A DNA stretch of 63,497 bases, the filler included, from Craspedostauros australis (lineage: Eukaryota): assembly GCA_030167865.1 (NCBI GenBank). It is 11 parts of 11 records of this genome, joined end to end, with 100 filler letters (N's around TTAATTAATTAA, not from the genome) between each part and the next. Parts side by side here need not be neighbours in the genome. Positions count along the whole stretch, not along the records: positions 1 to 6,851 come from JALAGF010004612.1; 10 more parts are not named here. One strand, 5' to 3'. The first letter of the stretch is position 1; the number at the start of each line of letters is the position of its first letter. Below are positions 1 through 63,497 of the stretch, one piece after another. A model generated the notes under the pieces. That model was not told the origin of the DNA. It saw only the letters and a list, made by a program, of their open reading frames with translations, and searched no databases. Position numbers and translations under genes: made by a program.

Positions 1-109
1 CTTGGATGGCGCGGTCAATCTCCTCGTCCACGTTCACTCCATTTATTTCTATTTCGTTCTCGTCTGTGTCCGCTTCGGTTGTTATGCCTTCGTCGTAATT
101 GGTATCCTC

Positions 110-408
110 TGCTGATACGATGGTGTGCAATGATCAATGTTGTGAATTAGTATTTATGAGGAGCTGCATTGGTTGTTGCAGGTGTTTCGTCTCCTCCTGA
201 TCCACCGCGGTGATCGCGGTGATGTGCGGCCTTGCGGCGTCTTTCTACTCGGATCCACGGATTGTGTTCCTTGTCCTGGCCTGTTCCTGCTGTTCCTTCA
301 CCTTCGGCGAGGCTCGCCGAAGGCCGGGTTTGGAATGTGACGTGGTCCGGGTCAGGAAGCGTTTGGATGGTTGCACTTTGTCGTGACTGACTGGGGACTG
401 GATTGGCA
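110..408 (-). repeat. 3' LTR (299 bp)
   Basis: Direct repeat of 5355-5653. Preceded on the minus strand by the short purine-rich GCGAGGGTG (PPT-like). Confidence 0.97.
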
Positions 409-3400
409 CACCCTCGCGGAACACCTTGCATGCTTCGTAGTGCATTTTTGGCGCTGTCGGCGGTAGGTTTAAGATAGACGCCCCTCATGAGTCGATGATG
501 AGAGGTGGGGTGATGCTTGGTGAAGTAGTCAGCTAAGTTCTGGCCGCCCGGCGCCCAGTAGACGACAAACTGTCCTTGTTGGATGCGGTCGCGGACCCAG
601 TAGAAGCGCATGTCCATTGCTCGAGTGCGACGTTGCTTCATGGTGCCGTTGACGACGCCAGTGGCAGTGGAGTTGTCGGTCTTGACCGGGGTGGGTGGTT
701 GGGGATGGCCCATCTCGTTGAGCACAGTGCGGATGGCTGCTGCCTCGGTGCAGTTGTAGTACAGGGCACCGACTTCTGCCTCCGCTGCGGATGCCATGAC
801 GTGCGTCATGCGGTTGCACACGGTGAGGACAGCGCCGTTGTTGGGGACCGGCCGGCCTGGTGCAGCTCTCGGGTTGGTGGAGGGCTCGCCCATGTAGAGA
901 TGGCCTCCTGCGCGGCTTCGGGCCTTGGGTAGGCTCATGTAGGACGCGTCGCTGTCGACATGTAGCACCATGGAACTGCTGTGATACACGATGGTGGCGT
1001 TGGGATGTGTTGCTGCATAGTCCAGGAGCCGGTTCACCGCACGCTGCGTGTTCTCGGTCGCGTGGGCTTGCTGGGTAGCGATGTCGTGGATCGCTGGCAG
1101 CATGGTGGGATCGACTGCTCTCGCGTAGTACAAGAACGTGCCAACCACCTGTCGCATGCGCTCGATGTCCTCGGGCGGGAGTTTCGCAGACTTGTCTTCC
1201 GGTGTGGGTGCCTGTGAGGAGGAGCCGTACATCGGAGTGGCGCAATGAGCTGGCGAGTGCTGCGGTTTGTCGGGAGGCGGGTGCTGGAACTTGTGGAGCG
1301 CCTTCGCGACGTAGTTGGGCATGGACAGCTCGACAGTGCGAGCCAAGTAGTCCCACTTGAGGCGGATCCCACAGTAGAGATCTCCGGACCACTCTATGGT
1401 GATCTTGTAGATGGATTCCAAGGCTTTGATGAGATGCCGAGCATGTTCCTCACCGACGTATTTCACGCCGAAGTCGTCAACGACGAGCGTGAAGGAGATG
1501 GGTCGTTGGTCGTGGACCCAAAGTCCTGGGGTGTGTTGAACTGGACGATACCCGTACTTTGCCAAGTGCTTGGTGAGCTTCTGATTTGCGATGCGGCCTG
1601 CTTGTGGCAGCCCATACATTCCCTTTTGAATCTCCACGTACACTTGGCCGTTGTCAGCTTTCGCCGCGAGTTGGTACTGTTGGACGATCTCATCGGGCAT
1701 GAGGGAGAGGGGCATGCGCATGTACTCGAACCGCTCCATCTCTGTGTTCAAGTAGAAATCTTTGATGTCGATGGTCATGTACTTGGCATACGGCGTGGAG
1801 ACGACACTGTTGAGATGGCACTTAACTGCTGTGAGTTCGGCGGTTGGTGTGTGCACCTCAAAAGGGTATTCGACGAGATTTCCGCCGACGGTCAGTCGTG
1901 TGCGATGGGTCTCGGCCTTCTGAGGGCGCACAGCGCAGACGATGCGCCCGTAGGTGGGCTTGCGGTCGTTCGGCATTTGTTGGCGCTTGATGAAACGGAT
2001 GGTGTTGGTGGCTCGTTCCGCGGTGACGCGAGTTCCCACCCCTTGCGCAAGACGTCCGATCTCGTTGGCAAAGGACTTCTTCCACACGTCGGGGTCATGG
2101 CCGTGCACCTTCCCGGAGACGAGATGCCGGTACTCGTAAGACTTGCCAGTGGCCTCGTCGATGACAGCGTTGGCCTGTGCTGGGTTGCCCCATCGTCGCC
2201 GCTCGATCGCTCCAGTCGCCAGGCGCGTGCTGCGTCCTGGTGGGACAGCAATGTCAGGTTCAGTTGGCGCAGGCATAGCTCCGGTGGCAGGGCTGCGGGG
2301 TTCGTCGGGGACAAGGTTGCCGGCTGGCGCGTCGGGTGCAGTGGCCGCCAGTGGGGCCGTAGGCACCCTCGGAAGTTGGCGCCTGCTGGTGGTTTCGATT
2401 TCGCCGGGCTCGTATGGCACCCTCGGAGGTAGGCGTGTCGGGGGCGGTACCGGCGTCGTGGGAGGCGCTGGTGTGTCGGCAATTGGCACGGGCATGGTCG
2501 TCGGGCCGATGACTGGGGCCGCCGGTTGCGGTGGTGCGCGGGGCACGTTGCCTCGCAGTGGGGCAGCACGTGAGAAGATGGCAGATAGCTGACGGATGGC
2601 ATCAAGCTGTGCGTCGCCGATCTGCGTTTGGGTGGCCTGTGGCTGCTGGAGTGCGCTGGCTAGGTCAGAGGCGGCGGCGATGGCCGCTTCTGCCGTGGAC
2701 AGGAAAGGCAGAGTGCAGTGTGCTGGTTGCAGTTCAACGGTGTCGGTGATGCGGACACCTCGTGTCTTCGGGTTGTACACTTTGTAACACCGGTAATGCT
2801 CCAGAGCGGGCTCGACGTACCAGCAGGAGACGGCATGGGGTGCCCACGTCGCTCGCGCCTGTGGCTTGATGTGGACGATGGCCTTGGTGCCAGGCGGCGC
2901 CATAGGCGTGGCATCAAAGTTGTAGGAGCCGTAAATGATTTGGTATGCAGAGACATGCGGGTTGACACGCGAGGCGCGCATCATGTTGAGCGTCATATCG
3001 CACTGTGGCAAGAGTCGGCACCACAGGGTTAATGGAAAAGCGGCATCTGCCGTGGCGAGACCTGCGATGAAATGGTCTTTCCACGTGGAGATGGCCCGCT
3101 CAGCCGCGTTGCGTCGATGGATACCTGGAGGCACCAGCTGGTAGTCAAGGCCCTTGGACTGGATGAGCGTCCTGAGAGCAGACGGTGCTTCGTTGTCGAG
3201 TTTGTGAAGCTTCGGTCGCAGGCCGCGGGCAATGAGGAGATCGAGGAGCTCTCCGCAAGCGGTGGTGAGTTCTTTGGACGATCGGTTGCGCATGGGCCTG
3301 GATAGGATGGCGTTGCTGTCGTAGTCGTACAACACCATGATGTATCGGAACCCTCGACTGGACTGCACCGGGAACGCTCCGGTCTGGTCGGTGTATACCT

Positions 3401-4145
3401 TGCCAGTGGGCTCGAACACGGATGTGAAGATATCATGTGTGCGTTCCGTGGTGCCGACGGGCTCGGCAGCGGCCTGCATTGCTCGTCCTTTGGTGGAGCG
3501 TGAGTTCTGGTACTGTTGGCGCATGTGGCCGTGCAATGTGGCAGCGGACGGTGGGAGGTGCTGGCGCACCAATCCTTCCGTCAATCCAGGCCAAGTTGCA
3601 AAGAATCCCTTCTGTATTGCCACGGCCCACGTCGAAACGTTGGGGCTGAAGCAGCACTGATGGTAATACTTGATGAGGTCTGACTTGGATCGAAGGATGG
3701 AGGCGCGGTTGGCTTGACCCAGCGGTGGTTCGATGCCGACGCAGTACATTCCAGTGGCAGGATCATTGTGGCCGGAGAGCACTACTCGGTTGTCGTGGAT
3801 GACGCGGACGGCGCTGGCGTCAAATTCCACCTTTGCACCGGCCGCACAGATCTGTCGGACAGATAGAAGTGGGCGGCCGGCCAGATCGGGGAGAATTCGT
3901 GCCGTGCGGGCGCTGTCGGGGAGCGATGGTAGATGGATTTGGGCTACCTGTGTGGACGCGATGGTTTCGCCGTTGGGGAGGCGGACGCGCATCGGGTCAG
4001 GATCTGGCCGTGCATGTTGGCACGGGTCTTGCGGACGAAGAAAGTGGTGCGAGCAGCCTGAATCAATGATGGCTAGGGCAGACGTCGATGGAAAGGTGCG
4101 TACTAAAGTATTAGCCTGTCCAGTGGTTGGCGCCTGCCGTGGCGG
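147..4145 (-). CDS. pol: Copia Pol (PR-IN-RT-RNase H), in frame with gag after one TGA
   Basis: Protease IIDSGCSHHF lies upstream of the called Met at 3992. Integrase motifs YTDQTG, LDNE, NAAERAI. RT motifs KGMYGLPQAG, LVVDDFGV. RNase H motifs DSDAS, AEAE, TDNST, NLADYFTK. The stop lies inside the 3' LTR. Confidence 0.93.
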   Translation of the reverse strand, partial: PPRQAPTTGQANTLVRTFPSTSALAIIDSGCSHHFLRPQDPCQHARPDPDPMRVRLPNGETIASTQVAQIHLPSLPDSARTARILPDLAGRPLLSVRQICAAGAKVEFDASAVRVIHDNRVVLSGHNDPATGMYCVGIEPPLGQANRASILRSKSDLIKYYHQCCFSPNVSTWAVAIQKGFFATWPGLTEGLVRQHLPPSAATLHGHMRQQYQNSRSTKGRAMQAAAEPVGTTERTHDIFTSVFEPTGKVYTDQTGAFPVQSSRGFRYIMVLYDYDSNAILSRPMRNRSSKELTTACGELLDLLIARGLRPKLHKLDNEAPSALRTLIQSKGLDYQLVPPGIHRRNAAERAISTWKDHFIAGLATADAAFPLTLWCRLLPQCDMTLNMMRASRVNPHVSAYQIIYGSYNFDATPMAPPGTKAIVHIKPQARATWAPHAVSCWYVEPALEHYRCYKVYNPKTRGVRITDTVELQPAHCTLPFLSTAEAAIAAASDLASALQQPQATQTQIGDAQLDAIRQLSAIFSRAAPLRGNVPRAPPQPAAPVIGPTTMPVPIADTPAPPTTPVPPPTRLPPRVPYEPGEIETTSRRQLPRVPTAPLAATAPDAPAGNLVPDEPRSPATGAMPAPTEPDIAVPPGRSTRLATGAIERRRWGNPAQANAVIDEATGKSYEYRHLVSGKVHGHDPDVWKKSFANEIGRLAQGVGTRVTAERATNTIRFIKRQQMPNDRKPTYGRIVCAVRPQKAETHRTRLTVGGNLVEYPFEVHTPTAELTAVKCHLNSVVSTPYAKYMTIDIKDFYLNTEMERFEYMRMPLSLMPDEIVQQYQLAAKADNGQVYVEIQKGMYGLPQAGRIANQKLTKHLAKYGYRPVQHTPGLWVHDQRPISFTLVVDDFGVKYVGEEHARHLIKALESIYKITIEWSGDLYCGIRLKWDYLARTVELSMPNYVAKALHKFQHPPPDKPQHSPAHCATPMYGSSSQAPTPEDKSAKLPPEDIERMRQVVGTFLYYARAVDPTMLPAIHDIATQQAHATENTQRAVNRLLDYAATHPNATIVYHSSSMVLHVDSDASYMSLPKARSRAGGHLYMGEPSTNPRAAPGRPVPNNGAVLTVCNRMTHVMASAAEAEVGALYYNCTEAAAIRTVLNEMGHPQPPTPVKTDNSTATGVVNGTMKQRRTRAMDMRFYWVRDRIQQGQFVVYWAPGGQNLADYFTKHHPTSHHRLMRGVYLKPTADSAKNALRSMQGVPRGCANPVPSQSRQSATIQTLPDPDHVTFQTRPSASLAEGEGTAGTGQDKEHNPWIRVERRRKAAHHRDHRGGSGGDETPATTNAAPHKY

Positions 4146-5306
4146 TCAGGCCGTCGCGCCCTTGGCGGATCCTCCCAAGGTGTTGGCGGCAGTGGCCTCC
4201 TTCTGATGGCCGTGGGCAGGGTTACGGCACGTGGCGCTGTTGTGGCCGGTCGCGACGCGATGCCCATGGGTCCAGCAATACTCGCCGTTGGTCTGGCGTG
4301 CGGAGCGGACTTGCTTGGCGCTCTTCGCTTCTGCCTGCAGGCGTGCGATGGCGGCATTGGCTTCAGCGAGCTGCGCTGTCAGTGCTGCGTTGGTGCTAGT
4401 GAGGAGGGCCACCGCGTTACGGTCGGCGGCTGTGGCCTGCGCGAGGTTGGCAAGGGCTTCGGCCGTCATGCTGTCGTCGGGAGGTGGCTCCTCGCCTTGA
4501 GCATGGTTGGCTTGGAATCCCTGCTGCCCGGTGGTGACTCGGGAGTTCACCATCTCCTGGTACGCATCGGCAAAGAAGGTCTTGAACTCGGACCAGGTCT
4601 TCTGGGCTTGCGGGCGCATACGCCACTCACGGCAGGTTTCGACGAACTGGTTGGTGTCAAAGATGAGGGCATATGCGCGGGAGACGACCTGTGCGGAGGT
4701 GTAGGGTACTCCTGCTGCGTTGGCAACTTCCATGGCATCCTCCACTTGGTCCACGAGGACCTCGAATGGTTGTTCAGTGTTGAATGGTGTGCGGAAACGG
4801 GTGTCGTTGGCCTCCATGTCGATTGGAGTGAGCTTCCCATAGGTGTCGTACAAGTGCGTCAGGATGTCGAAGGTGGATACGTTGGTGTATCCCACCACAC
4901 GGTGACGGAGAGTCCTGTAGAACATCTCGCCGAAACACGCAAGGACCTGCTGCTTGAGGGCCTGTTCCATGACGAGCATCTCTCTCCAGAGCTCGGTGGC
5001 TTCTTCGTGTTCTTTCTGATGTTGTCGGATCTGGGCCTGTGTGCCATTGGGCATGGCGACGTAGGGACCAGGGTTCGCGGGCATGGCGAAGTCGATGTCT
5101 CCGGAGAGTGCGTTGTACTCTGCATTGGAGACAGTGAGAGCAAGCCATCCCAGGCTGCCATTGCCGAGGGGGCAGTGGACAGACGCTGCGTTGGCGTTGA
5201 GCTGGAGGTGGACAGCGGCGATATCCTCGTATTGAGGCGTACCGTGAACCACGGGAATCGTTGGGTGTGGGAACCCGTCGGTGTATCGCTCAAGAGATCG
5301 GACCAT
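4146..5306 (-). CDS. gag: Copia Gag (386 aa)
   Basis: ORF starts 48 nt after the 5' LTR. C-terminal Cys/His knuckle YCWTHG...HNSATC...H. Confidence 0.9.
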   Translation of the reverse strand: MVRSLERYTDGFPHPTIPVVHGTPQYEDIAAVHLQLNANAASVHCPLGNGSLGWLALTVSNAEYNALSGDIDFAMPANPGPYVAMPNGTQAQIRQHQKEHEEATELWREMLVMEQALKQQVLACFGEMFYRTLRHRVVGYTNVSTFDILTHLYDTYGKLTPIDMEANDTRFRTPFNTEQPFEVLVDQVEDAMEVANAAGVPYTSAQVVSRAYALIFDTNQFVETCREWRMRPQAQKTWSEFKTFFADAYQEMVNSRVTTGQQGFQANHAQGEEPPPDDSMTAEALANLAQATAADRNAVALLTSTNAALTAQLAEANAAIARLQAEAKSAKQVRSARQTNGEYCWTHGHRVATGHNSATCRNPAHGHQKEATAANTLGGSAKGATA

Positions 5307-5354
5307 GGTGGACGATGGTGTGGCTCTCGAGAGCGTGCGATACTAATTCACAAC

Positions 5355-5653
5355 TGCTGATACGATGGTGTGCAATGATCAATGTTGTGAATTAGTATTT
5401 ATGAGGAGCTGCATTGGTTGTTGCAGGTGTTTCGTCTCCTCCTGATCCACCGCGGTGATCGCGGTGATGTGCGGCCTTGCGGCGTCTTTCTACTCGGATC
5501 CACGGATTGTGTTCCTTGTCCTGGCCTGTTCCTGCTGTTCCTTCACCTTCGGCGAGGCTCGCCGAAGGCCGGGTTTGGAATGTGACGTGGTCCGGGTCAG
5601 GAAGCGTTTGGATGGTTGCACTTTGTCGTGACTGACTGGGGACTGGATTGGCA
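5355..5653 (-). repeat. 5' LTR (299 bp)
   Basis: Direct repeat of 110-408. Begins TGCCAATCC and ends TATCAGCA on the minus strand. Confidence 0.97.
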
Positions 5654-5900
5654 TCCTCCTCGTTGTCGTGAGTGCGGCCGCCTTTCTCTTTATTCTTGGA
5701 TGGAGAGAGTTCTCGGTTGATCAACTCTTCGTGGTCGATCGTAGATCCGTAGTAGCCATGCACTCCCGAAGTGTACTCGGCTGTCTCCTCCCTGATCCAC
5801 TCGTAGTCGTTGAATGGTGTTCCGCTGTCAAAGTCGGAGACATCATCATTGTCAGTTGTCACGAGTATCCATCGTGTAGTTTCCCGTGGTCACATTATTG

Positions 5901-6034
5901 TTTTGTTGTTCGCGATTTCGGTGATGACCACGAATTTCGCGCTGGTCACATTTTTGATGTCGACCGCGTTTTTGTTGTTCGCAGTTTCGGTGGTGACCAC
6001 AAATTTCGTGTTGGTCACATTTTTGATGTCGGCC
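5901..6034. repeat. ~2 copies of a 69-bp tandem repeat
   Basis: tttgttgttcgc at 5902 and 5971; tggtcacatttttgatgtcg at 5943 and 6012. Confidence 0.8.
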
Positions 6035-6851
6035 ACATTTTCGTTGATGGCCGCGCACATCAACTCGTCAATGATGAGAGCGATGTCATCCATCCCGTCA
6101 ATCGCGACGTTGGTCGACTCAGCCTCCTGCATCGCGGCCTTTGTTTGTCATCGCGGTTGCTCTCACTCTTGGCATCACCGCTATTCTTGCTTTTGCCTTT
6201 CATTGGCAAGCGTTGATCCGTCATCTCACTGTCGTGGGCATCACGGTGAGGACAGTTGGTCCCAAACCGATCGATCCGTAGTCAGCGTTTTCTCACTCTC
6301 ACTGTTGTTGCCTCGTGCGCGCTTATAACCGATTTTGATACGGTGGCGGTCGTAGATGAGGCTCATGCTTTGCGGATTTCTTGAGTCGTCGTTTTCTCCG
6401 ACGGCGAGGATACCTCCTGTTCCTCGACTTTCGTCTCGAGCGTGGGATCGAAGCGCGGTCGGACCTCCCGTCCACCTTGTTGCAGCACTGTCCCTTCTCA
6501 TCGAAGCACACACTTCCTGTGTTGCTATTTTTATTGTTGTCGCCAATTCATGGCTGGTAGGTTACATCCTTANNNNNNNNNNNNNNNNNNNNNNNNNNNN
6601 NNNNNNNNNNNNNNNNNNNNNNNNNNNCGATGGCCAACAGCGCCATGTGATCATCTCGGTGCTTCCATTGCTGCTCCTCGATTGCATCTCGTTGAGCTCC
6701 TTCAGCTATCTCGCCTTCATGGCGCAGTCTGCTGAGTCTGATGCGTCCGAGAGTGTGGCCAGCTGCGTTCGAATCTCTTCTTGCGAGCAGCTTGCTCTCG
6801 TGCTCCAACCTAGCCGTGAAGGTCTCCGTGCCTTCCTCGACTTCATGGTCC

Positions 6852-6951
6852 NNNNNNNNNNNNNNNNNNNNNNNNNNNNNNNNNNNNNNNNNNNNTTAAT
6901 TAATTAANNNNNNNNNNNNNNNNNNNNNNNNNNNNNNNNNNNNNNNNNNNN
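6852..6951. other. Artificial contig linker (also 10612-10711, 12596-12695, 14996-15095, 22843-22942, 26437-26536, 34891-34990, 40477-40576, 60516-60615, 61916-62015)
   Basis: Identical 44N-TTAATTAATTAA-44N block with stops in all six frames. Confidence 0.98.
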
Positions 6952-9900
6952 GGTTCCACGTGGATGTAACCTGAAGCATGGTCTACGAAGATGGCTCCTC
7001 CCTTGTGCATGTCGGTTGGGTCGCCTTTTCCTCGTCCTGAGAAGAGGCGTCCTGGTGTGCGTCCGATGAAGTGGTCAACGGATACTTGTTGGCCAGGGAA
7101 CAGGTGATCGGTGCGTAGGGCTCCTTGTCTGTCACGGACAACATGCTGAGTTATACCTGGTGATGGGCGTCGGTGCAGTTTTCCGAACTGACACGCAGCG
7201 CAGAGGGGGAGGCTCATCACTTTGGCAGCTGCCGTGTGCATCTTCTTTGATGCTTCGGACCCTGTGAGCACACCCGATCGCAATAGGAACTTCACTCGAC
7301 CGAAGGATAAGTGTCCGAGGCGATAATGCCATCGAAGGAGTTCTTTTTGCGGTTCGGATATATTCACGTTGTGTTCCGAGACAGTTGAGACGATTGAGGA
7401 GAGTGCCGATGGAAGGTCGTGGATGTTGTCCGAGCCATATCCAGTTGAGGTGGGGAGCTTCGTCGTCTTCTTGTAGATCGCGATGATTGCGTTTCGGTTG
7501 TCGCTTCCCTTAATTCCGCTGAGTTTGCAGGAGGTCTTGTCAAAGGTGATGGTCTCACCAGGGTATTCTTCCAAGAGGCTTGACGTGCTGATGAGCTTGA
7601 CGCGTGATTGAGGCACATGGAAGGCGGGTAGTCGTAGCGTACGCGGGCTGCCCGTCACATCCAGAACGTGCCACTCCACAGTCCCGAGCGCTTTCACTTG
7701 GATCTTTTTCAGGAATCCATTGAGAAAAGTCGGTTTTGGAGGAGCGTTTGGGGTATCGCAAAAATCGTTGATGTCGTTGGTGACAGAGATGGATGCCCCG
7801 CTGTCCCACACAAGCTCAAAAGGTTCACTGGGGGACAGATAACCTTCGGCCTTTTGGGGGGAGGCGAAAGCGTGACGATTAGTGAAAAAGGAGGCAAGGC
7901 CATGGAGAGTCAGGAGATTTTCGAATGAAGTGGAGCACGCTGTAGTTTCGCGTTCACCAGTCGTGAGGTCGAATTTGGGGTAGAGACGCCAAAATTCATG
8001 TGAGAGGGGTTGACCTCCAAATGTGGGATGGTGGTGCCGGTCGGTCACGCAAGGCGATCCTTGAGGTGGTGAATAGTGTCTTTTGCCATAAGTGGGTGGC
8101 TTGGTTGACAGTTTCGGACCACCTCGGTTGGGACGCCTTGGTTTCGATTTGTGAGTTTTGGTTCGGGTTCGGCGAACCCAACGACGCTTGTTTTGTTTTG
8201 GCGTCCGGTCGGACGTTTTGGTCCGCTCGATCATCACATCATGAAGACTGCGCGTTACAGCTTCATTGAAGCGGGTTGGACGAACTCGGTGTCGCTGGGT
8301 TTCTTCCTTGATCCTCGCCTTTGAGTAGGTCAGATCGTTGGAGCGGAGAGTGTGTGGCCTTCGCGGGACGTTGGTGTGTAGTAGTACCAGCGTGATGGCT
8401 GTGATCATCCAAACGTTTGCCGCTGCGATATACCATCCATGTTCAACTCCCAGTGCGATGACTTGAAGCGTTGCGAAGAACAGGATTACGCCAATGGTTC
8501 CATTGAGATAGTTGAAGGAGGTGAAGAGGTTCCAGACTAGAGACCACCAGGTGTCTTCGTCCTGACTGGCTGCGGCGGTGAAGCACGTCCAAGCTGCCAT
8601 GTCGATTTCGAGGTTATCAGTTTTGGGGTTCGCCTTGCCGGTTGCCTTAGGTTTGAAGTTGTCCTGGTGACTCTCTGTGTTGTGCGAGAGGCGCCATCGG
8701 CGACACTTGGCACACCACATGAAGGTCTTGTCGTTGACGAGCTTGCGCTGTGGCTCCCCGGGCTTGGGTGGCGTGGAAGACCACCCACGATTGGAGTTAC
8801 GATTGCCGTCGTGTTCTCTGCCCTTTTTGGCTGGCACCTTCGTTCCGTTCTTCTTGGTGAACCCTCTGTGTTGTTCGAGGACGTTAGCGCTGTGCTTGTT
8901 CGTGGCGTTGTTCGCGTACGAAGTTCTAGGAACACCGGTATCCCTGACGCGTCGAGTGGCATGCCAGCGGTCCCCGCGTACCTCGTTGTCGTACGAGGAC
9001 TGTGCCTTGTTGCAAATCGCCATCCACGTGAGGTCCTTGGCGGCCAGCTTTGGCAAGGCGTGCTCGTACGTGAATACAGGGAGACGCATGAGGATCTTCT
9101 CAAGGTCATCCTTCATCACATAGAGAGGACGTCGGTACTGTTCACCGGAGAGGCTCTTCCCTCCCGCTTGGAGGAAGGCGTCAAGGATGTTGCGGAGGAG
9201 ACGGAGGTCGAAGCGACCGGCGTCGTCGAGGCGTTTGCAGAGCGAACGGAGATGGACGGCCATGGATCCCACGTTGTCACCAGCAAACTGGTGGCTTCGA
9301 ACGGAGCGAATGCGATCCGTGATCATGTCTTGCTCATCCAGCGAGTTGGCCGTGATGCTGTTCATGAACTCGATGAAGAGCGTGATGAAGTTGTTGTGGT
9401 ACGTCGGCTCGATACGGTTCATCAGCTGGTCTTCGAGGGTTGGATCAAGGCTGTCACGGAAGAAGGCTGCGGCCGTCCAGTTGTTCTGGACGTCGTAGTG
9501 GTCCCATCTTGGACTGTACTCATCGAAGTGCCTTGTGGCGTCCTCAAGAGTGAAGGAAGCCGGAGCATCGAGAACACAGGTCATCTTGGATGTGGCCGTG
9601 TCGTTGGAGATGTAGGCCATGGTGATGAGTCCGGTCTTGGACAGGTGATTGCGCACAAGGCGAACGAACTGCTGAATGCTGTTCCCTTTCTTGAACTTGT
9701 CAGTTAACCCAGTTTCGCGCTTGGATTGGTTGGTGGAGTCCGCCCCGTTGTGAAGGATTCTCTGCTGTTGGGAGTTCGTCCACATGGTCTGGGATTCGTC
9801 TTCGAGGCCCGTCCAGGTTGAGTTCGGTGCTCCTCCTGTCCAGGGGACCCAGTTGCGGCCTTGCAGGCGGAGGCCTCCCATGATGGGGGCCGTGGGCTTG

Positions 9901-10238
9901 CCGGAGAGGTCGGGGTCTCCATCTTCGCTTTCACTGCCGGGATCGTTCTTCCTTTTGGTCGCTGGCGTCTCAATGTCACCAAAGAGACTCCCGCTTAGGA
10001 AGGAGGGGTTGAGGTCATCACGGGTTGTCGTCCCGGCTCCGCCTGGGTTGAGACCGGCGCGGAGAGGGGTGGCGCTGGTTCCCGACGCTGTTTGCGTGGT
10101 TGCCGCTGCCACCCTTGCAGCTTCTGCAGCTGTTTCGGCTGCGATTGCGGCCTGTGTGAGGCGCGTATTCTCAGTGGTGAGCGCTTGGAGCTGCGCTTGC
10201 AGCTCTTCCAGCGTGAGGGGGTTAGCCTCATCCGCCAT
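6952..10238 (-). mobile_element. Second, unrelated copia gag-pol ORF (gag, PR, pre-integrase Zn finger, start of integrase), truncated by contig end
   Basis: Knuckle WCAKCRRW..SHNTESH, protease WDSGASISVT, Zn finger WHYRLGH...CAACQFGK, integrase VSVDHF. Confidence 0.9.
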
Positions 10239-10711
10239 GGTGGATGGCGTGGGCTTCAGAGAGGTCTTCGGACTTCACGGATCGATCTTTCTTGCGTCCT
10301 GCTGATTTCGCTTGGTCTCACTTCTTGGAAGGTGTGCACTGAGACTCGGCGAAAGCTCTTGAGGAGGCAAGCGCTTGGTGTTCAAGCGGTTGGGTTGCTT
10401 GCTTGGCAGAGGCTGCTGTCAGGTGACACTGTCGGTCACTGGCAGGTGGGACTTTTGTCTTGGGTTGCTCGGTTTTCGAGCGATGGCGTCTGACGATGAT
10501 TCAGATGCATTCGGATGAAGACCCTGAGGTCTTGCTTGAGTTGGGTTGCTCGGTTTGCGAGCTGCGCCTTTTGGCTTGGTCTCTGAGAGACCGTGCGAGC
10601 GGTTGGCAGAGNNNNNNNNNNNNNNNNNNNNNNNNNNNNNNNNNNNNNNNNNNNNTTAATTAATTAANNNNNNNNNNNNNNNNNNNNNNNNNNNNNNNNN
10701 NNNNNNNNNNN

Positions 10712-12595
10712 GGTCTACCATCGTAGATTTGATTGTCTGTATCCGAATCTGTGTCTGCTGTGTTGTTGATTGCTCCCTGAATAAACCAGTTTGCGTGTTC
10801 GCCGTCATCACCTGCTTCTCTGTTGCTGCCAGCGGCTTGGGCGACAATGACTCCGAATGCCCCTCGCAATGTTTCCAACGAAACCGAAACACTGCTGCGA
10901 TGATTCAGCATGTTACGGTAGGTCTGCAGCACCGTTGCGTTGTCCAGGTCTCTATTCGTGTGAACATCGTCTGTGCAACAGTAGTGCATTAGCTTGTGCA
11001 GAAACAGAAGGATGACTTCCACAATCCGTACCACTGCTTGGCATTGGAAGGTTGCGAATGGCGGCTGCACCTTGTGCTGCCTCATCATCCTGGTCATCAA
11101 ATCAGAGCCGCCCTTGAATGAATTCCAACGGGCTACAAACGATGGAACCAAGGTGTGGACCTTTGGCACCGGCATTGGTAGTTCCTGGCATGCCTTCCAT
11201 ATCATCAATTGGTGGAATACATCCTCTTCTGTCAATGACGCAATGTGTTTCCCCCCGGTTGAGCCCATGTGGGGGTTGCGTTTCGAATTCAGATACTTTC
11301 GCAGCGTCTTGCCTGACGCTGCCTCGCGGGACGCGGCAGTGGAGTGCGCGTATGCAAACTCCAACTTCAGCTCATACAGATTTTGTAGCACGATTCCGTA
11401 TGATTGAAGTACATTGGGTTGGAAGTGTGTGGACATTGATCTTATGGTGTTAGCAGTTGCATCACCTGGTGGTAGGAGGAGGTTGGTTCGAGAGGATCAG
11501 TGGAGAAAAGCAAGAACAGTTGGAGTGAGCACCGCGTATCGACTTTTGAAATTCATGGCAGGAGCTCCATCCATTTCATACAAGGACGTACCAATTACAA
11601 TCATCGCCCCTGTCACCCCAAAGACGAAGGCATGATGAAGCAGTTGAATCATCTCTGATTTCTTTTCGAATAATGNCCTCCACTTGTCGTCTTGGAGATC
11701 CACGAACACATGGCTCTTTCCCTCTGTCCCATGCTCCCAATCGGCCTTCCGCTGGTGCCGTCTTTCGAGGTCTTCTGTGTCTGTCGTTGCCCGAGTCTTG
11801 ATCTCCACAACAAAGACTTCATCGTCGCTGTCGTCCTCTGGATCACCGACGATTGCAAGGAAGTCGACGGAGGCGCGGGCGTATGGTGCATTGGTGTTTC
11901 GCACCACCCCCACTTGGTATGTTGCCTTCACTTGCCTTCCCTCGCCGCCCACTCCAACACAGTGGAGGGCCTGCTTCATGAGGGGAGCTTCGTTTTTGTG
12001 GCCCAGCTTGGCGAGCTTTCCAGCCTTGCCCCGAACCGACTTCATGAACCACGATTGTAACATGAGAGTCGTGAGGTCGTNGTCAAGCTTGTGCATCCAC
12101 TCTGAAGTGGTGCTTCCTGCCTGGAAACTGGATGGATGGTCAGGCTCCTGCTCGATCTCCTTCATTGCCAGGGCAACCAATCTCTCCACAACCTTCTCTC
12201 GTGGCATTTTCGTTATGTTGGTCTTGGGGAGACGAGCCTTGAGGTCTTTCTTGAGGGAGGCGTCGCTGAAGGCCAGGAATCGCCGTCGAACCTTGTCATC
12301 ATCAGCAAGGATGGTGCGGAGCATTTTGCATCGTGTGGCTTTGCTTCGCTGGGCCTTGCTGCGGTAAAAAATAGCCATGAGTTCGATGAAGTCTTTGTCT
12401 GAGAAGGTATCCTCTTCAGGGGCATCGTCGCGGAGAGAGGAGAGAAGTGCAATTTCAACATGACGGGAATTGAAGGTGGGAGATGTGAGTTTGGAGTATA
12501 AATCAAGTGCGCGCAATCTCGCCTTTTCTGCTTGCAATGCTTGGAGGTACTTCGCCTTCCGACCAAGCACGTCATATCCCAAGTAGCGGCCAATG
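10712..12595 (-). mobile_element. piggyBac-like transposase/YqaJ-nuclease fusion, copy 1 (partial; intron 11466-11591)
   Basis: Nuclease motifs LGHKNE, ASVDF, VEIK (EIK 11797-11805) and QLLHH are spliced via a GT-AG intron to ARWNSFKGGSD, which resembles the piggyBac YN..MGGVD motif. Collinear with 20900-22110. Confidence 0.75.
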
Positions 12596-13656
12596 NNNNN
12601 NNNNNNNNNNNNNNNNNNNNNNNNNNNNNNNNNNNNNNNTTAATTAATTAANNNNNNNNNNNNNNNNNNNNNNNNNNNNNNNNNNNNNNNNNNNNTGTCG
12701 GAATCGGTTTTGTGTCGACCATCAATCCATTTTGTGAGCGCACGAAACCAAGACTGGCAACTCGTGACTCGAATCCGAACATCAGATCCGAACCACGAAA
12801 CCGAACATCGATTGAGCAAACACAAAACAACAAAAACAACAATCGGCCAATTCGCGCCAAAACGCACTCAACCAACACCTTCCATCGTCAACCTGTGCGC
12901 TGAGAAGGTGCCTTGCACATCCAACGCATGGTCCGTTCGTGGGACCATGCCCTAAGTGCTAAGCTTCGTACGGATGGCAACGCAACAAAGAAGTCGTTCG
13001 TCTATCTAAGTTCGTTCATGGAGCGTTATCCTGTCAAGGTCATCTTGCTGAACTCAACAAACTTCGGCCAGCGAAATATTCCCAATCTCGCTCCATCTCG
13101 ATCAACATCTTCCGCTCTCTCTGTCTGCCCGCAATCACGCGCACAGCACCGCGATACGCCGCACTGAACCTCGCCATGCATCCTGCACCTCAAGCAACTA
13201 ATCATAAATCACTCGTTATCAGATTACAAGACTTCCTCTCCACCTTTCTTTCCTTGGTGTGCTTGGATGGTGCGATGAGACAGGCCATCAAGAGGAATGC
13301 AAACCAACAGTATTACGGACCAAGGAATGAGACTCAACTGCTCTGTTCTACTATATCACTCTACTCTGCAAACCGACCATCTTGACACAGAACGATCATC
13401 CACAACGTTGATGGCGATCTGCCGATGCGGGAGAAACTTTCGGCGGTGAAGGTCACTGCAGAAGCCGATCAAACCAAGGCAGTTTGCAACGCAGCCGGCG
13501 GAGGGAATCGCACACTCCTCCACACGCATGCCAAGCCAGAGACGCTGCTGTCTTGGAGCACATGATCCCGGACAACCACACCGATAATGCACAAAGAAAA
13601 ATACTCTCTATTGGATTGGAGAATTGTGTGTACTTCAAGTAAGATTTGATGACTGC

Positions 13657-14995
13657 TCATGTCCTGGTGACGCCGTCAGAGAGCAGCAACGGAAAGCTGG
13701 ATTGCAAGCGATTGAGATTGCCGCCGGCATCGGTGACCAAGTTGTGTGCTGGGACGCCATGGATGGCGGATCCGATCAGCAAGGTCGATCGTTCCATCTT
13801 CTCGATCGGATTCACGTTGTCCTGGATGACGGTGCCCATAACATCGTTCTCGAAGCAATGCGTGACGCAAACGAGGACGTGCAAGGACGAGCAATCGATG
13901 GACAGCGAACCGCTCCGGCTCAGCGCATCGAGGAGGTCGAAAGCCTTGTCCTTCTCCGTCTTGATTTCTGATGAAGTGAGGACCGATGATTCCGCTTTCG
14001 TCAGGAGGTTGGCCTTGCGTTTGCGAGTCCACGAGGCGGATGTCTTGATGATCGTGGATCGCAGAGCGTTGTCGGGATCGTACTTCTCCATGGAGTCGTC
14101 CAGCATCTTCGGGATGAGAGTGAAGTCGATTTGCGTTGATGATGGTGCACTGCCGCCTGTCTCCCCCGTGCCTTCGCGAGCATCGGCAGTTATATCGACG
14201 CTCGCGTTTGCGTCTGTAGCCATTTGCTGTGTTTGGTCGAGGGAAGTGATTTGTTGTTGGATGCCTGTTTCTGCGAACAGAGGAGGAGGAGCGGCAGAAG
14301 GCTCCATGGGGACTTCTGGCATGGCCGCCTGGTACGAGGATATGGCAGGCGCCGACATCCTCATTGCCTTCCTTGCGAACAAATTTGTGGAGACTTTTTT
14401 CCGTGCGGCTGGCGCTCCTCCAAACGCCATCGGCGTTCTAGCCTTTTGCATCTCCAGCTCCATTTCGGCCTTCTTCCTCTCCTCGTCAAGTTGCTTCTTC
14501 TTCTCGGCTTCGATCACAGCCATGACGGCCTTTACGTGGGCCTTTACATTGCCGACCTTACTGTGGATATCGGCAGTCGGCAACCCATCGAATGACAGCA
14601 AGTCGGACGGAACCTGGTACTCGATGAAGAGCTTCATGAGGTCCTGCATCATTTGCATCTCCTTGGCCAGGGCGTCGGTCGGCAATCCCAACAGCTTCTC
14701 GAGCTGCGGCTTGATCTCGACGATGCAAACGCCGAACACGGAGGACTCCAGCTGCATGCTGCGGAATGCCTTGGCGAAGCGCTGTTGTTCCGGCGAAAGC
14801 GACTTGATGGCATCCTTGAACTCCTTCGCGGTGGGGAGCTCATCCAGCAGAAGCGGGATGATCAATTCATCCTTGTTTTGGACGATGATGGCGTCCTTGG
14901 GATTGAGCTTAGTGGGGCCCGCCATGTTGCCGACGATGAGGATGAAGGATGAGAACTGGCGGGCGCGGGCGATGAGGTCGTAGCTTTTCTTGGTG
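13657..14995 (-). CDS. Conserved hypothetical protein, 3' part (5' end lost in gap); resembles the C-terminal region of protist ubiquitin-like-domain proteins
   Basis: Frame open from the contig edge, with strong codon bias and a globular sequence (ARARQFSSFILIVG...LSPEQQRFAKAFRSMQLESSVFGVC). The family link is recalled, not verified. Confidence 0.7.
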
Positions 14996-15095
14996 NNNNN
15001 NNNNNNNNNNNNNNNNNNNNNNNNNNNNNNNNNNNNNNNTTAATTAATTAANNNNNNNNNNNNNNNNNNNNNNNNNNNNNNNNNNNNNNNNNNNN

Positions 15096-15180
15096 GACAG
15101 CAGAATGGCGACAGCAGAATGGCGACAGCAGAATGGCGACAGCAGAATGGCGACAGCAGAATGGCGACAGCAGAATGGCA
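15096..15180. repeat. 14-bp minisatellite (GACAGCAGAATGGC)n, about 6 copies, at contig edge
   Basis: Perfect tandem units seen directly. Confidence 0.95.
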
Positions 15181-15541
15181 GCAACAGAAGTGGTGATGAC
15201 AACAGGGATAGCAGTGGCGAAACCAACGGCAGCAAGCCGACAGTAACGGCAACAGTAATAACAAGGGTTGCAGCAGATGCACCTTTTGACATCAAACCAA
15301 GTGTAGTCTATTGATTCTTGATGTTTGTAGATGTGCAAACAATAGAGTGGCAAGATCGACGAGACCGGTAAACAAAACAAGAAGAGAGACCAGTGGTCCC
15401 AGTGTGGAAAGAAGTGTCATATACAACATGTTGCAGATGGTATGTTTGACACTCGGTTTGTCTGGGACAGCTGCTCATTTTGATGACACCCACAGGCACA
15501 TCACTTTGGAAAATGCAGACATGTTTGCATACAAGTACTAC

Positions 15542-18500
15542 CCTCTAAGATGTGCTGTGGGCTTTCCACCATCGTCCTCCTCCTCCTCCTTCTCTTCGTT
15601 GTGTCTATTGCGATCTCTCAGGCTGTGGTTCTTGGGGCTGTTCTGTTCCTCATCCCATTTCCAGTAACACCCAGTAAGCTCCAATTCCAACAGCATCTTT
15701 GATTGTCTATATCAAACCACCCATCACCCTCCTTCGTTTGCCCTGGCACCACCTTCGAATCATGTGTTAGGAATCGAGGGTACGACTTTGTCGGAATATC
15801 CATTATTGTCGCACCTCCCAACACTATTCGTCACACCTTTGAATAGTATTCGTCACATGTTAGCTACCATGACCGTTAATGCTGGACGTACTCTTGTGGA
15901 TATGGAGTATCTCCCATCCTCAGCCAAGGATGGATATGTCGCACCCTTTGTCGATGATGGAGATAGGGACGTCTGGCTTGGGATAGAATTGAGATTTGTT
16001 GCTGGTTTGCAGTAGGGACATGATCTCTTTCTTTCCTAAAGCGTAGGAAGAGGTACTGGGGCTGTTGGATGTAGTCATGATGGGGTTGTGGTTGTCAGTC
16101 GTTGTTTTCTGTTATTGTTGTGTGCAACGTAGAGAAAAGGAAGACAGACATGGAGCAACGCATTGTGAGTGACTGTCCTCATTGTTCAACACCAGACTTA
16201 CCTTTTGGCAGTTCATGGTACAATGGGCGGTACACAAGCATGCACTTGGACATCAATGTAAGACAGTTGAAAGTTGTCAGGCATAAGCTACGACATTGAA
16301 TCCTTTGTCACAGGTAGTCTAGGGTGTGGGGAATGGCATGTGTGTTAAATCCTCTTTCGGCCATTACTTGGTGGATGGAGAGTGTTTCAAGGCAGACTTG
16401 AGTTTCTTTCTCTCGTCTTTCTTGTCGTAACTTCCAGAGTAACCGCGACGTCTGTTGTTGGTCGCTTTTCCTTTTCCTCCTTTCTGGTTGGAACGTCCAC
16501 CTCCTTTGTTAGTAATCGACTTGGCGTCATTGTCTTTGTTGTGGTCTTCCCCACTGGTCTTGGCACCAGAAGCATCAACCGCGAGAACCTTCGAAGTTTG
16601 CTAAGCGTAGGCCTCTTATTCCGAGTTGGAGATGAGCAACTTTGCTTTGATTCTTCCAACGAGCTTTTGGATAGGCAATGCATCCCAGGAGTTTTCGATC
16701 TCAGTCTTGATGTCGTTGGACTGAATGGACGTCTTGAACGTCTCGGTTTGCTTCACCAGAGCGTCGGGAGGGTTAAAGTCGAAACCATCCACTTCAATGC
16801 TCCTTTTGTTGGTCATCATGCAGTTGTTGACCAGGGTCAGGTACTGCTTGGTGTACTCGTCGAATTCGGTTACCTTTCCGTTGAATCTCACGGAAGTGAG
16901 ACCATGGATCTTAGACTTGATGATTTGGTTGAGGAAGAATGGGTCAATGAAGCTATCACAGATGTTCTTCCATGTGTGGTGGCCGCTTCCCCTTCCATAT
17001 ATGGTGGATGCATCGCCGCAGTGGATCAGGTGTGAACCTGTGGTCCCTGAGACGTCAAGTGCCTCACTGAGTACCCCGAATAGAACAGAGTTCTTGATCG
17101 GAAACTCATCAGCCACCTTGGAGTCATTGGCAACCTCCATCAATTCCATAACGCCTAACATGGCAGATGCCTGAAGCTTCCAACTGGGGAAGTCGTATGG
17201 GTCACCGCCAAATTTGGCGAGTTTGCGGATGGTCTTTACCTCAGCGCGGGGCTTGTTGGCCTGTTTCTTGATCGTTCCGTTCTGCAAGAAGGATCCTGCA
17301 TTTTCACACAGTTCTGCATAGGTCTCACTGGTGTAAGGTCTGCCCTTGTGTTTGAGCACCCAGACTGCAGCTCCTAAGACGTCGATAGCCGTCCTAGTAT
17401 AATCACCGATCTCTCCCATGAAGTCCATGTCCTTCAAGTTTGTTGGGGCAAAGTAGATACCTTGAACATTGTCTCCATGGAGATTCCAGTGAATGGTGAG
17501 CTTGAATGCAATCGCATTGCTCTTATCCCTTCCTTCAATCGCAGCTAAAGCTCTGTAGTAGCCAAGTGCTTTCATGATGGTTGGGTATGCTCCATCATTG
17601 GCCTTGAATACGTCCTCTGGTTGAGGCTCATAGCTAAGGATATTGTAGGTGACCTCCTCTCCTTCGTCGGACATCATGGTTCTTATGGATATGCTTATCT
17701 CTCAGGTCGTACCTTGGGGCTAGCTGTGTCAGTTTCTTCTTCTATTCTTAGTACTGTTGTTGGGTTTCAATAACAGTAAGCGGCAAAGAAGCAATGTAGC
17801 GAACGCAGTGTTAGTCATTTAGTCTCAAGGTATTGATATGTGATTTGGTGCAAACTGGTCACTGTTCAATCATCTTGGAGGAGGTATGGCTGACGGCTGG
17901 GGAGAGCGTGGCGTTGGCACCATGGCGGCTTTGGCGGAGGAGGAGGCGACATGGATAGTTTGAGTTAAAAGCAAGAAATGGATGCAAGCGATGTGCTAAT
18001 CGTGGAGCTTTAACGCCCGGCATCCTACGATAGCATGTTAGCGTTAGTCCCTTGTGGAGATTTGGTTTGTATGGATAGTGCTTTAGGTCTGTGTCCAGCA
18101 GGGTCCTTATTCGGCATGTTACGTGTAATTTCCGATCACACTCTATGGTACTCAGGGTCTTGTACATGTCGATCCCTTGACATGACTCATCTATTTCACG
18201 GTAAAGGTGCGCGAATCCTTATACTGACCAGCATTTCGTTATCATTAATGAAGTGTGATACTTGTAATGCGGTTATCTGCAGCGGTTCCTAGGGTCACCA
18301 GGATACCAACTGAGGTCCGAACTCAGGTGGTAAGCCATGGGTCTTCTAAACGTCAACCTGTCTCTATCGTGGGAATAAATACAGTTGTTACCCACTCCAT
18401 TAACTATAGCAGATAGTCAGGCTGCATGGTTAAATAAGTATCCCTCCACGGTAGAACCATTGAGTTATATCGATGTATTCCATACGTGTGGTTAACTCTC

Positions 18501-18677
18501 CTGAGTTATGGGTCGCTACTCATCCTATTTACCCAAGAGATCCGTGTCACCCGAATTTCCGGAATAACACAGCACCATAGCGGGGAGTCGAACCCCCTAT
18601 TAGCCGGAGCTTGTCAGTCCCATTTCTGAACTACAGTAGAGGCGGGATCACACTCTCATATGCCCTGCATATGTCAT
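15542..18677 (-). mobile_element. Degenerate, 3'-truncated copia-like remnant (gag + protease) nested in the transposase gene
   Basis: Flanked by the direct repeat AGTACTAC (15534-15541, 18678-18685). Gag-like ORF 16616-17677 (KFGGDPYDFPSWK). Decayed protease-like IIDKGCDISILG*GW near 15915-15960. Confidence 0.65.
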
Positions 18678-21600
18678 AGTACTACGCCATGTTGACATTT
18701 GGTACCTCATCTTGTCTGTACAAAGAAGCATTTGCAAAGGATGATGTGAAGATGGATGCATTGGAGTACCTGCAGTTCATGGTTGCATTCAGCACACAAT
18801 CAACCTTCCGGACATCCACGAAAGACATGTACACCATGGGCTTGCTGAGCACCAAAGTGGGGGCACCAAGCAAGACCGAATACAACAATTGGTGTTGCAA
18901 ACTCCAGGAAGACGGCAACAAGATCGAGTCCAATGCTCACTACTTCTGGCAGGATCTCCAGGCTCAGTGCAATCACACTTTGAAGCAACTGGTTGTGAGA
19001 GGCACAGCTGGCCAACGCACTGTGACAATCGACGATGATAAAGTGCACTGCGAGAGCACCAAAACATTGCGAAGTGGCATCTCCCGGCACAAGCATCCGA
19101 AGCCCAACAGATGGGGGTGAGTTGTACAATGTCAATACTGTGCTTTTGGATCATGGGATTGAATGTATGTCATGATTGTACAATTGTCAATCATTTTGAA
19201 TCTCACACACACCACATGCATGTCTGCATCCCTCTCTTTCTCATCAAACTCTGTTGCTTCCCTATCTCTTGAACTTGTGAAATGTTGATGCAAAGATTCA
19301 CCATCAATACCTTGGCAATGACGATGTCTGGGGTCCCTTGCAGAGTCCAAGTCATCCAGGAAACCAAGACGAACACTGCAAAGGATCTGATTGAGGACCA
19401 ATTTGCAACCACCAATGCCCTGCAGAACACAGAAGTTCTCTGTGATCGCGGATATGGCTCTCTCAAGCTCACACAGGGTCTTGTTGAAGGCGGAGCGGAC
19501 ATTCAAGGCACTCACAAGAGGGCTCCACACATGCCATTCATCAATGGAACGTACCGGACCAACCCAAACCAACTCATGATCAGTGTGACAGAACCCACAA
19601 GACTCTTCCTTGCCACCTCCAGCAAGGTGAAGGGTGCGACCTACTGTTGCTATGGTCTCCAAGACAACGGAAAGATGATCATGATGGCAAAGACAGGAGT
19701 TGGAAGGTTCGACTGGGATCTCACCATGGCAAAGGTGAAAGAGGAGATCATGTACCATCGCCATGTCCAAGCCAAGCGCACAAATCACCCAGATCTTCTG
19801 GCTCATCCAGAGAAGTTCCCAGAGTACTTCTCTGCAGCTGTCGTGAACCTGGAGAAGTCTCCTGCTGTGGTGCTCGCAATTCAGGCCAGAGACAAAGCAA
19901 TTCAAGCCATCCAGAATGCACCGAATGACCCAGATGCAGTCAAGGCAGCTGTCATCCTTGCCAAACAAGCCTCACAGGCACCAGACAACGCGAAAGACAA
20001 GGCAAGGATGAGATGGGCACAGAAGATTCGAGACCTTGATGTTGTTGGGATGACCTGCAAACAGCGAGATCCACTTTGGTTCATGTTGCGAAAGTTCTGC
20101 TTGACCAGCTCCACTGTCCACAACATCATCAACGTGGTCCTGGCCAGCACCGAGTGCTGCAAGGAGACGAATGGCCATGTTCTCCATCATCAGGCATGGG
20201 AAATCATTGCCACATTCATGGGCATCGACGTTGAAGCCAGAAAGCAACAAACTCATGTGGAGATTGGAACAGGTGAAGTCAAGAATCGGGCACAAGAGCG
20301 ATTCAATCTCCTCACAGATGATGCCGAAGACTCAAAATCCATCGAGCAAACAATCACCCAAGTTCTTCAGAATCGCGACAATCCTCCTGTCGACTGGCTG
20401 CTCGAGGATGTGACTGAATTGGTGGTGCTCTTCTGTGGTGGGTTCAAGCCAAAAACAGCTGACAGTATCTACAAGAAGCTCAGGACTGTGATCCAACAAC
20501 ATCAGAAGCCGGATCGCCGGTATGTTGCCATGACACCAAAGACCATGGAGGCAATCTACAAGGCAAGATTCCCCAACTCTGGCAAACTTCCGGCAAAGGG
20601 TGAAATGATGAAGGCATTGGTGCGGCATGACAAAGCATCCATCACTTTGGCTCTTGACAATCTGGAGGTGGATGGTGGCGACGACAATGTTGAGGGCAGC
20701 ATCACCAGCAATATCGCCCGTTTCCCATCGGCCGACGACGGCGTTGGCATCGACTCTCTGGCTTCCCTTCCTGTTGAAGCCGATGTCATGCTTGCCACCG
20801 GACACAATGTCGAAGGCGATACTGAAGGCATCACCAACAACGATGTGAGGAATAACGAAGAGGACGGAGGCATGATGGCGCTGAAGGAGGCCTTGGTGAA
20901 AGAGGCACCGAAGACGTGGTTCATGAAGCCTTTCACTGGTGAGGAGCAACGTGCCACCAGACTGGGCCACACCAATGAGCAGCCACTCATGAAGAAAGCT
21001 GAGAAGGTATCGAAATTGACTGGAGATCCTAGCTGTGTGAAGGCCGCATACACAGCAGGGTTGGTGCATCGCGGAGACAAGCCCTATGCTCGATCATCCG
21101 TTGACTTTCTTGCAGTTGTCGGAGACAGCACCAACGATGAAGATGATGAGGTCTTTGTACTCCAGGGCCTCAAGCAAAACCAAGGAGGAGGAGAAGGAGC
21201 ATCAGTTGTCTTTGCAGCACCAATACCGGCTGAATCCCAACTTGCATCTCTTTGCAGATTCAGAGATCGACATCTTTCAGGCATTGATCCGCAAGGAAGG
21301 TGAAAGACTCCAGTTGCTCCATCATGCATTCGTCCACGGTGTCAGCGGAGCACTCATGGTGATTGGTAAGCTTGATGGCATCGGCGTTGACTATGTGTAA
21401 TGAAATTGGGCCCATGCTGCTTCCGCCCATGCATGATGTTCGCATGCTTTTGACACCATACTAACTTGTTGCTCGCTCTGCTACTTGTGCTGTGTTGATT
21501 GGAACTGCATGGCAAGCAGGCGACAGCAAGGCCAAAATCCTCAGATCCATTGCAACCAGATTCACACCTGCGTTGATGGAAGCCTATGCCTTGGTACTTG

Positions 21601-22727
21601 ACGATCTGTGCAAGCTTGTGATCGAGTTTGCATACGAAGAAGATTCACTGGGACGAATTCCATCTGAAGATCTCATGAGGCAGTTCATGTCATCCAATCC
21701 AGGCAGCGGCAACTTCGAGGGCAAAGGCTCCTACCTCCCGAACATGTCAGAGGATGACCTCTTCCATCAGCTCATGATGTGGAAAGGATGCGACAATCTC
21801 ACCTTCCCGGTCCCTCGCGTCAAGACCTTCCTTCCAAAGCTGGCAGCAAGGTGGAACATCATGAAGGGTGGTTCCGATATCATGTCAAGATTGATGGAAC
21901 AGCACAAGGTGAAGCCCCCAAAAGTCTCCTTCCAATGCGTACTCGTGTCACGTCTTATGCAACTGATGATGACACTTGTGCACAAGCTAATCCAGATCAC
22001 GGACAACAGGGCAATCAAGACAAATGCAGATCTCGATCGATCACCATCGTTGATCCATCTTCGGAACAAGATGAACAAGAAGTGGAGCTACTGTGACTCC
22101 CTTGCTGCCATTACCAAATGCCTATTCCACCACTTGGCTGTGGCATACACTCAAACCCGACTGGCACATGAAACGAATGACAAGAAGAGGCTCAGACACA
22201 TTGAAGAAAAGCTGAATCTCTCCAGTGGCATCAAATCATTCCATGGTGGTGACTTCAAATTGAATGGAGCACCGGAGACATGACAGCCATTGTTGGCCAT
22301 CCTTGGAAAGACCCCAGCTGAGAGAACTGCCTCAGAGGCATCATTCATCGAAGGCCTGCACAAAGGGGACCATACCCTTGTGATGTTTCAAGGCAAGAGG
22401 AGAAGCTGTGTGGTGTGCAAACTGAAAGTCACAACATATTGTACAGGATGTCATCTCACCGTCTGTGGAGCCAGCAGGAAAGCAAAGGCAAAGTCTGCAT
22501 GGCTGGAGAAGTGTGACATCCCAGGTCATCTGGCACTGTTGAAGGTACCCGATGAAGATGGGGTCCTGGTGATTCCCAACACATGTCACCACATCCTGCA
22601 TAGCAGAGACACCAAATGGTGCACGAAGGTTGGGAAAGGATTGCAGGAGGCTGCTTGGCCTGCGGCTGTGGCAGTTCAGAGCGGTCACGAACGAGCTGAA
22701 GAAGATGGAACAGATGGCAGGGCAACA

Positions 22728-22842
22728 ACAGCACCAGCACCAGCATCAGCACCAGCATCAGCATCAGCACCAGCATCAGCACCAGCACCAGCATCAGCAC
22801 CAGCATCAGCACCAGCATCAGCACCAGCATCAGCACCAGCAT
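22728..22842 (+). repeat. Hexamer microsatellite (CAGCAC/CAGCAT)n
   Basis: Seen directly. Encodes APAS in the transposase frame and runs into the gap. Confidence 0.9.
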
Positions 22843-22942
22843 NNNNNNNNNNNNNNNNNNNNNNNNNNNNNNNNNNNNNNNNNNNNTTAATTAATTAANN
22901 NNNNNNNNNNNNNNNNNNNNNNNNNNNNNNNNNNNNNNNNNN

Positions 22943-23850
22943 GAATAGAGCATTCGATCATCTTTCCTGTCTGGGTTCCTCGATGCACCTCATCAAATGC
23001 AAGCTGTATTTGTGAAATCAGCTGGGCGTTGGCCGGGTTAATGATTCCCAACCCGCCAAGCGAGGTTGTNNNNNNNNNNNNNNNNNNNNNNNNNNNNNNN
23101 NNNNNNNNNNNNNNNNNNNNNNNNNNNNNNNNNNNNNNNNNNNNNNNNNGTCGCCATTGTTGTCTGGAAAGCTGCGTCATTGGCAGGGCATACTCGATCG
23201 TCTTCAGGAACCTCAGCGATAGCGCCGACTTAGCATCTTCCGGTGATATCTGTGATGTCCGCATTCTGTCTCCGAAATCCTCGGCCTTCACTCGCATCCT
23301 CTGCATCTGCTCTGTCTGGTCGCCATCAAAATCAATGAACACTCCCAGTGTGAACAGGGGTTGGTCCATTGTCTTGTAGGGTATCTCTGGCCTGACACCG
23401 TTTGCGTCCTCGATTTGGATGGTGGTGCGGGTGTCGACGTCCTTCCAGCCCCACTCGTCTTTGACGAACTCGGGCTGGATGGCCCACCAAGCTGACTTAG
23501 CAGGAACCAACGCCCCGCCTGTCACTCTCAACAGCCGGCTCCAGTCGTGGACCATACTCTTGAATGCCTCCGTGTCGGCTCCTTCGCTGCCTGTGACCTC
23601 CAGTCGGACCAGATCCGTGTCGTCAACAAACGCCGAGCCAAGGATCTCAATGACCTCTCCGTCGGGCGTCGTCACTTGGGATGCATGCCCCAACTTGAGC
23701 ATAGCATTGAATATCACGGAGCTGATGACAGCCCAAATCGCAGGGCCCGCTCCGTTGCCTTGTCCAATGCAGTTAGGAATCGGGCGTAGTCGGCGCGAAT
23801 CGGTGGAGGATGTCTCTTGGATCTGCCGGCTTCGGGATAGCCGTGTGATG
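22943..23850 (-). mobile_element. Non-LTR retrotransposon reverse transcriptase fragment
   Basis: GQGNGAGPAIW, AFVDDTDL (YADD equivalent), TGGALVPAKS, TLGV and GGLG motifs. Confidence 0.85.
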
Positions 23851-23851
23851 A

Positions 23852-24451
23852 AGTTCAAGAAAGGTGTACTGATTGAAGAGTTAACTGTAACGATGAGAAG
23901 TAGAGTGCTTTGTAGCTAATCCTTGTCTGTTTTATGAGTTAGCTTGTGGTGTTAGTAGGGTGAAGAAACGATGTCACCCAACTTGGCGAGACCCTGCACT
24001 GATGTACTTGGTTCAGTGCTACAGGGTGGACGATCATTACAGTGCCTTGCTCTCCATACATGTAGATACACTGCAGTGTAGATCATGACGCCTGGTCGTG
24101 ACGATCATGAAGCTGTGGCTGTGGCTGGAGCTGACCCTCGGATTCCATTGCTCGAGTTGAAGCAGGTTGGATACACACGTCAAAACTACGGCAGTGGTGC
24201 AGTAGTCATCAGCATGAAGGGAATCGAGGTATGTTGTAGTAAAAGGATCTGAGGAGCATATAGTTCCCAAGGTGTGGTGTGAGTCAGGTCGGTCATGTTT
24301 GAGTCATGATGGATTCGTGAATGGAGGAAAGGAAGGAGGAGAAAAGATTTGGTGGTCAATCAAGTCGGAAGATTTCGCGCCAAAACAAGAATTTCTCCCG
24401 TCGGGTTGATACCGTGTTCGGTAATAGTCTGTCCCTCATTGAATCTCAACT
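23852..24451 (-). repeat. Solo-like LTR of the copia family at 62016-63497 (left boundary tentative)
   Basis: 24051-24451 is closely similar to 62016-62417. Both copies end at ...GAATCTCAACT, which abuts the PPT in the 62-kb copy. The element interrupts the non-LTR RT. No TSD found. Confidence 0.75.
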
Positions 24452-25096
24452 GTCACACGGACTTTGCGTTGGAGGAGGATGACGCATCCAACACGACCAC
24501 CAAGAAGCCAACTGCAGCAGGCAACAAAGGCAAATCAGCTGGCTTCAAATATGCCAAGCCCGACATCGAAGGTATGTATGATGGTGCCCTCAAGGTGATG
24601 GCTGTCAGTGGACTGCAGTGCCTGAAAACGAACCTGCCAACAACCAGCAGCCTCATTCCGTTGCTGGAGGAGCAAATCGTCGCGACCACCAAAGCCAATG
24701 AGGAGGCTGAACACCAGAAGAAAGGCAAGAAGAAGAAGACGCCCAACAAGAGCAAAGCCGAGATCATTGGGCCTCGCAACAGCAATAGCAAAGCCAAAGC
24801 AGCACCCACCATGAACGCATTCAACGTGGCCATGTTCGCTGGCAAGGACGAGCATCACAGCAAAGCAGAGGAGGATACCAATACAGCAGAGGTGTAGCTG
24901 CAAATCGAAGTAGTAGTAGTATATGTTATAGGCACACCTGTGATCGGAGTGCCTATGTGCGCATCGTCTGCTTGATGGCATGGAGGATTGTGGTGTGTGG
25001 TGTGTGTTTTGTGATGTGATGTGTCGTGTATGATGTTTGTTTTGTGTTTTGTGATGAGTGATGTGAATTGTGTGGCGCGGACCGTTTTTTTTTAGG

Positions 25097-25152
25097 AAGT
25101 TCACTAACCAGGTCGTTTTGGAGGCCAAAGTCCACTAACCAGGTCGTTTTGG
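25097..25152. repeat. Two-copy 25-bp direct repeat (31-bp period)
   Basis: aagt(t/c)cactaaccaggtcgttttgg at 25097 and 25128. Confidence 0.8.
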
Positions 25153-25539
25153 TGCCCGACACGATGATTGGATGACTGAAATGGCCGGCGTGTCTCTACG
25201 ACAACATCGAAAATATTAACTTAGCCGTGAAGTAAACACATCAACCATGTCCCTGTCTAGTAGTGTAGAGTACTCCAGTTTTTGATGGTGTTGATGAATC
25301 CTGTTCTGCGGAAGACGAGGAGAGGGTTAAACCAACTATATTGCATACTGGCATCGGTCATGGGCATGTACCTACCTTGGGACGGTCCAGATCCAGCTGT
25401 AACGAGTGATAAATCTCATATTGCCAGTTCTCATGATACCGTTCGGTCACTGTGTGTACTATGTTGGTCATGTGTGCATACAAAATGTCAAGCATACTTG
25501 ATTAAAACAACTCCACCACTCCGAGAACACCTCAGCAAG

Positions 25540-26420
25540 TACAGTCACGAAGTATGAGGTCTCCAGTCCATCTGGAAGGCATCCATATCTGAGAATCAAG
25601 ATTTCGAGTGGTGTTGTGGGTGACAGTACTGTGAGCTACGCACCATACTGTGCAGTAGATTGTCAAAATTTGCATAGAAAATGTCAATCGCAATGAAATC
25701 CAACCAGGCGCCCACTTCCAACACACTCCAAAGGATCTGGTCACGAAGTATGAGGTCTCCAGCCCATCTGGAAGGTAGTCAAATCTGATATTCTAAATTT
25801 CGAGTGGTGTTGTGCGTGACAGTACTGCGAGCTACGCACCATACTGTACAGTAGATTTCTCATATGTGCATAGAAAATGTCAATCACAATCAAATACAAC
25901 CTTGCGAGCACTTACAACACACTCCAAAGGATCTGGCCACGAAGTATGAGGTCCTAGATCCATCTGGAAGGTATCCATATCTGGATGTGGAGATTTTGTG
26001 TGGTGTTGTGGGTGGCAGTACAACGAGGTACGCACCATACTGTACAGTAGATTGTCAAAATGTGGATAGAAAATGTCAATCACAATGAAATCCAACCTGA
26101 CGAGCACTTACAACACACCCCAAAGCATCTGTTCACGAAGCATGAGGTCTCCAATCCATCTGGAAGGCATCCATATCTGGATGTGGAGATTTTGTGTGGT
26201 GCTGTGGGTGACAGTACTGCTAGCCATGCACCAAACTGCACAGTAGATTGTCAAAATGTGCATATAAACTGTCAATCGCAATCGAATCCAACCCAGCGCG
26301 CACTTACGACACACGCCAAAGGATCTGGCCACGAAGAATGAGGTCCTAGATTCATCTGGAAGGTGTTCAAATCGATGGATCTAGATTCCGAGTGGTGCTG
26401 TGGGTGGCAGTCCGGTGCTC
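25540..26420. repeat. 196-bp tandem satellite, about 4.5 diverged copies
   Basis: Anchor cacgaag..tgaggtc at 25546, 25742, 25938, 26134 and 26330, an exact 196-bp period. Confidence 0.93.
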
Positions 26421-26536
26421 CATCTACCTCACAAGANNNNNNNNNNNNNNNNNNNNNNNNNNNNNNNNNNNNNNNNNNNNTTAATTAATTAANNNNNNNN
26501 NNNNNNNNNNNNNNNNNNNNNNNNNNNNNNNNNNNN

Positions 26537-26727
26537 TGGTGCGATGCAAGCAGATACTGGACCACGTCGATGCAATTCCACCGACAAGCAAGATGAAGAG
26601 CTGTGTCGCCTTGTTCGTCTGGAGCATTGAGAAGATGATCCGCTTGGCCTGACTCAAGGGTGGATCGCGCTGTTTCAACGTCATCTGTTCGGCACGCTAT
26701 GCGCAAGGCTCTGATCGGATCAGCCAT
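26537..26727 (-). CDS. Ankyrin-repeat protein, N-terminal fragment truncated by gap
   Basis: NAPDEQGDTALHLAC...DVVQYLL. Confidence 0.75.
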
Positions 26728-27789
26728 TCCTTATTTTAGCGTCCAACGCAACGTATTATATTTGGATTGAGACAGGGAGGCGGCACGAGATAAAGACAAT
26801 GAGGCAGTGGTGTGAGCGCGGGTGTAGATGAGTCATCTGCCGATCCATTTATTCGCAAGCCCCCCCTGGAGAGACTGCCAACAGACCGCTCACGCCGAGC
26901 CGCAAAGCAGCTGGGTGGGCAGGCGGATGTGGAGACCGTCACTCACTTGATTATGATCGGGAGAATGAGGCTAATGTGCCCACCGCGAGATGCGACGGAG
27001 GTGGGTAATCGTGCGACGACTGCAAGGAAGTGGTGGGTAGATGCGGATGCGATGGGAGCCGAGCAGAGACGAATGGAGAGGTTCGAGTGAGGAGGCGACG
27101 AGTTTGTGTCCAGGGGTGCTGAGGGCAAGTCCTTTGTTGTGTGATGCTGCACTTTGTGATGTACTGTTGCACAGAGGCTGCCTGACAATGTACACGGAAG
27201 CGCGATCTGGACTGCGCAGACGAGATGGGGTACCCAGTCGTGGTGTTGGTTGCATTTTTTGCCTTGCGCGTCGCTTTCTGTGATTTTGTTGTGTGAAGAT
27301 ACACGACTGGAATCTTCCGACAACACAACGCGCTTGACACGACTGGATCATGCGTACACAACAGAAACAAAGGTAGACGCCAAACTTCTTCCAGTTCTGT
27401 CAAGATTGCACTCGACATGGCAGCTACCAACGGCAGTGCAAGATCAGTGTTACTACTCTGCAATCACGATCATTCGTCTCGTGGACCTTGGTGGTGAACG
27501 AGACAGCGTATAGTGGAGAGGTGTCGTGACGATCCAATCATGGATCGATCCTTGCAGTTCGCCGACATTCCACAGCCTCGTTGTCAATCATTTTGCCCAA
27601 GAACGTGAGCGTAGATGCTGAACCGATGCACGTTGGGCAATGACAACATCTGCCTCGCACCAGGTCAAACTACACTGGCCATGCTATGTTATGATGAGAT
27701 GGCAGTCATCACACAAAACCACATTGAGTTGTCTATCCTCTGCAGCACGAACGTGGTGCTCAATTGAATCTTGACATTCTATTATATGT

Positions 27790-29876
27790 TTACTGCGCCT
27801 TCTTGGACCCTGATACGATGTCATCAATTCGACTGTTGGAATGCAAAACAAAGCAAAGCAAAGAAGCGTGAGCACACGAATTGTTCGCAATAACATTGGA
27901 CAAGAAAACACAAATCAACCCCCTCGCGATGCGCCATCTCTTTGCATCACTTACAGTATCATGCAGGCGTTCTCGATGGCCGTCTTGATCGTTTGAATCT
28001 TGACGGAGAACGGCTCCCAGATGCCATAATCGTTCATGTCCACGAGTTCGCCCGTCATGCCGTTGATGCCGATATGGCACTTCGTGTTGCCGGCGTCGTA
28101 GGCCATGGCGTGCTTGGCGCGCAATTCTGTGACGATGCGAATGACGGAGACTCCGCAGTTCTGCGCGAGGGTGCGTGGGATGACTTCCATGGATTCGCCG
28201 ACCGCGATGAAGGGTGCCTGCTGGATGCCCTGCAGCGCCTGACCTTGCTTGCGCAGGGCGACGGAGACCGCCATCTCGGTGGCACCGCCACCTGGGAGGA
28301 GCCTTGGATTGTAGACGACGTTGCGGACCACCTGCATGGCATCCTGGAGGTTGCGCTCGACCTCGTTGAGCACATCCTTGCTCCCGCCCCGCAGGACGAT
28401 GGAGCACGCCTTGGGATTGTCACATTTCTCCAGGAAGCAGAACCAGTCATCGCCGAGCTTTCGCATGTCGAAGAGGCCGCATCCGGTGCCGATGTCGGAC
28501 TCCTGGATCTCATCCGTCCGGCTGACGATGGTGGCACCGACGGCCTTGGCGGCGCGGTTATTGTCCGTCTTTCGGAGACGGCGAAAGGCCGTGATATTGG
28601 CCTTCTGCAGGAAGTGCTGCGCCAGATCGCTAACCCCCTTCTCTGTGATGACGATGTCCGGCTTGTGCGAGATGATATCACGGCACATGTTCTCCACGTA
28701 CTCCTCCTCGAGCTTGAGGATGGCGTTCCAATCCTGATCGTCCGTGATCTCCATGTTGGTCTGCGATTCTCCCTTTTTGTATTCCAGCGGCGTGTCGAGC
28801 AGAAGGATGCGCGGGTTCTCGATGCGACGGCGCATCTTGGAGTGGGTGACATCCTTCTGGAAGAGGATGCCCTTGAGCACCTGGCAGTCCGAAAGCTCGC
28901 CTCCCGGGATCTTCTCCACCTTCGCGTACCGCTTGATGTCGACGTGCGTCTGATGGTGGTAGTCCTGCGCGGGCGTGCCGCTGGCGTTCCCGCTCGCGAT
29001 GACGGAGGTGGTCTTGTCTTCCGCCACCGTGAGGACGGCCTGGATGGCCATGTCGACGAGGAGATCGTTCCAGCGGCTGCTGAATTTGGTGCCAAGCGAG
29101 CTGTTGACCAGCTTCGTGACGTACTCCGTATCCTTCTGCACATCGACCGTGATCGCCAGCTTCTCGCAAACATCCAACGCCGCCGTCAACGCCTTCGTGT
29201 AGGCCTGCACCAGCACGGTCGGGTGGTAGTTGCCCAGCAGAAAGGGCTCCGCCGCCGACAGGACCTGCGCGGACAGGACGATGACGGACGTGGTTCCATC
29301 CCCGACCTCCTCATCCTGCGCTCTGGACAGCTCGATCATGCTCTTCGCGGTGGGATGGCTGACATCGACCTCGCGCAGGATGCAGTGGCCGTCATTGGTC
29401 ATGACCACGCCTCCCATGGGATCCAGCAGCATCTTGAGCATGGACTGCGGTCCCAGCGTCGTGCGGATGATGTTGGCCACCGCCTTGGCGGCCGCGATGT
29501 TGCCCAGCTGCGCCTGTCGGCCCGTTTGTCGCTGAGTTTTGGTGTCTGCAATGCGATGTGATGTTATGTGATGTATTGGTGCAACAGAGTATTCATGAAT
29601 GAATGAGATGAATGGACGAGATGAATGGAAGAGATGAATGAATGAAATGAATGAAGGAGTGCATGGATCTGTGAGTAAGGGAACTGGAGTACTCTATCGT
29701 GTGGCTGATCATTGACGAAGGCATGATGCTCGCACTGCAGAACTCAACAGCGTGGACAGTTCGATGAACGCAACATGATGAACCCAGTGCAAAGGATGAA
29801 CTGCAGAAGCGCATTTACATGCATTGGGGCACTTACTCAAGACCATGACAGGTCCCATTCCTCGAGGGGCTTGCAT
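27790..29876 (-). CDS. CCT3: T-complex protein 1 subunit gamma; exons 29876-29837, 29545-27955, 27832-27790
   Basis: RTTLGPQSMLKMLLDPMGG, MTNDG, QDEEVGDGTTSV, EYKKGESQTN and C-terminal LRIDDIVSG. Both GT-AG introns restore the frame. Confidence 0.95.
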
Positions 29877-30384
29877 CTTTCTTCTGTTTCTTCCTGTGCT
29901 GTGCACGTATCTCCAATTCTTTCCCGACGATCTATGGTACCTCTGATCAGCAGTGGCAACGGGTGGTATCTATGATACGATGGAACGCAATGAAAGGTGT
30001 CTGAACGTGGCCGTCTGCCTCGTGTTTGGCTTCCCACAAATCTTGGCGCAGCACCAACCACGATAAGATCACCAAAGACGGCGATGGACGAAAACTTGAA
30101 ATTTGCGGAACGCCATTGTCGGTGTTTGGCATCTGTCGGAGGACAGACGGTTGTTGAGGAGAACTAGCGAAGTACTATTGAATTTCAACTAGTGTAGAGT
30201 AGAGTGTCGCCGTCGCAATTTGCCCAAACCGCTCCGGCTACAATGATGGAGGCATAGCACGACCAAACAAATCGATGCATCCACAGCCAGGGCCATCCAC
30301 CCATTCACTTGACTAGTATAATTACAACTTGGAATGCAAGATGTAGCAATGCTAATTGTGCTTTCCATTAATATTATAATACCA

Positions 30385-32658
30385 TCACATGAAAACTCCC
30401 CTCGAGTCGTCACGTCGGGCAGCTGCCATGTTCAAAATTGCTGCCCTTCCCCCGCTGCATGCATCGCCTGGACATTCGGAATCATCCTGTGTCGACATGT
30501 GCGATGAGTCATCATTGTACTCGTATGTGCTCGCGGGGCTCTCGTTGTGAAGGCTCACGGCCGAAGTGCCTTGGGTGCTGTCACTGTGCTTGGATCTCGC
30601 GCCTTCTGCGACCGGCCTTGGCGTGCTGCTACTCGAGCTGTTGTTCGTGCTGTTACTTGTGCTGTTGCTCGTGTCCGGTGTATCCGTGGTACTGTCGTGA
30701 TCTGCGCTGTCGTGATCTGCGCAGTCGTCATGCTGCTGCTGCTGTTGACCATGATACTGTCTTGTATCTTCTGCCGCATGATTCAAATGAACGTCGTTTC
30801 CATCACTGATATCCTTCAAATCGGTCATGACCTCTTCGCATGAGCTCGTTGACGACTCGTGCAAGTCGGAACCACCGAGCTTGACATCCTTGGCCGTACC
30901 AGAAGCGACGCAGGTGGAGGAGAACGCATTGTCGTTGCTGTTTCTAATGTGATGAGTACTGCCATTTCTGCTGGCTCCCAATCCTCCTCGATGCTCCATG
31001 CTGCTCGTGGGCCTAGACGAATGCTGCGCTGCGAAGGCCGTCGCCCTGCTCAGGCGCTCCTGCTGCCGGGCCTCGGCCCTGATCGCTTCCTGGTTGTCGA
31101 GGCACGAGCACCGCCATCGATTGCACGTCAACCACTTGCACAGAGCCTGGCACTGCTGCGCCGAACGCTCGCGATGGTAGATGAAGATCATGCAATTCCA
31201 GAATCCTTGCAACGGCTCGGACAGCGCCGCCAGGTAGTCCACCGCGTACGAGCTGACGTTGAACCAGTGCGCGATGGACCAGACCGTGGAGGGCGCCCAC
31301 GTGACGAGGAAGGACACGGAGTACAGGAATGCCTGCGTGGCCACGCGATGCGTCTCTCGTTTGGCAGCGTCGCTGACCGTGCTCGTCTTGCCTCGCGATG
31401 GTCTGCTCTGAGGTTGAGAGATAGATTGCCTCCTGCCATCCGAAGCAGATGAGGATGCCGCTGCGCTTTTGTCACCTGAAGAGACGAAGGAAGTACCGCG
31501 CGTCGAATGTGTTGCGTTATTCATGACTCTGGCCACATCGTTGCGTTCTGCGGACAGTGTTTGTCCTGTGGTGGTGTCGCTTGAGGAGTGGGTAGGTGAG
31601 TGCAGGCCCTGTTGCACGTTCTTGTTCAAATTCTGTTGCAAGTGCGGCTGTGATTCTGCGGCCGACTGCTGGTGGTGCTGTGGTTTGGGTGACTGAGAAT
31701 ATCGGAGATTCTGGTCATGCTGATGAGGTTCGGCATCATTGCAATCCTCGTATCCATCGCTGTCAGAGCTTTCCGAACCGTCGTGACCATCAAAGTCTCC
31801 TCTGACATGAGCATGCTGCGGCTGCTGGTGATGGTCTATCCCGTTCGGTTGATCCAGACCCGCAGTGTGCTTCGTGCGCTTTGTTGTCCAGAACCGCACC
31901 CACGACTGCCGGTGCAACTTCCTCTGCGCTCTTTGCGCCTGCTTCTCCACCTTCTTGGCATCAGCACCCGCGTACCGCCTGAGCTTGTTGAAGGTCTGTC
32001 GCACAAAGAGGTAGACGGCGGCCATCGCGACGATGACAAAGAAGATGACGATCCATAGCGGACCGTAGAAGAGCCCCAGACCGAATATCCAGGCGTAGTC
32101 GCCGCGCTCGCATTCCTCGTCAGGGTTGTAGGTATAGGAGCTGTGACCGCACCCCTCCGGCTCGCCGATGACCCAGCAGACGTTGCCAACACTGTTGTAC
32201 ATGCCTAGGAATAGACCCAGGATGCTGGTCCCGATGGCAAAGGTGAGCACCACCGTGTGCACCCAAGGCTCGATGCGTCGTAGCGATGCGTCGGTGTAGT
32301 TGTACTTGACGATGAGGAGGTAGTAGAGCGCCAGGGTGCCGTTGTAGAGCGGCGCACCGATGGCCAGCTGCAGCAGGAAGCCCTGGAAGTTGCAGGAGGC
32401 TCGGTTGCCGGCCGCGTACAGGGCGGTGCCCTCGGGGACGGCCCACGTGTTGAGGAACCAACCGAAGCTGGCCATGATGTCGATGCAGGCCATGCCCATC
32501 AAAGCGCGTTGGATGACGGTGCCCTTTCCGACACGATGGTCATGCAGCGACTCGTAGATGATGTAGATGGAGCATGCGATGGAGATGGGTGCGTTGAACT
32601 TGGGCGTCAGCGCCAGTGCTTTCTCCTGGGCCAACGAGAGACCTGAGTCTTCGCCCAT
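30385..32658 (-). CDS. 7TM GPCR-like protein (cAMP-receptor/GCR1-like), 757 aa
   Basis: Seven hydrophobic segments; ASCNFQGFLLQ, VCWV and PLQGFWNCMIF motifs; long low-complexity ICL3 and C-tail. Confidence 0.8.
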   Translation of the reverse strand: MGEDSGLSLAQEKALALTPKFNAPISIACSIYIIYESLHDHRVGKGTVIQRALMGMACIDIMASFGWFLNTWAVPEGTALYAAGNRASCNFQGFLLQLAIGAPLYNGTLALYYLLIVKYNYTDASLRRIEPWVHTVVLTFAIGTSILGLFLGMYNSVGNVCWVIGEPEGCGHSSYTYNPDEECERGDYAWIFGLGLFYGPLWIVIFFVIVAMAAVYLFVRQTFNKLRRYAGADAKKVEKQAQRAQRKLHRQSWVRFWTTKRTKHTAGLDQPNGIDHHQQPQHAHVRGDFDGHDGSESSDSDGYEDCNDAEPHQHDQNLRYSQSPKPQHHQQSAAESQPHLQQNLNKNVQQGLHSPTHSSSDTTTGQTLSAERNDVARVMNNATHSTRGTSFVSSGDKSAAASSSASDGRRQSISQPQSRPSRGKTSTVSDAAKRETHRVATQAFLYSVSFLVTWAPSTVWSIAHWFNVSSYAVDYLAALSEPLQGFWNCMIFIYHRERSAQQCQALCKWLTCNRWRCSCLDNQEAIRAEARQQERLSRATAFAAQHSSRPTSSMEHRGGLGASRNGSTHHIRNSNDNAFSSTCVASGTAKDVKLGGSDLHESSTSSCEEVMTDLKDISDGNDVHLNHAAEDTRQYHGQQQQQHDDCADHDSADHDSTTDTPDTSNSTSNSTNNSSSSSTPRPVAEGARSKHSDSTQGTSAVSLHNESPASTYEYNDDSSHMSTQDDSECPGDACSGGRAAILNMAAARRDDSRGVFM

Positions 32659-35199
32659 GGTTTCCTGCTTGTTCCCCCTGTCTTGAAATGTCAGGTGTCC
32701 ACTGTCCGATGTCCGGAGTCCGGTGCCTTGTCTGTGTTTGCAGATCTACTACTATGGTGGAGTCGTTGTTGTTGCCAGCTATTGCTGCAGTTTTGCAGAG
32801 GAGTGTGATTGTTGGGTGGTATGATAGTCGTATCTACCAGTGTCTGATGGTAGTACAGAGAGCGTCAGTTGTTGGTTGTGCCTGTGACTCGAAACGCTCC
32901 GGGCGTGTGGGACTTGTACGACTATGGTATGTGGAGTATTGGATGTTGCTGGGCTCCGACGGGATGATTGTGCCAGGCTGATCGTGTGTGGTGGGAGCGA
33001 TGTGCTTGCGTGCGCTCGATCGTTGCTGTGTTGTTGGCCCTTGTGCCTTGGTTGCCGTTTCTGCTGGCTGGTGGCGCGAGGGCCTCTCCTGCCGGAAGAG
33101 CGCCGCAGGAGATGGCTGGACTGGTAGCCGAGTTGAGTTGAGTTGGGGGACGGCATCGCATCATGTGGCCACCATCCAAAGCTCCCTTCCATGGTTTGGA
33201 TCTCAAAGAGCCCCAGTTTTGTTGCCTCGGTGATGGTGCCATCGCCGAGACAACGACCACTTTATCCCTGCCCGATTAGCGTTCCTATTCCACTTAAGAG
33301 ACAAATGCCCCCAATGTTTGCTTACGAGACGAGGGAGCTTGACAATCGTGGTACTGCCACAATCCACGTGGCGGAGAAACAGCATCAAGACGGGCTTGCG
33401 AGATGCCTTCGCAGGGAAGAGAAGTGCTCGTTCTTACATTACAGCTACCAGCACACTCCGCGCTGTTCGTAGTCGTGAGAAAGCGGCGAGGAGAACGCCA
33501 AGAATGATCCATTTCCGGTTCATTCGTCGGTTGCATCAACGAACAACAACGGGCATCGCATAAGCCCAAATGTTCTTCAGTACGTTGAAAACAAGAATAT
33601 GGATACCGTATGACTTAAATCCAGTGATCTTGGTTCTCCGGTATGACATTCTATTTTCCTCAAGACGCACTGAAAGCCATGCTCAGCAGTACGAGGTGTT
33701 CTTGGCATAATCCCATCCGCTGTCACGAAGCCGAACGCTGCGCTGTCGCACTCTTGATCGGATCCCTCGTCCCTGACATAATAGAGGGGTTCGAGTGGCC
33801 CCAGAACTTGGGTACTGGGACACGCCGGGCTGTCCGAATTTCAGGGGGAGCCCCGCTATTGAGACTTGTCTGGACGCAATGGAGACAGCCACTTTCGTGG
33901 GGATTTAGGTCTTTGCAATGCCCATGTGACGTCACGATTCGCTTTCTTCCTTCCCTGTTTCCCACACTGTTTCGTCAAACTGTTTGTTTCCTCATGGTAC
34001 CAACATGGTTTTTTGCATTTTTGCCCAATCTGAACCAAAATGATTGATTCGATTGTCCAGATCTCTCTCTTTTTGCATCTCTTGTACGCGAATCATCGCA
34101 TGATTCTTGTCTCTTCTTGTTTACTTCTGTCAAAACTGTGGCCACTGTTCAAAAATAAGGACGATAATGCCAAAACTTGAGTACTTTGATCTGTGGTCTA
34201 TTCGCGTTGTTGGCAACGAGGAGGAGCGTTGGTTTCTTGTGTGGCAATCCATGCTCAACTCTCAACACAACTCATTCAGAAACTCGTTGACAACACCCCC
34301 AATTGACACTACCTCCTCCCTCCCTTCCTTCCAACTCAACTTCATCCGCAGAGCAAGTATGTAGCTCATGTGGAAGTGGGATCAAGAGTGGAAGAAGAAG
34401 CATGCCATGCCAAGAACCCAAGCCACGCCGACAAACAATCCCCAACAACAAATAGACTCCAACACAACAGTCTCCCACCCTCTCATACTCAGCCGCGCCA
34501 GACTTGGCATTCAACAAACACCCATCCATCTATCCATCCCTGCCATGCCATGCCATGCCAATGTGCCTCTAGAGATAGATAGTATCNACACCTGGGGGAT
34601 GCTCCATCCTGTCTCACATCACACCAAACAAAGACTGTCCCAGCTGTAGTGGACAACCTGATGGGATCNGTCACACATTTCCTCACTGTAGCAAAGCAAC
34701 AGAGTTGTCATTCATTGCAGAACCTCCTGACTGTCGCAGATGTGCGGTGCACCAAGTCATGGACTTGGCATGCTATGCTTACGTCACTGATCGTTTCAGC
34801 AATGATACCATCATCCTTTGCAACAATCGAAGTGGGCATGCATGGTGTATACATTGTTCCTTTGCTCTGTCTTCACCATCTCATCAGACCNNNNNNNNNN
34901 NNNNNNNNNNNNNNNNNNNNNNNNNNNNNNNNNNTTAATTAATTAANNNNNNNNNNNNNNNNNNNNNNNNNNNNNNNNNNNNNNNNNNNNAGAAACCCGT
35001 GCAATAGGCACCATCATTAGCAATAGGAGATCATCATCTCATAATCCAAACTCAATCATCAATTGACACACCAATAACTTAGCAAACAACTATCACCAAA
35101 CATCTCCAACTTCACCTATTGGATTGATCACCCAGGCGGCGTAGTAAGTGCAGTGTTTGGTGCTCCCCTCTTGTCCTGTGTGTAATTGCTGATTATCAG

Positions 35200-37646
35200 A
35201 CACGACGCATCAGGATGGCAACAAGTTGCATTCGCTCGATCTGCGCACGGGACAGGTGCTGCAGGAAACGGTGGAGCTGCCGACCGAGCCCTACTAGTTC
35301 CAGCGCCATCCCGAATCCGTCGTCCTCGACCTAGAGGTGTCGCAGCAGCTCAAGGATTACATCACCGTCATCTCCAAGATGTACAGGGACAACCCCTTCC
35401 ACAACTTCGAACATGCCTCGCACGTCTGCAACAGCGTCAGTGATCTGCTTGCCTTGGTGGAACTGCCGGATCCGGAGGACACGGATCCCAACGACATTCG
35501 TCTCGTCACGACGGATCCATGGACGCAGTTCGCTCTCGTCTTCGCCGCCCTTGTTCATGACGTTGATCATTCCGGCGTCCCCAACGCACAACTCATCAAG
35601 GAGAAGACGCACGTTGCCAATGCCTACCAGAACAAGAGCGTCACAGAACAGAACTCGGTGGAGCTGGCGTGGAATCTGCTGCTGGAGCCGTTCTACAGAG
35701 ATCTGCGCAGTTGCATCTTCCGCACGTCGCAGGAGGTCGGCAGATTCCATGGATTGGTCGTCACGGCCGTCATGGCCATGGATATTGCTGACAAAGAGCT
35801 GGCGGCATTGCGCAACAGTCGTGCTGCTGGCGTCATGAACGCTGCTGCGAATGGCGATGCTGCGTTGCCGGCGTCATCTTCTGCGAAGGCATCACCAGCG
35901 TCCCCGTGCATTGATGCAGTCAGCCGCAGGGCAACCTTCGTGCTCGAAACCTTGATCCAGGCCGCCGATGTCTCGCACGCGATGCAAAGCTTCTCGATTT
36001 ACAAACGATGGAACCGCAAACTGTACAGCGAGATGTATTCTGCCTTCAAATACGGACGCGCCGAGAAGGACCCTACCGACGGCTGGTACAACGGCGACAT
36101 CGGCTTGTTCGATTTCTACATCATCCCTCTGGCGCAAAAGCTCAAGCTGTGCGGCGCCGTCTCGTGCGAGCAGTACATCGAAGGTGCCAGATCCAATCGC
36201 AGCGAATGGGAACGCATCGGAGAGAGTCTCGTCAGAGACTACAACAACGCACGCAACGACGCCATTCCACGGGTTTCCACGAGCGGCCTGATGACAGCCA
36301 AGATCGCCAAACCACCCAGCCAGGATGTTCGCAGTCCCAAGATGTCTTCCAACAACACAGGCGCGCCGAAACCTGGACTGCGCAAGCAATCCTCCAAGAT
36401 CAAACGTGCGATGCCACCATCTGCGACACCAAAAATGAAGAATACCGAGAAGGTAAGCAACAACAAGAGCAAGACGAAGACGAAGAAGATCACCGCCACG
36501 TCGAAACGCAACGGCAAAATCACACCAGCAGCAGCACCGCAGGTTGTGTTGAACATGTCCAACGTCATTCCAAGGAATTCCTACTCCCACTGGCACTCCG
36601 ATTCCTCGTCGTCATCTTCATCATCATGCTCGTCGTCCTCATCGTCGTCTTGTTCGGTGTCCTCTGTGGATTTGGATGTTTCCGTTTCATCTGATGAAGA
36701 ATCGTCGGATTCATCATCATCTTCATCTTGCGGATCATCGTCATCGTCATCGGCGTCATCTTGCTCTGTGTCGTGCTCTTCGTCATCCGATGACAATGAG
36801 CAGGAGGAAAAGAAGGTGGAACAACTTGCGAGAGTGGCCAGACGCCGCAATATGTTCAAAAAGACAAAGGCAACCTGTGACAAGCAGCAGCATCAGCAGA
36901 AGAAGAAGAGCAAGGGTCGGAAGCAACCCAGAAAGCAATCCAGGAAGACGAAGGAAGTGGAAAAGACGAAGCAGAGGGTTGGACGATCCAGGAAGCTGGC
37001 AGTGTCTCCCAAGAGGACGCTCGAAAAGCCACCAAAGAAAGCCAACAAACCAGTCACCAAAACAAAGCAGAAGACGAAGAAATCCCCAAAGAAGAGCCAA
37101 GGCACCCCCGTGTCATATGCAGGCGATAATAGCATGAGCGACAGCAATGTCAGCAGCTCAGCAAGATCGGTGGAATTGGACGGGCGCAAAGTGATACATG
37201 GCACCACCTTGAAATCGACCAGCAGACGTATTTCGCGTTCCGGCAAGCGCCCAACCTCCAAGGACCCCAGCCGTCGCAAGCGTTCCGTGTCCGGCGAATC
37301 TATGCGACGCCCCCCATCGTTGCAATCCGTCTCCTCCCGAGATCCGTCCATCACGCTGGATCAAGCATGCCTGCCCAAGAGTGGCGTCGCCAAGAAACGA
37401 TCCAGCGGCTCTAAATCGACAACATCCTCCACCTCCGCCACATCGTCCAAATCATCCAACCAGCGACCCACCACACCCCCTCCGCGTGCCGGTACCAAGA
37501 TCCGGTACTCCGACGACAATCCCACCCGATCCATGTCGTTGGAGGACCCCGTCACGCGCCAGAGCGAACGCCACGCACGTACTTCCGTCCCATTGCGCCG
37601 GGGTACGATGTCGGAGCGCAAGCATCGTACCAGCGTCCGCTTTTAG
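35200..37646 (+). CDS. Class I cyclic-nucleotide phosphodiesterase catalytic domain plus a long Ser/Lys-rich tail; 5'-incomplete, possibly a pseudogene
   Basis: NPFHNFEHASHV, HDVDHSGVPN, QAADVSH. In-frame TAG at 35295-35297 just upstream of the domain, and no ATG start before the catalytic motif region except the Met of MYRDNPFH. Confidence 0.8.
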
Positions 37647-38053
37647 GTGGCAGAGACTAGAATGGTACATGCTGGTATTGCAGCAGCAGTGGAGGGAAGG
37701 TCCCTGAGAGCTTCGATACAACTCTCTAGTACTAGCCTGAGCGAACCATAGTACTATGTAATACTTGGGAACATGAGCACTACGCACATTCTCCAACTTG
37801 AGAGTACTAATCGTAGTATGAAGGATTCCAGTTTGCGCAACAGCTACTGGCGTGTCAGCAAGCAACATGGTCGAATTGTGTCATGCCGTTTCACCACAGA
37901 CAAGACGCCCACGAGGGAAAAAGGAAAAGTATTCTGTTTTGTGGTTGGTTTTCGCGGGGTGGACGACTAGTCATGACCAGCAATACTGCACACAGCATAG
38001 ACGTAGAGAGCAGACTGAATGGCTTGGTGTTAACTTTAGACTTGCGTCTTTCC

Positions 38054-40405
38054 TTAGACCACTTCACAGGCGGACTGGAATGGTCCAGAGCAATCTGTGG
38101 CTGCGTCGTCGATGACATACGTCTCTGCAGCTGAATCACACAGTGCTCCCCGGGCACAATTTTCACAATCGGAAGCAGCTGCGGAACATTCTCCTGCCCT
38201 GACGATGATATCATTGACTGCATCAACAGATTCGCCGAGACCACGACACGCTTCCGCATCGGCGCATGCACCATCTTCAATGACCAAACTTCCTGGAAAT
38301 TTGCCATTGGTGGATGAAATAGAATGCGTAGCAAGACAAGCGCTGGCCCCAACGCATGCGTTCTTTCCAACAAAGATATTTGCCACAACCGGTGCCGTGG
38401 TAGTCTCTTGGCTGTCTCTGGCACCAACACTGTTGCATGCATTCTTCCCTCCAGTGCACGCTCCTTTTTCTATTCGTACATTGCCAAAAACGTCCAGTGC
38501 GCTGGCCAAGCAGGCAGTGTCACCGAGACAAGCTTGCGGTCCAATCACCCTGTATCCAACATCAACACCAGCGGCAGGCTGCGTTGGGGTAAACCTACCG
38601 AACGCCTGGCAAGGTCGGTCTCCTCTGCAACTGTCAAGTATGACGGTGTCAGGGTACACAAAACCGCAACTGTCTCCGGAAGTGCACGAGTCCTCAGACA
38701 CTGTCATCACCCCAGCTGGAGGCAAGGTGCCGCAAGCGTCAGAACCAACGCAGCACGAACCAGCGCAAGCTGAAGCGATCGCAGATCCTGTCCCAGTGTA
38801 GAGCTTCATAGACGCCACTGCGTCCAACAGTGCCTGCGTCACACTCGCGTCGTTTTTCATGGTGTCAAAGCGTTTCTGCGCCACAGAATGTGTCACGATG
38901 TTGGGCGTTCCTTCATGACTGCATCCAAAGATGCTCTTGATCATCTTGCCCTTGTCACCAAGGGCGTCGACCGCAGCGACAAAGTTGGCGCATGTGTCTG
39001 TTGCACCATCGCAAAAGACGTCACCTGTGACCGTATTGAACGTTGATGTGTCAAGTCCCGGTGTCTCGAGACATCCGACGGTGAAGGATGCCGGGGTGGG
39101 AGTTGGCATTGGTGTGTCTGTTGGGACGATGCTCGGGGTATCTGACGGCATGTCGGACGGGGCTTGTGATGGACTGCTTGACGGCATCCGAGACGGAAGA
39201 TGAGAGGGCTGTTCGGACGGCGCCTCTGACGGGACTTGCGATGGATTGCCTGACGGGAGTGAGCTCGGGATATCTGACGGCATCTGAGACGGGACTTGTG
39301 ATGGACTGTGTGACGGAAGATCTGAAGGCGTCTGGGATGGCGAAGTGGGGGCCGATGTTGGAGCTGACGTGACAGGTGTTGGGAAAGGGGTGGGAGAAAA
39401 AGTCGGACAGTCTGTGGGCAATGTGTCCTTGCCAATACAGTGCTCCTCCACTTTGTCGCCAGTAGGATTGCCCCCGGAGCTGCTGTCTCCCTTTGGACAG
39501 GCCCCATCGACATCGCTGATGATGTAGACTTCGTCGGAGTCGCACTCCGTCTTCGTCATGCATCCTCTGCAGCCTTTGGCATCGCCGCATCCACCAGGAG
39601 GAACGATGATGTCCGTCTTCATCAGATCGTTGAAGCCCATCTTCTCGCATCACCCATCGGCGGCGCAACCACCAGCACCAATGGTCAGGCTGCCTGCCAG
39701 CTTTCCAGCAGTGCCATAGTTGATAGTGGAATGGGCATCCTTGCAGGCATTGCTGCCAATGCACGCATTCGCCCCAATGTCGATATGGCTGCGGAAGCGA
39801 AATGATGGTGCCTTCTGCACGACGCGGCGTCCAGCTGCATTGCACGCGTCGGATCCAATGCATGCGCCAGTCTGGATGGTAACATCGCCATGAGAGCGGC
39901 GTCCCACTCCCTCACAAGATTGAGGGGTGGTGCATGCCATCTCACCGACGAAGGTGACTCCCACGATGAAGGGATTGATCTCATTCTCATTCATCAACTC
40001 ACATGCACTTGCGCCAGTGCAGGAAGAATCGAGGATGAGGGGATTGGGACCCATGTCTTTGCAGGCGCTGTCGCCGGTGCATGCAGTGACCGCAACGGTC
40101 ATGAATGGAGGAGAGTTGGAGGCAGATCCGGTGACTGAGGTGCATCCCGAGGGTCCTTGGCAGCATGGGTCTGCGACGGGAGGTGACTGGGCCATTCCGA
40201 TTTTCATGCACGCCTCCTCCATTGCATCCGCTCGCTCGGTGATGAGGATTGCGTTGGTGGCAGCGACCAACGTCAACTGCCCAGCAAGCACGTCATGCGA
40301 CGCGTACTGGTTGAAGAGCTTGCGTGCAGCTCCTTCACCAAGGTCTCCTGCACATCCGAAGAAGTTCTGCAGCTGCTGGGATTCCCTCACGGCGTGTTGG
40401 AACAT
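38054..40405 (-). CDS. Cys-rich repeat protein (two homologous modules separated by a PSxxPS mucin-like stalk), probably extracellular; one in-frame TGA at 39650-39652
   Basis: ORFs 39650-40405 and 38054-39640 share a frame. Repeated ACxGxxAC units. PSDLPSHSPSQVPS repeats at ~39100-39400. Confidence 0.7.
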
Positions 40406-40576
40406 GACGAATATTCAGATTCGTGTATGACCCGGTAGGGGTCACAGTTGCGCAAATGACTGCTCACACATATTTGNNNNNNNNNNNNNNNNNNNNNNNN
40501 NNNNNNNNNNNNNNNNNNNNTTAATTAATTAANNNNNNNNNNNNNNNNNNNNNNNNNNNNNNNNNNNNNNNNNNNN

Positions 40577-41289
40577 ACGGCACTGCGCGTACTGGGCGTT
40601 CCCATCCCTGAACCTGCGATCCTACTTGGTGACAACAAGTCTGTGGTGTTGAATACGACAATCCCGTCAAGCGTCCTCAAGAAGAAGCATTGTGGCATCG
40701 CTTACCACCGTGTCAGGGAAGCCATCGCAGCAGGAGCCGTGCAATTCCTCCACATCACGTCACACGACAATGAAGCTGACCTGCTCACGAAACCAGTGTC
40801 GAAAGCCGTCTTCCATCGCCTCATCCGGATGTCCATATTCCGAGCACCTGCACACCTGAAGAAAGCCAAGGAGACGACGAAGATTCTGCCAGCTGAGCCA
40901 ACCGCAAGTACATCACATGACAACATGGTCCATGCATTCGTACATGTGTATCAGGCTACGCACGTGTATACTCCCCGTCATACCCTGAAGGGGCGTAATG
41001 AAGAGAAGTGGTCAAGCGGGTCGGCCACAAACCGGTAGGGAAGCAGAACAGCAACCGAACGTGTCAAAGATCGAAGGCACGCGCACACCACGCGCACACC
41101 ACGCGCACACCACGCACANACCACGCACAGACCACGCACAGACCAAAGCAGCAGCAAAGCAGCGAAACAGCAGCGAAACGAAGAAAAGGCAAACACAAAC
41201 GAGATCACCCAAAACAAAAACAAAGACTTCGGTCATAATCCGTTCAGACGATCCTTTCACCATCACTTGACACCACTTTCGCTTCAATA
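40577..41289 (+). mobile_element. 3' end of a copia element: RNase H, PPT and ~294-bp 3' LTR (40996-41289)
   Basis: LGDNKSVV, KKKHCGIAYHRVRE, NEADLLTKP. GAAGGGGCG is followed by a segment bounded by ~22-bp imperfect inverted repeats. Confidence 0.8.
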
Positions 41290-41406
41290 GTTGGTGGTCC
41301 GTGTGGCAGGAAGAGTGGAGGCAGCACGGTATCGCTCTGTCTGATGCTTGCTGAACGTGTCAACTCATCCCAATATCCATAATGATTTTGGCCTGGTACT
41401 GGCCTA

Positions 41407-42110
41407 CGTAGCTTGCGTCCGGACGCAAATTGGACGCTCAGTTTGCGTCCCCACGCAAATTGGNNNNNNNNNNNNNNNNNNNNNNNNNNNNNNNNNNNNN
41501 NNNNNNNNNNNNNNNNNNNNNNNNNNNNNNNNNNNNNNNNNNNNNNNNNNNNNNNNNNNNNNNNNNNNNNNNNNNNNNNNNNNNNNNNNNNNNNNNNNNN
41601 NNNNNNNNNNNNNNNNNNNNNNNNNNNNNNNNNNNNNNNNNNNNNNNNNNNNNNNNNNNNNNAATCATGATTCGTGCCCAACCCTCCTTGTTGTGTTACA
41701 CCGTTGCCAGGATTTTGGTGTTGTTGTCAGGATCGTGGTCGATGACATCGAAACCAAAAAGTAAAAGCTCATTACCTCAGATCCCATGACGTCAGAAAAG
41801 CAAGTCAGGCGCACGGAAAGGAACCCCTGAGACACGACCAATGACGCCGTGCTGCATCGCGAGGTTTTTTTTTTGAAATCGCCAAATAATTGTGTTACTC
41901 GAAGGAGTCAGAAAAAAAACAACCCATTTTCGAGTTTCGGACCGAAATCGGGTTTTTTTTCTGCAACACGGGACATCGTGGAGGAACATGGGACTTAAGT
42001 AGTACAAGTGGTATTTTCGGCGAGCTTGCATTTGCGTCCCCACGCAAATTGGCCCAATTTGCGTCCGGACGCAAACTGAGCGTTCAATTTGCGTCCGGAC
42101 GCAAGCTACG
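41407..42110. mobile_element. Non-autonomous TIR element (MITE; TA flanks suggest Tc1/mariner-like), contains an N gap
   Basis: ~60-bp inverted repeats at 41404-41463 and 42055-42113, built from TTGCGTCCGGACGCAA palindromes. TA at 41405-41406 and 42111-42112. Confidence 0.75.
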
Positions 42111-42952
42111 TAGAGAATGCGTCCGGACGCAAGAAAAACGTCATTATGGATATGCAATGTGGTGTTGGTTTGATGTTGAGGGCTCTTGTTGCCCGCGCGG
42201 ATGGTGATGGTTGCAATGTGGTGGGATGGCAACCAGCCAAATCCAACTGAGATGGGTCGCAACCAACACAGGCAACCAACAAGGCAACCAACGAACGCAG
42301 TCACATCGGTGGCTTCATCGGTGGCTTCGTTGTTGTTCGAGGCATTGGCTCACAGCTCAAGTTGGTGCTTGCGATGGCAGGCAGACGAGGGTCAGCGGTC
42401 TTGCAGATGTCACAATGACGCAAGCAAGCGTGGGCCATGGCGCACATGGTGGTGGCGGCGGTGGTGGCGGTGGTGGTGATGATGACAGCTGTCTGTGTTT
42501 CCGAAGACTTTCACGTTGTTTGCTTCGGATTGGTGTTGCGTTGATTGTGGCCAAACGAGAACTCTGTTGTGGTCCTTCTTTCTTGTTGTTGGTCGCACGC
42601 ATTTTCGTGATGGATGGGAACAGAAAGATCCAATCCGCGCGAACCAGACGCGTTTGATCAAGAGGAGACAAACACAGGCAAACAGAAGGAGGAGACCATG
42701 CGAACAAGACAACAGCACACACACCACTCAACACCATACTTGAGCACATCAACAACAGGCATCGAATTGCCACTCATATTCATCACACAGCGTATGGTAC
42801 TCATACTCATACTAATACTAATACAAGCTGTTGCATACACAAACATCGATATCTCTTCCATAGGCAGCTCCGACCACAGACATCCTCGACAGCCAATCCA
42901 ACGTCCAACGTCTATCGTCCAGCAACAATCGACCATCCACCATTCTCTCAAA

Positions 42953-44623
42953 ATGCCGAGTGTTACCAACCAACAACTCATTGATGCTGCCAACAGAGGT
43001 GACTTGTCAGTGTTGAAGAAGTGGAAGGAGCAGAACGAGACACATAATGAAGGAGATGGTGTCAACTTCAAAGACATCCACGGTTGGACTCCCCTTCATC
43101 TGGCATGCTACAACGGCCACCTGGAGTGTGTCAAGTACCTCATCGAATCATGTGAGGCGGACATCAACTGCAAAAACAACGATGGTTCCACTCCCCTTCA
43201 TTGGGCATGCCACAGCGGCCACCTGGAGTGTGCCAAGTACCTCATCGAATCATGTGAGGCGAACATCAACTGCAAAAACAAGTATGGTTCCACTCCCCTT
43301 CATCTGGCATGCTGGAACGGCCAGCTGGAGTGTGCCAAGTACCTCATCGAATCATGCAAGGCTGACATCAACTGCAAAGACAACGATGGTCGCACTCCCC
43401 TTCATTGGGCATGCTCCAAAGGCCAGCTGGAGTGTGTTGCGTACCTCGTTGCATCAGCCAATGCCAATACCGACATTCAAAACAAAGACAACAAAACGCC
43501 CCTCGATATTATCGATGCAAAACTTCAAATCAAGATGATTAAACGTCTCGATCATCTGAGTCACCGCAACTCACAGCTGCAGAAGAAAAACGAACACCTG
43601 GAACAGCAGTTGGAACGGAAGGAGCAAGAGAAGAAACAGAAGGAGCAAGAGAATGAACAACTGAAACAGCAGTTGGAACAACAGTTGAAACAGCAGAAGG
43701 AAGAAATGCAGCACATGCTCTCGAAAAGTCAACAGGAGAACAAACAGCTGAAACAGCAGCTGAAACAACATCTCAAGATCAGCATCGACCAAGATCGTCT
43801 CGTCGCTATTCGTGCTGAGGCCATCGCAGACATTACCTTCCTGTGTGGACAAGGAGACGAACAACAATCAATCAAGGCAAACTCTGGAGTCCTCAGGGTC
43901 ACTGTTCCATCCATTCAGACACTGATCAACAAAGGAATCCAACATCAGCACGTGAATGATGACACCGAAGACGGCGCGGTCCCCATCGAAACAACCATCT
44001 CTCTCCCCAACCTTCAACCAAAACACGTCCGATATGTCCTCCAATGCATCTACGCAGGCGAGATATCCTTCAACAACAGCGCTCGTGACAACGCTGCTGC
44101 TCACGTCAGTGCTCACATCGGCGCTCACTCCAACTCACACCACGATACAAATGCCTCTCACCAGCCAACTCCTACCCTCACTGGACAGGATGATCTGCAA
44201 CAGCTCATCCTTGTGGCCAACGAGTTCGGCTTCTGGCGACTCAAGCTTGCTCTTGAAGCAGAGTTGACCCGCAAGCATCTCACAGAGGACACCATGATAG
44301 ATGTGTTGATATTTGCCGATCAACACAACTGTGTGGTGTTGAAGGATACCGCAATGGGGATGGCAGCTGAAAATGAGAACAAATTGTTCACTCATCCAGA
44401 TTTCAGCAAGCTGATTCCACACCATCAACTGATGGGAGACATTCATTTCCTTTGCAGTGGGGGAGCGGAGAGTGATGGTATTGATGATGAGTACAGTGGC
44501 ATGTCCATGATGGAACTGTACGAGGCGCTGGAAGAAGACGAGGGTACCACGCGAGTGGATACATACATGGATCGAGCAACGCTGGTTAACTTCGCACGAG
44601 CGTCAATAATCATCGGAGACTGA
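42953..44623 (+). CDS. Ankyrin repeat + coiled-coil + BTB/POZ domain protein (556 aa)
   Basis: Four near-identical GxTPLHxAC..GxLEC.KYLI repeats (102-nt period), a Q/E/K coiled coil, and BTB-like ADITFLC..., VLQCIYAG, LILVANEFG..RLK. Confidence 0.85.
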   Translation: MPSVTNQQLIDAANRGDLSVLKKWKEQNETHNEGDGVNFKDIHGWTPLHLACYNGHLECVKYLIESCEADINCKNNDGSTPLHWACHSGHLECAKYLIESCEANINCKNKYGSTPLHLACWNGQLECAKYLIESCKADINCKDNDGRTPLHWACSKGQLECVAYLVASANANTDIQNKDNKTPLDIIDAKLQIKMIKRLDHLSHRNSQLQKKNEHLEQQLERKEQEKKQKEQENEQLKQQLEQQLKQQKEEMQHMLSKSQQENKQLKQQLKQHLKISIDQDRLVAIRAEAIADITFLCGQGDEQQSIKANSGVLRVTVPSIQTLINKGIQHQHVNDDTEDGAVPIETTISLPNLQPKHVRYVLQCIYAGEISFNNSARDNAAAHVSAHIGAHSNSHHDTNASHQPTPTLTGQDDLQQLILVANEFGFWRLKLALEAELTRKHLTEDTMIDVLIFADQHNCVVLKDTAMGMAAENENKLFTHPDFSKLIPHHQLMGDIHFLCSGGAESDGIDDEYSGMSMMELYEALEEDEGTTRVDTYMDRATLVNFARASIIIGD

Positions 44624-45266
44624 GATTGCCTCTGAGGCAGAGTCGGAGGTGGATAATTGAACATCAGCGCGTCCTTTGGGTAGCACATGTGGCGCCTGGA
44701 GAATGGTAAAATAGTTCGAAGACACAATCGTGTCGCATCGTCGAGCACCATCACAGCTCCAGCAGATGATTGCCTGATTCTGTTGTTGCCTAGTTTGATC
44801 TGATCAGATCCACCTCGAGTCTGATCGGGACGAAGCGGTCGAGGGACAGCACATTGCCATTTCGGAGGAGGTTTGACCAGTGTGAACATCCGCTAGATGA
44901 CAGCAGCCTCGCATGCAGATGATTGCAACTAGAGTGGCCATTGTTCCTCGCGGATTTCGATCTGGTGATGACCAGCAGGTCGGCCCACTTCGTTGCTTCC
45001 GTGAGTCTGATGCGCTGCCCCACCAACATGCACCACTTGCAACCAACGAAGATCAGAAACGGTCTTCAGCTTCGATGTGGCGGGAATCGTGCTCCTCCAC
45101 ATACACACACACGCGCATCTATTATGCCATGAGCGATGCAGGTCATGCTGCGGCGTTCACCATTCGGCAGGCCGAGAGTTGGGGAAGTCTGTGCAAAAAG
45201 TGAGGTGAAACTGTTCACGTCGCACACGATTCGCACACGATTCGGTGGGGTCTCACGAGTCGGACA

Positions 45267-46688
45267 TTGAATTCTGCTTGGTTTGTGCGAGTGTTTTGTT
45301 TGCGCGCACAGCGAACACGAAAGAGAAAGGAAGCGATGAACGGGCCAACAAGCCAACCACGACAACCAAGACGAAGCTCCAACACCTCCCACATACACCA
45401 CAACAACTCCGCCCAACCCATCGATCACACACTCCATCCATGTGAAGACCGGAACGTGAAGACAGAAAGGCAAAGCAAACGAGATACGAACATGACGCCA
45501 TCCACTCCAACTTCATCCTCCATCCCAACGGCATCACAGCACAACGACAAGCGCAGATATTCCGATGCCTCCCTCCTATCATCGGTGCATGCGCTGATGC
45601 CGGCATCCGCGATGACATCCCGTTCATGGATTGCCAATCATACTCAACACAAGAACAAGAGCACCAAAGCAAAGGCATTGCCCAAGGGCATCCATGATAC
45701 GATCGCCATGATGATTCGTCAAAATCGTTACGTGGATTGCGATCTTCCTCACGACACAGACGATCACCCTGGTCATCAAGCAACGGTGCTCACGCCGCAA
45801 CGCAAAGAGGAGGTTCTGGACTTCATGCCATGCCTGTTTCAGCATCTCCGATATCCCAAGAGAGAATTGTGCGAAGTTGGTGGCGACGCGACGAACAGCC
45901 ACAAACGGCGACGACTGGCGAAGGAGCTTCTGTTGTGGGAACGAACGGCTCCACTCGCAACATCGAGAACACAGGAGACTACGGATGCCGATAGTGCTGA
46001 GCAAATGGAAGCGTCGCAGCAAGGTGATGATGATGATGGAATGGAGGTGGACAGCGACAGCAAGGGTGGTGAGAACGGCGGCAATGGATCAAACAATGAG
46101 GATGACGATGTCGACAGCGCGCCTGAAGAAGGCACCGGCGCAGCTTCTACTGCCGCAGCAACACAACAGGCATCAGGCGTAGATGACGCAGATTCGGTAA
46201 ACAAGGCTGGACCTGCTGATGCTAAAAAGAATGGTGCAACGACCGCGGTCAAGAAAGATGAACCAGATCAGCCGGTGCACGACGATGCAGACGCCAATCA
46301 ACCGACGGCCGGCAAGAACGAGAGCAAAGATGGAACAGCCGACAGCGCGACGCAACCAACGATCGCGGCGTCGGTTCCACCGAACGTTGATGAGGAGCAC
46401 CTTCGATGCATCCGACAAAATACGCTGCGACGATACAAGAAGGAACTGCAGACCGTTCAGGAGGATATCGCGTCGGTGGAACGAGTACGACAGGGCGTGC
46501 TGCGCCGACAAGTGGAGCTGTGGGGAGCCTACCAGTACGGTCTGCACAAGATATCCAAACTCAGCAACCTGGCCGATGCGCCCGATGCTATCTTGCCGGG
46601 CAACCTTTGCGCTGATCCCAACTTCGCATCCAAACGAGCATCGAATGTCAGCAGCAATCCAGAGAAGTTGGAGGGCGGTGCGTCGTAA
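45267..46688 (+). CDS. Hypothetical protein with acidic disordered middle and C-terminal coiled coil; start uncertain
   Basis: 473-codon ORF with coding-like composition. No recognised family motif. Confidence 0.6.
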   Translation: MNSAWFVRVFCLRAQRTRKRKEAMNGPTSQPRQPRRSSNTSHIHHNNSAQPIDHTLHPCEDRNVKTERQSKRDTNMTPSTPTSSSIPTASQHNDKRRYSDASLLSSVHALMPASAMTSRSWIANHTQHKNKSTKAKALPKGIHDTIAMMIRQNRYVDCDLPHDTDDHPGHQATVLTPQRKEEVLDFMPCLFQHLRYPKRELCEVGGDATNSHKRRRLAKELLLWERTAPLATSRTQETTDADSAEQMEASQQGDDDDGMEVDSDSKGGENGGNGSNNEDDDVDSAPEEGTGAASTAAATQQASGVDDADSVNKAGPADAKKNGATTAVKKDEPDQPVHDDADANQPTAGKNESKDGTADSATQPTIAASVPPNVDEEHLRCIRQNTLRRYKKELQTVQEDIASVERVRQGVLRRQVELWGAYQYGLHKISKLSNLADAPDAILPGNLCADPNFASKRASNVSSNPEKLEGGAS

Positions 46689-47349
46689 GCATAGATTGCG
46701 CCCAGTCCGCATGCTCCATTCTGTCCTTCGAGAGAGAGATCATTCGTATTATTGAGATGTCAAGCGCATACGCGTACGTGCTTCAACACCGATGCAATCC
46801 ATGGAAACTGGAAAGATGGTCGCAGATTGCACTGTCGCGAGGCAGTCGGCGCCAGTGCAACAAGGTGTCCATGATCTGCAGCAGATACAGCTCCAACTGG
46901 AGTAGGTAGTCTACGATGCATGTCTCTCTTGAGTTCATTGACGCTCGTAGAGTACAGTAGAGTGGAATGAATGAATGAATGACGCAGCTCTCTTGGGTGA
47001 GATCTGCATTGTTGATTGATTTCGACAAGGATCTGGTTGGGGTCTTTGTAGAAAACCCGACTCGTTCGACTAACATGCAAAAGAACACAGAAACGCGAAA
47101 AATCGCCACCACCAACCAATCGACCACACGCAACAAACGTGAACCCACGATGGCCAAACGCAACAATCACTCTACCCGGTTTCGTTGTTGTTCTTCCTGC
47201 TTTTGTTCTTTCTTCATCAGCATCTTCCTCCCTCCATTGCTGTCGCACTCCAAAGCAAGGAACACTTTCATTGCCAAGCGAGCCGGACCAATAGCAAAAA
47301 ACGTGCGGCGCATCAGGAGTACTCTCCAAAGACAGCAGAGCGAGCCAAG

Positions 47350-49053
47350 ATGGGAAAGAAGAAGCCGTTCATCGACAAGAAGAACTCCTCCACGTACCAT
47401 CTGATCTACAGATCGCAACGTGATGTGGCAGGTGACGAGGACGGCGGCGCACCCGGCGTCGTGCTGTGGCCCAGCCCCAACAACAACAAGCTGATGGATC
47501 AGAAGATCCTCATGGCCACGAGCAAGAAGCCGAGCCAATTCGAGGACTCCAAGCCGGCCGCGACAGCTGGCGCCACCCTGTCGCAGTGGAAATCGCAGCT
47601 GACCGGGTTGGTGGACGAGTACGATTACGATCAGCACATGAAGCCGGTGTCGGGGTACGGACAGATCCTGACGACCACCAACACGGACGCCAAGGAGATG
47701 AACGCCATGCTGCAAGCCCGCAACATGGATGTGCGCGATGAGATCGTCAAGGAGGTGGATCGTCAGCTCGAGTCCATCGCGCTGAGTGCGGAATGCATGG
47801 ATCCCGAGATCGCCGAAGCTCTGTTCGGTGAATTCGAGGAGGGCGACTTTGAAGAGCTCAACGACGAGTACTTTCTGGATGCCGCCAAGGAACCGGAGGT
47901 GGCGGAGACTGATCAGGCCAAGGAGGACAGCGGCTTCGACTTTGCGTCGCACGTGAAGATGCTGATGGAACGGGCGCGGCAGGAAGCCAAGGAGGGGCAG
48001 GAGATCGCGCAGGGTCACGAGCAAGGGCAGCAGGACAAGGACTTCTTCAGCAAGGCCAAGCCGCTGCAGTCGGTGTACGAGGATCTGGAGGAGGAGTCCA
48101 TCTTCGGCGGTGTCGAGTACCACGGCGACGGCATGATCTTCGAGAACATGGGCGCCGCCCCCAAGCTCAGCGACGCCGAGGAGCAGGCGTTGGTGGACAA
48201 GTTCAACGCGACCCTGCTGGAGTACGACTCGGACGAGGTGGGCGAAGGATACGACGACGAGGAAGCCGCCGGCACACGCGCGCTGGAAGGCGATGCCCAG
48301 ATCGAGGCGGCCCTCAATGAATACCTGACCGACAAGAATGACGAGATCTTCATCCAGGGCAACGCGGGAGGCAACGCAACGAAGAACACGGGCAGCAGCG
48401 GCTTCTCCGCGTTGGTCGGAACGCGCATGATCCCCCTCAAGGAGCTGGAACAGGACGAGAAGCGCATCGCCGAGCTGGCCGACGCGCCGCCCATCGCGGA
48501 GGTGTTCGCCGAGGCCAACATCGTGCTGTCCGATCCGCTGGCAGCGCCGCCGCAGGAAGACGTGCTGATCGACGGCAAGTCGTACTATTCGGAAAAGATG
48601 AGGAATCCGTGGGATTGCGAATCCATCCTGTCCACGTACTCGAATCTCGACAACAATCCCGCCACCATCACGGCCGGCGGTGGACGACGTCGCAGACGCA
48701 AGGGCAAGAAGAAGGGATCGTCGGTCGGCGGCGGCGATGTCGATGACGAATCCATCCAGCAGATCAAGCTGTCGGCCAAGACGGGACTGCCGCTTGGCGT
48801 TCTGCCGGAGCACGGCGGGGCGGACGATCTGGATGAATTCGCCAGCTACATGAGCGTGAACAAGGGCGAGGCGCGCAAGAAGAAGGAAACGGCGGAAGAG
48901 AAGAAGATACGGAAACAGAACGTGAAGGTGGAACGGCAGCTGGCGCGGATGCAAAAGAAGATGATGAAGGAGGCATTCTCGGAGGAGTTCAGCAAAAGAA
49001 CTGCTGATGTCATGTCCGACGATGTGGGAGGTAAGACCGTTTTCCGATTCTGA
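47350..49053 (+). CDS. LTV1: LTV1, 40S ribosome biogenesis factor
   Basis: N-terminal MGKKKPFIDKK..TYHLIYRSQRD, YDYDQHMK, WDCESILSTYSNLDNNP, and ETAEEKK.RK..VK.ER..AR..KK. Confidence 0.92.
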   Translation: MGKKKPFIDKKNSSTYHLIYRSQRDVAGDEDGGAPGVVLWPSPNNNKLMDQKILMATSKKPSQFEDSKPAATAGATLSQWKSQLTGLVDEYDYDQHMKPVSGYGQILTTTNTDAKEMNAMLQARNMDVRDEIVKEVDRQLESIALSAECMDPEIAEALFGEFEEGDFEELNDEYFLDAAKEPEVAETDQAKEDSGFDFASHVKMLMERARQEAKEGQEIAQGHEQGQQDKDFFSKAKPLQSVYEDLEEESIFGGVEYHGDGMIFENMGAAPKLSDAEEQALVDKFNATLLEYDSDEVGEGYDDEEAAGTRALEGDAQIEAALNEYLTDKNDEIFIQGNAGGNATKNTGSSGFSALVGTRMIPLKELEQDEKRIAELADAPPIAEVFAEANIVLSDPLAAPPQEDVLIDGKSYYSEKMRNPWDCESILSTYSNLDNNPATITAGGGRRRRRKGKKKGSSVGGGDVDDESIQQIKLSAKTGLPLGVLPEHGGADDLDEFASYMSVNKGEARKKKETAEEKKIRKQNVKVERQLARMQKKMMKEAFSEEFSKRTADVMSDDVGGKTVFRF

Positions 49054-50522
49054 GGAGAATGAGGCAGAGAGGCATGTAGGCGCCAGCGAGAACTCTGCTC
49101 TGGAGAGTGCACTCGGAGGTGAAAAGCATGAGCCATTCCCTTCTACTCTCGAGAAAGTACTTCACTCTACCGTAATGCTTGATGGAGGGCATCAATAATC
49201 CATTACACGTGTTTCTTCTTTGAGAGTTGCGGAGTCTGGCACCGTTGTGAGCATAACAACACGCAGAGATGGACGCAGAGACAGAGACCGATGACGCTGC
49301 CAAGACTCTGCTCGTCCTCGCACGTGTATAGCATAGTAGAGTAGAGTACCTCCGATCGCACCTCATGTTGTCATAACTCCACGCACACTAGCATCACGCG
49401 CGGTCGACCCCTGGTTCGTTGCAGCAAGCGACGCTCTCGCGGACAGAGAGAGGAGAATGCAACTGTTGACTGAAAAAAGCAGGTGGGACACGAGCACCAC
49501 CCATGAAAAAGGAGAAAAACAAGCTTCGCTCATGCCGGTTTGCGATGTGTTGTTGGCATCATCGTGAACACTTGCAATGCATCTTGGCAAACGACAGCAA
49601 GAGAAGATACGACCAAGCACATTCATGCATCCATGGCACGCACCGAACGAAGCGACGAACAAGGCAAAGAGTGAATAGTTGCACTTTCCCAACGAGCCAT
49701 TGCACGAATAGAGAGAGTAGAAAAGCGACGAAGAAGCAAGACACCGACTCTGAGGTCCACACGACAAGAGTGTCTCGCGAGCAAAAGCCCAGACGTTGAT
49801 CTCATCCGGTTGGACTTGATTCCGAGAGCTCACTCGCTCTCACTTGCTCGCTCCAGAGCAACGCACTCTGTCGTGTCTCCGCAGAGCACTACGCACACAA
49901 CGCAGTATAACATTTTTATTGCGCAAGAAACAAGACGTGCACAATCGACTTCTGGCTTTTTGCGTCCACCGGTCTTGGTGTTCGCCTCCTTTCTGAGGCT
50001 GTGAACCTTGCTTCGGCACGCTGTTCGTGTTCTACTCCAAAGAGCATCACACCCAAGCAGCATCCTTGTTCGCTTCTTCTCCAGCAACAGTGCGAACACG
50101 TGGGGGTTCACGCGTCATCTCTGGTGGAGCACGAACCTGCTCGGAATCTACTTACCGTGCGAGAACACTTACTATACTATTCAATATATTCTACTATTGT
50201 ACGAGGATCACACCATACCCACTATTCTATACTAATACTAATTCTCCACAAGCACTCCAACGGCCGCCGCGATCTGCGCTGATCCCAACATCCTGGTTGG
50301 TGACTTAGTCGAAGGCTTGGTTGGATGACTGGCTGAGTTGCTCACCAGTTAGTTGTCTTTCCCATTCTGCACAAAAGCAGGGCAGAGCAGAGTCGTTCAT
50401 CACGAGCAGCACCATCGCAATCCACCGCATCATCAGTCCGCCCAATATCACAACGACACAACGACACAACGACACAACACGGCAACCATTCCTCCACTCC
50501 ACAATCATCATCCACAACCACC

Positions 50523-53500
50523 ATGCGGCGGTTTTCCGAACAACTGTCGCCCACGGCGCCCAAGCGATCGCTGAGCCGATCCAGGTCATCGTCGCAGAGC
50601 ACGGACCGCGACGCTGCCTCGTCCGCCATGCGCCGCAACACGGAGGCCTCGCCGGCCGTGGCCAACAGCGCGCCGTCGCTCAACTACAACAAGATCTTTG
50701 ATGATCCAGCTGTCATGCTGGGATATGACTGCGTGCCGATCATCTCCGTCGATACGCTGCCTCGTGGTGGTGTCAGTTTGGAGACCAAGTCGGTGGGGAG
50801 CATACAGGTGCGTGTTGAGTTACTGTGTATTACATTGCATTGCATTGCATTACATTACAGCGCGTGACAATACATGACAATACAGTGGGGAACAGTTCCT
50901 CGTCCAGCATCATCAGGGTCATTCCAAGCCAATTGTCATCACAATACAATCGTACTCACGTTCGCACTCACACTCACTCCATTTCATCTCATCTCGCTTC
51001 GTCTCATTTGATTACACCGCTATGTTACATTCCATCGCACGACTCGTACCAATACATCATCTCCATTCTCATCTCGCAAACCCAATCAGTTCGGCATCCC
51101 ACCCGAAACCATCAAGGACAGCATGGCCTTGGGAATGGAGGTCCCCAGCGTCTACATCGTCCCCCTCGAACGATTCTGCCGCGAGATGGGACCGGCCCTC
51201 GGCATCAACGTCGCGGAGTTCGAATTCCCCGCCTACTTCAACTACTTCGTCAAGAACAAGAAGTGCACGCTCGTGGTCGATTCCGTCGATGCCGAGGACG
51301 AGATTCGCAACGTCTTCGGCGAGACCCTGCTGGGACCCAAGGAATTCCGCGATCACGACAACCCCCTGGCCAACATCGAGGAGGACTTCGATCCCACCTT
51401 CGCTCGCGACAAGCGTCCCAACTTCTACAAGGAGTTCTTCAATTTCCGCACATCCGAGGCTTCCACCAACTACAACGAATTGACGATCGATACCTTGCTG
51501 GATTTCTGTCATTTTCAGAGCGGCGGCAAGCTTAGTTTCCATGCGGGGCAAAGTCACAACAGCAATGGCGAAAGTGCGGCAAGCAGCAGCAGCGGTGGTG
51601 GTGGGGGTGCCACGAATAACGGTCATGAAAGAGAAAACAGCAACGGGATCAACAACGGGATCAACAACGGCAACAGCATTGGCGGCAAGGAACGCCTTGG
51701 AGTGCCTCCAATGCCAACCGAATTCTTGGACCTGGATGATGCGGATCCAAAGGATGACCATGCCACGATAGATGCCACCACCGACATCAGCAGCACCTTC
51801 AGCAAGATCACCAGCAATCAAGATCCAAGCGCGGACGCCCACACAAATGGCAGCATTGACAACATGGATGAGCATCAGACGTCGGCATCGACGAGACCGC
51901 GCAAACGACGATCGCGGCGACGGCATTCGCTTCTTGCGGCGAAGGAAATGGAGGAGCAGCTTGGCGCGATATCAGAGAGCGAATTGGCGGACGAGAACAG
52001 AAGGTACCGCAGCGACACGGCGAGTGCAGATGGATCCGCATTTCCATCGGATGCACCGCCGCCGCCTCCTCCGCTCACGCCCTCGATGCTGGCAGAGAGC
52101 CCATCGATGTCGCATCGCGAAGGCAGACGAGGCAGCATGCCGGGGAGTACCACGGAAGGCAGACAGACACCGACCATTCGGAGATCGAGCATCAAGACAC
52201 CGTCAGGAGAGAACCAGCGCAGAGGGAGTTTGGGCACCATCACGTCGGAGAGCGCCACGAGCCGTCTATCCACCGCGTCGCAGATATCGTATTCAGTGGA
52301 CATGCTCATGGAACCGACGCCCGCCGTCCACACCCTCTCCAACGAGGACGATGATGTGCAGGGCAATCAGAATTGGATGTATTCGCAAGTCAAATGGTTG
52401 GGAGAAGTTGCGACGGTCTATCCGAAGGGAACCACCGACGAGCAAAAACGAACCAACGCCACTGCGCGTGCTGAAATATTCAAGATGGCCGGCGGAACGG
52501 AGTACATCATCCACGACGTCAACAAGGACGGGATCATCGTCGGCAAGGCAAGGATAAGCGGAACCGTCAAGGTCCCGGACCAGCTTTCTGTGGAAGGATT
52601 CCTTTCGCCCGAAATGTCCATGGTCACACGCAAGGGGAATCACGCGAGACGACGGTCCTCCGCGACGCACACGAGTACGCGGCACCGCACGGAACCCCCA
52701 ACATTCCATCCGCCGTCCTTCGGAGTTACGGTCTTGGGCAATTCACATGGATTCGATATGAAGGGATCGACCAGTGGCTACGTGCTGTGGATCAACGGAA
52801 GAGGCATCATGATCGATCCGCCGCCGTTCTCTTCGGCCACGTTGGAACGTGAAGGCATCCGACCGCAGACCATCGTCGCCATCATCATCACACACTGCCA
52901 TGCGGACCACGACGCCGGAGCATTCCAGAAAATCATGACGGGTTCGCGTGTGGCCATCATCACCACGCCCACGATCTACAACAGCTTCATTCGCAAGTAT
53001 TCCGCGCTTTCGGGATTGCGCGCATCATTGTTGCGCCACAGCCACCGTCACCGGCCAGCCATAATAGGACAGCCGCTGCGATTCCAAGGCGCCGTCTTTC
53101 ATTTCACGTACACGCTCCACACGATCCCCTGCATTTCCTTCAAGGTCGAATGGCGAGGACGGTCCATCGTATTCACTGGCGATCACTTGAACAACCCATC
53201 CGTCATTGACAGCTTGCAGCACAAGGGTGTGCTCACGAAGGCGCGGGCGGATGATTTGCGAAACTTGCCGCTGCAACCCTGTGATGTCCTGCTGCACGAG
53301 GCAGGCGCGCCTCCGATTCATACACCTCTCAGTGTTCTGCAGGAATTGCCGCCCCATGTCAAGCAGCGGCTGTACGTCGTCCATACAGCTGCCATTCCGG
53401 CGGATAGTGACCTGCGCGTTGCACCCACCGGCACCAAGGGCACGATACGGTTGGATTCCACTGCGGCGCCTGTACAAGACCTGGCCCATAGCTGCAACCT

Positions 53501-55229
53501 TGCGACCGCCATCACAGCCCAAACGGATGGAGCTGCTTCCATGATCAAACGTGGCGGCGATGACGATGGTGATGATGAAAGAGTAGGGACGAGAGTGGTG
53601 TTGCAAAAATCCCCAACCGGCAGTGCGGCGAATTCGTATCCAACTCGAGCAGATGATGATGGGACGGAAGAAATCACGAACCAGATGACAGTGGCCAGCC
53701 TGCAGGATGGCACGTATCCGAACATGACAGTTATTGGCAACTTTTCGGGTGCCATCTCCGATTCCATGAAGCAGAAGTTCATGAACCAGAACGGCAAGTC
53801 GGCTGTGCCGCCGTTGGTGTTCCTGCGTCCAACTTGCGTATCCGATTCCTGGTTCATCCTGAACCTCCTGTCGGCGGTGCCATTCTTCTCAACACTATCG
53901 TATGCTCACACTATGGAGATCTTGGAAATTGCGCAGATCGAGATGTATGCCGCCGGTGAGACCGTCGTCGAGGGATATCGCCGACCTGACAAGCTGTGCG
54001 TGTTTTGGGAAGGAACGTGCGTTGAGCGCGATTCTCGCAGTATGGATGATTTGAGCGAATCGTACCACACACGGCAGGAACCGACCATTTGGCATGCGGG
54101 AGACTGGACAGGCCCGATTTCGCTGCAACCGGATGCGAATCTGGCAGCGGCAACCACGGATCGGCTATCGCAGGACGACATTATCGCAGTCTCGTCGGAG
54201 GGTATCAAGGTCATCGTCCTCATGATGAACGATCTGCACAAGATCCTCAAAACTGGATCAGCCCTCTATCGCAAATTCCTGGAAGAGCAGGAGAAGGAAA
54301 TACGAAAGAGTACGCAGCAGGAAACCTACAGCGCCGTCGTCAAGCGGAGCTTCCTGAGGACGACCATCTTCGATGGCGTTATCGACGTTGTTCGCTGCAA
54401 TTCAGTCCTTGGGAGATTGCCGGCCGTTCAAAAGCGACACCTCGAGTCGCTGGCGGAAGGTCCGAACTACTTCGAGCCATTTTGCAGCATGTGGATGGTC
54501 GGACAGCCCGTGGAGCATGCCTACCTCATCGTTAAAGGCACTGCCACGTTTGGGATGCCTCGAATGCCGCAGCAAAAAACGCGTCGCAAGACGAATCGAC
54601 GCGGCAGCACAGGCGCAATCGGTGGCGGCGCCAGCATGGCCATGCTACAATTGCAGTCCAGCGGCAGCACGCGCAGCCTCGTTCCGTCCGACCAGGCTCA
54701 CGCCGACAAGGTGCTCCAGAACGTCCATCCGGACAGCGAGTATTCCAAACTGGCGGTCTCGCTGCAGCTGCGCCGGCAGGAGGTGGAGGACGAGCTCAAC
54801 ATGATGGAGGACTCCGTTGCAGTCAGCGGTAATTCCAGCATGTACTTTGGCAAGACGGATTCCACCGACACGGGTCGCACCAACCAGGACAGGCATGCCA
54901 ACAAGGTGCTCGCGAGGTTGTATTCGAGACGCGCGCTTGCGGATGGCCTGGTGTTCAGCCGCGGCATGTTCCTTTCCGATTCTTCCCGCATGATCAGCGA
55001 CGATTTGGCGCGCATTCACCATCCATCACACCAGAGCAGCGTCTTCGCGGAGCATCGAGACAGTGTGAAGACTTCATCTGCGTTTGATCAGCACTGTCAC
55101 ACATCCAATCTCATTGCCGGTGCCAGTGGTTGCATCGTGTTCACCTTTCCAAGGGGCAGCCTGCTTCCCTTCCTCGATGGCAATCCCGGTGTCCTCCTGG
55201 CGTTGCTGGGCACACAGGTGGTGGTCTAG
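50523..55229 (+). CDS. Metallo-beta-lactamase-fold hydrolase with C-terminal cyclic-nucleotide-binding-like domains; exons 50523-50807 and 51090-55229
   Basis: Splicing gives LPRGG...SIQ|FGIPPETIKDSM. MBL motifs THCHADHDAG, LHTIP, FTGDH, LHE. cNMP-like LSAVPFFSTLS...YAAGETVV..G and VGQPVEHAYLIVKG. Confidence 0.85.
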
Positions 55230-55723
55230 TCGATGGTGCAGAAGAAGGTGGCATCCGTGCCTTGATGGAGCGCTTCGAGCACCGCCTGGCAGCAATGGCA
55301 GCAGCAGAAGAAGAAGAAGCAATCGCGCGAGCATGTCGCAGACTCAGGGAACCACCGAATCACGTCGGAAAACCTTCGTCCATAGACACGTATTAGATCC
55401 CAGGAATGTCAAATGGTGGTGCTGTCAATCAATTGCATTCGCAACATCCTCGTTCCACCTTCATGTTGATTATGGCATGCAGATCGTGATGGCGTACCTA
55501 TTACCATGTGAGTATTCTGTTAGACTTTTGGAATGATGGAATTCGAACAAGATATTTCGCGGCAGTGTACGAAAATCAAAGGAAGAGATTCATTCGCCTA
55601 ACTCGTGATTCATACCATAACGTGACTGAGAACACGGTTTTACTCCCAAGAACCGATTGACAAAAACACGATGCCCATCACTCCTCCAGCTACAATTCAC
55701 GCGAAGTCACAGAATAGAGACCA

Positions 55724-57574
55724 ATGACAACACGCGAACGCAGACATCACAGGAGGCTCCGACATGCCGATACTGCGAGAAGCAAGCAAGGTGGCCGTTC
55801 GAAGCGCCAAGTGCTGATTCTGTCGGTCGCCTGCGCCATTGTCGTCGCCTCATGGTGGCTGAATCGTCGTTTACTCGGGACGTTTGATGTTGGGGTGTCC
55901 AAGCGGGAAAGCGGTGTGCCACGTCAACACGCTGTTGGCGTTGGTGCAAGTGGTGGCGATTTGAAGAAACAAAAACAAGAGGGTCTGCCAACACGAGAGC
56001 CAGAGCGACGGCAAAAGCTCGCTTCGCAACATGATCAAGGGGACGGGAACCATGACAATGATGCAGTCGCACTCCATGGAACGAACGCACAACCATTGCC
56101 GACAACGGCATCATCATCGCATTTGTCGCCACAGAATGGTTCCGCTCAGACTACGAGTGAGAGGCACCACATGATCTTCTCCAGCAGCTGCGGGAATAAG
56201 CAGGATTGGCAAGCGTATCTGTTTTTCTTCCAAGCGAAGCATGTCCAACAACCTGGATCCGTCACGAGGATCGTCTCCGGTTGCACTGAGACCGAGCAAA
56301 AGACTCTGCAAGCCAAGTTCGAGAAGGAGATTGCCATCATGTCGACCGAATTCCACATCCATTTCACACCACCGCTCCATCTTCACCAGGATGGCAAGGC
56401 CGAGAAGAACTGGGAGGATACGAAGTACTGGAACAAACCATTCGGTGCCAAGCATTGGCTCGAGGCGACGTTCGGATACAGCGAGGACACCCGTGAGACC
56501 GCTCATGATCATGACATTGTTATCTTGGTAGATCCCGACATGCTCTTGCAACGACCGATCGTCAATGACTTTCGTAACATCGATCCCCAATTCTGGTTGG
56601 ATACCCACGTGGAAAGGCCGAATGATATTGTGGTGTCCATGGGCAATCCTGTCGGTCAGACGTATGCCTTCGGCGATGATTGGTTCGTCCAAGCCAGCAA
56701 GAATATGTCTCATGTTGTGGGCGATGCGTCGCCCGTTCATGATCTCACGAATGACCATGACTCGATGCGATTCTACGCCGTCGGGCCGCCGTACATTCTC
56801 ACCCTGCACGTAAGTCTTTGGAAGGAGGTGCAAGCTGTCAGGAAGGTTGGGCGTCACCTCAACTTTGCGCTCACGTCGTCTCTTTTTGCATTCATGCCTT
56901 CGTCTCATCATGCAACGCTCCACCCACGGAATGCAACCATCGAACTGCGCAACTCTGGATCGTTTCGCCGATCCCCCACCTCGCCCCGTCAGGATATGTA
57001 CAAGGTCAGCGAGTTATGGTGCGAGTATTTGCCACGTTTGTGGGATATCTATTCGCATTTCATGGCGGAGATGTACGCATACTGTCTCGCCACCGCGCAT
57101 TTGGGATTGAAGCACAATCGAGCGCAAGGCTTGATGATGTCGCATCCTCAAGCGTGGGGAGAAGGTTGGTACGCTTTGAGGAACGCCACCAAAGGCAGCG
57201 TGTGCCAACAAGCCATGGACTTGAGCATAGCCAACCGCCCGCACGTGCTGCATTACTGCCAGCGGTATTCCATTGGTGAATTCTTCTTTTCCAAGTACCG
57301 GACGCATCACCGATTCCTTCAATGCGATCAACCGTTGGTGCGGCTGCCATCCGTCGATGTCGCCAAGCGCTCCAAGGTGTCGAAGTTCGGTGACGGGACG
57401 ACCCAGCGGTGGGAGCGTGGCCACCAGATTGGGCACGCGTACGCTGTTTGCGCGATTTATCCTGCGATGAACAGAGCGGCTCGGTACTTCAAGCAGACGC
57501 AATGCGGATCCGATGCCAACTTGAATGAGACGTGGAACTTCTTTGAGACTGAATATGTCGAGGAGGATGACTGA
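55724..57574 (+). CDS. Type II membrane glycosyltransferase, peptidyl-serine alpha-galactosyltransferase/HPAT-like; intron 56810-56992
   Basis: N-terminal TM helix; FSSSC..QDWQ, PGSVTRIVSGC, NKP, DPD (DxD), GPPY, AEMYAY, HYCQRY. Confidence 0.8.
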   Translation: MTTRERRHHRRLRHADTARSKQGGRSKRQVLILSVACAIVVASWWLNRRLLGTFDVGVSKRESGVPRQHAVGVGASGGDLKKQKQEGLPTREPERRQKLASQHDQGDGNHDNDAVALHGTNAQPLPTTASSSHLSPQNGSAQTTSERHHMIFSSSCGNKQDWQAYLFFFQAKHVQQPGSVTRIVSGCTETEQKTLQAKFEKEIAIMSTEFHIHFTPPLHLHQDGKAEKNWEDTKYWNKPFGAKHWLEATFGYSEDTRETAHDHDIVILVDPDMLLQRPIVNDFRNIDPQFWLDTHVERPNDIVVSMGNPVGQTYAFGDDWFVQASKNMSHVVGDASPVHDLTNDHDSMRFYAVGPPYILTLHVSLWKEVQAVRKVGRHLNFALTSSLFAFMPSSHHATLHPRNATIELRNSGSFRRSPTSPRQDMYKVSELWCEYLPRLWDIYSHFMAEMYAYCLATAHLGLKHNRAQGLMMSHPQAWGEGWYALRNATKGSVCQQAMDLSIANRPHVLHYCQRYSIGEFFFSKYRTHHRFLQCDQPLVRLPSVDVAKRSKVSKFGDGTTQRWERGHQIGHAYAVCAIYPAMNRAARYFKQTQCGSDANLNETWNFFETEYVEEDD

Positions 57575-57696
57575 TATGTAGAGCAGAAAAGTTCTCGCAT
57601 GCCAGCCGCTCATGCTGTTTTGCTATGGTTGCCATCGTTGCCGTTGTCGTTGGTGGTGTCGACATTGTTAAGATCCAAACAAGTATTTGTTTCAAC

Positions 57697-58764
57697 TTAC
57701 TTCATGCGCAAGATCTCTGATATCATCTCCTGCGCCTGCCTCATGTAGCCGCCTCCACACAGTACCTGATGATTCAGAATATGATATAGATTGTAGATAA
57801 CGCGACGCTGCGCGTGCCCATCCGGCAGCGGCCATTCCGACTCGTACCCATCGTAAAAGCTTGGCTCGAAACCACCAAAGAGATACGTGAGCGCAATGTC
57901 TGCTTCCCGATCGCCGTAGTAGGCTGCAGGATCAAAGATGACGGGCACAACGACGGTGTCATCGTCGTCGTCCTTGCGTTTGCGTTTGCAAAAGCCCTTG
58001 TTGCCACCCCAGAGATCACCATGAAGGAGGCTGGCAGGAGGATCGTGGGACAGCAGCTCCCGTGTCTTGACGCGCAACTCTTGAACCTTCGCGTCCTTCA
58101 ATCGTGCATTGTTGGTGAGCCGCAGCATGTGCCCCAGCCGATGCTCATCCCAAAAGTTCGCCCAATCCTCCTTCCACGGCAGGTTGGGTTGGAAGGTCGC
58201 ACCGATAGTATTGTCCACGAGAAACCCAAACGCACCATCCGCGCTGCTGTGACGATGCAGCTGCGCCAACTGGACGCCCAACTCGAATTGATTCTTGGGA
58301 CCCTTGCAGAATTCCAAATACTCGAAGATGCAAAATGCCTGACCCGTGAGATCGTGCTGACCAACGGCAATGGGCGTCGGCACCTGGATCGTGTTGGTCT
58401 GTGCCATGGTTTGGACGCCAATGTATTCGGCGTGGAGCATGTCGAACTTGTTCCGGGCGGACTTGATGAAGTATTTGTCACCCGTTTCTGAATCGAGCAC
58501 GGCGCTGGTCATAGCGCCACCACCGCCAGACGCACCGCCTCCCGATGTTGGCACAAGGGTCACCTTTCGCCCCAGAGCGTCTGATGCCGCCTTTGACATG
58601 ACCTCCATCGTGGAGGCTGCCGCGAGGCTGGATCTTGTATGACGTTCGACATACGATGTGGCTGGGAATGCGGATGCGAATGCGATAGGTTGTGCTAAAG
58701 CAGTGCGTGATAAGAGCAAAGACGGTGCAGATGTGGCCAGCACCAGTTGGATTAGCAGGCGCAT
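57697..58764 (-). CDS. Fructosamine/ketosamine-3-kinase family (protein-ribulosamine 3-kinase-like), probably plastid-targeted
   Basis: YFIK, LAQLH, FGFLVDNTIG, LLHGDLWGGN, FDPAAYYGDREADIA, YNLYHILNH. The Met at 58764 gives a signal peptide followed by ASAF. Confidence 0.9.
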   Translation of the reverse strand: MRLLIQLVLATSAPSLLLSRTALAQPIAFASAFPATSYVERHTRSSLAAASTMEVMSKAASDALGRKVTLVPTSGGGASGGGGAMTSAVLDSETGDKYFIKSARNKFDMLHAEYIGVQTMAQTNTIQVPTPIAVGQHDLTGQAFCIFEYLEFCKGPKNQFELGVQLAQLHRHSSADGAFGFLVDNTIGATFQPNLPWKEDWANFWDEHRLGHMLRLTNNARLKDAKVQELRVKTRELLSHDPPASLLHGDLWGGNKGFCKRKRKDDDDDTVVVPVIFDPAAYYGDREADIALTYLFGGFEPSFYDGYESEWPLPDGHAQRRVIYNLYHILNHQVLCGGGYMRQAQEMISEILRMK

Positions 58765-60774
58765 CACGGCGCGCTCTCTGCAAGGAGTAGACGCAGCTGA
58801 TTGGTTGGGGTCATGGAATGGAGATACCTGCTCTTTCATCGGCCATTCATGGGGGAAGGATCTCTCTGACGTTTGGGATCTTTGGATTTGTGGTCTTCGT
58901 TCCTCCTGGAGGTTGCGGTATTGTTGGAAATCGCACCGCAGACTTCGGTGCGCACAAAAATCCGACGTATGCACGACAGACGACCAATGTCTACCCAAAG
59001 TAGACACAAAGTTAGACTTCTGAAAACGCAGTCCTGAGTTTGATTGGCACAATACTGTACATCGTACTTAGGCACACACTTGGTTGCACTGTTCCAAGTT
59101 AAGATCATAATTCCATCGCATGTTCCTCCACCATAAAATCACCTGAACTGCTTATTGTAGAGTATACTTGATGGCAAAGAGCATCAATGGCCTCATTCTC
59201 GTTGCTACATTCACACTTCTTCCAACAATTGACATCGTTGAATGGAATAACAAGCACACCAGTCATTGTGAGATGCCTGCTTTAAGGTTGGCTATTCGTC
59301 GGAAACAAGTAATTGAGACACCTATGCGATTCATGATATTGATAGCGTTGAAGATGTTTGCAATCAGAGTTCTATCTTCGAATGCTGGACATGTAAGGCA
59401 CCACCCGGATCGGTCANCATTGATCATGGTATTGAATCTACTATAAATATGGAACAACTTGTGCNGCATTNGCTCTCTGACATTTGACAAGTGAGCCATT
59501 TCGGATGTTTGTCACGGATATTCTCTGCACGTTTTCTCTTTGTTGCCGCGCGGACGAGATACCAGACTCTCCATACTACATACAATGGAGAAGGGGTGTT
59601 GTGACAGACATGCAATACCCTTGCTGCATGCGATTGCCTGGTGATGAATTGTATTCCAAATCACAAGATACACGAAGCACAGCAGGTTCCTCTCTATCCC
59701 GATACCCCTTTTGTCGCGTATAATAGCTGGCTGTGGTNGCAACAGTTCGCGGAAGTCACCGATTCACAGGCACACTACATGTTCGTAGATTCCCTGTGGC
59801 TTCNACATTGCCNATGTGAGATTGCATGATTACACGACCACATGAGAAAGGGCGTCTGAACAGGTCTTGTTGCTAACACACACCACATCACACGTAACAC
59901 ACAACGCAAGCGCATCACGTTGTAGTGCCGAACAAACATGTCCGTCACAGAATTTGTTCCTTGCTGATGGTCATTGTGTGTGGGCATTGATGGTAGCGGA
60001 GATACACGCAATGGAAACAATTGTTGTCACAAGCACCTGTTGTGACCATGATAAATGTCTCGTAGTCGTACATCTGCGAACAAAATTCCAACTTAGTACG
60101 TCAATGTACAGAAAGACGGTCATTCTTTGTCAACAGAAGTTCGCACAGCGACCACCACTTCTGTCCGTTACCATCGAACCAGTGTCAAGTTCACGCACGC
60201 GTTGTTGGATACTGGCTGTCTGCTGCTTCGTGTTTCTTGGATGTGTGTGATGTTGGTGTACCGCGCCTTTCCAACACACTGCGTGGGGAAGACGATGTCG
60301 TTGCAACATCCGACCAAAGTCGTACCTCCGTCGGATCATGTCATCTCAACAACCAGCCTACGTCATCTGATGTCTGATCAATGTTTGACCAATGTAAGAC
60401 CAATGTTACCGTAAAGTATGACATTGCGGCAGCAGGGTTTTTCCATGTTTCGAAGGCGCAACTTGCCACCCCCCTCTGCGATCACTCAGAATGATTAGTT
60501 CGCAACTAGACACATNNNNNNNNNNNNNNNNNNNNNNNNNNNNNNNNNNNNNNNNNNNNTTAATTAATTAANNNNNNNNNNNNNNNNNNNNNNNNNNNNN
60601 NNNNNNNNNNNNNNNGTTTAATCGAATTAGTCTTGCCTCCACAATCTGTGTCGTTGCATTCGCTGAAAATGACCTATTGATGTCGTACCGTTAAGTATTT
60701 TATTTAACGAGATCGTCTATTGGTGTCCAATGACCGCCGTTGTGACTGTAGCTGTTTAAGTCACGAATCAATCT

Positions 60775-60980
60775 GATGCACAACTGAAAGTGCATTTAAT
60801 GCACTCCATTTGCATTTAATGCACTGCAAATGCATTTAATGCACTCCATTTGCATTTNNNNNNNNNNNNNNNNNNNNNNNNNNNNNNATTTGCATTTAAT
60901 GCACTTCAAATGCATTTTTTGAACTCCAAGTGCATTTAATGCACTGCAAATGCATTTTTTGCACACCAAATGCATTTTTT
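60775..60980. repeat. Array of short quasi-palindromic TGCATTTAATGCAC / TGCATTTTTT motifs
   Basis: Repeated units seen on both sides of a small N gap. Probably subterminal repeats of a DNA transposon. Confidence 0.75.
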
Positions 60981-61039
60981 GGTGGAAGCACACAGGTCGC
61001 GGGACTCGCTTGAGCTGTTTGTGTGTGGGTTGGCGATTG

Positions 61040-61260
61040 GTGTGCAGGCCCCAAGAACAGGATTGTTCGCGAAAAGATGGCACAAAGTTCAAGAGCCGCG
61101 CTCGTTGCCGAGCGTTTGAACTGCCGAATCAAGAACTTGAAGACCACGAGCGACACTGTCCGCCATGGCCACCAATGCCATGTGCAACCATTCGAACCTC
61201 TGTGTGTGATTCTCCAACACCAAATGGACAACGGACTCGAGTTGTTTGCTGTGTGGACCC
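61040..61260 (+). pseudogene. Decayed C-terminal fragment of a Harbinger/ISL2EU-like DDE transposase
   Basis: KFKSRARCR, then a frameshift, then LNCRIKNLK..SDTVRHG....FEPLCVILQHQMDNG. Resembles the R..vE..f..lK region of DDE_Tnp_4 proteins. Confidence 0.5.
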
Positions 61261-62015
61261 AGCGTGAGCACAAGACCCATTCAGGATACGATTGCAACTT
61301 CGTTCTGATACAATATTTCAGCTCTGAATTCATTCTGTTATTCTTTATTGGGTGTGCGTGAAGTTATAGACTCCTCAGCCTTATAGTTACAAAGTTATAT
61401 TTTTCTCATTAGCTTTTGCCTAGACGCGTCAAGCGTGCGGACGGTGGAGGGCAAATGGGGTTCGGAATCGTCAGTCGTGTTTCGACATGCTGTCCAGTCG
61501 TGTCTATCATCGACACACTCACATTTCACGTGGGTGAGGTGGTTACTTGTGACGAAAGGTTGAGGATTGCGTGGTGGCGGTGGGCATGCTGAGGCTGCTG
61601 CTTTGTCTGGGATTTGGATCAATGGAACCCATGTGGAGAAGAATGCATATAGTGGTGAGAGGGTTGCAGGCTCCATGCTACCCACAGGGGGTACACCCCA
61701 ATTCAACCTTTGCTCTCTCCCTTAGCTTGACCTGCATCATGCCTTGTGCTCGGTCTGCCACTGTTCATGATTCAGGACATTCAGCTTCGTCCACATCTCA
61801 ATCAGCACATGCTGCCTTCCCTTCATATGCCTACTATTAGCGCACGCTAAATCTCTAACAATAGCGACACCCGTCGACCAATCAGAAATCTCCACTTTTC
61901 TTACCTTTTCCGTTCNNNNNNNNNNNNNNNNNNNNNNNNNNNNNNNNNNNNNNNNNNNNTTAATTAATTAANNNNNNNNNNNNNNNNNNNNNNNNNNNNN
62001 NNNNNNNNNNNNNNN

Positions 62016-63497
62016 TCTCCACACACGTAGATACACTGCAGTGTAGATCATGGCACATGGCAGTGACGACCATGAAGCAGTGGCTGTGGTTGGAGCTGGT
62101 TCTCGGATTCCATTGCTTGAGTTGAAGCAGGTTGGATACACGCGTTAAGACTACAGCAGTGGTGCAGTAGTCATCAGCATGAAGGGAATCAAGGTAAGTT
62201 GTAGTAAAAGGATCTGAGGAGCATATAGTTCCCAAGGTGGGGTGTGAGTCAGGTCGGTCATGTTTGAGTCATGATGGATTCGTGAATGGAGGAGAGAAAG
62301 GAGGAGAAAAAGATTTGGTGGTCGATCAAGTCGGAAGATTTCGCGCCAAAACAAGAATTTCTCCCATCNNNNNNNNNNNNNNNNNNNNNNTAGTCTGTCC
62401 CTCATTGAATCTCAACTCTCCCTCTCAGTGTTGGGTCGTGATTGGAGTTGTGGTATCGATGAAAACTTCATCCTTCGTTGTTGTTTGTTGGTTCTTACCA
62501 GCCCATGATTTTGAACCGTAAGTATTCGAAGACCGCGATGGACAGTCCCTTCGTGAAGATGTCTGCAAGTTGTTCCGGCGTGGAGATATGTTGGATGCAA
62601 ATGAAGCCTGCCTTAACCCAGTACCAAAAGAAGTACCACTTGGTTAAAAAGTGTTTGGTGCGCGCGGTCGGCTGATGATTGGTGGCGAGGGAAATGCAGG
62701 CTTGGTTGTCCTCGAAGACAGTGCACTGGAGGTTGGTGTGCANCGGCATGTCGGTGCCGGCGTTGTTAATCACTTGGCGAATGAGTTGTTGGATGGGAAT
62801 CAATGTTCGCATTGCCAGGGAGAGAGCGGCGTATTCGGACTCCATCGTGGATAATGCGATCTCAGTTTGGAGTTTCGACTTCCAAATGAGAGGGCATCCA
62901 CCCAATGTGATGAGATATCCCGTGCGTGATTTCACCGACACTGGATCTTTGCNNNNNNNNNNNNNNNNNNNNNNNNNNNNNNNNNNNNNNNNNNNNNNNN
63001 NNNNNNNNNNNNNNNNNNNNNNNNNNNNNNNNNNNNNNNNNNNNNNNNNNNNNNNNNNNNNNNNNNNNNNNNNNNNNNNNNNNNNNNNNNNNNNNNNNNN
63101 NNNNNNNNNNNNNNNNNNNGCGACTTGGGAGACTGCGAAGGCGAGATCGGGACGAGTGTTCGTTGTGAGGTAGAGCAACATGCCGACGACAGAGCGGTAG
63201 TTCCATTTCTCGTTCATGGCTGGTTCATCCTTGCACTGTCCGAGTGCGAGTTGGGTAGTGGGTACCGGGCATGGATTGCAGTTCGACATCTTCGTTGTCT
63301 CAAGGACCTTTTTAATCAACCCTGGTTGTCGAAGATGGACAGTATCCGCCTTCGGGTCACGGTAGAGCTCAATTCCTAGGAATTCAGTGAAGCTGCCTTC
63401 CTGGGTGAGCTCAAACCCGAGTTCACGCATTGATGCAATGAAATCGTCTGCATCCTTCTTGGTCTTGGAGGCGATTCCTGCATCGTCAACGTAGAGA
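62016..63497 (-). mobile_element. 3' part of a copia element: RT-RNase H (63497-62495), PPT (62418-62426) and partial 3' LTR (62016-62417)
   Basis: YVDDAG, FLGIE, YRSVVGMLLYL..TRPDLAFAV, KSRTGY, ALSTMESEY, FEDNQAC, QLADIFTKGL; PPT GAGAGGGAG. Confidence 0.92.

Follow-up and report, generated by a model that had tools for sequence, protein, structure and literature searches.

An intact copia element and its LTR junction

The window, that is, the whole stretch of DNA analysed here (63,497 nucleotides), is composed of assembly pieces joined by N-linkers. Its first part contains a complete LTR retrotransposon on the minus strand (positions 5658-105, including the target-site duplications), and all element features described below lie on this strand. 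The 5' LTR (5355-5653) and the 3' LTR (110-408) are 299 bp long, have TG...CA termini and are 100% identical. The pair was scored as 300/300 identical by the repeat finder because the next base is G at both LTR ends; the true length is 299 bp each. Both LTRs are flanked by the same five nucleotides, GAGGA, which form the target-site duplication (5' copy at 5654-5658, 3' copy at 105-109).

The gag ORF (4146-5306) encodes 386 amino acids with a CCHC-like zinc knuckle near the C-terminus and ends with a TGA at 4148-4146. Past this single TGA the pol frame (147-4145) continues in frame with gag and is open to a TAA at 149-147. Approximately 260 nt of the 3' LTR are thus read by the pol frame. The order within pol is protease (IIDSGCSHHF, with the DSG motif), integrase, RVT_2 reverse transcriptase and RNase H. 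In Pfam, the RVT_2 domain PF07727 was found at residues 673-903 over the curated cut-off (E = 6.5e-11), and an integrase-associated SH3 domain was found upstream of the reverse transcriptase, at residues 366-420, just under the 27-bit cut-off (25.6 bits, E = 1.1e-05). No Pfam match to a chromodomain was observed in the element. The integrase is upstream of the RVT_2 reverse transcriptase, and therefore this is a Ty1/copia element. The original prediction had called it an intact copia, and with identical 299-bp LTRs, a 5-bp duplication, a single gag-TGA-pol frame and integrase before RVT_2 it is indeed an intact Ty1/copia (Pseudoviridae) LTR retrotransposon.

Given its identical LTRs and open frames, the element is plausibly a very recent insertion and a plausible active element, and as such this copy is suited to functional work. 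For the reverse transcriptase part, the nearest protein-atlas clusters have few labelled members, which are Bacillariophyta, and the label "diatom copia" derived from them is plausible. A scan of IMG/VR with pol produced ten pattern matches, none of which was confirmed.

Directly 5' of the 3' LTR there is a polypurine-tract-like sequence GCGAGGGTG (409-417), a function suggested by its position. The junction GCGAGGGTGTG at the 3' LTR is also found in three related loci (L007, L008, L012). The leader contains the motif GCTCTCGAGAGCC with a palindromic core (5322-5334), which resembles the tandem CCTCTCGAACGCC motif of the relatives; a role of this motif in packaging or dimerisation is a guess.

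The sequence after the 5' LTR begins with GTTGTG, with 0 nt spacing from the ...CA end, and is non-palindromic. The putative primer-binding site (PBS) position is formed by the 15 nt directly following the LTR (5340-5354); it starts with G and contains no TGG. Its exact reverse complement lies within the 5' LTR at 5384-5398. This 15-nt LTR arm, the putative self-primer, ends in C, and the two arms are separated by a loop of 29 nt (5355-5383). A second exact reverse complement is located in the 3' LTR at 139-153, where the arm copy contains the pol stop codon. A perfect 15-nt complement of the element's own LTR next to the LTR end, the 29-nt loop and a PBS not beginning with TGG had all been noted in the original prediction, and our coordinates and sequences agree with it; TGG is also absent from the 23 PBS octamer classes of the relatives considered below.

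This complementarity is not expected by chance. The 15-mer pattern with at most two mismatches has four matches in the window versus 0.04 expected, and four matches were reached in none of 100 shuffles. The fourth match (50235-50249, two mismatches) is in a non-coding, AT-rich stretch and is attributed to chance. Over the 330 nt that precede gag a perfect stem of 15 nt is observed; in 60 dinucleotide shuffles no perfect stem exceeded 9 nt. By an arithmetic estimate, the chance of a perfect 15-mer complement at any of approximately 285 LTR positions is roughly 3e-7. When folded as RNA, the segment between the putative start and the gag ATG contains the 15-bp stem in both the minimum-energy and the centroid structures (-25 kcal/mol, z = -5.0), and none of 200 shuffles is as stable.

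In LTR elements, minus-strand synthesis sets the end of U5: the first nucleotide polymerised becomes the LTR end. Pairing of the primer is therefore required at the LTR end itself or no more than about 2 nt from it. For this reason the TGG within CCATGG, which lies at the start of gag and 48 nt past the LTR, was ruled out as a PBS.

Conservation and covariation in related loci

A homology search with gag yielded 147 relatives (E <= 0.001, approximately 28-49% identity), all of them metagenome proteins. The DNA was fetched for an alignment of 43 sequences, namely the query and the 42 matches with a listed JGI source, which gave 80 loci. Together with this element there are 81 sequences. In 61 of them the gag match begins no later than residue 30; the remaining 20, in which the N-terminus of gag is missing, were left out. 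At least 150 nt upstream of gag were present in 53 of the 61 sequences, and these were kept. The eight with short upstream regions (L005, L022, L036, L045, L051, L057, L060, L069) were left out. Among the latter, L036 has the same layout with a 12-bp stem, L045, whose contig is circularly permuted, has a stem of 13 bp at the opposite contig end, and in L060 the 3' arm is present and the 5' arm is truncated by the contig end.

All 53 loci contain, directly after the LTR end and with 0-nt spacing, a 10-15 nt complement of their own LTR. The first ten positions are all Watson-Crick pairs in 36 loci, nine are in 15 loci, and eight are in two. The 17 loci with one or two non-Watson-Crick positions may be decayed copies, as we assume here. 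Two loci, L049 and L061, were positioned manually, the automated anchor having picked another site. In 32 of the 53 loci the observed longest perfect stem was reached by none of 60 shuffles, and in five more by one of 60; in the other 16 this statistic fails because of an interior mismatch. The LTRs of the relatives end in ...ATTGTCA, ...CATCA or ...TGTTA, followed by G, and the loops are 19-71 nt long. In L018, L026 and L038, whose contigs include both LTRs, the end of the LTR repeat coincides exactly with the start of the 3' arm.

Many of the related contigs, approximately 5.2-5.4 kb in length, are circularly permuted, and their two ends overlap by 100 or 127 nt at 100% identity. This is an assembly effect, and thus the contig ends are uninformative on RNA ends. 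Poly(A) tails and contig ends were rejected as RNA-end markers, the A/T runs being unrelated to the LTR ends.

After identical cases had been collapsed, 41 distinct elements remained, and the stem is present in the minimum-energy fold of every one of them. RNAalifold was applied to two groups defined by loop length (18 and 21 relatives), and in both the stem between the primer arm and the PBS is the sole consensus helix. No second or third conserved duplex of the kind forming the Tf1 "pretzel" was observed in these consensus structures or in the single-sequence folds.

Counting outwards from the LTR junction, Watson-Crick pairs make up 395 of the 410 cells at positions 1-10; with the partner displaced by 1-3 nt the share is 11-42%. 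The exceptions are approximately six G.U pairs and approximately nine other mismatches. Farther from the junction, pairing weakens over positions 11-13, and none is left at position 14. All 41 elements have C-G as the innermost pair, in which the first post-LTR base, G, is paired with the last C of the arm, and the loop base next to this C is a purine, again in 41/41. The PBS as such is variable: the 41 elements have 23 different PBS octamers, none of which contains TGG.

The original prediction had called for a check on covariation of the arms across related elements, and the two arms do covary. In the MAFFT alignment A2, both sides change at 11 of the 13 pairs, in 112 cells (counts of sequences, not of events, and leaning towards structure because A2 was cut at arms already located) versus 29.4 +/- 4.3 in shuffled data, with 0/500 shuffles reaching the observed value. 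The covariation score in the same alignment is 0.592, compared with 0.136 for shuffled sequences and at most 0.121 for the slid controls. The columns of A2 can be argued to be homologous, since the flanking motifs, CTCATTAA... (5' side) and ...ATTGTCA (3' side), show conservation of their own. Moreover, compensatory swaps are seen between close relatives. The flanks of L054 and L056 are 86% identical and pair 2 changes from A-T to T-A; those of L020 and L075 are 85% identical, with two double changes. The series L042 (G-C), L047 and L012 (T.C mismatch) and L010 (T-A) looks like a mismatch intermediate followed by compensation. Such swaps in close pairs point to recent events, which answers the caveat that sequences rather than events were counted. 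The set of 41 distinct natural variants amounts to a natural compensatory-mutation experiment, and the covariation indicates that the pairing of the arm with the PBS is under strong selection across the whole clade.

These data bear on conventional priming. A host tRNA or tRNA half complementary to 5354-5340 could be the primer, with the LTR arm serving as an "anti-PBS" that regulates primer access. Indeed, half-tRNA primers are known in copia lineages: half tRNA-Met in Osser, Bryco and Gymco-II, and half tRNA-Ile in Bianca (PMC6317226). However, TGG is found in no PBS, Rfam shows no match at E <= 1 in the region 5200-5700 and hence no tRNA-like one, and each of the 23 PBS octamers is matched by the LTR of the element that carries it, with compensated swaps in near-identical elements. 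No tRNA tracks such change, and thus a single host tRNA cannot explain the PBS. We regard tRNA priming as very improbable, a rejection argued from PBS diversity across the family. The window contains no tRNA genes. ARAGORN, applied to 17 of the 80 related loci, made one tRNA call, inside gag of L010, which was taken to be a false positive.

Candidate transcription start and priming reaction

In 39 of the 41 distinct elements the LTR arm is directly preceded on its 5' side by the motif (T/C/A)CA(T/C)W, and 28 of the 41 fit the stricter form TCAHW. In the element considered here the motif is TCATAA (5399-5404), with a putative start at 5401/5402 suggested by the conserved position. The sequence TCAH+1W has been proposed as a diatom initiator-like element and occurs in 67.9% of the 80-nt 5' flanks of P. 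tricornutum (Kadono et al., PMC4686930). The distance from the +1 position of the motif to the last C of the arm is 16-18 nt (the first 20 columns of A2 are ungapped), the paired part being the last 10-15 nt. The predicted start is 1-7 nt, mostly 3-6 nt, before the first paired base in 37 of the 41 elements (3-4 nt in this one) and 11-14 nt before it in two decayed copies; two elements lack the motif.

The motif alone has a low information content, and the weight rests on its fixed position. Being conserved just 5' of the arm, it places the arm probably near the RNA 5' end. This suggests that transcription starts at approximately 5401/5402, that is, 3-4 nt upstream of 5398 and not at 5398. On the basis of this motif, U3 would extend over approximately 5653-5402, and R with U5 over approximately 5401-5355 (about 47 nt). 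If, on the other hand, the start were downstream of 5384, the 5' copy of the arm would be absent from the RNA. A poly(A) signal or the pol stop codon is another possible identity of the motif, in place of or in addition to an initiator. In several relatives the pol stop codon coincides with it, and the form CATTAA/CATAAA resembles a poly(A) signal.

The element's own LTR arm is the only conserved partner at the position adjacent to U5, and therefore Tf1-like self-priming by a single hairpin is the best explanation of the pairing between the PBS and the LTR arm; we consider it probable. The series of events that we infer is as follows. Transcription would start from TCATAA in the LTR, at about 5401/5402. 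RNA nucleotides approximately 4-18 (5398-5384) would then fold back over the 29-nt loop and pair with 5354-5340. The RNase H of the element would cut after the last C of the arm, producing a primer of about 16-18 nt with its 3' OH opposite the first base after U5. This is where the primer 3' end must be, because the first nucleotide polymerised becomes the LTR end. The reverse transcriptase would extend the primer through the loop (U5/R), yielding minus-strand strong-stop DNA, to be followed by the usual strand transfers. Finally, the primer would be copied into plus-strand DNA, so that the PBS would be re-templated from the arm in each cycle.

Such re-templating would keep the arms complementary while the sequence drifts. 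Consistent with it, G.U pairs are almost lacking, complementarity is perfect even though the sequences turn over fast, and the change in the mismatch intermediates is found in the arm and not yet in the PBS. The invariant C-G pair at the junction and the purine next to it (41/41) may be indirect hints of RNase H cleavage. A point against self-priming is that a 19-nt loop, as found in some relatives, would leave very little length for the strong-stop DNA and for whatever R remains. Taken with the layout in 53/53 loci and the covariation of the arms, the original suggestion of tRNA-independent, Tf1-like priming in a copia lineage is supported.

One alternative retains self-priming and changes the source of the primer: the arm copy of the 3' LTR near the RNA 3' end, or the arm of a second packaged RNA, could anneal to the PBS in trans and there be cleaved or serve as the primer. 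The arm at 153-139 is identical, the 5' copy might not be transcribed if the actual start lay elsewhere than predicted, and sequence data do not separate cis from trans pairing. However, the initiator-like motif at a fixed distance of 16-18 nt from the last base of the arm fits a local 5' hairpin, as do the short loops of 19-71 nt, and we know of no precedent for a primer derived from the RNA 3' end. We consider this source improbable.

Another possibility is that priming proceeds by an unrecognised route and that the stem, as a conserved RNA structure, serves some other function. It could act in packaging or dimerisation, it could mask a poly(A) signal located in the 5' R, or the PBS region could cyclise with the arm copy of the 3' LTR. 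Covariation demonstrates pairing, not priming; the presence of the arm in both LTRs makes a 5'-3' interaction possible; and the CATTAA/CATAAA motif 5' of the arm is also poly(A)-signal-like. The long-range 5'-3' interaction of Ty1 resembles the cyclisation version. Still, there is no other candidate PBS, TGG being absent from the first eight post-LTR nucleotides in all 23 PBS classes. Neither the 0-nt abutment seen in 53/53 loci nor the constant C-G pair next to the LTR end would be required of a purely structural stem. Structural stems usually contain G.U pairs, of which there are few here (approximately 6 of 410 cells). A structural role without priming thus seems unlikely, if somewhat less so than a primer supplied from elsewhere. 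With self-priming from the local hairpin as the preferred reading, the best explanation of the data as a whole is a copia clade that occurs in diatom-like marine eukaryotes and starts reverse transcription without a tRNA.

Comparison with known systems

To our knowledge, self-priming has been shown experimentally only for gypsy elements of the Tf1 group and predicted for one plant copia lineage. If our reading is correct, this would be a second self-priming copia clade, found in stramenopile algae, and tRNA-independent priming would be widespread and would probably have arisen more than once.

Among diatom elements, the closest comparison is with CoDi, the diatom-specific copia-like elements (Maumus et al. 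2009, PMC2806351), as the element is copia-type and its reverse transcriptase is nearest to clusters labelled Bacillariophyta. None of the terms "PPT", "priming", "tRNA" and "primer binding" occurs in the main text of that paper, where "PBS" appears once and denotes the buffer; thus the priming mode of CoDi elements appears to be undescribed in that text. No description of a diatom PBS was found in the accessible text of papers on diatom LTR retrotransposons. Outside GyDB, Repbase and subscription journals, the literature yielded no report of self-priming in diatom copia elements, and a prior description is possible. One diatom genome was annotated with LTRdigest filtering that kept only LTR candidates with a tRNA-type PBS (PMC7466962). 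Such filters would discard the family of this element, and therefore copia elements in diatom genomes may be under-counted. The value of the present case lies in the unusually clean natural covariation, in the extension to stramenopile copia elements, and in a warning for annotation filters based on the PBS such as the one just cited.

The fungal GalEa elements are likewise a copia clade without a tRNA-type PBS that has a conserved self-complementary feature at the PBS position. There, a Conserved Hairpin Site, a 9-bp palindrome including the last A of the LTR, replaces the PBS, and the authors detected no LTR segment complementary to it (PMC5445492). In contrast, the post-LTR sequence here is non-palindromic and pairs with an LTR segment 19-71 nt upstream.

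Self-priming in the Tf1/sushi group of gypsy elements (Tf1, Tf2, Tosmo, Tcn1) has been demonstrated experimentally. In Tf1, the first 11 nt of the mRNA act as the primer, RNase H cuts between nucleotides 11 and 12, and the RNA forms a "pretzel" of three duplexes (PMC7175516, PMC10085805). The likeness to these elements includes a PBS that is directly downstream of the 5' LTR and complements the element's own 5' LTR/R, the absence of a tRNA PBS, the LTR ending in CA before the PBS, and the duplex length, 11 nt in Tf1 versus 10-15 nt in this element and its relatives. However, Tf1/sushi elements are Ty3/gypsy chromoviruses with the order RT-RH-INT and a chromodomain, whereas in our element the integrase precedes the RVT_2 reverse transcriptase and Pfam shows no chromodomain. 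The arm of Tf1 starts at nucleotide 1 (PMC7175516), whereas here it would be preceded by approximately 3-6 unpaired nucleotides, and one conserved helix replaces the three-duplex "pretzel". Thus the element, though alike in principle, does not belong to the Tf1/sushi lineage.

A tentative hypothesis, which we consider possible though not favoured, is that the diatom-type copia clade evolved self-priming independently of both Tf1/sushi and the plant TAR lineage, in a minimal form with one hairpin and no pretzel. The pol stop, the initiator or start, perhaps the poly(A) signal, and a self-primer of 16-18 nt would then all be accommodated within about 25 nt of an LTR that is mostly coding, with the arm and the PBS drifting together by copy-back of the primer. 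Copying of the primer back into the PBS in each cycle would explain both the 23 PBS classes and the series of mismatch and subsequent compensation. If so, the primer of each sublineage would be private, a built-in barrier to cross-priming among competing elements.

The nearest parallel within the superfamily is the plant Ty1/copia lineage TAR, including Houba and Osr-1, in which 89% of 203 elements were called self-priming, the definition being at least 10 bp of complement to the 5' LTR starting 0-5 bp after the LTR (Neumann et al. 2019, PMC6317226). By the same definition our element would be classed as self-priming, with 15 bp at offset 0. Self-priming in the copia superfamily has thus already been predicted and is not new in principle (PMC6317226). 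The element shares with TAR the superfamily, the operational signature and 5-bp target duplications. The host group differs, the nearest reverse transcriptase clusters being labelled Bacillariophyta here. Whereas the prediction for plant TAR elements was made from complementarity alone, here complementarity is accompanied by covariation across 41 distinct elements and by an initiator-like motif conserved in position.

Overlap of coding sequence, stop codon and putative primer

The pol frame of the intact Ty1/copia element (window positions 5658-105, minus strand) extends into the 3' LTR (positions 147-408), where it covers nearly the whole of U3, and its stop codon is a TAA within the LTR arm, the putative self-primer complementary to the PBS. 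In 12 of the related metagenome loci fetched by gag homology (L003, L009, L010, L013, L018, L024, L030, L034, L041, L059, L074, L077) the long ORF ends 7-55 nt short of the arm end. In L041, L059 and L074 the stop codon falls on the TAA within the conserved CATTAA, a form of the initiator-like motif just 5' of the arm. Thus U3 is largely coding, and the stop codon, the initiator-like motif and the primer overlap.

Immediately 3' of the arm, most relatives have a common sequence (G/A)TCTTTA(A/T)C (columns 21-29 of A2, the MAFFT alignment of 41 distinct elements around the arm and the PBS; window positions about 5383-5375). The first base after the arm is a purine in every case in this alignment. 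The counterpart in the element itself has diverged to ATTGATCAT. The common sequence may mark where RNase H cuts; it may otherwise belong to the rest of R or to the poly(A) site.

Leader motif and gag-pol junction

In many relatives the leader, which runs from the PBS to the gag start codon, contains two copies of a conserved motif (C/G)CCTCTCGAACGC(C) separated by 7-20 nt. The leaders listed for this motif are those of L001, L013, L015, L018, L021, L026, L028, L038, L039, L077, L010 and L012. The element has one copy only, the palindromic variant GCTCTCGAGAGCC at positions 5322-5334. The motif could be a candidate packaging or dimerisation signal.

Further downstream, gag and pol share one reading frame, interrupted between them by a single TGA (positions 4146-4148). 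Hence pol is presumably made via stop-codon read-through rather than frameshift.

Structure of the related contigs

Many related contigs of about 5.2-5.4 kb, L003, L013, L041 and L074 among them, each represent one element in circularly permuted form: only one LTR is present, and the two ends overlap exactly over 100 or 127 nt. This pattern is the one that arises when an assembler collapses the two LTRs. The contigs are evidence neither of circular DNA nor of transcripts. An 84-nt "tRNA-Ala(ggc)" called by ARAGORN in L010 (1582-1665, minus strand), sits in the gag coding region and is probably a false positive.

Composition of the window and other repeats

The window consists of separate assembly pieces chained by a stop-codon linker: TTAATTAATTAA, flanked by runs of N, occurs at positions 6843-6963, 10603-10723, 12587-12707 and 14987-15107. 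Therefore sequences that meet at a join may lie apart in the genome. The whole element lies within the first of these pieces, which spans positions 1 to about 6842.

The next piece contains a different copia-like gene, an ORF of 1112 aa (6900-10238, minus strand). Its product contains a GAG-pre-integrase domain (PF13976, E = 1.8e-10) and also gives a weak Pol beta-barrel match. No LTR is visible, and inspection of the 364-nt leader of this ORF revealed no arm/PBS layout.

Several other repeats were observed. A tandem duplication of a 69-nt unit (87% identity) occupies positions 5901-6038, in flanking sequence that lies some 250 nt upstream from the element's 5' LTR. Tandem arrays have periods of 196 nt (25350-26433) and 102 nt (43062-43469), the latter within an ankyrin-repeat/BTB ORF (42614-44623), and there is a 14-nt microsatellite-like array at 15082-15207. 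Finally, a dispersed repeat of 295 nt (92% identity) is found at 24051-24345 and 62016-62310.

What the first reader, a model, noticed from the sequence alone, without database searches (positions are those of the whole stretch)
10712..12595. Second, highly divergent copy keeps the same fusion, a complete nuclease active site and the same intron position
Seen: a different contig encodes WFMKSVRG..LGHKNE..YARASVDFLAIVGD..DDEVFVVEIK..QLLHHAFVFG. A phase-1 intron follows in the Gly of VIG|D, at exactly the position used in copy 2 (11466-11591 vs 21366-21519), and then ARWNSFKGGSD. The proteins align motif by motif although the DNA is well diverged. Inference: the fusion is an old, selected multi-lineage architecture, not an accidental nesting of two TEs.
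Basis: partly seen in the sequence, partly recalled or inferred. Interest (0 to 1): 0.72.

Follow-up and report, generated by a model that had tools for sequence, protein, structure and literature searches.

The report
piggyBac transposase with nested exonuclease
This is a fragment of a piggyBac-type jumping gene whose cutting enzyme carries a second, phage-type DNA-chewing enzyme inside its active core and which lands at ATAT instead of the usual TTAA.

Summary
Confirmed and extended. Window 10712-12595 (minus strand) is a contig-truncated piece of a DNA-transposon gene. Removing the 126-nt phase-1 GT..AG intron (11466-11591) gives one stop-free 586-aa frame, and a contig of one public run skips exactly this intron. 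The genome holds a large family (74 and 46 matches for the two halves). Full copies are 5.2-6.6 kb, have CC...GG inverted ends and sit in a strict ATAT target (36 of 37 ends; 9 of 9 empty sites hold one ATAT). The protein is a piggyBac-type D-D-D transposase with a Cys-rich tail. A lambda-exonuclease/YqaJ PD-(D/E)xK domain is nested between the second and third catalytic Asp. A model of an intronless diatom homolog (pLDDT 85) matches piggyBac (Z 22.4) and lambda exonuclease (Z 13.6). All 57 database proteins spanning D2 to D3 carry the nuclease, both active sites are near-invariant, dN/dS is 0.09-0.43, and the two domain trees agree. So this is one old, selected fusion. The nuclease's role is inferred only: most likely 5'-phosphate-dependent processing of ends made in transposition. 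No paper describing the architecture was found, but Repbase could not be checked.

The parts
11592..12595 (-). Copy A, 3' part of exon 2 (cut by contig end): helical spacer, then lambda-exonuclease-like catalytic core
11989..12051 (-). WFMK...GHKNE: nuclease motif II (G..E)
   Evidence: G 69 of 69, E 68 of 69 in homolog alignment A9
11797..11868 (-). VDFL...VEIK: catalytic D and ExK of the PD-(D/E)xK site
   Evidence: D 67 of 68, E 67 of 68, K 66 of 68
11632..11646 (-). QLLHH: conserved Gln motif of the nuclease
   Evidence: Q 66 of 67
11466..11591 (-). 126-nt phase-1 GT..AG intron in Gly of VIG|D
   Evidence: skipped in a contig of run X1; same donor in 24 of 25 distinct genome copies
10712..11465 (-). 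Copy A, 5' part of exon 3 (cut by contig end): end of nuclease fold, then transposase third catalytic Asp and following helices
11101..11130 (-). RWNSFKGGSD, equivalent to piggyBac YYNQTKGGVD (Y439, N440, D447)
   Evidence: D 64 of 64, W/Y 62 of 62, N 60 of 62
18680..22842 (+). Copy B of the same family (decayed): D1 DDDK 19031-19042, inferred phase-2 intron 19117-19295, D2 DRGY 19444-19455, nuclease motif I from 20077, 10-bp deletion near 21159 removing ExK, intron 21366-21519, KGGSD, stop at 22281, Cys-rich domain from 22407
   Evidence: sequence; 92% identical to sister copy C4082

Best explanation
A cut-and-paste DNA transposon of the piggyBac kind with an ATAT target. Its single transposase (about 1,150-1,400 aa in intronless homologs; three exons here) has the order D1 - D2 - insertion domain - [lambda-exonuclease domain, itself split by a helical, sometimes SAP-bearing spacer] - D3 - Cys-rich domain. 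SHOWN: architecture, splicing in one contig, inverted ends, ATAT target, recent copies, purifying selection on both active sites, co-inheritance. INFERRED from piggyBac: the DDD site nicks the ends, forms and opens 4-nt hairpins and inserts into ATAT; the hairpin-contact residues Y439/N440 are kept as W/N, and the two bases they touch (the central T and A) are the same in ATAT and TTAA. INFERRED and untested: the nuclease is an active 5'-phosphate-dependent 5'-to-3' nuclease acting in cis on ends that the transposase makes. Most likely (about 0.35) it resects the donor break, blocking seamless rejoining so that homologous repair copies the element back (net copy gain); next (about 0.25) it trims the 4-nt 5' overhangs of the excised element. 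Confidence in identity and architecture is about 0.95; the score given covers the identity plus an active end-processing role.
For: Fold: model of homolog P0163, pLDDT 85, matches piggyBac 6x67 at Z 22.4 (rmsd 3.7, 365 aligned, model 83-992) and lambda exonuclease 6m9k at Z 13.6 (rmsd 3.9, 189 aligned, model 421-865); D2 is residue 299 and D3 is 900. Profile A10 hits 6x67 at E 7.7e-9 with KGGvD on D447. Ends: four copies with both ends, 5,182-6,641 bp, perfect TIR 9-15 bp within 100-190 bp imperfect repeats; 234 ATAT+terminus matches against 0 for the reversed control; 36 of 37; single ATAT at 9 of 9 empty paralogous sites of C1987. Selection: dN/dS 0.09-0.43 where synonymous sites are not saturated, nuclease core 0.10-0.36. 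Trees of 42 homologs: 15 of 16 supported nuclease splits shared, 0 conflicts. Motif I W 67 of 69, R 69 of 70, S 69 of 70; that this motif binds the 5'-phosphate in lambda exonuclease is recalled. piggyBac contacts are from PMC7351741 (passages). One amplified deletion derivative has a 5-bp overlap at its junction, as gap repair would leave.
Against: No biochemical evidence for either activity. The fold was made on a homolog, not on this genome's protein; the model of this genome's exon 2 alone was poor (pLDDT 53.6). Pfam gives no hit at cut-off for piggyBac or YqaJ: best are DDE_Tnp_1 E 1.2e-4, YqaJ E 0.017 and DDE_Tnp_1_7 E 0.035. Splicing rests on one 215-nt contig of one run whose RNA nature is a guess. 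Only 1 of 3 full copies tested gave matching empty sites; C949's two flanks do not belong together and C4912's left flank is the end of another ATAT-flanked repeat. The homolog set was found with nuclease-bearing queries, which biases the 57 of 57 count. Lambda exonuclease works as a trimer ring (recalled), which does not fit a dimeric transposase simply. Deletion derivatives are common in all cut-and-paste families, so they support gap repair only weakly.
Confidence: 0.6

Rival explanations
1. The nested nuclease cuts the non-transferred strand at the element ends, as TnsA does for Tn7, and so replaces hairpin formation.
For: PD-(D/E)xK fold beside the DDD site in one chain; its catalytic residues are about as invariant as the DDD. 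TnsA's role is noted in PMC3627910 (passage).
Against: piggyBac hairpin/target residues Y439 and N440 are kept as W/Y (62 of 62) and N (60 of 62), although they also serve target binding. The closest folds are end-dependent exonucleases (lambda, LHK-Exo) and motif I is kept.
Confidence: 0.2
2. The domain is kept for a job outside strand chemistry: end binding or target opening, degrading extrachromosomal copies to limit harm, or countering host silencing.
For: A SAP or Rho_N-like DNA-binding module lies in the spacer of several homologs. PMC9587614 proposes that the unrelated DEDDh exonuclease of KolobokD degrades intermediates (passage).
Against: A purely structural role does not explain near-invariant E, D, ExK and Q. 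A host-directed role would not need nesting inside the catalytic core.
Confidence: 0.17
3. Chance nesting of two elements, an unspliced pseudo-intron or an assembly artefact.
For: The assembly is fragmented, several copies hold N runs and internal duplications, and copy B is broken.
Against: Spliced joint seen; 44 of 192 stored proteins show the whole order in one chain; congruent trees; dN/dS below 1.
Confidence: 0.02

Closest known systems
piggyBac superfamily (T. ni piggyBac 6x67, piggyBat 9c0f; PMC7351741 and PMC5381638, passages read)
   Same: Best fold match (Z 22.4 and 20.5); D-D-D triad with KGGxD third Asp; Y439/N440 equivalents; C-terminal Cys-rich domain; ends start with CC; strict 4-bp AT-only palindromic target; asymmetric subterminal repeats.
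   Different: Target ATAT, not TTAA (PMC5381638 lists ATAT only as a rare single-copy exception); D2-D3 regions 473-775 aa apart against 101 in piggyBac, because a lambda-exonuclease domain is nested there; about twice the length; 11-12% identity, below Pfam cut-off.
KolobokE (PMC9587614, passages read)
   Same: [quoted passage not shown]
   Different: KolobokE's nuclease lies downstream of the transposase domain; Kolobok has TTAA, RR..YY ends and a C/DxxH signature with a final E. Here the ends are CC..GG, the target ATAT, the third residue D, and the nuclease is inside the core.
ISL2EU (PMC4482050 and PMC4122938, passages read)
   Same: Carries a YqaJ exonuclease of unknown role; AT-centred target.
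   Different: There the nuclease is a separate ORF, the transposase is Harbinger-like with THAP, the target is A|AT|T with a 2-bp duplication and the ends start GG.
Lambda exonuclease / YqaJ family (6m9k, 3sm4, LHK-Exo 3syy)
   Same: Fold (Z 13.2-13.6) and motifs W..R..TS, G..E, D, ExK, Q.
   Different: Split by a spacer (206-594 aa in this genome) and embedded in a transposase; oligomeric state unknown.
Repbase piggyBacA and piggyBacX (recalled, from no call)
   Same: I recall piggyBacA as having ATAT duplications and piggyBacX as divergent piggyBacs of red algae and oomycetes; a basal homolog here falls in an ESM Atlas cluster whose commonest taxon is Oomycota (phylum known for 2 members).
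   Different: Neither name was found in a transposon paper in the library, so identity, and whether they carry the nuclease, could not be tested. PMC2806351 (passage) mentions diatom elements 'weakly related to piggyBac', which may be this family (not tested).

Membership tests
piggyBac superfamily | RNase H-like core with D-D-D triad equivalent to D268/D346/D447 | tested here: met
   D1 56 of 56, D2 63 of 63, D3 64 of 64; D3 aligned to D447; best fold match Z 22.4. D1 and D2 equivalence is by motif and order, not by a residue-level superposition.
piggyBac superfamily | C-terminal cysteine-rich domain | tested here: met
   Four Cys at 58/58, 62/62, 60/61, 60/61; present in copy A's sisters C2915 and C2177
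piggyBac superfamily | Terminal inverted repeats starting with C | tested here: met
   CC...GG ends, perfect 9-15 bp in four full copies
piggyBac superfamily (canonical) | TTAA target site duplication | tested here: not met
   ATAT at 36 of 37 ends of one subfamily and 24 of 25 distinct ends of another pattern; no TTAA among them
piggyBac superfamily | Hairpin intermediate and seamless excision | not testable with these tools
   Only the contact residues W/N are shown conserved
piggyBac superfamily | Pfam DDE_Tnp_1_7 at gathering cut-off | tested here: not met
   Best 13.8 bits against cut-off 22.4 among 37 homologs
lambda exonuclease / YqaJ | PD-(D/E)xK fold with motifs I-V | tested here: met
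   Z 13.6, 189 aligned; motifs 97-100% conserved; Pfam YqaJ only at E 0.017-0.024
lambda exonuclease / YqaJ | 5'-to-3' exonuclease activity, trimeric ring | not testable with these tools
   No assay; no complex prediction run
KolobokE | Nuclease downstream of transposase; TTAA; RR..YY ends | tested here: not met
   Nuclease between D2 and D3; ATAT and CC..GG
ISL2EU | YqaJ in a separate ORF; GG ends; 2-bp AT duplication | tested here: not met
   Single chain; CC ends next to ATAT
Repbase piggyBacA / piggyBacX (recalled) | Sequence likeness to those entries | not testable with these tools
   No Repbase access; names absent from transposon papers in the library

The most novel reading that the evidence does not exclude
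An undescribed, old lineage of piggyBac-type transposons in diatoms and probably other stramenopiles, in which a phage-type exonuclease built into the transposase core resects the donor break or cuts the second strand, turning piggyBac's traceless excision into a two-active-site, copy-gaining reaction with its own ATAT target.
Probability: 0.35. Interest if true: 0.8.

Novelty: new variant of a known kind. Interest (0 to 1): 0.62.

Why it matters
Several eukaryotic transposon groups carry a lambda-exonuclease-like nuclease whose role is stated to be unknown (PMC4482050). Here it is part of the transposase chain of a piggyBac relative whose chemistry and structure are known, so one point mutant can test the role. 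The family also shows strict target specificity moved from TTAA to ATAT with the central contacts kept. It has young copies with open frames (C4912, 95% identical to two siblings), which are candidates for an integration tool with a different target. Pfam misses these proteins, so they are probably under-annotated in algal genomes.

Tried and rejected
Pfam on exons and homologs: no piggyBac or YqaJ hit at cut-off. PDB sequence search with genome-only profiles A1-A3: nothing meaningful; with A7 only weak lambda-exonuclease hits, E 0.12. Word-based search for longer relatives of exon 2: none. Fold of exon 2 from 8 sequences: pLDDT 53.6, not used. Search for nuclease-free relatives with a D1-D2-weighted profile: 19 hits, all close to the query and none named, not scored for architecture, so inconclusive. 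No RNA holder on record was listed; only X1, a guess; uncovered parts mean nothing. Metagenome scan: one 2-kb contig without ends. Viral and prokaryote scans: no relative (low sensitivity). ESM Atlas with exon 2: no usable hit. Earlier findings: none. Literature searches found no piggyBac with a nested lambda exonuclease or a systematic ATAT target; a review of Repbase classes was not held; supplements were not read. The Cys-rich domain was not scored for dN/dS because the pattern failed. A 2-bp TA duplication with T-CC ends, or blunt insertion at AT|AT, cannot be excluded from palindromic flanks; the 4-bp reading is preferred because of the piggyBac fold.

Full report
OBSERVATION. The window is a chain of contigs joined by N linkers. 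10712-12595 is one 1,884-bp contig, G000:C4615. The 126-nt stretch 11466-11591 is GT..AG in phase 1, and removing it gives one stop-free 586-aa frame. Copy B (C4617) has a 154-nt intron at the same position but is decayed, with a 10-bp deletion over ExK and a stop at 22281. The copies are 39-49% identical in conserved protein blocks and their introns do not align better than shuffles. A contig of public run X1 joins the two exons exactly: skip of 126 nt, 166 + 45 matching bases, no mismatches. That X1 is RNA is the tool's guess; no intronless genomic copy was seen among 25 distinct copies, 24 of which have the phase-1 GT donor and 21 a located acceptor 113-154 nt on.

THE ELEMENT. The nuclease half has 74 matches (80 candidates scored) and the post-intron half 46 (49 scored) in the 65.9-Mb assembly; these are lower bounds and include duplicated contigs. 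Longer copies have three exons: exon 1 ends ...LDDDK...NRxG with a phase-2 donor in all 12 copies shown; exon 2 holds DRGY, WF.R.F..TS, a spacer of 206-594 aa and the nuclease core; exon 3 holds WN..KGGSD and a Cys-rich domain. Four copies have both ends: 5,182-6,641 bp, starting CC and ending GG, each side flanked by ATAT. One terminus occurs 37 times, 36 of them after ATAT; bases further out vary freely; a degenerate ATAT+terminus pattern has 234 matches against 0 for the control. For C1987, 9 of 9 paralogous empty sites hold a single ATAT joining its two flanks. The other two tests were uninformative: C949's flanks do not match each other's empty site, and C4912 abuts another ATAT-flanked repeat. 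Overlapping sisters (C673, C6619, C6146, C2915, C2177, C6047) link copy A's subfamily to a CCATAAAG left end, a Cys-rich domain and a CCATGAGG right end. Non-autonomous derivatives exist.

THE PROTEIN FAMILY. A profile of exon 2 found 436 representatives at E <= 0.001, of which the best 150 were listed. Of 192 stored proteins, 44 show the full order D1-D2-motif I-nuclease-D3-CRD, and all 57 that span D2 to D3 have the nuclease between them; the rest are fragments, and the queries favour nuclease bearers. Named members come from diatoms: Seminavis robusta CAB9497204.1, Fragilariopsis cylindrus OEU22028.1 and OEU17716.1 (UniRef name 'PiggyBac transposable element-derived protein domain-containing'), and a JGI Psemu1 model. 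A basal member resembles an ESM Atlas cluster with oomycete records. That the host is a diatom is an inference from these relatives. The AlphaFold model of OEU17716.1 (77 sequences, pLDDT 85, pTM 0.74) matches piggyBac transposase best (Foldseek E 1.4e-5; Z 22.4 over 83-992) and lambda exonuclease over 421-865 (Z 13.6), that is between D2 (299) and D3 (900). This genome's exons align to the family profile at probability 99.95-100, with exon 2 ending at column 766 and exon 3 resuming at 769.

SELECTION AND HISTORY. In alignment A9 the three transposase Asp are invariant and the nuclease W, R, S, G, E, D, E, K, Q are 97-100% conserved. Nei-Gojobori dN/dS between genome copies is 0.09-0.43 wherever dS is measurable, 0.10-0.36 in the nuclease core; many between-subfamily pairs are saturated. 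For the 42 of 77 homologs with both parts, mean identity is about 27%, 15 of 16 supported nuclease splits recur in the transposase tree and none conflicts. The 10 genome copies tested form one clade (support 1.0). So the introns mark one radiation in this host lineage, while the fusion is a single older event.

HOW IT LIKELY WORKS. Shown: a mobile, TIR-bound, ATAT-specific element with two conserved active sites in one chain. Inferred from piggyBac (PMC7351741, passages): hairpin excision and 4-bp staggered insertion. Y439 and N440, which contact T-3 and A-2 of the TTAA hairpin, are kept as W and N, and ATAT has the same two central bases. Both the donor flanks and the opened hairpins would carry 5'-phosphorylated 4-nt overhangs (inference from that pathway), the kind of end lambda exonuclease needs (recalled). 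I therefore commit to end processing in cis: resection of the donor break to favour copy-restoring homologous repair (about 0.35), or trimming of the element's overhangs (about 0.25). Rivals are TnsA-like second-strand cutting (0.2) and a role outside strand chemistry (0.17). None was tested.

COMPARISON AND NOVELTY. It works like piggyBac and meets the catalytic, Cys-rich and terminal features, but fails the TTAA criterion and the Pfam cut-off, so it is a variant rather than a canonical member. KolobokE and ISL2EU also carry this nuclease type, but downstream or in a separate ORF, and with other transposases (PMC9587614, PMC4482050, PMC4122938; passages). PMC5381638 reports ATAT only as a rare exception. 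PMC3627910 cites a DEDDh nuclease in some piggyBacs, a different fold. Ten library searches found no description of this architecture; supplements were not read. I recall Repbase groups piggyBacA (ATAT duplications) and piggyBacX (red algae, oomycetes) and could not check them, so the ATAT target, and perhaps the family itself, may be catalogued there. Verdict: real, selected, new variant of a known kind; interest 0.62.

Noticed in passing
window 147-5342 and 6900-10274 (-): Two Copia-type LTR retrotransposon remnants with long open gag/pol frames on other contigs (GAG-pre-integrase hit for the second).
   Followed up: no
window 16616-18697: Copy B's 5' part is missing: likeness to sister C4082 starts near 18698, and a gag-like frame (16616-17701, minus) lies upstream, suggesting a nested LTR element.
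   Followed up: partly
G000:C673:2596-6153, also C6047, C540: An amplified 3.55-kb internal-deletion derivative of copy A's subfamily with both ends and a 5-bp overlap at the junction; its fused frame matches database protein P0001.
   Followed up: partly
L063:5478-5600 (left flank of C4912): The flank is the end of another repeat that is itself followed by ATAT in 8 of 9 other copies; probably a non-autonomous element of the same group sharing one ATAT.
   Followed up: partly
L188 (C3009), L187 (C1147), L191 (C1330): Elements of about 2.85 kb, 1.9 kb and 0.15 kb with family ends; their insides showed no match to the autonomous copies compared.
   Followed up: no
L068, L071, L076 exon 2: One subfamily has a Ser/Thr-rich low-complexity stretch that lengthens the nuclease spacer to 470-594 aa while keeping the frame open.
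   Followed up: no
protein P0041: A homolog carries an extra Tesmin/TSO1-like CXC domain after the Cys-rich domain (Pfam E 1.7e-10).
   Followed up: no
window 22887-23915 (-), 40529-41038 (-), 62495-63496 (-): Fragments that look like a non-LTR reverse transcriptase and Copia RNase H ends, judged from the translations only.
   Followed up: no
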